36,675 nucleotides of DNA from positions 1 to 36,675 of the IMG/VR virus record IMGVR_UViG_3300029925_000066, one strand, 5' to 3'. Of the stretch, positions 1 to 36,675 are shown in pieces (within the stretch, counting starts at the first letter, position 1; the number at the start of each line of letters is the position of its first letter). The translations under genes and the position numbers were made by a program. Source of the stretch: a virus. Its lineage: Duplodnaviria > Caudoviricetes. Below the pieces are notes generated by a model. The model was given only the letters and a program-made list of their open reading frames with translations, made no database searches and was not told where the DNA came from.

Positions 1-1
1 T

Positions 2-2506
2 GGATGGCAGCGTTGTTGTGCCCGTAACAGTCAGCCCACCGGCAGCTTGCAGCACGCCGGAGACATTAAGAATACCAAAGAAATTGGATGTGGTTGAGCC
101 TACCCGGAAGTCAAGGCCGTTCCCGGTGTAGAAATCGATGGTAGTTGTTTCGAACTCAATGCGTTCGTCCCCACCATTGGTAATCCGCCCCGTCGCCGGA
201 AGAATAAGATCCCCCGAAGAAAGCGTTACACCCGCTGCAGTGACCCGACCCGAAGCCGTGATTGTGCCTGTTGTGATATTACCAAAGGCAACCTGTGAAA
301 TAGTACCATTGATGGTACCGGACACGGTAAGGTCACCAGTGATATCTGTGGCAGCCCCGACTTCAAGGCGTTTTACACCCCCAGCCCAAAGACTTGTTGT
401 CGTGGCCGTAAATGCCAACTTTTCGTCCCCACCATTATCCATCTCGCCGGTAGCGGCAAGACTGATAGAGCTGATGGCGTCAACAACAGTCAGGCTATCC
501 ACAGTCAGATCAGCCAGTGTCGGAATAACAAATGTTCCGGTGATATTTCCGGTTACATCAAGATTGCCTGTGACATTTGTATTCTTGTTTAGATTAACAG
601 CCGTTGCTGTAACATCAAGTATAGAAATGCTGTCTACTTGAACAGCAACAGTACCAGCTCCAAACAGAACTTTTTCATTTGCACCGTTGGAAATATTACC
701 TGTCGCTGGTATAATCATGTTGCCAGTAGAAGTAACGGTTCCGGTTACACTAACCCCACCCGTTGTGGTGGCCAACTTCTCAGAACCAGCATAGTACAAC
801 TTGGCGTCTGTGGCGGATGCCCGCACAGAAAGTAGGTCATTACCATATAATGCGATTGAATCACTTACGGCATCAAAAATAATTTTATCGTTTGCTTCCG
901 AACCATTGAGCTGGAATGTGGTGGATGTTGATGTAAGGTTACCCGTTAATGTGGCCGCCCCAGTGATCGCAACCCCACCGGTAGTAGTTGCCAGTTTAAC
1001 AACACCGGCATATCTAAGGTCCACAGCTGTTGCTGTCGCGCGTAGGCCCTCAACGTTTCCAGCCACTACACTGGTTTCGTTATTGGTACCATCGATATCA
1101 ATATACTCACCAGCACCATTACCAACAGTTGAGTCGGACGGAACGGCAATAACCCCAGACGTGAGTGTTAGGTTCCCCTGTACTTGTGTGGCTGTCTTTA
1201 ATGTGATGAGTGTGTTAGCAACCGTGATCTTGTTGGCTGTTGCATTGTCATCGATACCCAAGGACGTGAACGCCCCCAGTACATCAAGGACACCCCCAAC
1301 CTGCAGTTTATCACCAAACTTCCAGAAGTCTTCATCACCATCAAAAGAAAATCTTTTTGTGGTGTCTAGGGCGATCCCGGTGTTGGGTGTGAATGTTGTG
1401 ATGTTGCCGACAGAGCTATGTTCAATCTGGATTGAACCAGAACCAGTACCAATCTGAAGGTGGAAATTAGAATCAAGGATATCATCTGCATTCGAGCGAA
1501 GGAATGCAGATGAAGCCAACCCACCCAAGGTGATGGCGTCGATAGAAGCTGCGACTGTGGCCACATGGGCTTTGATTGATTGTTGTGTGGCCAGCGCGGT
1601 TGCAGAATCCCCAGACATGTTGTCTTGGTCAAGAATAGCTGTGATGGCCGGACCGGCCCCATCAAATGTCAGAGCACCAATGATGTCTACATTGGTCGCA
1701 AAGTCTACATCAGCAGAGAATGTAACAGGATTTGCAAAATTTGTTTCCTGAACCTGTGTAAGACCAAGAATATGATTGATGGCAGCAACCAGATTATCAT
1801 CATTTGCACCGATGATCCCAGCGTCCAAAGCAGAGAGCAGACCAGTCCGAGCATGAAGAGCCGCAAGTGTTTCAGCGTCCTTTTGGACTTCTGTTGTGGC
1901 AACTGCGCCATGAATTTCATTGAGGGCACCAGCTAGATCGGTCGCAGTTGTGTCAAGGGCTGTGCCCTCACCAGTGAACGTGGTAAAGTCTCCGTGGAAA
2001 TTGTTGATCGCTGTCACAAGATCAGTTTCTAGGATCGCCGCATTCAAAGATGTAAGCGTACCGATAGCAGTTGTGTTGGTATTGATCTCGCCATGGAGTT
2101 CGTTAACAGCAGTGCGGATTGTTGTTGCCGTCGTGTCGATTACACCCTGACTAACAAATGCGTCCAGAGTATTGAACTCACCATGAATTTCATTGACCGC
2201 TGCAGCAAGATTAGCTGCAGTTGTATCAAGAACTGTACCCTCACCCGTAAAGGTTGTGAAGTCTCCGTGGAAATTGTTGATCGCGGTGACCAAATCGGTT
2301 TCCAAAATAGCCGCATTCAAAGATGTAAGTGTGCCGATAGCAGTTGTGTTGGTATTAACCTCGCCATGGAGTTCGTTAACAGCGTCAACCAAGTCAACGG
2401 CTGTAGTTGCGAGCACAGCAATGTCCCCGACATCCGTAGCAGTCAGGTTATAGGTAGTTCGGAATAACTCCATTGAGTCCGAAACCTGCATGTTACGATC
2501 AGCCAT
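2..2506 (-). CDS. Long fibre-like virion protein, truncated at the left window edge (absent from the ORF track)
   Basis: ATG at 2506 (MADRNMQVSDSMELFRTTYNL...) and, read by eye, the frame stays open to base 2 (...TGTTTLPS). It has an N-terminal LVxAVNELHGE repeats segment and a Thr/Gly-rich beta-strand body. The plus-strand ORFs here are its antisense shadows. Confidence 0.85.
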   Translation of the reverse strand, partial: MADRNMQVSDSMELFRTTYNLTATDVGDIAVLATTAVDLVDAVNELHGEVNTNTTAIGTLTSLNAAILETDLVTAINNFHGDFTTFTGEGTVLDTTAANLAAAVNEIHGEFNTLDAFVSQGVIDTTATTIRTAVNELHGEINTNTTAIGTLTSLNAAILETDLVTAINNFHGDFTTFTGEGTALDTTATDLAGALNEIHGAVATTEVQKDAETLAALHARTGLLSALDAGIIGANDDNLVAAINHILGLTQVQETNFANPVTFSADVDFATNVDIIGALTFDGAGPAITAILDQDNMSGDSATALATQQSIKAHVATVAASIDAITLGGLASSAFLRSNADDILDSNFHLQIGTGSGSIQIEHSSVGNITTFTPNTGIALDTTKRFSFDGDEDFWKFGDKLQVGGVLDVLGAFTSLGIDDNATANKITVANTLITLKTATQVQGNLTLTSGVIAVPSDSTVGNGAGEYIDIDGTNNETSVVAGNVEGLRATATAVDLRYAGVVKLATTTGGVAITGAATLTGNLTSTSTTFQLNGSEANDKIIFDAVSDSIALYGNDLLSVRASATDAKLYYAGSEKLATTTGGVSVTGTVTSTGNMIIPATGNISNGANEKVLFGAGTVAVQVDSISILDVTATAVNLNKNTNVTGNLDVTGNITGTFVIPTLADLTVDSLTVVDAISSISLAATGEMDNGGDEKLAFTATTTSLWAGGVKRLEVGAATDITGDLTVSGTINGTISQVAFGNITTGTITASGRVTAAGVTLSSGDLILPATGRITNGGDERIEFETTTIDFYTGNGLDFRVGSTTSNFFGILNVSGVLQAAGGLTVTGTTTLPS
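1908..2383. repeat. Intragenic imperfect tandem duplication, period 273 bp (91 aa)
   Basis: GTCTCCGTGGAAATTGTTGATCGC occurs at 1988 and 2261. Both copies encode AVNELHGE.NTNTTAIGTLTSLNAAILETDLVTAINNFHGDFTTFTGEGT.LDTTA. Confidence 0.95.
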
Positions 2507-2509
2507 TTA

Positions 2510-2719
2510 TTACTTTCCTGTGGTTTTTTGATTCTTCGAAAGCGCCGATATCATCTTGCGCATTTCGGCCATCTCAATTCTTAATTCACTGATCTCATTT
2601 TGTTCGGCTTCGCGTCGAGCACGGCGTGCTTTGGCCCTTGCTAGCGCACTTACATCTCTATTTATAATGACCCCTTGATCATTCATGAATAGGTTAGGGT
2701 GACCCTCTACTTGTGGCAT
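2510..2719 (-). CDS. Small conserved coiled-coil protein typical of marine T4-like baseplate clusters
   Basis: VEGHPNL...IIN motif followed by a coiled coil; lies directly downstream of the DUF4815-like gene. Confidence 0.75.
   Translation of the reverse strand: MPQVEGHPNLFMNDQGVIINRDVSALARAKARRARREAEQNEISELRIEMAEMRKMISALSKNQKTTGK
2659..2666 (-). promoter_or_regulatory. T4-type late promoter TATAAATA (intragenic, upstream of fibre gene)
   Basis: Exact consensus ~150 nt upstream of ATG 2506. Confidence 0.55.
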
Positions 2720-2729
2720 GACTCAGTCC

Positions 2730-4793
2730 TTAGGTTGACAATGCAATAACTCTTAGGTCTTTTGCTTGTGGAACATTGGCGCTATTCTTACTTAACATCA
2801 CAAATTTTAATTGGAATGTTGTGAATGGTGCCGTCGGTATATCAACTGTATATTCATATTGACGGAAAATTGTTGGGTCGTCATCCGTTTGAATTGTTTC
2901 ATCAATTGTTGCTTTAATCCATGCTTGTTCAGAAAGCGCAGCATCAGAACCAGCGGGAAGTGTTCTATAATATGTATCAAATTCAGAGTCTGACGGACGA
3001 TTGATTGCAATCAGAATTTTGATACCCTCGGCAGGAGATTCCAATGTGACTGGACGGACAATATGCTTGGCGATACCAGAACCGTTACCTGCATCAGTTT
3101 CGACTACAAAATTCGCAGGCACATTGAAGCCTGTTGCAGGCGCAGCTGCTTGGCGGTCAATCCTGTTACCGATCAGGTTCACAGACATACGACTAAGGTC
3201 GATCACTGGTGAAAGGTATGTGGAATCTGTGGTCAAGACAGCCTTGAGTGCCATGGACCGCTGGCCACCCAGACTTGCAGTCTGATTTTCAACAGAAGCT
3301 ACAAGACGTGCCGTGTTGAATGTGTTATTATCGTTCGGTAAAATCGCTGTATATGTTGCAGTCTTCTGATAAGCAGTTTCGGACCCCGCAACTGATTTGC
3401 CTGATGTTGTCTTGGCAGTCCAAGCAATATTGGAGCCCGGCAAAAGCATTGCATTTATGTTAGGGAATGCAATATTATATTGATAATTTTCTTGTGCGAG
3501 AACGGCAGTGCCACCCCCAAAACCAGATGATGTAGCGGTGCCTGCAGTGACTACCGTGTAGCTGTCAATATCGGCAGCATCAACAACAGTCTGTTGCACA
3601 TTGATTTGCGCGGCAGTGATACCATTTACAGCAACGGCCCCAGACAGTGTGACTAAGTCACCGGCTATCAAGCCGTGGTCAGGATGGCGCACTCTAATGG
3701 TGGTGCTTGCATTGGTTGTCTCGATTGGGGAAGATACCAGACGCCGAACCGGCACACCCGTATTTTCGAAGTATGCATTACCATCCACACTGGTTGAGAA
3801 CACAGCGCGTTTAACCTTAAACATCAAGTCCCGACTTTGATCTGGTGTCCAAGTCGAACCATTCTGAGACTTGAAGAAAGAACCCATGGCAGGCTGTTTC
3901 ATAATTCTTTTTGTTGTGGAGCCTACAACAAATTCTTTGGTCACACCGGTCCACACTTCATAAGCATCCGACTCAGCCAGAACAACAATCGCATATTCCT
4001 TGAAGCCGTCCAGAAATACCGGAGCCTCAAATGTGAAGGTGGTGAATGTTGCTGCGGTGTTGACGTCAGGGGCAGCACTAATGTTCACATCAGATGCATT
4101 AACAAAGATTTCCGCACCCGGCAAAACCCGATCTGTTGGCAAACCATTCTCCATGGCCCGAATTTGGCAGCGCACCGGCACAGCCGAAGACTTGGTCTTG
4201 AAGAAAAGATCGATAGAAGTGACGAAACCACCCTCAAGTTTTTCAATCAGAAAACTTTGCGCGACCGGATCAACACGACGAATAGGAGGAGGTGGCGGCT
4301 CAGGCAGAAACGTTGTTATGGTACGAGCAATAGTCTCAAGGGTTCCTTTTGCTGTGTATGAAGCAAAAGCTTTTGATGTTGCATTAATATCTGTGGTCGC
4401 ACTGAAGTCCCGCAATTTAAATTCACGGGTACCGGTACGAAACCGCGTGGCTGTCGTATTAGGCAGATGGAATGAACCCTCGATAGTACCATTGGCATCC
4501 GAGATAAGATCGCTGGCTGTGTCGGGGTGTGTGGTAATATCCGACCATTCATTACTGGAAGGTTGATTGTCTACTGTTGAAATATTAACAAAAGTTTCTT
4601 CACGACAAAATGTTGTCACATCCGTATTATCAAAGAATGCCTTGTGCTTCGTATTAGGCAGCAATCCCTGCACCCGGAAGTAAATCTTACGAGAACGAAT
4701 GAATGGTACGAATACGATATTCACTGATCTGGTTTGAGTTACTTCCCGAATACCACCGGGGAGTCTACGCGTAATTGTTGTGGTCGTAGCCAT
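2730..4793 (-). CDS. Virion structural protein, C-terminal part of DUF4815/VrlC-like family
   Basis: PFIRSR, F.TG.REF.L, DPVAQSF, GSFFKSQNGSTWT..Q..DL.F and SPVIDL motifs; ends DLRVIAL. Confidence 0.8.
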   Translation of the reverse strand: MATTTTITRRLPGGIREVTQTRSVNIVFVPFIRSRKIYFRVQGLLPNTKHKAFFDNTDVTTFCREETFVNISTVDNQPSSNEWSDITTHPDTASDLISDANGTIEGSFHLPNTTATRFRTGTREFKLRDFSATTDINATSKAFASYTAKGTLETIARTITTFLPEPPPPPIRRVDPVAQSFLIEKLEGGFVTSIDLFFKTKSSAVPVRCQIRAMENGLPTDRVLPGAEIFVNASDVNISAAPDVNTAATFTTFTFEAPVFLDGFKEYAIVVLAESDAYEVWTGVTKEFVVGSTTKRIMKQPAMGSFFKSQNGSTWTPDQSRDLMFKVKRAVFSTSVDGNAYFENTGVPVRRLVSSPIETTNASTTIRVRHPDHGLIAGDLVTLSGAVAVNGITAAQINVQQTVVDAADIDSYTVVTAGTATSSGFGGGTAVLAQENYQYNIAFPNINAMLLPGSNIAWTAKTTSGKSVAGSETAYQKTATYTAILPNDNNTFNTARLVASVENQTASLGGQRSMALKAVLTTDSTYLSPVIDLSRMSVNLIGNRIDRQAAAPATGFNVPANFVVETDAGNGSGIAKHIVRPVTLESPAEGIKILIAINRPSDSEFDTYYRTLPAGSDAALSEQAWIKATIDETIQTDDDPTIFRQYEYTVDIPTAPFTTFQLKFVMLSKNSANVPQAKDLRVIALST

Positions 4794-4803
4794 TAATTAA
4801 TAC

Positions 4804-7791
4804 CTATCGTCGGAATGAGAATCTAGTCTGATTGCGGATGTTGCCCGTAAACGCATCAACAGCGGGACCAACAGGCGTTCCAGCCCAGTTCCATCGCCAG
4901 TTATTGAAGTTGTTGCCCTGTACTGGACTGGTGGTTGGAATGTTTCCTGTTTCCTGAACAGTGACACTAGTGGTTGTGGTTTCAACGTCTCGCCATTCGT
5001 CAGTCAATGGCGACAAACGAATACCACCAATATTTGTGATGACGTTGTATGGATTGACGTTGACGCTTGAAGACGCCAGACCTTGGATCACCAAATCTTC
5101 TTCTGTGAAAGACAAGAGAAGAAAGTCACCCTTACGAACAACCCCACTCGAAACACTGGAATCAGACGCCGTTGCCTGAAAAAACATTTTAGTATTTCTC
5201 TCAGAGAAGCCCGCGCGCATGAAGCCTTGTTCAGGATCAATAGACGCCCTGTATTCTGGACTGGATGTATCAGAGAAGAAATGGGTCTGGAAGTTATCAA
5301 CAAAGAAGCCAGACTTGAAACGATTGTTACCAGCGGCATCAAGAACTTCAAGGGAATCTGTGTTCAGCTCCAAGAGGGAAAGTGTTGTGTATTCCTCAAT
5401 GCGATCCAACCGACTTTCGATTTGACCGATATCACGCATGGTGTAACGACGGTTCTCAACAAAGGCGAGAGACACATCATTCTCATCAATAGTACCAGCG
5501 CTCAATTTAATCTGATAGATTTCCATAGCGTTGACTGGTAGGGGCGGGGCGCCCGGCTCAAGGTCTGGATTACCTTTAATGGTTCCAAACGTTCCTGCCG
5601 AATCTACATAGAGTGTATCAATTCTAGGAAGAAAATATTCAATGTCTGCCTGAATGGTCTCATTGATCTTTGGAAGTTCGTTTACGACTGCACCAGCACC
5701 AGAGTAATTTGCATTGGTGTCATCTCGCCTTGGACGAAAATCGAACACATCGGCCAATCGAACTTTAGCACTATCACTCAAGGTGTATGAAGGAATGGCA
5801 CCATAGGATTGGGCAGCAACCAAACCATCATAAGAGTCTACATTGAAATATGAACCAGTTGCACCATGGCCAAAGTATTCGAACGTGACCTTGACGTTGC
5901 CGGTTGGGGCAGTTTGACCGGTCTTAAGAAGTAAACGCCCCTCCTGATAGAAGTTGTCCCGTTGCCCATTGTCCAGTGTGTATCGCGCTGTGATGTCTGC
6001 ATCAGCATTATCAACATCTTTCACGATAGTCAGCTTGAAGATATCGAACTGGGCTAAATCAACATTGCCACCCGATGGAGTCAACACACTGTCAGTAACA
6101 GTTGTGAGGGTCTTGGCCCGTGCATTGGTTGTTGCGGTGGTTTTATCGACGTACGAAATGAATGTATATGTCGAAGAAACATCCAACCCAGAAACCAAAA
6201 TAGTCTGGGCACCGGTCGCCGCAAATGTAGGCGTTGTAATCGTACCGTCATTCTTGATGACAATCCAATCTGATGTTGCTTCCCATGAAATATTAGCATC
6301 CCCGGTATCCAAGGTGACATCCCCGGAAACATCTGTGATGTCTGTTACTCTACGCTGGACCCGGACAGTGATGTCCGTGACCTCTTTGATACGTTCGAAT
6401 GGAACTTCAAAGAAAAGATTATTATTTGCTGTCTCTTTGAGAGCCGCAATGTTGGTTGCAATGATTGTGTCTGTGTCATCGATCAATACGGCTTGGAATG
6501 TACCTGTGTCGTGAACAGTGGCATGATCAGAAATCTTCCGTACGCCATTGAAACCACCGGAGGTCATAACAACGTCAAACAGATATATGCGGTACTTCCC
6601 ACCAGCTTCTCTACTGACAGAACGCACACGGGCAGACCCTACCAGAACTTCTGTTCCAGCATTGTCATAGAGATATATTTTTTGGAAGGTGGAAATGTCC
6701 AGAACATCCAGACGAGTGGGGGCATTGACCCGAACATAGTTACCAAATGACGCGGAAATCTTACCGTTGTTCTTGATGTCGGTCGTCAGAGCCTTATCGA
6801 TATCCACGGCAGTAGAGATTGATTTCTCGACAAGGAAACCCTTAATGTATGCCCGGCCCGGATCGGAGTGTAAAGTCAGCTTATTGACATCTGATGCATG
6901 GGCTTCAACTCGTGTAATAAATGGGTCAACAGTGTAGTCACCAGATTCATCATGGGTCCGTCGAGCGATTTCATTGCCCAGAATGGCGTAGGAAGTCCGC
7001 TCAAAGCGTTCAACAATAACTTGATCCCGAAGTGTAGCAACCGTGAAATAATCGTCTGTCGACGTTGTGTCGGCTTTCTTGATCAGCGTCATGGCTAGTT
7101 TCAGCCGGTCGGCACCCGGTGCATTTTCATTATTGGTCCCGGCGGCATTATCAAGCAAAGACGTGTCAGTCGCAGACTGAATAATACTCTCAAGAGCAAT
7201 CAGTCCAATTTCTTGTGTGCCTGTCGGAATACCGTACTTCTCAATGATCAGGCTTTGGGTTGTGGCCACAACAAAGAAACCCTTGACAAAGTAAACACCC
7301 TTGTCGAGATTAACTTTTGTGCCCTGTCCCGTAGCAGCCGTTGCCGCGGCAGTAAATGTACCAGACCCGGTGCCGGACACGACAATACTCTCGCCGTCCA
7401 CAAACCGACCAGAACCATTACCACCACTTGTATATTGCAGGTAGAATGTGGCTGGGTCACCCCCATCAACCTCGACCTTTTGTACCAATTTTGCAGTGAT
7501 CCCCGAAGTCGAGCCGGTCAGGGTGTCCCCCACAATAGCCGTACTGATATCAGTTTCTGTTAGCTTGACAAATTCATAGAGGGTATCAATAGTCGTACCC
7601 CCCGGAATAACAACAGACCCGTCAATAAAAATATTTTCCCCAAATTTTGTAATCTGATTTTGAAGAAGGGTCTGAAGCTGTGTAAGCTCTCTGGCCTGAA
7701 CAGCACGCGACGGACGAAACAACAGCCTGTGAAACTGTTTGTTGTCGTCAAAATCGTCGTAGTATGGGGATGTGCTTAAGTCGAGAGCCAT
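4804..7791 (-). CDS. Virion structural protein, N-terminal part of DUF4815/VrlC-like family
   Basis: SPYYDDFD..K.FHRLLFRP..AVQARELTQLQ, NAPGADRLK, ARRT.DESGDY, DNGQRDNFY and RFKSGFFVDNF motifs. Confidence 0.85.
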   Translation of the reverse strand: MALDLSTSPYYDDFDDNKQFHRLLFRPSRAVQARELTQLQTLLQNQITKFGENIFIDGSVVIPGGTTIDTLYEFVKLTETDISTAIVGDTLTGSTSGITAKLVQKVEVDGGDPATFYLQYTSGGNGSGRFVDGESIVVSGTGSGTFTAAATAATGQGTKVNLDKGVYFVKGFFVVATTQSLIIEKYGIPTGTQEIGLIALESIIQSATDTSLLDNAAGTNNENAPGADRLKLAMTLIKKADTTSTDDYFTVATLRDQVIVERFERTSYAILGNEIARRTHDESGDYTVDPFITRVEAHASDVNKLTLHSDPGRAYIKGFLVEKSISTAVDIDKALTTDIKNNGKISASFGNYVRVNAPTRLDVLDISTFQKIYLYDNAGTEVLVGSARVRSVSREAGGKYRIYLFDVVMTSGGFNGVRKISDHATVHDTGTFQAVLIDDTDTIIATNIAALKETANNNLFFEVPFERIKEVTDITVRVQRRVTDITDVSGDVTLDTGDANISWEATSDWIVIKNDGTITTPTFAATGAQTILVSGLDVSSTYTFISYVDKTTATTNARAKTLTTVTDSVLTPSGGNVDLAQFDIFKLTIVKDVDNADADITARYTLDNGQRDNFYQEGRLLLKTGQTAPTGNVKVTFEYFGHGATGSYFNVDSYDGLVAAQSYGAIPSYTLSDSAKVRLADVFDFRPRRDDTNANYSGAGAVVNELPKINETIQADIEYFLPRIDTLYVDSAGTFGTIKGNPDLEPGAPPLPVNAMEIYQIKLSAGTIDENDVSLAFVENRRYTMRDIGQIESRLDRIEEYTTLSLLELNTDSLEVLDAAGNNRFKSGFFVDNFQTHFFSDTSSPEYRASIDPEQGFMRAGFSERNTKMFFQATASDSSVSSGVVRKGDFLLLSFTEEDLVIQGLASSSVNVNPYNVITNIGGIRLSPLTDEWRDVETTTTSVTVQETGNIPTTSPVQGNNFNNWRWNWAGTPVGPAVDAFTGNIRNQTRFSFRR

Positions 7792-7815
7792 TTATATTAC
7801 CTGTTTTATGTTATA

Positions 7816-8118
7816 CTATACTTTGAGTTTAGTCTTAAGCTTCTTGAAGCCGCCATCTTTTCCCACAAATGGCCGAACACCTTGAATTTGACGTCTCGTG
7901 CCAGTCATAATGAATTCGAATTCGTCTTTGTCGTCATCTTTGTTCTTGGTGATGGTGACCGGGCCTCTAGATTTAGCCAAGCTTGTAAGCTTGGCTCTTT
8001 GTGATGCCGGAAAAGAAAACTTCATGAAATGGGTTTGTGTGCCTTCATTGAGTGCTTCATTGATCTCCCTGATGATACGGGAAGCTTTCCGGTGTAGTTC
8101 GTTTAATTTTTTTGACAT
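7816..8118 (-). CDS. Small basic protein, putative internal head protein
   Basis: 100-aa Lys-rich ORF with KLNE, EINE and ALNE in the first 25 aa. Confidence 0.6.
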   Translation of the reverse strand: MSKKLNELHRKASRIIREINEALNEGTQTHFMKFSFPASQRAKLTSLAKSRGPVTITKNKDDDKDEFEFIMTGTRRQIQGVRPFVGKDGGFKKLKTKLKV

Positions 8119-8120
8119 TT

Positions 8121-9683
8121 TTAGTTCCTTTTACTGCCAATGACTTCATTGACGCCTTCTATAAGAGATTTATGGATGTTGTGTTCTACGGCTTCGTCTA
8201 ACGCGTTAGCTTTCGCAAACTTCTGAACTTTGAGCAATTCATCAAGTTCTATGGAAACAACATTGTTCCCTTGATCAATATCAACCAGTTCGTCAAAAAT
8301 TGTAAGGACGGTTGGATCATTACCAAACCTACCGGGAATGACTAGTTCGGCTCCCTCATTGGTTAAGTTTTTACGGAGAAACGCAATAGTTTTTGCGATT
8401 TCAGACTTCGTTAACGATACTTCCGCGTCTCCCTGTTCAATGTCGGTTACTTCATCAAAGACTGTCACACGAAGTGTTGGGTTACCAAATTTACTTTTAA
8501 TGAATAGCTCGGGAGATTCGTTAAGAGTTCTTTCGTTAATTGTGCTTTCATCCAATGTGCTTTTGTTTGCAAACGCCCGAAGCTGAATTAGCTCTTCTAA
8601 TGTAAAAGAAATGGCACCACCAGAAGCCTGACTCATAAATATCTTACCCTTACTCATCTGGACACGCGTTTCCGGTGTATCGAACACCTCAACACGAAAT
8701 GAAGTTCGGTCACCGTTTTTAGCCTTTTTGGCCCACGCTACAATTTCCCTGACCTCTTGTTTAAAGAGTCTTACTTTGCTCCGACCTACCGTAACTGTGG
8801 TTATTTTACCGTCACCGGATAAACTCTTTTTACCAATCCTGCCAGTTTTGGCGGCTTCGATAAGAGACGCATGGGTGTTGTGCTCTACGCTTTCATCCAA
8901 TGTGCTTTTGTTTGCAAACGCCCGAAGCTGAATTAGCTCTTCCAATGTAAAAGAGATGACACTACCAAGCTGGTCCAAGAATATCTTACCCCTGCGCAGC
9001 GAAACCCGCGTTTCTGGTATGCTGTCATCTTCAGTACGGAATGAAATACTTTCGCCCTGCTTAGACTTTTTAACCCACGCTACAATTTCTCTGATCTCTT
9101 GTTTAAAAAGTCTTAGCTCTTCACCGCTCTTCAAAGTAACTGTGGTTATTCTATCAAAACCTTCCACACTTTTTCGCCCAATCCTACCAGTTTTGGGTGG
9201 CAGGCGCCCAAATTGGTCTCTTTTACCGGCTTCGGATATATTTCTGTATGATGGCATTTTGTTTGTCCCTGTTCTTTCGTTAGTTGGTTTGGATGGCCTC
9301 AGGGTTCTTGCTACTTTGCGCACCGCTGCCGTTAATCTTTTTATGTTTTGTACACCGATTTCTACGATGCTGCTTTTACGGTTCTCAAGGTCTCTCTTAA
9401 TTATACGAATTAAACCTCTACGCTTCTTCACGACAATCTGAGAAAAACTTGTCGAGGCGATCTCAATTTCAGCACTACCTCTTAATTTCGCTGCCCGTAT
9501 TACAGCATTATTGAAACGGCCCGCAATTTTAGGGGAAAACTCTACTACATCTGTTGACCGGTTTGAGAAATCTCGCTCCGTGATACGAATAAGGTTAGCG
9601 TTCGCGCTGACGGTAATCTGGTATTCATCAGTAGATTCAACTTCAATTCCACTAAGTGATGCCTCAACTATCCTTTTTGTCAT
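8121..9683 (-). CDS. Repeat-built basic protein, putative internal-head polyprotein
   Basis: 520 aa in three pairs of internally repeated modules; the linkers are rich in (L/I)-x-E. Confidence 0.65.
   Translation of the reverse strand: MTKRIVEASLSGIEVESTDEYQITVSANANLIRITERDFSNRSTDVVEFSPKIAGRFNNAVIRAAKLRGSAEIEIASTSFSQIVVKKRRGLIRIIKRDLENRKSSIVEIGVQNIKRLTAAVRKVARTLRPSKPTNERTGTNKMPSYRNISEAGKRDQFGRLPPKTGRIGRKSVEGFDRITTVTLKSGEELRLFKQEIREIVAWVKKSKQGESISFRTEDDSIPETRVSLRRGKIFLDQLGSVISFTLEELIQLRAFANKSTLDESVEHNTHASLIEAAKTGRIGKKSLSGDGKITTVTVGRSKVRLFKQEVREIVAWAKKAKNGDRTSFRVEVFDTPETRVQMSKGKIFMSQASGGAISFTLEELIQLRAFANKSTLDESTINERTLNESPELFIKSKFGNPTLRVTVFDEVTDIEQGDAEVSLTKSEIAKTIAFLRKNLTNEGAELVIPGRFGNDPTVLTIFDELVDIDQGNNVVSIELDELLKVQKFAKANALDEAVEHNIHKSLIEGVNEVIGSKRN
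8544..8954. repeat. Direct repeat pair, 8544-8609 and 8889-8954 (54 bp identical; 65 of 66 matching)
   Basis: GCTTTCATCCAATGTGCTTTTGTTTGCAAACGCCCGAAGCTGAATTAGCTCTTC at offset 345; encodes SFTLEELIQLRAFANKSTLDES. Confidence 0.95.
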
Positions 9684-9695
9684 GGGGAGTATCCT

Positions 9696-11216
9696 TTAAA
9701 ACTGCGCAACCATTTTGATGTCTTCGGTTTGTCCGGTTGCACGGGACACTCCAACACGATTTTCAACATAAAGTATATTACCTGTGTATTTATCCACTTC
9801 GGCAGCGTTATCAGCAGACCCGGCTGTTGCTGAAACTGCACCCGAAGAGGTACCAGAACCGGTCAAAGTTTCGCCATCAACAAAGGTGTCAAACCCAGTC
9901 ACGTCAGTTTGGTGAATGTACAGACGTTCAGTCGCGGAATCGTAAAAATCAAGAAAGGCTTTAGCCCCAGACGTGCCACCGGTTAACAAGTCGTCATGAA
10001 CCCATGATCCAGCTGCAGCCACAGTGAGGTACCGAAGCGCGATGCCTGTATCATCATTAAATGCCACTTGCGCCGTCGCGGTGGACAAAGGATTTTTGAC
10101 AATAATTGCTTGACGATAGTCATTGTTGATAATGAAATCGCCAGACCCTTCAGCACCAACAAGTTCGATATTGAACATCAGGAAAACCGCGTTGAGTTCA
10201 ATGACAGGATCATAACCAAAGCCACCCTTGCGAGCCGAAAATTCAAAGCTGAGGTCGGCACCGGCCCCACCTGTATCGGTGAACGATACGACAGTAATAT
10301 TGTGTCCGCCATTGACGACTGTGACACTTGAAATGGCCCCACTCGACAACGTGAACGTAAGGTCTAAATCCAGACCATCAAAGGTTTCTTGGGGCGCAAC
10401 ATAGCCAGAGCCACCACCAACAACAGTAACAGCAGCGACTTCACGTCCAAACGCTTCCGGCGCAATAACCGCCCGCAGTGTCGCGGCAGTGCTTGGCGTT
10501 CCACCCGACACAGTAACAACCGCAAATGTGTATCCCGAACCAACCGCGGTAACCGTAATGTCTGTGACGATCCCCCCGACAATGGTTGCGGTCGCGGTGG
10601 CACCGGTGCCATTGCCTGAGACGGTAACAGTAGGGGCAGACGCATAGCCTGCCCCTCCGGCATCAACTTCAATGCTGTGTATCGCCCCCTGCACAGCTGC
10701 CGCGGCAACAGCCGTGTCACGGAACACAGGAATGAATGTGGTTGTGAGAAACTTGGTGACATCGGCGGCAGAAATCGTATACAAATATTTCCAGATGTAA
10801 CCATCACCTCCCGCAACAGGAACCCCGGTAGAAGTCCCGGTTGGCTCCACTGTAGATGTACCGCTCCCAGCTTTCAAACAGATATAGACCGCAAAGTTTG
10901 TCTGATTGAGAACATAATATTGTTTTGTGTCTAGGTCCGGATCGTTATTATCGTATGCAACATATGTGTTGCCATCAATCCAGTTATAACGCGGAACCGC
11001 AAATGCCAGATTGGAAAATTTCTTTACAGACTGGATAGAATTTCTTGTGTCCAGTTCGTTCTTGGGTGCCACGGTTGGCACCGGAGGAAGAGATTCGGTA
11101 GGCCATGCTTCCGAACGTCCGATCCCGAGATAATATAAATCTTCGGCTTTATCGAAACGACTTTTGGTCAGCTTCAACTGCTGAAGTCTAAATTGATCTG
11201 TAATGATAGCGGTCAT
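9696..11216 (-). CDS. gp8: Baseplate wedge subunit, gp8-like, with Gly-rich insertions
   Basis: [10 protein letters not shown] start, PRYNW, VYICL, EPT and [11 protein letters not shown] motifs; C-terminal [10 protein letters not shown]...QTEDIK. Confidence 0.9.
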
Positions 11217-11246
11217 TATTATTTCCCTGTATTGGTTCTTTAGGTC

Positions 11247-11254
11247 TATTTATA
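11247..11254 (-). promoter_or_regulatory. T4-type late promoter TATAAATA
   Basis: Exact consensus, intergenic, 30 nt upstream of gp8. Confidence 0.85.
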
Positions 11255-12184
11255 CTATGGCGTTATGGTAATTCTGGCAGGCTCTCTGATGTCGGTTTTT
11301 ATTGTCCCATCAGTGATATCCTGAATGATGAGACTGCCTATATCACCGAACGTATAGGTTGATCCAAGAATATTAATTCCAACATCGGACAAGTCTCTTG
11401 ACTTTGTCCATACGGCCACGTCGGGCACCCATGTCTTTGTGACCTGTTGGGTCTCTGCCTTGCTTTTGAATTCGGCAAAAGCCAACAGAATGCGGTTCGG
11501 AACACCGACAGGTTGAAGTCCCGGCGTGATCGTTGGCGTGCTGCCAAGGTGTTCAAATTGGGCAAAGGCCTTAATCTGAACTTCGCCGAAAAATTCCCAA
11601 CCAGCCGGATGCGCCAGCTTCTTGTAGATGTCACCCCAATCGACGATGGATACACCGGACTTGATCAAGTATGAATGTGTCTGAAAAAAATGTGAGTCCT
11701 GAATGACCATGGTGCTTTCGGACAGTTTCCCGTTGTCGCCGGTCCAGTCATTGATTGCGTTGTTCCAGACACCATCCGAACAACGCAACATGTTGTCCCC
11801 CGGATAGCTGACTTCAGCCTCGCTATTCAAGAAGAGTCTAAAATAACCCTCGATGCCTTCTTCGTTCCCCTTGGACCGGTACCAAATAATAAAAACTTTT
11901 AGGGCCATGGATTCATCCATGGTTGTGAGATTTGGGAAGTCTGCCCCAAATTCTTTACGGAGTTCACCAAGCAGGTGTTCGTCCCCGGCATCAGGATTCC
12001 GGGCATCACGAATCTCATTGATATTATGAACAGCACCATCGGTCACAGCCATGAATTTGTAATATTCTTCGATGAATGTCACAAACTCTGGATACTGGGA
12101 TGTGAAATGGCTGGGCATGGTGTCCTTGACACGATCCCTGCGCATACTCGCAAATGATGAGTGATTGTTTTTAGGATCGGCCAT
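11255..12184 (-). CDS. gp7: Baseplate wedge initiator, short gp7-like protein
   Basis: YPEFVTFIEEYYKF, YRSKG, IQDS.FFQ..SY and HPAG motifs; lies between gp6 and gp8. Confidence 0.7.
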   Translation of the reverse strand: MADPKNNHSSFASMRRDRVKDTMPSHFTSQYPEFVTFIEEYYKFMAVTDGAVHNINEIRDARNPDAGDEHLLGELRKEFGADFPNLTTMDESMALKVFIIWYRSKGNEEGIEGYFRLFLNSEAEVSYPGDNMLRCSDGVWNNAINDWTGDNGKLSESTMVIQDSHFFQTHSYLIKSGVSIVDWGDIYKKLAHPAGWEFFGEVQIKAFAQFEHLGSTPTITPGLQPVGVPNRILLAFAEFKSKAETQQVTKTWVPDVAVWTKSRDLSDVGINILGSTYTFGDIGSLIIQDITDGTIKTDIREPARITITP

Positions 12185-13971
12185 TAAGCAGTTGTGTCCT
12201 CAACACCATTGGCAGCCACAGCATCATTCTCAATACGAAGCAACATGTTTCGAAGTGGCATGACAGTGGAATCGTCAAGAGGAACAGCCGTGATCGCAAC
12301 GAAGTTATCGGAACCAAATGCCGTAGGCTGGAATGGATTGATTACAACTGAGTTATTGGCGTAATCAATCTGTCCTGCATCATCAACCACAATAATCTCA
12401 TTGCTTCCTGAAATCCGAAAGATTTCAAGAGTAGATTTCCCTGAGATATTGCGAAGAAAGCAGGTAAAATTGACACCATCTATTGTGTAGACAAAAGCGT
12501 TGGATGATACAATAACCGGCTGTCTGGTTACTGGAGCCAAAGGAAGGGTGAACTCTACGGTGTAGGAATCCTTTGCGCCAAGTGTAGGAATAAATCTACG
12601 CTGGACATTAACATCCGCTTCTGATGATGCAATGGCATCGTTACTCGCATCAATTGTGGTCGTCAGGTTTGATTTACGAAAGGGTGAATCAAATGAGACA
12701 AGATTGTCTGTGCCATATTTGACGATTGAATCCTTGACCGCATTGTCAATCTGTTGCTTGGTGAGCGTTGTCTTGGATGGGTTATAGAGATAATTCATTT
12801 TGATGACCAGAAATTCAAAGGTTGGGTCAACAAATTCAAACCTGACTGTGACAATAGCTTTGTCATCCAAAGCGTTTACTCTGATCTGTGATTCCTGAGT
12901 GGCAGTAATCGCATCAGCCCCCACAGGTTTGATCGCAATGAAAACTTTTCCATACTCTCTTTCGGGATTATCTTCTCCCCCCCAGACATTAATGGACTCG
13001 ATGAATGTCGCGAAATTCAAGATGTGTGCCCGGTAGTCAGCAACAGTCACGACACGATTTTGTGCAGCAAATGCAAGGGGGGCATTAAAGCGGATTGACT
13101 CGATTGATTCCTTGTCCGCGCCACCGGCGGCCTTGGTGGTTGTGGATACGCTAGCCGCAAACCCGGCAATCTGTCCCGACAGGGAAAACACAGACGCACC
13201 ATTGGATGCCGCACCATTGGAAGACAGGTAATCGATCTGTAAGATAGATCCTTCGGCAGGCTTTGCGCCCATAACACCATCACCAAGGAAGATTTCATAG
13301 AAGCCGTTGGGGGCCTCATGTAGTAGATAAATGTTTGAAGTTCCGTCAAGTGTGCTTACGGTTCCGGGGAGGGACAGTGTGATTGAATTGGTCGAACCAA
13401 ATCCCTCAAACAAGGCAACGGTCGCTGTCCCGCTGTCAAAATTCTCATCAGGAATAACGTATACCGGATACTGATCAACTTCAGCATCAACAAAAAACTT
13501 TTTGGTTTTGGCTTGGCCTTCCTTAATCACCACTCCGGTCACAGAATAGTTATCAGATGACTTGGCAATATGTTCGTCCAAGGTGTGGTACAAATAGGTC
13601 ACACCATCGATAGACGTAGAGAATTTTGTGTTCTTGGGGATTGTGATGTCAGATGTTCCCGGAGGGACAGACAGGAGTGTCACAGTAATTGTTGCGGTGG
13701 CCCCGGTCTTGGTCTTGGGGAGATAATTCAAAGGCTTCGCATGCGAAACGATAGAGCCACGCAATTGCGCTGAATCAAGGAATGATTCATTAAGACCAAA
13801 GTTCGCATTCAGGGCATTGAAGTGTGTGTTGTATGCGAGTATATCAAGGAGGGAACTGATTGCCGACCCTTCGAAATCAAAGTCATTGAACTTGCCGCTA
13901 TTTTTCAGATGAACAATAAGCGATGCCCTGATTGCGTCGACACTTAGCTCTGTGGTTGTAAAATTTGGCAT
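12184..13971 (-). CDS. gp6: Baseplate wedge subunit gp6
   Basis: FNDFDFEGS..S.LLD.LAYNTH, ESFLDSAQLR.S.VSHAK, GG...ESIESIRFNAP..FAAQNR.VT..DY and WGGEDN...YGKVFI motifs. Confidence 0.95.
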   Translation of the reverse strand: MPNFTTTELSVDAIRASLIVHLKNSGKFNDFDFEGSAISSLLDILAYNTHFNALNANFGLNESFLDSAQLRGSIVSHAKPLNYLPKTKTGATATITVTLLSVPPGTSDITIPKNTKFSTSIDGVTYLYHTLDEHIAKSSDNYSVTGVVIKEGQAKTKKFFVDAEVDQYPVYVIPDENFDSGTATVALFEGFGSTNSITLSLPGTVSTLDGTSNIYLLHEAPNGFYEIFLGDGVMGAKPAEGSILQIDYLSSNGAASNGASVFSLSGQIAGFAASVSTTTKAAGGADKESIESIRFNAPLAFAAQNRVVTVADYRAHILNFATFIESINVWGGEDNPEREYGKVFIAIKPVGADAITATQESQIRVNALDDKAIVTVRFEFVDPTFEFLVIKMNYLYNPSKTTLTKQQIDNAVKDSIVKYGTDNLVSFDSPFRKSNLTTTIDASNDAIASSEADVNVQRRFIPTLGAKDSYTVEFTLPLAPVTRQPVIVSSNAFVYTIDGVNFTCFLRNISGKSTLEIFRISGSNEIIVVDDAGQIDYANNSVVINPFQPTAFGSDNFVAITAVPLDDSTVMPLRNMLLRIENDAVAANGVEDTTA

Positions 13972-13975
13972 ATGA

Positions 13976-14425
13976 TTATCTTAGACGCTCCAGAACAATT
14001 TCGAGTGTGATGGTTTCAGTCAGGGTGACGACCTGAAATTCTATTTCAACAGTGACGAAATTTTGATCAGGATCGCCTTCTGCAGTTATATTTATAATTT
14101 TTGCTCTTGGCTCGAAGTTCTTGATACACAATTCAACATAGGTTTCAATTGCACCCAGAGTAGAGAAGTCAGACAGTTCAAACAGAAGGCCCGACACACC
14201 CGAACCAAGGGTAGGCTTGAAGGGTCTCTCATAGAAGTTTGTGAGGATCAAAGACTTGACTGCTTGCTTTACAGCGGCAGCATCTTTCTTAATGAAGATG
14301 TCCCCTGTATTGGAATTCACACCAAAGAGCAGATCAATGTCACTATACTTTTTTGTGCGGGTAGTAACAATTGAACCTACATTGAGGTTGGCATCGTCTG
14401 CCGCAAATTTACGTGTTGTAGCCAT
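13976..14425 (-). CDS. gp25: Baseplate wedge subunit gp25
   Basis: YSDIDL.F, AVKQAVK.LILT...ERPF.P.LG...LLFE and FEPR motifs. Confidence 0.95.
   Translation of the reverse strand: MATTRKFAADDANLNVGSIVTTRTKKYSDIDLLFGVNSNTGDIFIKKDAAAVKQAVKSLILTNFYERPFKPTLGSGVSGLLFELSDFSTLGAIETYVELCIKNFEPRAKIINITAEGDPDQNFVTVEIEFQVVTLTETITLEIVLERLR
14089..14096 (-). promoter_or_regulatory. Possible intragenic late promoter TATAAATA upstream of gp6
   Basis: Exact consensus inside gp25, ~120 nt before the gp6 start. Confidence 0.45.
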
Positions 14426-14436
14426 GTCTTATCCTG

Positions 14437-15117
14437 TTATGAAGTTGGATCAAAAATAACAAATTCACCATTCTTGCGCCATCCGACATTGCCATCATGA
14501 ATGTCTTGTTTACCAATCGGGGCAATGTCCACCAAAAACTTACCCAATTGTTTGAATGGCACCCCAAAGAATCCTTGAACGTCACGCTCGGTTGTCTCAT
14601 ATTCAACTTTTGACAGAGTGCCCTTGGTGTGTTGAATCCAAAGTTCCTTAAAAATATTCATCCGGCGGGGTGACACGCCAGCCCTCGCGGCTCTATTCTC
14701 ATCAATATCAAGAAACTCAATAAGACCGACAGTAAAGAATCCAAACTTCTCACTGTCGTATTCCTTCAGTGCCAAAATCTTAGGGTACAGAGAATCGGTC
14801 TTATGTTTTTTCATTGCCATCTTGGCAAAACCGGGCCATGAATCACTTGCAGCAACCCGCTCACCCTTACTTACCTTAAGCACAAAGTCAGCTTTCTTTG
14901 ATCCAACCTTGGCAACAGAGAAAGCGCCCTCACCAACATCACGAACCGTAAAGCGCTCATTGATAAACCGCATAAAATCCTGAAACGTCTTAATCTGAAC
15001 TTCTTCCAAATTTTGATTGATATAATTTCCCCGCTGCATTACAGCTGCGATAATATTGGCTTCACGGGCACGTTCATTGAGCATACCTTCAGTAACTGAA
15101 TCTATAAGTTTACGCAT
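14437..15117 (-). CDS. Protein kinase, T7 gp0.7-like catalytic domain
   Basis: Gly loop VGEGAFS, VLKV lysine, YPKI, catalytic loop DIHDGN and metal-binding IFDP, all in canonical order. Confidence 0.8.
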   Translation of the reverse strand: MRKLIDSVTEGMLNERAREANIIAAVMQRGNYINQNLEEVQIKTFQDFMRFINERFTVRDVGEGAFSVAKVGSKKADFVLKVSKGERVAASDSWPGFAKMAMKKHKTDSLYPKILALKEYDSEKFGFFTVGLIEFLDIDENRAARAGVSPRRMNIFKELWIQHTKGTLSKVEYETTERDVQGFFGVPFKQLGKFLVDIAPIGKQDIHDGNVGWRKNGEFVIFDPTS

Positions 15118-15120
15118 GTT

Positions 15121-17067
15121 CTACTCCGATAAATCGCTAAGGCCCGAACCAACACTTACGTGGTTGAATTCAGTGCTGATGGTCTTGGCATTCACACCGT
15201 TCTTGATGGAAATTACCAAGGTAGGTTCATTGACTCCCGACGGGTCATAGTCGATGTAAGATAAAATTAATTTATCAAACACAAGGTTCTCTTGTATCCA
15301 TCCCGCAACCTCAAAATAGTAACTGTTGGGGTGGTCAGGAAACTGAATTCCAACAGCCAGACCTTGCGCGAATTCAACGTTGATCGAATCACTGTCCAGC
15401 TGCTCATTGGGTAATAAATTGTACAGACCCTCCGAAATATTGAAGGTGTCCTTGTATTTATTACGAAGCAATTCTAAGACATTGAATGAGAGCAATTGCA
15501 TGTTCTCAGCGATCTGTTGTTTGGTCAGTCCTACCTGATCTATGAATTGCCCACCCTCAGAGTCACCAGCCAAAAGGTGTGAAACCCTATAGCGAGGTGA
15601 CAGCCGAGTACCACGTTCTGGTGTGGTTATCTTAAATTGCTCTGGTATCGATAAGATCCTAAGGTTGTTACCGATTTTGCCTGTGAAGGTCTTGTCTACT
15701 GCCTTGGTCCCGATGCGATTGGTCCCGGTCTTTACAGTATTGGCCGCCGCGGTACGTTTGGTCGCCGGGGCGGAACCACCTCCGATAGATGACTTGGCGG
15801 CTCCACTATTGACAGTGTCCTGCAGCCATTTAGAATCGGTCATTAAACTTTTATTTCTTGCTCGGCTCGTAACTTCCCCAGTATTGAGTGGCCGTTTATT
15901 GAAATTGGAAAGCTCGGTTCGATCAATATTGACGATGAATTCATTGGAAGTGTTGGTCACGTCGGTCGCTGTCTCGGTTGTGGCTGGCCCGGCACTGCCT
16001 GATGTAGGAGCCACCGGCCCCGGAGTGGTTGGGCTTGATGCACCGGTTGGGGCCGATCCCGCAGTGAGAGCAAAGTCAGACTTCTTGGCTGTTCCTTCAA
16101 ATGTAGGAGCATTGACCGTACCGGTGACGTGAACATCACCCCGAGCATGCAAATCTGCTGTCAGGAATACATTGTCACCTGTCCAGTCATCCCCAAAATA
16201 ATTTTTGGTTTCGATCTTACCGGCTCCAACTGTACCGGTAGCATTCTTCCCGTTCATGTTCAGGAACCCACCAAAGAATGATGCCTCCAGCGGACCTTCG
16301 GACAAGATGATAGATGACCCCTGAGTGGTGACCTTCCAATCCCCACCATATTCTTCGGTGTGTGTTCCCACAGTACGCTCAAGATAGTTAGAAAGATTGA
16401 GTTCTGTGACAGACCCCCGTGTCTGGCGTAAACGCGTGCCGGTCGTAGTGTTTTGATCATCTCCATGGACACGTAAAGTACGGTTGCCCTGTACTTCAAT
16501 GTTCTGGTCACCCTGTACGAGCACGTTATGATCACCATCCACCTGCATATCACAATCACCCTGCACCCGAATAGATGCATCAGATTCAATAATAATATTT
16601 ACGGTACCTCGAATGACAACATTATCATCCCCCGCAATGATTGTGTATGCATCACGCTCGATGACAGTTGTCATGGACCCATCAGGAGCCATCTCAATCT
16701 TGGTGCCTGTCTGGTGTTCCCAGTTCAGTCTTTCGTGACCGGGAGTGTCATCAACCTCATGGATGTGGCCAGACGTTGATTCTGTGACATGATTGTGGGG
16801 GTAGCGAGTTTGTGAGGGAGTGTTGGGTTGGTTGACCGAGTCTTTGGTTAACTGGGCATCCCGGCTTTTTGTTCGAGCGCCCTTTGTTCCCCTATTGTTC
16901 CCACCCTTGGTCAAACGAGAGCGAGCCCGATTGTTTATGTCGGGCTGGCCACTATATTCAGTTTTAGGTAAGGCACCGGCTTGGTCTTGAAATCCCTCCG
17001 GGACTTCGCCGCCAATTCGTGGAACTATTCCCTCACCGGTGTGGTCATCCCCAAATTCTTCTTCCAT
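15121..17067 (-). CDS. gp5: gp5 C-terminal part: beta-helix spike plus degenerate peptidase M15-like domain
   Basis: YPHNHVTESTSGHIHEVDDTPGHER motif, 8-residue VxG repeats, and C-terminal LSPRY...NMQLL...VLE.LR...FDKLIL. Confidence 0.85.
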   Translation of the reverse strand: MEEEFGDDHTGEGIVPRIGGEVPEGFQDQAGALPKTEYSGQPDINNRARSRLTKGGNNRGTKGARTKSRDAQLTKDSVNQPNTPSQTRYPHNHVTESTSGHIHEVDDTPGHERLNWEHQTGTKIEMAPDGSMTTVIERDAYTIIAGDDNVVIRGTVNIIIESDASIRVQGDCDMQVDGDHNVLVQGDQNIEVQGNRTLRVHGDDQNTTTGTRLRQTRGSVTELNLSNYLERTVGTHTEEYGGDWKVTTQGSSIILSEGPLEASFFGGFLNMNGKNATGTVGAGKIETKNYFGDDWTGDNVFLTADLHARGDVHVTGTVNAPTFEGTAKKSDFALTAGSAPTGASSPTTPGPVAPTSGSAGPATTETATDVTNTSNEFIVNIDRTELSNFNKRPLNTGEVTSRARNKSLMTDSKWLQDTVNSGAAKSSIGGGSAPATKRTAAANTVKTGTNRIGTKAVDKTFTGKIGNNLRILSIPEQFKITTPERGTRLSPRYRVSHLLAGDSEGGQFIDQVGLTKQQIAENMQLLSFNVLELLRNKYKDTFNISEGLYNLLPNEQLDSDSINVEFAQGLAVGIQFPDHPNSYYFEVAGWIQENLVFDKLILSYIDYDPSGVNEPTLVISIKNGVNAKTISTEFNHVSVGSGLSDLSE

Positions 17068-17552
17068 TAGAGTGCACTAAATGTGGTAAGTGATAGGATA
17101 GCGAGCGTTGCCCCACCATCGGAATTATTCACTACTGTGACAGAACCATTGGGGGACGAATCCGGCGGGTCACCCTGTTGTGTGTAGTCAATACGGATTA
17201 CATCCCCATCAACTGCATTGAACGCTACGCCGAATGTTTTCAATACTCCATTGAGCTTTACTGTTACGGCCCCATCAATGGTGAAATCATCCACAGTAAT
17301 TGAAATTGTGGTGTTGATGCCACCAATGGCACCAGAAGCACTCCCAGTTTCCGGCCCTAAAGTAGCCGGACTAAACGAAAACGTTGCGGTCACATCACTA
17401 CTCGACGTGCCGTAAAAATCAGACATCGCAATGATCCCAGACGCGGGTACAGTATCCACCCCATAATATTCCGATAGAGAAATAGGGTTGGACCCCCCAA
17501 ATTCTGTTTGAATTTCGGAGAATTTAATTATACCTGTCGTCTGGAGGGTCAT
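17067..17552 (-). CDS. Fibre-associated protein (fibre-tip adhesin-like)
   Basis: N-terminal MTLQTTG.I.FSEIQTEFGGSNPISLSEYY...SG.I..SDFYG module, typical of genes downstream of S74-chaperoned fibres. Confidence 0.65.
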   Translation of the reverse strand: MTLQTTGIIKFSEIQTEFGGSNPISLSEYYGVDTVPASGIIAMSDFYGTSSSDVTATFSFSPATLGPETGSASGAIGGINTTISITVDDFTIDGAVTVKLNGVLKTFGVAFNAVDGDVIRIDYTQQGDPPDSSPNGSVTVVNNSDGGATLAILSLTTFSAL

Positions 17553-17560
17553 TTAGTGTC

Positions 17561-17800
17561 CTACGGGGTTTCGGGGCTTTCGGCCTTCACGAGTTCGTGA
17601 GTTTCGGTTAGGAGTTGGTATTGTGAGCCCGCAAGGTCGACACCTGTACGGTCACTAAGCAGCCGCACAACTGTGCCCATGGCAGCCTCAGCCCGTGCGG
17701 CTTCGTTACGTGCATTTTGTGAGACTTGTAGCGCTGCACTCAGTTCACCGAATTCTGTTTCGGTCAACTTGACGCGGTCATTATTTGTATCTTCAGACAT
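17561..17800 (-). CDS. Hypothetical protein, possibly a fibre assembly factor
   Basis: 79-aa ORF with its own late promoter upstream. Confidence 0.6.
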   Translation of the reverse strand: MSEDTNNDRVKLTETEFGELSAALQVSQNARNEAARAEAAMGTVVRLLSDRTGVDLAGSQYQLLTETHELVKAESPETP

Positions 17801-17853
17801 TTTTTATTCTTTCTTTATGGTGTTTTCACGAGGCGCATATCAGCCTCTATTGT

Positions 17854-17861
17854 TATTTATA
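17854..17861 (-). promoter_or_regulatory. T4-type late promoter TATAAATA
   Basis: Exact consensus in the intergenic gap. Confidence 0.8.
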
Positions 17862-17869
17862 TGGGTTGA

Positions 17870-18058
17870 TTAAGTTGCCGATGCGTCATAGAAAAGAATA
17901 AGACTTATTTCACCCGACGTAGGAATTAGAAGATTCGCTGGGATATCTGGAACCAAAAGCCCACCCCGATAATATTCATCCAAGCCATCGGGAGCAGTTC
18001 CCCCAAATTCGGCTTTGAGGTCATTGATACTAATCGGTCCACTGGATTGAAGAGCCAT
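17870..18058 (-). CDS. Stand-alone fibre-associated module (paralog of the N-terminus of 17067..17552)
   Basis: MALQSSGPISINDLKAEFGG...L.EYY...PTSGEISL..FY. Confidence 0.7.
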   Translation of the reverse strand: MALQSSGPISINDLKAEFGGTAPDGLDEYYRGGLLVPDIPANLLIPTSGEISLILFYDASAT

Positions 18059-18061
18059 AGG

Positions 18062-18385
18062 TTATCCTTTCGGGGGCATTTCGCCAAATATGCTTATGAT
18101 TTCGGCAACATTATCGACAGGGGTATTCTCAAGATCATATTGAACCAACATGGCTTTCATCTGATTGAACACGCTTTCTGCAACGGATAATAACATCTCG
18201 TCATACATTGCCATATTGAGGGACCCATCAGCATTTTCGATAAGGTCGACCCCTCGGATACTATCATCAAAAATTGGATGTTTCCCGTGTTCTGGTTTCC
18301 GAAAAGGGTTCACAAATATGTAAGTAATTGTCTTGGTTTCGGGGTCAAATCCAAGACAATGGTACTCGAAATTTTCTAATTCCAT
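18062..18385 (-). CDS. Hypothetical protein downstream of the fibre
   Basis: 107-aa acidic ORF with a GGAG ribosome-binding site and a late promoter. Confidence 0.7.
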   Translation of the reverse strand: MELENFEYHCLGFDPETKTITYIFVNPFRKPEHGKHPIFDDSIRGVDLIENADGSLNMAMYDEMLLSVAESVFNQMKAMLVQYDLENTPVDNVAEIISIFGEMPPKG

Positions 18386-18404
18386 GATTTATTCTCCATG
18401 TGAT

Positions 18405-18412
18405 TATTTATA
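18405..18412 (-). promoter_or_regulatory. T4-type late promoter TATAAATA overlapping the upstream stop codon
   Basis: Exact consensus 20 nt before ATG 18385. Confidence 0.75.
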
Positions 18413-21400
18413 TACTATCCAAGATTGACTGGACCAGTTTCTTCAATGCTTGAACTTCACCTTCAAGTGCTTCACGCTTTTTCTTTTCTTCGTACAAGGC
18501 TGCGACGGCATACTTGCCATAATCAAGAGACAGGATTCCATCATCATTCGCAATTACGAATTCTGAACCATGTTTTTGAACTTCTTGGGCAGTAGGACCG
18601 ACACCCTTCCGGCCACTGTCTTTCCATGTGTATTCATAGGCCGTCAGATTATCGATCAACGCCGGACGATCCAAAATATTTAAAATATTCTTTAGGCGTT
18701 CATCAGAGTTAGCCGTGACGTTACCCGTTGCTGTGAAATCTCCGGTAGTCCGGGCAAAGGTAAATCGAAGTGTTGCGCCGTCCTTAATGGTTAGATTGCC
18801 CGCATTAAGTTCTATTCGATTCGTTGTTCCGTCATGATATATCTGCATGTCCGACCCAGTACCCAGAATCACACGAACATTGTCATTAAATATCTGGTTG
18901 GCGGTCCATGTTATTGCTTCCCCCGCCAAATATCCCGCAAAAGCGGTACGACTGCAGGTCCGCATAAAGTTATCACCAGATCCACTGCTGCTATTCCGGA
19001 AGCAAATAGCAGCAGTGGCTGCAATGGTAGTTGTTTGGGTTGCGAAGTCCGAACGAATAAGCCGACAATGTATGTCACCCGTACTGTTTCGCCCCACCAC
19101 GGTACTGATTGTGGCGGCAGTAGAGACGAGGGCCAGTCCGTCAAGTAATCCAGCATCGAGACCAGACCCGACTCCGTCGTTACCCGCATGCCAGACTTTA
19201 TTGCCATTAATATCTATTTCACCATTCGCATTTATCTTACCGGTGTATGTCCAAATCCCAACACTGGTAGAATAGGTATGCTCGGCACCCGTCCCATTAC
19301 CAAACCCAAAACCATTATTATGAAAGTCTGTCCCGAGAGATATATATGAGTGGTCGGAGACATCAACGCGCTTCTGGAGTTTAAGTTTTGATGTTGTCCA
19401 GTCAGCACCTGCAGACACTCGATCATTCAGAACCACTAATTTTGCACGATTGCCAACCGAACCATCTATGATCGTTATTTCGGTTGTGTTACCAGCCACC
19501 GAACCAAGCACGGTGGTAGATTTCCATGTGAGCATCGTAGCGTCTAGATTAAGATACTCACTCGACCCGCTAATACTAGTAGCCTTAACGATCTTGAAAT
19601 CAGTGCCATCCGTTCCGATAGACCATAATTTTTCACCGGCGGTTATACCAAATGATATATTGGGTTGACCAGCAAGACCGTGAATAGTAATATCCGATAC
19701 AGTGCCAACAGTCCGACGGAAGATCGCCATTGGGCCACCAGCACCACCGCCTTCAACTAGGAAACCTGCAGTCGCAGTCGCATTTGCATCAATGACCTTG
19801 ACAAATGATGGGCTAACAACTAACGACGCCCCGGTTGTATCATTTGTTCCGGGACGAATGTTCACACTCTTGCCCGCAACCGATGTCGAGATATATGTGT
19901 TGGTATCCGTCTGCCCGTGCATGATAATATAATTGCCATTCGGAGCCATCAACCCGGAATATACGGCATTGGTCACATTATTCTGCCAAGGCCCCAAACG
20001 TGATTCGACATTGTTTGAACCGGACTTAGTAATGAAGAATTCGGCTTGCGCATCACTGGCAATAGTCACCAGACCGGAACTACCAATCCGCATGGCTTCT
20101 GTGCCATAGTCTGAATTCGCTACGCCATATGCTTGGCCAACAATTCCTGTCCGAAACACCAAAGCAGTTGGCATATCATTGATAGTGTTGAAGTCTCCAT
20201 CAGATACAGCCACCATGGAAGCCGCATAGGCAATGTTACCCTCGGTGCCATCCGTATGGTTACCCCCGAAATAGATGGAACCAATATGTTTGCCCGAAAG
20301 GGTTTTTGCACCACTGGTGAGCTTCTCAAGAAGTAATGCCCCCGAAAAACTCTGGCTGGCATTGGGGTCTGATCGCTCTCCCCGGACTCTCACGACAGGT
20401 GCCGCATTGGCCCCCGAACTATCCTCAACAAAAATACCACCGGTAAGACCTGTACCAAATACATGTAATGTTGCATCGGGTGTTCCAGTCCCGCCGATCA
20501 TCAGATTGTCCGTCATGTTCACATCGCCATTGCCATGGAAGATGACAGTGTCGGTTGTGGAATTTGGACGGAACAGGAACCCGCCTGTAACAACACTGTG
20601 TTTGAAGCGAGTAGAATCATCCTCAACATCCGCTGTCTGGGCAATGTTCAGGGTATTGGTAGCAGTTGCAATATCATCACGCTTGACATTGAAGCCCGCC
20701 GCATTATGTACAGTCAGAACACCGGTTGTTGTGTCATCGGCATCCGAGCGCAAGAATTGAGTACTATTCAGCCCATCGAACAGATCAGCGTCAATACCGG
20801 ACCCCGCCCCAAAGTCATCCGAGGTGATGATATTGAAATAGTTTGTACCGTCGTTGGTCAGCTGCCATTTATCGGCAGCTTCATCCCAAAGAAGGCTGAC
20901 ATTCGGGGATGTTCCCCGTTCGATTTCCATGCCCGCATCTTGGGTTGGCGCTCCAACCTCATCAACATTGAGCGTGAAGATGTTATCACTGATGTTCAGG
21001 GTATTGGTATCGATGAATGTGGTTGTACCGCTGATTGTCAGGTCACCGGTGACTATCAGATCACCGTTGGCTGTTGTATTACCCGAGCTATCAATAACAA
21101 GATCGGATCGAGTCGCAAGTGATGTAAGTACCAATTCCCGGGTTGCGGTGTTGCTTGACGCCGCAATAATCAGATCACCGGAAGAAGAATCTCTTCGGAT
21201 ATAGGATGCATTCAATACACCGAATGCCCCGGTCGCACCATCAATGATGATACCATCAACGGCATTTGCAAATTGAGCAGCCGCCGTGAATGACTTCGCA
21301 CCCGTGATTGTCTGTGTGCCCGCAATTTGAACAAATGCACTTGAATCATTTCCATCCAGAGTGTCTGCATCAACATTCAGGGCATCAACAAATATCTTTG

Positions 21401-23534
21401 TAACCCGGGCATCAATGTCTGTATTTGCTCTAGTTGTTGTATAGTAAAGGTTGGTTCCCTCGGTGATATCTGTTGTTGATCCGGTGGAGTTTGATAGCGC
21501 AAGATAGAATCCACCCGACTGACCATCAAGGAAGTCAGAGTCCAACAATGATCCGGCACCGTCGACGGTAATCAATTTGGCCAGAACATCAGTTGCGGTA
21601 TAATCAGAGACAGTGACAACATTGCTACTTCCAACCGAAACAGTTCCGGTGAAATTCTTGTTGCCCGCAATTGTCAGCTGGTTGCTTGTCAGGTCAACAA
21701 AATCACCCGCACCCGGAACACCGGTCAAGTCAGCATAATCCAAAACAGCGTTGACCCACCCCGCACCGTCATAACGCATGACCTGACCACTTACCGGAGT
21801 TGTGATAGTGAGGTCAGATAAATCATTTAAACTTGTGACAAGCGTAGGAGTGTTTACGATGTCTGCGTAATCTATGGTTGCATTGATCCAATTAGCCCCA
21901 TCATATTTTAAGTATTCCGCCAAAGCGGGGGATAATAAACTGGTGTCCGTAAGGTCATCAAGAGACACCGGTTCACCACCAACACCCGCCAAAGCAGCGG
22001 TCAACGCCGTATTGGTCACCAATCCACTCAGGTCAAGAGAGCTTGTCGCATCATCGACCGGTGGCGTAATGATCAAATCACCAACATCAACCTCACCAGC
22101 ATCCACAAGCTTAGGGACAGACCCAATAGACTTGATCAACAGGGAGGTGTCCAGTGACTTGGACGCGTCAGGTACAACAACACCCCCCGAGTCCGTGACA
22201 GGCGCACCAGTGGGCACAGGTGAGGTCTGGGCGGCTACTGTAGGCTCTGCCGCGGGAACAATTCTAATACTTTGTTGGGCCGCAACATAAGAACGAACAT
22301 CAAAGTCGGGGTCGACCTTGCCAGCGCTTAGATCACTGTGTCCGAAATATACGCTATCTGGGTACGCCAGCCCGTATTGGCGTAAGAAGCTATTAAATGT
22401 TTGGAACTGCGCGGCAGTGAGACTTCCGACCCCGAAGTCTGTAGAGCCAGAACCAGAATGATTAAGAAACCCGCCAACAAATGCGATCCCGACCGAATTG
22501 GCATTATGCCCCCCAAGTGTGTGCGAGCCATTAATATCGAGATTGCGTCCGACTTGCAGGGACCCGTCCCGTAAGATAAGAAAATGATAACCAATACCGT
22601 TCGCCCAACCGTTACCATTCCGGTGCCAGTCGTCAACGTCATGAACAGTGATGTTCTGATTCACATATGTGGCAGTCCAGTGAACAACCAGCTTATTGAT
22701 TGTCCGGGTAGACCGCATGAAAACATTTAATAAATGCTCTTCACTGGTGATAACGTCACCAAACGATACAACACCGGCAGTAGCAGATGCCGTGAAGTCA
22801 CCCCCGTCACCAACACCATTGCCAAATGCAGCATGGATTTCCCGAGCCTTACCAATGATTCTGGCATCTGTTGCAGCAGTCAGGGCATAGACAGCGTCTT
22901 CGATGGTGGATGCGTTGTAAAGGATGTTCCGTGAATTGGCTGTGACCTCACCTTCAAGGTAATAGGACAACACACTCTCAAGAACTCTTGGGTCCAGTTG
23001 ACGTCGAGCTACCCATTCAAGATATAGCCGACTATCGGTCACAAGATTTGTGATCAGGGTGTCGACATCAAGAGTGTCAGACTTCCCTTTGGTCGCAATG
23101 ACACTTATAAGGGCTGCTGCCTGCTCTTCAGTGGCACCATTGGTGATGAAATAATCCCATGCCCGTTCTGGGTTGTTGCCGGGCAGGCCCCTGCCACCAT
23201 CACGATTAATTTGTACGTTAGTAGGATCGGAGATGCCTGAAATGACACCAAGCACCAAAGGATTTTGTTTTGTTTCCCCGTCAAGGAATATACCAAACAC
23301 TTGAGCGCCATTGAGGATACCGGTAGCAGTCCTACCAATACCAGAAATGCCAGCTTCGGTTGCTGGCAAGGTAATCTGTGACCATGGGAGGTCAGATGAG
23401 GGGAGCACATCAGCATCTTCGGAGTGAAGCCCAAAAATGCGCACACGAACGCGCCCGGCTTCAAGCGGGTCATTGATATCTTCGACAACGCCAATAAAGT
23501 AACTGGTTGTGTTTCCGTAAAAATTATTTATCAT
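18408..23534 (-). CDS. gp5: gp5 N-terminal OB-fold fused to N-acetylmuramoyl-L-alanine amidase, long fibre and C-terminal S74 intramolecular chaperone
   Basis: FIGVVEDINDPLEAGRVRVRIFGLH...LPW...G..VFG.FLDG...Q.P (OB-fold); VVHWTA...IGYHF.I.RDG...GR...GSH...N..S.GI...GG...GHSD...KVDP (Amidase_2); DAD.LDG and EGTNLYYT fibre motifs; SDERLKN...G..AQEV...LDY (S74). Confidence 0.9.
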   Translation of the reverse strand: MINNFYGNTTSYFIGVVEDINDPLEAGRVRVRIFGLHSEDADVLPSSDLPWSQITLPATEAGISGIGRTATGILNGAQVFGIFLDGETKQNPLVLGVISGISDPTNVQINRDGGRGLPGNNPERAWDYFITNGATEEQAAALISVIATKGKSDTLDVDTLITNLVTDSRLYLEWVARRQLDPRVLESVLSYYLEGEVTANSRNILYNASTIEDAVYALTAATDARIIGKAREIHAAFGNGVGDGGDFTASATAGVVSFGDVITSEEHLLNVFMRSTRTINKLVVHWTATYVNQNITVHDVDDWHRNGNGWANGIGYHFLILRDGSLQVGRNLDINGSHTLGGHNANSVGIAFVGGFLNHSGSGSTDFGVGSLTAAQFQTFNSFLRQYGLAYPDSVYFGHSDLSAGKVDPDFDVRSYVAAQQSIRIVPAAEPTVAAQTSPVPTGAPVTDSGGVVVPDASKSLDTSLLIKSIGSVPKLVDAGEVDVGDLIITPPVDDATSSLDLSGLVTNTALTAALAGVGGEPVSLDDLTDTSLLSPALAEYLKYDGANWINATIDYADIVNTPTLVTSLNDLSDLTITTPVSGQVMRYDGAGWVNAVLDYADLTGVPGAGDFVDLTSNQLTIAGNKNFTGTVSVGSSNVVTVSDYTATDVLAKLITVDGAGSLLDSDFLDGQSGGFYLALSNSTGSTTDITEGTNLYYTTTRANTDIDARVTKIFVDALNVDADTLDGNDSSAFVQIAGTQTITGAKSFTAAAQFANAVDGIIIDGATGAFGVLNASYIRRDSSSGDLIIAASSNTATRELVLTSLATRSDLVIDSSGNTTANGDLIVTGDLTISGTTTFIDTNTLNISDNIFTLNVDEVGAPTQDAGMEIERGTSPNVSLLWDEAADKWQLTNDGTNYFNIITSDDFGAGSGIDADLFDGLNSTQFLRSDADDTTTGVLTVHNAAGFNVKRDDIATATNTLNIAQTADVEDDSTRFKHSVVTGGFLFRPNSTTDTVIFHGNGDVNMTDNLMIGGTGTPDATLHVFGTGLTGGIFVEDSSGANAAPVVRVRGERSDPNASQSFSGALLLEKLTSGAKTLSGKHIGSIYFGGNHTDGTEGNIAYAASMVAVSDGDFNTINDMPTALVFRTGIVGQAYGVANSDYGTEAMRIGSSGLVTIASDAQAEFFITKSGSNNVESRLGPWQNNVTNAVYSGLMAPNGNYIIMHGQTDTNTYISTSVAGKSVNIRPGTNDTTGASLVVSPSFVKVIDANATATAGFLVEGGGAGGPMAIFRRTVGTVSDITIHGLAGQPNISFGITAGEKLWSIGTDGTDFKIVKATSISGSSEYLNLDATMLTWKSTTVLGSVAGNTTEITIIDGSVGNRAKLVVLNDRVSAGADWTTSKLKLQKRVDVSDHSYISLGTDFHNNGFGFGNGTGAEHTYSTSVGIWTYTGKINANGEIDINGNKVWHAGNDGVGSGLDAGLLDGLALVSTAATISTVVGRNSTGDIHCRLIRSDFATQTTTIAATAAICFRNSSSGSGDNFMRTCSRTAFAGYLAGEAITWTANQIFNDNVRVILGTGSDMQIYHDGTTNRIELNAGNLTIKDGATLRFTFARTTGDFTATGNVTANSDERLKNILNILDRPALIDNLTAYEYTWKDSGRKGVGPTAQEVQKHGSEFVIANDDGILSLDYGKYAVAALYEEKKKREALEGEVQALKKLVQSILDSI

Positions 23535-23535
23535 A

Positions 23536-24894
23536 TTACCTTACATTTCGATCTGAATCGTCTTCAAGATTATCGCGTGTGTCTGTTCTCTTGACCTGCA
23601 GGGCAGCATAATATTGACCTTCACCATCAAACTTGTGTCGACAAGCCGTAACCAGATAGGTGCCACTTCGCTTACTATCAATTACGAGCCGCTCGTCTTC
23701 GTGTCTTGTCAGTGGGGCATCTCTGGGTATTGTGATGTCGATCAAGGTGCCGACCGACGTGTTCTTTGATGTGTGCAGCATGGAATGACCGGGAATTGTG
23801 ATGTTCATTGCCTGCTTGTCCAGCATGTTCAGGTTGGACTCGCGCGCTACTCTCTTGATGTGGTCTTCGTTTATTGGCTCTTCATCAAATGCATTGGAAT
23901 CCGCGCCGTACATGTCAGATGTATTTATATGAGAAATGATTATTCTGTTGGCATCATTCAAAGATTTTTCTTCCGGCCCCACAGTAAATTTGGTGTCGAA
24001 CTGATTGAAATTGCGGTTGTCCGCGAGTCTTCCGGCGTCTTTACGTCTCTGGAAGTCCTCTTTAAGGTCGAATGTGGACCTGTTCTTGTCTAGGGGCCGC
24101 CTCCTAAATGTATTCAGGGACACATAGTCACCCGAAAACGTGTTACGCTTGGCCAATTCAATCGTGTCGTCGCTTGACCCCATGCTTAGATCAAGGATAC
24201 GGTGGGCAGTATCTTCAAATACGTCTGCCACTTCGGTCATGACGCGCGTGTACCTATAAGACCCCAAAGACGACTGATCGCTATAGAGGCTTCCCAGTGA
24301 CCGAAAGTTGATTCCGGTACGAAGTGTCGAATAAAGATAGAACGGCTCTCCATACGCACTGGTTGCCCTTCGGCGCAACATATCAGTGAACCCTAGTGGT
24401 GTCAGGTTGGGGGCAATCACTCTTGCGGACTGATGACACTCTTCAAACTGATCTGCTTTCAACTTAAGATTTAAGGACCCGGTCAATACGTTGAAAATAA
24501 TTTTATCGAACTTGCCATCATGACTGTCATTTAGTCGCAAGAAATTGGAGTGATAGCCATGGGCCTCAATGAAATGAAGAAGAATGATAGAGCTTTGGTT
24601 TGACCCACTCTTGATTGTGTTACCCACGGCGTGAATAATAAAAGTTTTCTTGAGTGGCTCTTCGTCATTAACAGCCACATTGATTGTGATGGTCTCTTGC
24701 CCATTGAAATTGATGATAGTCGACAGGGCAGCACTATCAGACAAGAGAATGCTCCCCGTGATATAAGGGATGTCCAGATTTTCAAACAGGTTGAGTTCAA
24801 TCATGATCGCCGCCACATTATAGGGCTCGTCAAAGCGTTCGCCATCAATGATGATGTCACCCAATGTGTAACGATTTGGGGCTTGGTGTTCCAT
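23536..24894 (-). CDS. Baseplate hub protein, gp27-like
   Basis: IELNLFENL..PYITG.I.L.D start and C-terminal SG.YLVTA.RH; lies between gp53 and gp5. Confidence 0.7.
   Translation of the reverse strand: MEHQAPNRYTLGDIIIDGERFDEPYNVAAIMIELNLFENLDIPYITGSILLSDSAALSTIINFNGQETITINVAVNDEEPLKKTFIIHAVGNTIKSGSNQSSIILLHFIEAHGYHSNFLRLNDSHDGKFDKIIFNVLTGSLNLKLKADQFEECHQSARVIAPNLTPLGFTDMLRRRATSAYGEPFYLYSTLRTGINFRSLGSLYSDQSSLGSYRYTRVMTEVADVFEDTAHRILDLSMGSSDDTIELAKRNTFSGDYVSLNTFRRRPLDKNRSTFDLKEDFQRRKDAGRLADNRNFNQFDTKFTVGPEEKSLNDANRIIISHINTSDMYGADSNAFDEEPINEDHIKRVARESNLNMLDKQAMNITIPGHSMLHTSKNTSVGTLIDITIPRDAPLTRHEDERLVIDSKRSGTYLVTACRHKFDGEGQYYAALQVKRTDTRDNLEDDSDRNVR
23922..23929 (-). promoter_or_regulatory. Possible intragenic late promoter upstream of the gp5 N-terminal gene
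   Basis: Exact TATAAATA ~390 nt before ATG 23534. Confidence 0.35.
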
Positions 24895-25661
24895 TAGCTT
24901 GTGATAGCTTCACGGAACAGAGATGCAAACTGTCCGACCACATTCTTACGAAGTACGCGGATAGACGACAGGTCATCATTTCGATTGGTGAAAAATTCTT
25001 TAAATGTTACGGGTGTGAGTGTTGCGGCATCAATGCCTGAGATAGGATCGATGTCCACAATGTTGCCATCCGAATCTTCGAAGTGGTGCACAGCGTTGAT
25101 AGTCTCGGATGCACTGTCTAAATCGAGCTGATGATTAGGAGCCCCAGACAATACATCCTTGATGGTCTCTTGACCAAACAGAATACCATTTTCTGATGTG
25201 ACAAATATCTGTCCAAGGGAGACATCACGGGCATACACTTTACCGAAGGCCCCGGTGGATGAACCATGTACATCTGTCCCGACCGGAAACTTGTCAGTCA
25301 TGGTGGGTTGTGTGAAGCCTGTGGTTGCACCGACGGACGAACCCGACGACACAAGAACCTGTCCAACACTTTCTTCTTTGATATGATCGATCAATTCTAG
25401 GGATGACAGGGGCCATCCAGATTGTCGGATACCATCATTGAGTAAGTAGAATGTCCAATAATGATCTGTTGTGGCATATAATCTGTAGGATACCACATCG
25501 GGGCGTTCCCCATCAGACAGAGTATATGTCTCATAGACCGTGGCATCGTCCTTAAACTGATCAATTATATCAACGTATTGTGACAGGTTGGTGAAGTCGA
25601 CCGGAACATCTGAATCGCCAAACTTGTACTGGATCGTTTCGAACTTGGAAAAGTACACCAT
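24894..25661 (-). CDS. gp53: Baseplate wedge subunit gp53
   Basis: YF..F..I.Y, DGERPD.VSY.LY....YW....LN....GWPLS and C-terminal N..L..IRVL motifs. Confidence 0.9.
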   Translation of the reverse strand: MVYFSKFETIQYKFGDSDVPVDFTNLSQYVDIIDQFKDDATVYETYTLSDGERPDVVSYRLYATTDHYWTFYLLNDGIRQSGWPLSSLELIDHIKEESVGQVLVSSGSSVGATTGFTQPTMTDKFPVGTDVHGSSTGAFGKVYARDVSLGQIFVTSENGILFGQETIKDVLSGAPNHQLDLDSASETINAVHHFEDSDGNIVDIDPISGIDAATLTPVTFKEFFTNRNDDLSSIRVLRKNVVGQFASLFREAITS

Positions 25662-26474
25662 TTAGAAACCCTCTTCCACATCCTGCCGCTCGAGTGCTCT
25701 CTCCTCATTGAACGATAGTTCGATACGAGTAGACATGAATTCACCGTCGGCATGATATGCTTGGGCACCATTTGGGTTGAATGTGGTTCTAACACCGGAT
25801 AAGAAACAGGGCTTGATCTTGTGGGCCATCTTCTTATTGGTCTTGCCGTCAACAGCATAGTTGTATTCCAAAAGAAATTTTGTGGGGTGCACGTATGCCA
25901 GACCACCGGTCAACACTTCGGGGTACAATCTGGAACGAAAGAATTTTACAATTTGATTGATACGTTCGGCATCTCTTGCATCAGATGGAACAAGATCAAA
26001 TTCAAATGAAAACTGCCGAAGGTTTACGCCCTCAAAGATCGATCTTTCGTGGGGGTGGGCAGTGCGACCAAGGCCAACACGAATACCAGCACCTACACCT
26101 GTAGAATAAAATCCAGCTGCTTGTAGGACCTTTGTGAGGCTTCCGACCACATCACCAGACGCAGCGTCTCCAAGACTAACCACGGCATCCGAAAAACTAG
26201 CGGTGACACGCCGCGCCGCGGAAAGGGCCTGTCTCCCAAGATCATCAGCGGTCGCATCCCCACCTGCAGCCGCTGCCGCTGACGCGGCCTCCCTGCCAAG
26301 GATACCAAGTTTAATGTTATTGTACTGAACACCATCAGCGACAGCAACAGTCTTGGGGAGGTATAACACAACCCGTGACCCTTCGATTGGGGACTCATCC
26401 GAATCTAACAAATAGAAAGTAACTGTTGCGCGTTGGCGCTCTTCATTCGTTAGGGGAAATACTAGTGCTGTCAT
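25662..26474 (-). CDS. gp48: Baseplate tail-tube cap, gp48-like (start reassigned to MTALVFP)
   Basis: LYLP, P..R..F.GV.LRQFSFEF.L.P....A..I..IVKFFR and KIKPCFL...L.F.E motifs. Confidence 0.8.
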   Translation of the reverse strand: MTALVFPLTNEERQRATVTFYLLDSDESPIEGSRVVLYLPKTVAVADGVQYNNIKLGILGREAASAAAAAGGDATADDLGRQALSAARRVTASFSDAVVSLGDAASGDVVGSLTKVLQAAGFYSTGVGAGIRVGLGRTAHPHERSIFEGVNLRQFSFEFDLVPSDARDAERINQIVKFFRSRLYPEVLTGGLAYVHPTKFLLEYNYAVDGKTNKKMAHKIKPCFLSGVRTTFNPNGAQAYHADGEFMSTRIELSFNEERALERQDVEEGF

Positions 26475-26487
26475 ACTGGGTGTTCCG

Positions 26488-26495
26488 TATAAATA
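26488..26495 (+). promoter_or_regulatory. Late promoter TATAAATA for gp4
   Basis: Exact consensus 55 nt upstream of ATG 26550. Confidence 0.85.
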
Positions 26496-26516
26496 GTGAT
26501 TGAAACGTTTCACTGT

Positions 26517-26524
26517 TATTTATA
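26517..26524 (-). promoter_or_regulatory. Late promoter TATAAATA for the gp48-gp53-hub operon
   Basis: Exact consensus 43 nt upstream of ATG 26474. Confidence 0.85.
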
Positions 26525-26549
26525 CGGGACAGACACCGAAGGGAATGTA

Positions 26550-27017
26550 ATGGGCTATGGCAAATGCCACAAAGGCAAATATACTTTAAAAAAACCCAAG
26601 AAATATTTGGGTGACCCTAAGAAGGTCATGTATAGAAGCTCGTTAGAGCGTTCTGCGTTCATCTGGTGTGAGAATAACCCAAAAATTAAAAGATGGAATA
26701 GCGAAGAGCTTGTTGTGAGTTATCGGTGCTTGACCGACCGTAGAATCCACAGATATTTTGTGGATTTGTGGATAGAGTGGGTAGATGGAACAGTTACGGC
26801 TGTAGAAATTAAGCCAGAAAAGCAGACCAGACCACCCACCAAACCCAAAAGAAAAACAAAAAAAACAACTGCGTCATATTTGGGTGAACAACTTATTTAC
26901 GCTAAGAACATATCAAAGTGGGAAGCGGCCTCACATTATTGCAAAAAGCAAGGGTGGAAATTTGAGATTTGGACAGAATCGATCCTCAAATCAAAAGGAG
27001 TCATGGTTATATACTAA
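26550..27017 (+). CDS. gp4: Head completion nuclease gp4 (TnsA-like; start reassigned to MGYGK)
   Basis: P.KY.GD....YRSS.E.....W...NP.I..W.SEE, HRYFVD, EIKP..QT.PP, N..KWEAA and F.I.TE motifs; AAGGGA ribosome-binding site. Confidence 0.95.
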   Translation: MGYGKCHKGKYTLKKPKKYLGDPKKVMYRSSLERSAFIWCENNPKIKRWNSEELVVSYRCLTDRRIHRYFVDLWIEWVDGTVTAVEIKPEKQTRPPTKPKRKTKKTTASYLGEQLIYAKNISKWEAASHYCKKQGWKFEIWTESILKSKGVMVIY

Positions 27018-27848
27018 ATTTTTCCTGAGTTGTTCTCTCGTAATGCCCAATTTCCGCCCAGCCTCATGAAAACTACAGTATTTTATTCCATCAATAGTTA
27101 TCGGTTTCTGGATTGGTCTTCCTATCCGGTCCTGTTGGAATTTCTTAATTCTTGCTTTATCTGATTTGGTTGGATTAAGATATTTGTACTCAGGCCATAA
27201 GTCATTTCTGATTCTATTGTACACTAGTGTTACACTAACACCGATAGACTTTGCCGCACAATTAATACTTTCATACTCAATTCCTGAAATCATTACGGGT
27301 TTGTATTGAGCCACACGATTTATTTTTCTTTGTGCTCCGGCGTCCGAGCGTAGTTCGTCGTCCTTGGTTGGGGTTTCGTAATTATGGTCTGGGAAATTGG
27401 GACTAGCAATCCGGTGTCGGATTGCTTTGGTAGTTATACCTAAAGCTCTTGCGGCTGCTATCACACTTTCATACCGATGACCAACACATACGCATGGTTT
27501 ACCAACTGATTTTATCACCCGCCTTTTATTCTCCGCTTTTTGTTGGGGCGTGTATTTGTAACCAGATACGCCATCCCCTCCTTCGGTAAGATTCCGAAGA
27601 ATTCCTGTACCGTTGTCCTTACGTCCGTACTGGGCAATCAAGACCTCTTCCAAATTCAATGCATCTTGTTCGTCAAGATCATCAAGAAAGATTTTAATTC
27701 TCGCAGGATCATAGGGTTTGTTTACTATTCTAACAGTTGACCATGCACGACGTTTAGACCCCTTACCAATATAATAAGGAGTTCCATCTTCCCGGAGATA
27801 CATATAGACGTAAAATCGTTTTGGGGTATAAATATTTTTGCTGGTCAT
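26991..27848 (-). CDS. Free-standing GIY-YIG homing endonuclease (Seg-like) with three NUMOD1/HTH-like repeats; start reassigned to MTSKN
   Basis: YVYMY...PYYIGKG...R, E..LI..YGR and LRNLT.GG motifs; three KP.....Y.S...A...LG repeats; AGGAG ribosome-binding site. Confidence 0.9.
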   Translation of the reverse strand: MTSKNIYTPKRFYVYMYLREDGTPYYIGKGSKRRAWSTVRIVNKPYDPARIKIFLDDLDEQDALNLEEVLIAQYGRKDNGTGILRNLTEGGDGVSGYKYTPQQKAENKRRVIKSVGKPCVCVGHRYESVIAAARALGITTKAIRHRIASPNFPDHNYETPTKDDELRSDAGAQRKINRVAQYKPVMISGIEYESINCAAKSIGVSVTLVYNRIRNDLWPEYKYLNPTKSDKARIKKFQQDRIGRPIQKPITIDGIKYCSFHEAGRKLGITREQLRKNLVYNHDSF

Positions 27849-27928
27849 AAAAACTCCTTGCTTGGCTAGAATGACCGGAGACTGCAATCTCGTGGGTCAT
27901 ATCTATTTATACAAGCAAGGAGTTTTTA
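27848..27928 (-). promoter_or_regulatory. Hairpin sequestering the ribosome-binding site (17-bp arms) with late promoter TATAAATA (27904-27911) in its loop
   Basis: TAAAAACTCCTTGCTTG at 27848-27864 is the exact reverse complement of CAAGCAAGGAGTTTTTA at 27912-27928. Confidence 0.85.
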
Positions 27929-28048
27929 AATTGTCGGGTGTTGTGTTTAGCTAGATCGACTCATGAAGTGATCCCACTAGCAGGAACCCGAAGGCAACAC
28001 AAACTCTATACGACGGCCCGACGCCCACCGTGTTAGATAGGGATCACC

Positions 28049-28384
28049 CTAACCAATTATTCGATCTTTTATTGGAACAAACCCGGCAGGATAACCGCTC
28101 GGATGTGGAATAGGCATAATACGACGAATGCCGTTAGGATATTCTTCGATCCGTACACCCGGTACGAAGGTTAAGGCCTCGGCGACATTGTCACCTTGTT
28201 GGGTAGTCACTTGAATGACACAACCCACACCTTCGATTTCCATGGCCTTGGTTGACTTCATCCAATCTTCCTCTTTGGAAGACGCCTTGGAAATCAATCT
28301 GAATGTGTGGGGATCACCAAAGAATTTAATATCTTTGATGTTGTCCTTCGCGGTCTTTACCGCGTCAATATCTAGTGTTTTCAT
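28049..28384 (-). CDS. Conserved phage hypothetical protein
   Basis: KASS..E.WMKSTKAMEI.G.GC..QVTTQQ...VAEAL.FVPGV pattern; GGAG ribosome-binding site. Confidence 0.8.
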   Translation of the reverse strand: MKTLDIDAVKTAKDNIKDIKFFGDPHTFRLISKASSKEEDWMKSTKAMEIEGVGCVIQVTTQQGDNVAEALTFVPGVRIEEYPNGIRRIMPIPHPSGYPAGFVPIKDRIIG

Positions 28385-28442
28385 CGTATTTTCTCCAAAA
28401 TATGGTCAAAATGGGCTGTTTTAGGGTATTTTAGGGTGAATT

Positions 28443-28667
28443 TCACCCCTTTGGGAGGGTTTTTCTCCAGTCACTGAACTTATTTTCAAGAGTCGTGAGA
28501 ATTTTCCCAATAAATATCAATAAGCACACAACAACCAACGCAAATGATATGAACATCCATCCCACAATAGGTATCTGTACCGCCAAGTACACTATCGCAC
28601 CCAGTATCGCGAGAAGGAAAGCCCACCAAATACCCAACAGAATGTTATGTACAAGTTTTTGTGTCAT
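28443..28667 (-). CDS. Small membrane protein (two hydrophobic segments)
   Basis: Two long hydrophobic runs; ATGA overlap with the upstream gene. Confidence 0.7.
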   Translation of the reverse strand: MTQKLVHNILLGIWWAFLLAILGAIVYLAVQIPIVGWMFISFALVVVCLLIFIGKILTTLENKFSDWRKTLPKG

Positions 28668-29248
28668 AGTGATATACCCCGTGCTTTTAGTTCATTAATG
28701 ATGTTATGATAGATCGGTGCAACCCACATATGGCGTCCATAACGCCCGAGACCTGAGGTATTATTGTATAAATCGATCAAGCCCGTCAATTCTTCGGTGG
28801 ACAGAGAACGATAATATGCCGCAACAACTTGCTCGCGATTTGTGAACCAGCTTTCAAGCAACAATTTATTATTTTCCAGCTCGGGACGGCCTTCTTCATT
28901 ACCTTCCACCACCATCTGTTCGGCCCAATCCCGTTCATCGAAGTAGTCCATCAGTTCGATTGATCCATCGCCTCCATTAATTCGTGTCGAGCAATGGACC
29001 TTGGTCACCCTGTACCAGCGAACTCCTGCGTCAAGGATCGGCTTAATCCTATATTCAACCCAAGAATAATCCGGGCGTGGTCCATAGTGAGCCTCCAGTT
29101 CCCCGCATGTTTTGTTATGGGGTGCAAATGCATCCACACACAATGTGGTAGGATCATATACCACGTCAGCGTCCGGCAGGTCACCAAAGTCATCCTCTTG
29201 TTGCTTACCAAGCATACGTGTAAACCAATTACTCATTTTTCTCATCAT
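28664..29248 (-). CDS. Hypothetical protein
   Basis: 194-aa ORF, translationally coupled at both ends. Confidence 0.75.
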   Translation of the reverse strand: MMRKMSNWFTRMLGKQQEDDFGDLPDADVVYDPTTLCVDAFAPHNKTCGELEAHYGPRPDYSWVEYRIKPILDAGVRWYRVTKVHCSTRINGGDGSIELMDYFDERDWAEQMVVEGNEEGRPELENNKLLLESWFTNREQVVAAYYRSLSTEELTGLIDLYNNTSGLGRYGRHMWVAPIYHNIINELKARGISL

Positions 29249-29505
29249 CCTCTATGATTTTCTTTTCGACCAACCCGTAATTCTGCCGCGATTGCAATAT
29301 AGGCCTTCTTCTGTGTGATCCAATGATCCTTGCCACGCGCTGCCTCTTGGGTCCGCTGATGCTTGCACTCACACCAGTTGGCCATGGCGTAAGCATTGTC
29401 AATAGCAAGGGAATAATCTTCGGCCCACCATCCCGATCTGTCTGCCTGTGCGGCCTTCATTTGTTTGGGTGATAGATTACTAATCACTTCCACCCTCCAT
29501 CTCAC
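29245..29505 (-). CDS. Hypothetical protein
   Basis: 86-aa ORF in the tightly packed operon; start uncertain. Confidence 0.55.
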   Translation of the reverse strand: MRWRVEVISNLSPKQMKAAQADRSGWWAEDYSLAIDNAYAMANWCECKHQRTQEAARGKDHWITQKKAYIAIAAELRVGRKENHRG

Positions 29506-29671
29506 GTATCAGGGCTGGCACAATAACCAGAAGTATGATTGGTACGACCCATATCACGTTTGTGATAATCTCAGTCCAAACCAAGAATATCATGACAACG
29601 ATGCCAATAAACCCTATGGTCTGAAGTATCAATAAAAATAAATTTTTCATCATGAGGGCACCATACCACAT
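29480..29671 (-). CDS. Small membrane protein (two hydrophobic segments)
   Basis: Hydrophobic ORF; the start is probably at MMKN. Confidence 0.6.
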   Translation of the reverse strand: MWYGALMMKNLFLLILQTIGFIGIVVMIFLVWTEIITNVIWVVPIILLVIVPALIREMEGGSD

Positions 29672-29683
29672 CTCAAACCGTTG

Positions 29684-29959
29684 TCAATTGTTTATTTCCA
29701 TCATTTCATCAATCGATATGCGGGGGATGTTAGGACTTGGTTTTGATGAAGGCCGCACAGTTGTATTATTTCGAATCTTGGAACCATACATCAGTTTCTG
29801 AAGCATCATCAGTTTCCGGCCATTACGTGCAACCAAAAGATAGGCAACGCTTTTGTCCGAAGCTTGGGCGAGCACGATATAGGGCTCGGCTTCGGTGTAA
29901 TATGTCGTAATCCCGTCTTGGTTAAACCGCCATATCCTGTATGCATAGATATTACTCAT
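29684..29959 (-). CDS. RN-family paralog 1
   Basis: AY...KIRN...NIPRISIDEM. Confidence 0.75.
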   Translation of the reverse strand: MSNIYAYRIWRFNQDGITTYYTEAEPYIVLAQASDKSVAYLLVARNGRKLMMLQKLMYGSKIRNNTTVRPSSKPSPNIPRISIDEMMEINN

Positions 29960-29973
29960 GTCATCTATAGCTC

Positions 29974-30294
29974 TTAAGAGTCACTGTTTCCACCCATCTT
30001 TGCTTCCATTTGTTCTATAGAGAGTTGGGTAACATTCTTCAATGATGGCCTAACAAACGAGTTTGTTCCTGAATTTCGGACAGGGAACCGCATAAGCATA
30101 TTTAAGAGTGCGATGTCGTGGTTCCTTGTGCTGGGATTATAGATCAGCACAGCGCTCCCCTTGGGTGGCATTGGACACCAACCCACTATAAGATCATAGT
30201 CATATATGTTGACTGTAGGGACTATGTTGAAATCATTGTCGTACTTGAATGTGTAGCATTTACACGAATCCCAATCTTTGAATGTTCCCATCAT
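29974..30294 (-). CDS. RN-family paralog 2
   Basis: CY...PVRN...LKNVTQLSIEQM. Confidence 0.75.
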   Translation of the reverse strand: MMGTFKDWDSCKCYTFKYDNDFNIVPTVNIYDYDLIVGWCPMPPKGSAVLIYNPSTRNHDIALLNMLMRFPVRNSGTNSFVRPSLKNVTQLSIEQMEAKMGGNSDS

Positions 30295-30581
30295 GGTTTA
30301 TCCTTCATCAGTTTCATCATATCGGCATATGCCATCCGTCCTACATTATTCATGGAGGGCTGTACACCTTTATTATCCCCCAAGTTCCGGGTAGGATATA
30401 TGACCAACATACTGTTCAGTGATATCTTGTACGCATCACATGCATTACTATAGATCAGCACATAGCTGTCAGTCTTTCCGTTGTTGGGGCAATGGGCAAT
30501 AACAGACCAATCCCCCGAGACATCATGGGTCCAGTATCCAACCCCTTTGTGGTGACATAGTGTGTAACATATCCGTTCCAT
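30291..30581 (-). CDS. RN-family paralog 3
   Basis: CY...PTRN...MNNVGRMAYADM. Confidence 0.75.
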   Translation of the reverse strand: MERICYTLCHHKGVGYWTHDVSGDWSVIAHCPNNGKTDSYVLIYSNACDAYKISLNSMLVIYPTRNLGDNKGVQPSMNNVGRMAYADMMKLMKDKP

Positions 30582-30883
30582 TATTCCATATCCCTTACTG
30601 TTTCCATATCCTCATATGCCACATGGGGTACGTTATTGAGTTCGGGATGGCGGCCTGTCGACGTACCCCGGTTCCGAATAGGGGACAGGCAAAGATCATG
30701 TAAAAATTTTATGAAATAGAAATTATTGGTGACGTTGAAAAGCAAGACATGGACATATCTGTTATTATGGGAAATACACCATCCCTTTATGATATGGTGA
30801 ACATTATTATTTGTGGTGAAACGCATATTGCCATCACTAAAGTCTGGCTCATAATCTAAGGTATATACCCGTGTATCAAGCAT
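30581..30883 (-). CDS. RN-family paralog 4
   Basis: VY...PIRN...LNNVPHVAYEDM. Confidence 0.75.
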   Translation of the reverse strand: MLDTRVYTLDYEPDFSDGNMRFTTNNNVHHIIKGWCISHNNRYVHVLLFNVTNNFYFIKFLHDLCLSPIRNRGTSTGRHPELNNVPHVAYEDMETVRDME

Positions 30884-31151
30884 TGATTAGGCGCTCCTGC
30901 ATTTGATCAAAGGATATATAGGGCACATTCTTTATCCATCGTTGTGTCCTTGGGTGATTAATTTGTTTATTTCTTAGAGGCACCGGCATAACACTCTGCC
31001 CCATGGATAGATAGTACGCCCCATCATCATGGTCACGTATCAGAAGGCGAATATTTCCACTACCTGTATCATGACCACCCACGATATCATAACAGGCACC
31101 GGTCTTGTACCCTTTGTTGTAAAAAGAAATGGCCCAACATAATTTACTCAT
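30876..31151 (-). CDS. RN-family paralog 5
   Basis: CW...PLRN...IKNVPYISFDQM. Confidence 0.75.
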   Translation of the reverse strand: MSKLCWAISFYNKGYKTGACYDIVGGHDTGSGNIRLLIRDHDDGAYYLSMGQSVMPVPLRNKQINHPRTQRWIKNVPYISFDQMQERLINA

Positions 31152-31215
31152 CTCGTATCCTCACCATTCGATCAAAGGATATGACAGGTATATTGTTAAG
31201 GGAAACATGGCACAT
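31144..31215 (-). pseudogene. C-terminal remnant or mini-ORF of an RN-family paralog
   Basis: MCHVSLNNIPVISFDRMVRIRDE matches the C-terminal motif of paralogs 4 and 5. Confidence 0.6.
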
Positions 31216-31216
31216 A

Positions 31217-31480
31217 TTATTGGTAATACATCCTTCTCCTTGTCCTCATAGTCATGTAGCACATGACCCGAACATTCTTCCCTGTCATGTCCGGAGGATG
31301 AATGTGGGTTCTATTCCTTATCTTACAAGCAGTAAGAGAATTGGCAGGATGTATCTCCAAGGTCTGGGTAACAGTGTCCTCCACCAAAAAGTTATTCATA
31401 AGAGTTCGGGCAATAACTTTTTGGGGAGTACGTGTGTAATATGTACCATTGCTCGCCCGATGTACGATATAGCATTTCAT
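31217..31480 (-). CDS. RN-family paralog 6
   Basis: MKCY...KIRN...KNVRVMCYMTM. Confidence 0.75.
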   Translation of the reverse strand: MKCYIVHRASNGTYYTRTPQKVIARTLMNNFLVEDTVTQTLEIHPANSLTACKIRNRTHIHPPDMTGKNVRVMCYMTMRTRRRMYYQ

Positions 31481-31740
31481 CGACTCTTCCCCACACCAAC
31501 GATATTAAAATTGTGTGTAGCCAGAGTCTCGATCTCCATGGCATAATTCCTTATAGGATAGGGCGTAAGGTCTTCGGAGCAAAGAAAAATATATTCTTCC
31601 TTAACATGATCCCATGCAATAACATCATGATCGTCTGGAGTATCCTTCACTCTTCGAAACAAGACATCAACGGGCTGGATATAAGTCTGATAGACAATCA
31701 AGCCATTAACCCGTCCGATATAATGTCTATAACATTTCAT
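31477..31740 (-). CDS. RN-family paralog 7
   Basis: MKCY...PIRN...HNF. Confidence 0.7.
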   Translation of the reverse strand: MKCYRHYIGRVNGLIVYQTYIQPVDVLFRRVKDTPDDHDVIAWDHVKEEYIFLCSEDLTPYPIRNYAMEIETLATHNFNIVGVGKSR

Positions 31741-32003
31741 AACGCATACCGTTGACGATTGGCACTCATCTCAGCCATTGTAACACGAGGTATATTCCTA
31801 AGGTTTATGTAGCTCCCGGTATAATTATTATTATTTCTGTGATGTAGGGGAGAGATTATATCATGGGTTAATACAGCCTTCTCCTTCTCCTTGTCCTCAT
31901 AGTGTACGAGTAAGAGGGGAATATTATATTTGTCACCCGCCCATGATAAGACAGTAATCCTACGGGGCTTTGATCCCCCAAATATTATGTGGTAACCAAT
32001 CAT
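31737..32003 (-). CDS. RN-family paralog 8
   Basis: MIGY...HHRN...INLRNIPRVTMAEM. Confidence 0.75.
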   Translation of the reverse strand: MIGYHIIFGGSKPRRITVLSWAGDKYNIPLLLVHYEDKEKEKAVLTHDIISPLHHRNNNNYTGSYINLRNIPRVTMAEMSANRQRYAL

Positions 32004-32006
32004 ATC

Positions 32007-32252
32007 TCACACACTCTCCTCAGAATAGAATATACGAGGTATATTCCTAAGATTGATGAATTGTTTTCTCGTGTTATAGCAAGGATTTCTATGGGGCACA
32101 ACAGCAATTTCGTCCCATGGTATAACCCAATTTACTCCTGAATCAATTATGGTGATCATAATAAAAATCCTTCCCTCCGAATTCTGGTGCCATGCCTTTA
32201 TACGAACCGCTATAGGGTTGGGGTTATCATGACATATCCAATAACCTAGCAT
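32007..32252 (-). CDS. RN-family paralog 9
   Basis: MLGY...PHRNPCY...INLRNIPRI. Confidence 0.75.
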   Translation of the reverse strand: MLGYWICHDNPNPIAVRIKAWHQNSEGRIFIMITIIDSGVNWVIPWDEIAVVPHRNPCYNTRKQFINLRNIPRIFYSEESV

Positions 32253-32255
32253 GAG

Positions 32256-32486
32256 TCAAGCTTTCTTTATATTTCTTAATGGGAGCGGGGTCGGACAACA
32301 TAAAGGACGTAAATTACGCCACCTATTACGACATCTTGTGGTGCTAAGACAAGACTGATGAACAGTCTGATATTTACCATCGCAATGGCGTTGAATCAAT
32401 ATCTCATAGCCTGTCTCTATACCTATAGAGTATGAGATAATGGTTACGGGCTCCCGATGCCCTTCTGAGTTGAGGTATGCGATCAT
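32256..32486 (-). CDS. RN-family paralog 10 (start reassigned to MIAY)
   Basis: MIAY...RCRN...LPLRNIKK. Confidence 0.65.
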   Translation of the reverse strand: MIAYLNSEGHREPVTIISYSIGIETGYEILIQRHCDGKYQTVHQSCLSTTRCRNRWRNLRPLCCPTPLPLRNIKKA

Positions 32487-32599
32487 TTTAATCTTCGTAT
32501 ATAAGAGAGATGAGTTATTATCAGTAGGGATTTTGATTATTGGTTCTATTACCAATAGTTAATGTTAGGTATTCGTTGTGATGAAGAAGAATATTTTAA

Positions 32600-32884
32600 T
32601 TATTTGCATTCTTTTATACAGTGTTTTATTATTATCCATGCGACTTTACGAACATTTCGAAGGTCAATGATCTGCTTTTCCCTGTAATAGCAAGGATTTC
32701 TGTATGGTTGTCCAGTCAGTTCAGCTTGGATAACGACTCTTCGCTGCTGAAGACTTTTGTCAATCACCAAAACATATATTTTACCGTTCTCAGGCTCTGC
32801 AGCCCAGTAAATCACGTCAAAGACTGTCGAGGTTGTCCGATCATAGAGATTGTTCTCGCCCGTGTCAAGGAAATAACCTAACAT
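32600..32884 (-). CDS. RN-family paralog 11
   Basis: MLGY...PYRNPCY...IDLRNVRKV. Confidence 0.75.
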   Translation of the reverse strand: MLGYFLDTGENNLYDRTTSTVFDVIYWAAEPENGKIYVLVIDKSLQQRRVVIQAELTGQPYRNPCYYREKQIIDLRNVRKVAWIIIKHCIKECK

Positions 32885-32893
32885 TTCATAGAC

Positions 32894-33166
32894 TCAGGGG
32901 TGAGTCTTCAGCTTGTCAATGTCATCAATATCGATGTCCAAGCCTTGCCTGTCTATCAATTCTCCACCCTGATCATAAAAGATTGGAGCGATTACGACAC
33001 CATTCTTCTCAGCATGTTCAAAGATAACCTCACCAATCTGGACGATGGACTCATCATAACGCATGGCCTGACTACAAGAGCCTGCATAGGTCACGAAGAA
33101 TAGTCCAGAGCTTTCCTCTTGCTCGACAAGAAGCTCAAGCCCTTTGTTTTCAAATATAATATTCAT
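32894..33166 (-). CDS. Acidic hypothetical protein (start reassigned to MNIIF)
   Basis: ATGA overlap with the upstream gene and a GAGGA ribosome-binding site. Confidence 0.65.
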   Translation of the reverse strand: MNIIFENKGLELLVEQEESSGLFFVTYAGSCSQAMRYDESIVQIGEVIFEHAEKNGVVIAPIFYDQGGELIDRQGLDIDIDDIDKLKTHP

Positions 33167-33408
33167 TTCTTTTCCTCTTGTGATTTCATCCGAGCACCCT
33201 GAATCTTCGGCAAGTTCTTGTATAGCAGGGCTGGAGGGGATATGCAAGCATTATTTCGTGGTTCGGACTCAGCAATATGACGGAGTTGCCTGACATAAAG
33301 AGTTCTTTTGATCCTCACAAGGATTTTCACGTCGCCACCAACCCTTGACCATGCAAGAGCTTGAGCCGGTTTGCCATCCATGATCAAATAACAGGGCTTG
33401 CCATCCAT
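33163..33408 (-). CDS. RN-family paralog 12
   Basis: CY...LAW...KILV...EPRN...YKNLPKI. Confidence 0.65.
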   Translation of the reverse strand: MDGKPCYLIMDGKPAQALAWSRVGGDVKILVRIKRTLYVRQLRHIAESEPRNNACISPPALLYKNLPKIQGARMKSQEEKK

Positions 33409-33411
33409 GAT

Positions 33412-33756
33412 CTATTTGGTCACCGTAACGATTGTATTGCCCTTTAGAATAAGGGAATAATTGTTTTGTTTGACCTTCGTGGCTCCCATGATCATCGCGC
33501 TCTTAACCTCTTTGGTAAGGAGTTCACGCCTCACCTCTTCGAAGTCAAAGTCATAGACTCGCTCAAGATATCTAATCACAGCATGATCAGTAACCCTTGG
33601 AGCCCGCCGTGCTTCAGCCAATTTATTGTTAGTGTCTATGAGGTTAGTGACAAGATCATTAATTTTTCTTTGAACAGGCTTGATACTCTCCTTAAGATCA
33701 TCGATCTCTACTCGTAGAGCCTTGCTCTCATTGAGATATTTGTCCTTGATGTTCAT
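33412..33756 (-). CDS. Coiled-coil plus (V)TDHA..RY.ER domain protein
   Basis: N-terminal heptads, then VTDHAVIRYLER...IVTV, a pattern reminiscent of RelE-like folds. Confidence 0.65.
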   Translation of the reverse strand: MNIKDKYLNESKALRVEIDDLKESIKPVQRKINDLVTNLIDTNNKLAEARRAPRVTDHAVIRYLERVYDFDFEEVRRELLTKEVKSAMIMGATKVKQNNYSLILKGNTIVTVTK

Positions 33757-33802
33757 GTGTCCTCATTCCTCATCTTCGTCTGGATGGTGTACACTCCTAA
33801 GA

Positions 33803-34099
33803 TTAGGAGTTCAAGAATTCATAGGGTTCTAACTCAATCTCACCAGCCTTGTCAATAAGAATGTTGGCTATGGGTTTGACTGCCACAACATAAGAGCCGG
33901 GAGCAGAGCATAGAGTAGCAGCCTTGTGTAGCTTTTGATAGAAATCCCCAGTAATATCATGGAGTAAGCCACCTTCTTCATCCTCTACTTGGACGATAAG
34001 AAAGGATGGGACGGCATCCTTTGGAGGCCCTTGAGACAGCAGAGCACCAAGGATCTGCTGTCTCATCAAAGAATATCTTTCTTTTTGGGTCATGTTCAA
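33803..34099 (-). CDS. Hypothetical protein
   Basis: 98-aa ORF. Confidence 0.65.
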   Translation of the reverse strand: MNMTQKERYSLMRQQILGALLSQGPPKDAVPSFLIVQVEDEEGGLLHDITGDFYQKLHKAATLCSAPGSYVVAVKPIANILIDKAGEIELEPYEFLNS

Positions 34100-34369
34100 T
34101 GGTAGAATCTTTCAATAAAGGGGCGTAATACGCAAGATTTGTTCACTATCCCCTAGGGTTTATAGAAAGAATCTTCTAAAATAGGGTCATTTTAGGGTAA
34201 ATAACGCAATATTTTCCCATTGAGGCTCTAAATTAGAGCCATTCGGGCCATTATAGCCCGTCCAAGCATGGTCATGGTAATATATTCAGTCTTTATGGCT
34301 CTAATTCCTTATTCTCATAGCGAGTCTTCATTTTAAATCTCTAGCTATAGCTAGGAATCTATTACTTTC

Positions 34370-34606
34370 CTATAGGGAAACTATAGACTTTCGGGCTGCT
34401 TTAATAGCCTCCCATTCCTTCATGGAGACAAAAGTCATGACTTCATAGCCAGTATCAAGACCTTTTAGGGCTATTCCAGTCACATTACTGGCTTTGTGGG
34501 CAACTTGTGCGAAGGATCGAGCCACCGAAGCAGTCTTAAACTTCAATGTGACGTAGGTTTCTGTTCCATCATCGTTCTTGATGGCCATTTCAGCGTCGAT
34601 GTCCAT
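34370..34606 (-). CDS. Hypothetical protein flanked by direct repeats
   Basis: 78-aa ORF with an AAGGA ribosome-binding site. Confidence 0.7.
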   Translation of the reverse strand: MDIDAEMAIKNDDGTETYVTLKFKTASVARSFAQVAHKASNVTGIALKGLDTGYEVMTFVSMKEWEAIKAARKSIVSL

Positions 34607-34665
34607 TTTTAAATCCTTAAGTATAGCTAGGAATCTATTACTTTTCTCTAGGGAAACTATAGACT

Positions 34666-34980
34666 TTAGGTAGCCTCAAACCCCATACCACTGAAGGCCT
34701 TGATCATCATGGCGTCGCTGTCACTGTTCCATAAGTCAAGCTCCATGGCAGACATCATGTGACAGACCGCAAATTTATTTTCTAAAACTCTGTGACCATC
34801 TGCTATAGCTTGCAACATGAAGGCAACGCTGCTTGTTCGATCAGCTGCTTGCGCAAAGAATATGATGGCCTTCATTGTCGACACACCTTCGTGTGAGTGC
34901 ATGACTGAGAGATAACGAATGGCTTCCATGTATTCTTTGTGAGTACGAGGGTCAAGACACTTTGGTTTCGCGATGTTCAT
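34666..34980 (-). CDS. Hypothetical protein, paralog of 35978..36298
   Basis: EAIRYLS...CH..SA.EL.LWN. Confidence 0.75.
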   Translation of the reverse strand: MNIAKPKCLDPRTHKEYMEAIRYLSVMHSHEGVSTMKAIIFFAQAADRTSSVAFMLQAIADGHRVLENKFAVCHMMSAMELDLWNSDSDAMMIKAFSGMGFEAT

Positions 34981-35029
34981 GATGAGTACTTGGCTCTAAT
35001 CTTAGAGCCTCTCCTTATGGGCTTGAAAT

Positions 35030-35275
35030 TCAGGCTTCAGTCTTGAGTGATAGGAGAGCTGTGGCTATGACATCAATCCGATCAGGATGAATCTCATCAT
35101 CATTCTTTACAGCCTCGCGAAGAGTATGAACAACATCACTCCAGAATGAATGATCGTAACTGTTCAGATTCCAGTCCCATCCAGTATACATGGCGGCTAT
35201 AACATGTTCATAATGCATATCATATAGAGTTTTGATAAGATTGCTGATGAATACTTTGCTTGGCTTGGTTTGCAT
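35030..35275 (-). CDS. Hypothetical protein, distant W-x8-W family member
   Basis: WDWNLNSYDHSFW..V. Confidence 0.7.
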   Translation of the reverse strand: MQTKPSKVFISNLIKTLYDMHYEHVIAAMYTGWDWNLNSYDHSFWSDVVHTLREAVKNDDEIHPDRIDVIATALLSLKTEA

Positions 35276-35333
35276 GTTGTTCTCTCCCTAGCTATAGTTG
35301 ACAATCTATTACTTTTCTCTAGATAACATAAGC

Positions 35334-35570
35334 CTATGGAGTAGTCAAGCCCTTCTTATGTTCGTTATAAAGTGTTAGGATGTAATCCCTGTCAGTAACA
35401 GTCATGAGAGTCTTGCCCATTGCTATAGCATCCCAGTGGGCATGGCCCTGCTCGGTGAATTGCCAGACGAATAGTGTGTCAAGATATTTCTTGCCATCCT
35501 CCCTCAAACACTCTTCGACACGGTGAGCTGCGAGTGACCCCACCAATAGTTCACGATTATCATTGGTCAT
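35334..35570 (-). CDS. Hypothetical protein with F.W..T.QG...W motif
   Basis: YLDTLFVWQFTEQGHAHWDAI. Confidence 0.75.
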   Translation of the reverse strand: MTNDNRELLVGSLAAHRVEECLREDGKKYLDTLFVWQFTEQGHAHWDAIAMGKTLMTVTDRDYILTLYNEHKKGLTTP

Positions 35571-35582
35571 AAGAGTTTCTCC

Positions 35583-35816
35583 TCAAAATGGAATGTCTGC
35601 TATTCTCTTTGCTTCGAGCATCAGTCTGATATAAGCCTTGGCATTATTTGTCAATGGTGTTTCACCCCTAAAGATTCTGTTCCAGTAGTGAGAGCCTTGG
35701 TGTGTCAACCCCCATGCAAATAAATTAAATAGATAGTTTAGCTCATGAGTTTTAAGGAAGATTTCTGCATGCTCAACATAAAGACTGTTTAGCAAGGCGT
35801 CATAGTCTTTAAACAT
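35583..35816 (-). CDS. Hypothetical protein with F.W..T.QG...W motif
   Basis: YLFNLFAWGLTHQGSHYWNRI. Confidence 0.75.
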   Translation of the reverse strand: MFKDYDALLNSLYVEHAEIFLKTHELNYLFNLFAWGLTHQGSHYWNRIFRGETPLTNNAKAYIRLMLEAKRIADIPF

Positions 35817-35977
35817 AAGAGTAATCCCTTCAGTGAATTTATGTGTTTCGGAAATCTCATTAAGTTTATGTGGAAAACTTTCAAAAGTTAATGGGTCCCA
35901 TCCAGAGAAAGGAGTGTATGCCTCTTCATAGTCACAACCAAAATTTTTTTATTTACAAAATTTTTACACCCAAGACA

Positions 35978-36298
35978 TTAAACATAACCCAATGCTTCGG
36001 CCTTCATCGTGTGCTTATCTTTATTCCATAGGCCTAACTCTGTGGCTGACACTTCATGGCAGATCATAAGAATTTCTTTTAATTCTATATCATGATTCTG
36101 GAGGGCCTTGACCATGGGCAAAATATTATCGGTCCAATCGATTTTCTTTACGAAATGTATGATCCCCGTGATCCCCCTCATTGCAACCTTCTTCGTCATT
36201 GGATCGAGGGCAAGGAGTTTAATAGAAAGGAATCGAATAGCTTCCAAGCATTGCTTGCGAGTCTTGGGGGCTTTGAAGGTTAGGGGTTCAACTTTCAT
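35978..36298 (-). CDS. Hypothetical protein, paralog of 34666..34980
   Basis: EAIRFLS...CH..SA.EL.LWN. Confidence 0.75.
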   Translation of the reverse strand: MKVEPLTFKAPKTRKQCLEAIRFLSIKLLALDPMTKKVAMRGITGIIHFVKKIDWTDNILPMVKALQNHDIELKEILMICHEVSATELGLWNKDKHTMKAEALGYV

Positions 36299-36325
36299 TT
36301 TCTCTCTTTTCTTCTATAGATTGTA

Positions 36326-36675
36326 TTATCCAAAATATTTAAGAAATGTTTCATCCATCGTATGTTTACATGCGTCACCCAGATCAAGACTGCGCAAGTA
36401 TATCATGGCGAGGTCCGCATTATCTGAGGTGTAGACAAGATCATTTTTATCATTCCGCACCTTCCTCAATTCTTCAAGGGTTATGTTGCCCCAAGCATAT
36501 TGTCTAGAGGCTTCGATCTGTTTCAGCGGACGTTCCCTGTCTGAGAATTGCTCATGGACAATGGGGACAGCAAGTTCTGAAAGGTCACAAGCAAGCAATC
36601 GCTTCTCCTTATCGAAACCGCTTATTGTTCTTAAGGCCCAACAAGCATCGCTCAATCCATTACACTTAAGGATTG
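36326..36675 (-). CDS. Imm5-like helical domain protein, probably 5'-truncated by the window edge
   Basis: The frame is open to the edge (ILKCNGLSDACWALR); RLLACD..E...ERP...IEA.R.YA.G.IT pattern. Confidence 0.55.
   Translation of the reverse strand, partial: ILKCNGLSDACWALRTISGFDKEKRLLACDLSELAVPIVHEQFSDRERPLKQIEASRQYAWGNITLEELRKVRNDKNDLVYTSDNADLAMIYLRSLDLGDACKHTMDETFLKYFG

Follow-up and report, generated by a model that had tools for sequence, protein, structure and literature searches.

A minimal T7 gp0.7-type kinase in the late baseplate region of a T4-like phage and the candidate head-packaging leaders of its family

The gp0.7 protein kinase of phage T7 (T7K) is reported to neutralize a large number of defence systems by phosphorylating proteins broadly (PMC13645617). 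When deprived of its C-terminal shut-off domain, T7K is reported to stay active, yielding ~31% of phosphopeptides and inhibiting itself earlier by autophosphorylation, and the Ser in its DPV-Ser216 motif is described as an inhibitory site (PMC13645617). The same paper lists jumbophage (Munch and G17) and prophage homologues of T7K that lack the shut-off domain and have no known function, and a T7K homologue has been noted in Sharanji (PMC11895373). The text of PMC13645617 nowhere uses the word 'packaged' and has a single instance of 'virion'.

Phage T4 delivers proteins by another route. Its internal proteins are loaded via their first ten residues, with targeting depending on residues 4 and 7 and cleavage, which follows L/I-x-E, on residues 8 and 10 (PMC9026906), and they act as injected restriction inhibitors (PMC12373910). 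The T4 Alt protein loses six residues at ITE-6 (PMC5694885). Kinase-like proteins have also been associated with virions: 21 peptides of the kinase-like S-CREM2 ORF14 were detected in virions, and similar proteins are cited for S-CRM01, S-TIM5, and S-CBWM1, co-purification being left possible for the S-CREM2 protein (PMC10665884). Polyvalent proteins, which are injected, have moreover been predicted to contain truncated kinases (PMC5512222).

The window analyzed here, which is the whole stretch of DNA under study, is a 36.7-kb fragment of a T4-like myovirus, about 21% complete. Pfam and PHROGs assign the baseplate and tail genes to families of the T4 type, and its gp6 is ~34% identical to gp6 of Melnitz, Mosig, and HTVC008M-type phages. 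The initial annotation had placed an intact kinase gene between two baseplate genes, and ORF and family searches confirmed this arrangement:

15121..17067, minus strand: gp5 C-terminal spike gene (gp5-C), matched by Pfam and PHROGs, with a 3-bp gap to the kinase gene
14437..15117, minus strand: minimal T7 gp0.7-type protein kinase of 226 amino acids, with no shut-off domain; intact, 0 internal stops
13976..14425, minus strand: gp25 baseplate wedge gene, downstream of the kinase gene, matched by Pfam and PHROGs, with an 11-bp gap to the kinase gene

A GGAG sequence, likely the ribosome-binding site of the kinase, is located 6 nt 5' of the kinase ATG and immediately ahead of the gp5-C stop codon, and this position suggests that translation of the 2 genes is coupled. 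Two subsurface metagenome runs from one study, both complete holders of the window DNA, carry positions 13000–17500 on a single contig with zero differences; these runs may be the DNA's own source. No RNA dataset was among the listed records containing this DNA.

To place the gene in the infection cycle, we considered the distribution of TATAAATA, which we take to be the T4 late promoter consensus. Exact copies of this box occur 10 times in the window, against 1.2 expected, all within positions 1–28,000 and none in 28001–36675, and they lie mostly immediately ahead of structural genes. The copy nearest to the kinase gene on its upstream side is the following:

17854..17861, minus strand: T4-type late promoter box, exact TATAAATA, 2.7 kb from the kinase gene with three genes between

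A sigma-70 scan of the window stayed at chance level (23 matches versus 17.9 +/- 5.0), with one sigma-70-like match (10 of 12) inside gp5-C, 1.5 kb upstream of the kinase gene. Because of the late promoter boxes and the tight coupling to gp5-C, the kinase is likely expressed late.

Several other features of the window were recorded. The gp5 gene is split in two: one product, of 1708 amino acids (18408–23534, minus strand), combines the OB domain of gp5 with an amidase, fibre-like sequence, and an S74 chaperone, and the other is a separate 648-amino acid spike C-part (15121–17067, minus strand), with four small genes intervening; the layout at L018, the closest related locus, resembles this split, with a 3076-amino acid protein. 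The DUF4815/phrog_358 protein is encoded by two ORFs (4804–7791 and 2730–4793) with a 10-bp gap, which is not an error because the related genomes G001 and G002 carry the identical split. A row of approximately ten small ORFs (29684–32884, minus strand), many with a similar C-terminal motif (roughly RN..N.P.[IV]), looks like a paralogue family. Finally, a homing-endonuclease-like gene with I-TevI and NUMOD matches (26991–27887, minus strand) has its own late box at 27904 and overlaps an opposite-strand gene (26496–27017).

The motifs named in the initial annotation (VGEGAFS at residues 61–67, VLKV, DIHDGN, and IFDP) were all found in the translation of the 226-amino acid ORF. To judge their conservation we used 46 relatives with 25–43% identity, obtained from a search of 1.84 billion representatives, which with the window kinase make 47 aligned sequences:

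14917..14937, minus strand: Gly-rich loop VGEGAFS; G64 in 47/47 aligned family members
14875–14877, minus strand: ATP-binding Lys81 (in VLKV); K81 in 44/47
14488..14505, minus strand: catalytic loop DIHDGN; D205 in 45/47 and N210 in 45/47; T7K reads DMHSGN
14440..14457, minus strand: IFDPTS, with the Mg-binding DP motif and the terminal Ser226; D223 in 45/47 and P224 in 44/47, and a Ser at DP+2 in 14/44

Ser226 occupies the place of T7K DPV-Ser216 (DPTS in the window kinase, DPVS in T7K). As had been proposed, the protein has no extra C-terminal domain: it stops two residues past DP, at DP+2, and the C-terminal DNA-binding shut-off domain is absent. The same holds for most of the family, 39/44 relatives terminating no more than 10 residues after DP.

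The assignment to T7 gp0.7-like kinases was borne out by fold, profile, PHROG, and motif evidence. The AlphaFold model has a mean pLDDT of 92, with only residues 2–8 below 50 and a helix modelled at residues 2–29. Among viral folds, its top two matches both come from T7-like phages and are annotated as kinases (best E 7e-9, TM ~0.47), and ESM Atlas clusters point to PF27024 (Phage_T7_kinase) through features, present on 10–32% of members, as well as through structure (TM 0.65). Aligned with T7K by hhalign, the family profile gave a probability of 96% and an E value of 2e-9 over 66 columns, and it located both T7K lobes in the T7 record. The T7-kinase PHROG 15752 was matched by 34/47 aligned family sequences and weakly by the single window protein (E 2e-4). 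In the PDB fold search, Ser/Thr kinases and APH(2'') tied with E about 6e-5, and in a wide structural search the 25 top rows were nearly all protein kinases, with APH at rank 35 and Z scores of 6–7.5 (all <8, which is middling taken alone). Sequence searches with the window kinase were less productive: Pfam gave no match, tblastn against cultured phages and a related-loci scan gave no close relative, a word-indexed protein search returned the kinase itself only, encoded on a 146.7-kb contig (2 proteins with the family profile), and PDB sequence searches gave no hit with the window kinase and a best E of 0.026, not a close relative, in the follow-up. Altogether, sequence and model identify the window protein as a minimal T7K-type kinase, which by analogy to T7K would have kinase activity on Ser/Thr.

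Unlike T7K, the family carries a Glu-ended sequence at its N-terminus, which in the window kinase takes the following form:

15073..15117, minus strand: leader, residues 1–15, with candidate prohead-protease sites VTE-10 and LNE-15 (predicted cleavage; the second in the E15 column)

Both sites had been pointed out in the initial annotation and are present. A third one that it proposed, NLEE (E39), was not retained: this Glu lies outside the conserved columns, in a stretch of the alignment with many gaps. The E15 column is Glu in 44/47 aligned family members, and Arg directly follows the leader Glu in 36/47, while T4 IPII and IPIII have Ala at this place. For the leader counts, two sequences with incomplete N-termini were set aside. 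The pattern L/I/V-x-E, its Glu at residue 6–16, was present in 40/45 relatives versus 92 of 446 background ORFs (21%), the latter being non-kinase ORFs from six phage records; the P value of this count is overstated, family members being kin and not independent samples. The same loose rule picked out 25/28 relatives with a best match starting no earlier than query residue 26, and also 2/3 podophage-type kinases. Applying the strict T4 position rule (hydrophobic residues at -6 and -3 from the Glu) retained 19/45 relatives versus 19/446 background ORFs, and the window kinase was not among the former.

We then scored leaders with a matrix built from 40 family leaders, with the window kinase excluded and no T4 input. 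When left out in turn, 30/40 family leaders exceeded the 95th percentile of the background (5.2). T4 IPII and IPIII both scored 10.8, a value reached by 2/446 background ORFs, and they were the only ones above 2.5 among 19 T4 genes scored in one stretch; T4 IPI was missed by the matrix. The start of the S-CREM2 virion kinase scored 10.9. The window kinase scored 4.1, below the 95th percentile and equalled by 33/446 background ORFs, and the kinase of its closest relative 4.5; these scores measure likeness to the relatives' leaders, which may not be the tag consensus of the window phage, whose head genes lie outside the fragment. Two Milchi kinases scored negative and three podophage-type kinases between -7.5 and 3.7, and T7K and the DSS3 and Vibrio 1.170.O kinases have no leader Glu of this type. 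No gp21 or other head gene is present within the 36.7-kb fragment; a gp21-type prohead protease is encoded by the closest relative (G001) and by G004, G005, and RHph_I1_18.

We next compared the genomic surroundings of the relatives. Among 77 viral gp25 loci, a kinase was found in only 1, L018 (gp25 54% identical), where it occupies the same gp5C-kinase-gp25 slot as in the window and begins MQSYSQFIQLVE/R. The two kinases share 29% identity, versus 45–56% for the four flanking proteins compared. L019 has the same split gp5 and no kinase in that slot, and other relatives reside in replication, tRNA, and other regions, so that the significance previously attached to the baseplate position was not supported. 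Further loci were obtained by scans for a C-terminal DNA motif, which are blind to the leader, and the kinases found in this way in L016, L002, and L008 carry leaders as well; one scanned locus, L015, was rejected as it contained no kinase by the family profile. L016 encodes two tandem kinases starting MKTFEQFLIE and MKTFEQFIAE. The jumbo record G005 has seven kinase matches in two clusters, several of which begin MKLSDILQLNE/R or similar, and in G003, two kinases in what we read as a replication region adjoin another leader-bearing protein. The G004 kinase bears its phage's own tag, F-x-x-LFE, which is found in 8/305 ORFs of that phage versus 1/305 in four other records, and proteins with this tag include InPase and weak PcfJ matches. 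At L011, a related kinase domain ends an 879-amino acid protein, read as MuF-like, between Mu-like portal and Mu-like protease genes, and the surroundings of further motif-scan kinases are read as podophage genomes. Across these contexts, then, it is the tag and not the baseplate position that accompanies the kinase.

Inspection of G004 (L113–L120) also showed that the F-x-x-LFE leader is present on at least 8 unrelated proteins, the long neighbours being polyprotein-like with ES-rich linkers; one of them shares an HRFGH motif with the protein adjoining the G003 kinases.

Two cultured T4-like phages illustrate both forms of the kinase. The Rhizobium phage RHph_I1_18 (MN988519.1) has a three-gene unit downstream of CATAAATA (L128 41–2567) that consists of a fusion protein in which a phrog_18642/2086 part is followed, after VVKE, by a kinase, a 221-amino acid kinase (EVB91_002) starting xKSFSEHIAE with a leader score of 13.4, and a third tagged protein, read as putatively ADP-ribosyltransferase-like. 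In the Pseudomonas phage Milchi, gp21 is present and the kinases are leaderless and located among small non-structural genes. T4-like phages therefore use both tagged and leaderless kinases. In a quick tree that omits the fragments P0024, P0027, P0028, and P0045, tagged kinases appeared in three places with weak support (32/59 inner branches open, long branches meeting). Neither the family profile nor three PHROGs located the fold-search match H6X4G3, a RaK2 protein, in the record of that phage. The profile also gave no match in S-CRM01, S-TIM5, and S-CBWM1, a result of little weight given the loose first pass of that search.

These observations bear on the proposal of the initial annotation that the kinase is packaged, trimmed, and injected. 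We judge it somewhat more probable than otherwise that the window kinase is a head-packaged, protease-trimmed, and injected kinase of host proteins. According to this model, the kinase would be made late in infection, loaded into the prohead by its leader, trimmed after Glu10 or Glu15 by a gp21-type protease, and ejected into the host along with the phage DNA, where it would phosphorylate host proteins, including defence proteins, ahead of phage gene expression. Arriving together with the phage DNA, the kinase would be close to defences that sense DNA, and such delivery could, speculatively, replace the DNA-binding domain that serves T7K to this end. Because Ser226 is kept, a late-made kinase could by analogy switch itself off before packaging; inhibition of the kinase by its leader, if it occurs, would avert this self-silencing and spare the producer cell. 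T7K without the shut-off domain gives ~31% of phosphopeptides and self-inhibits sooner, so that a low dose of packaged enzyme could have little effect except close to the DNA as it enters. From sequence we infer the timing, packaging, cleavage, ejection, and Ser/Thr activity of the window kinase, and from analogy its anti-defence role. Fast divergence, patchy presence, and paralogue batteries would point to conflict and not to assembly. The packaging reading is better supported for the family, whose leaders are T4-like and recur on unrelated proteins within one phage, than for the window kinase itself, to which it extends weakly, with a leader below the 95th percentile. Extended to T4-related large phages in general, the model would describe a widespread clade of stand-alone T7K-type kinases, leader-addressed to the virion, sometimes in batteries of up to seven, which once injected would phosphorylate host proteins en masse from the very start of infection and provide counter-defence without phage expression, and which would be held off in the producer and switched on by head-protease cleavage; we put this generalization forward only tentatively.

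The strongest alternative is that the late-made kinase stays in the producing cell, where it would blunt late-acting defences or tune lysis or superinfection, and that the Glu-Arg start is either a tag in decay or a helix with a structural or self-regulating function. The weak leaders of the window kinase and its closest relative are in line with this, as is the conserved Arg16 (36/47); judging from the model, Glu-Arg could belong to the first helix of the kinase rather than to a cleavage tag. Moreover, of all steps the late context alone is shown for the window kinase, and Milchi, a T4-like phage with gp21, has leaderless kinases. However, the Glu is kept where the next residue or the following domain differs (L016, G004, and RHph_I1_18), the leader of the G004 kinase follows that phage's own tag, and tagged kinases fall in separate parts of the quick tree. 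We regard a role confined to the producing cell as rather unlikely.

Alternatively, the substrates of the packaged kinase could be proteins of the phage itself, in the baseplate, the head, or the other cargo, modified while particles assemble or eject their contents. The coupling of the kinase gene to gp5-C and gp25 in both the window and L018 suggests such a role, and T7K also phosphorylates phage proteins (PMC13645617). Against it, 76/77 gp25 loci are without a kinase, including L019 with the same split gp5, relatives reside in replication, tRNA, and other non-structural regions, and seven matches in one genome together with fast divergence would be unusual for a morphogenetic enzyme, and we consider this reading improbable. 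Equally improbable is that the protein is no protein kinase and is packaged as an enzyme for small molecules, like aminoglycoside or choline kinases, or is in decay with little activity left: the tie of APH(2'') with Ser/Thr kinases in the PDB, the missing substrate-binding C-lobe of ordinary kinases, and the description of the S-CREM2 virion enzyme as APH/ChoK-like (PMC10665884) speak for this, but the E values of viral T7-type kinases are better by four orders of magnitude, DxHxxN and DP are as in T7K, APH comes at rank 35 in the wide structural search, whose 25 top rows are nearly all protein kinases (although all Z are <8), and all catalytic residues are intact.

The initial annotation had also joined the kinase and two genes elsewhere in the window into one system:

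8121..9683, minus strand: accessory protein, 520 amino acids, with clustered L/I-x-E between repeated modules and a weak PurA/PC4-like fold lead
7816..8118, minus strand: basic protein, 100 amino acids, with L/I-x-E at residues 7, 18, 21, and 25 and no family match

We looked for a link between these proteins and the kinase in their families, by slot comparison, and in leader scores, and did not find one. The L/I-x-E sites of the 520-amino acid protein are at residues 264 and 276; 379, 384, and 389; and 497 and 509, and its PurA/PC4-like fold lead is weak (TM by query 0.22). The leader matrix gave scores of 2.1 and 1.8 to the two proteins. The slot between gp8 and the DUF4815 gene, which they occupy in the window, holds a different 151-amino acid gene in L018 and none in G002, and neither protein has detectable similarity to the L018 protein of the corresponding slot. 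From its sequence, the 520-amino acid protein may be further head cargo.

If the packaging model is true, its significance lies in timing. T7K needs transcription and translation first, and a packaged kinase would act at DNA entry, before the first defence response. It would parallel T4 Alt, with phosphorylation as the modification, and would help to explain the recurrence of kinase-like proteins in myovirus particles. RHph_I1_18 is a cultured carrier with a near-canonical tag on EVB91_002, which makes this reading directly testable. As for novelty, our full-text literature searches, with most subscription papers outside their scope, found no capsid-tagged T7K-type kinase, and the available parts of PMC3012670, PMC7824862, PMC3622015, and PMC13326640 added nothing on the window kinase family; Supplementary Table 8 of PMC13645617 may list members of it. 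The earlier description of the system as undescribed would thus hold at most for the combination of capsid tag and T7K-type kinase and not for virion kinase-like proteins, polyvalent kinases, or T7K homologues lacking the shut-off domain, which are already published (PMC10665884, PMC5512222, PMC13645617).

Compared with the known systems, the window kinase is closest in its enzyme to T7K (PHROGs 2828 and 15752; PF27024), with which it shares the truncated kinase fold, the Gly loop, the Lys, DxHxxN, DP in place of DFG, and a Ser at DP+2. It differs in the absence of the C-terminal DNA-binding domain, in its late structural context (T7K is an early gene), in the Glu-ended N-terminal leader of its family, which T7K does not have, and in a large sequence distance, the profile match extending over 66 columns. 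In its proposed delivery it resembles the T4 proteins IPI-III and Alt, which have a short N-terminal leader ending in L/I/V-x-E, and the family leaders are near the start of IPII and IPIII. Alt is likewise a packaged, trimmed, and injected host-modifying enzyme, the kinase using phosphate and not ADP-ribose. Here, however, the cargo would be a kinase, Arg is usual after the Glu, and the window leader has 15 residues, two sites, and a weak match.

S-CREM2 ORF14 is likewise a kinase-fold enzyme in a myovirus particle with a leader of the same type; it differs in its 755 amino acids, its DLG motif, and the long sequence beyond DLG, and it is faintly similar (E 1e-4 in a one-sequence search). The S-CREM2 genes 6, 13, and 14 (L137), all virion-detected, have MKxFxxFLxE-like starts, a tag that the available part of PMC10665884 does not mention. 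The kinases of polyvalent proteins, which we compared by description, have also lost the C-terminal subdomain, are (pro)phage-encoded and predicted to be injected, and have been compared with T7K (PMC5512222). They are described with a Glu ahead of strand 2. Unlike the window kinase, they belong to larger proteins with several domains, encoded by (pro)phages of Verrucomicrobia-Chlamydia and Bacteroidetes, and carry a His-Asp insert (PMC5512222).
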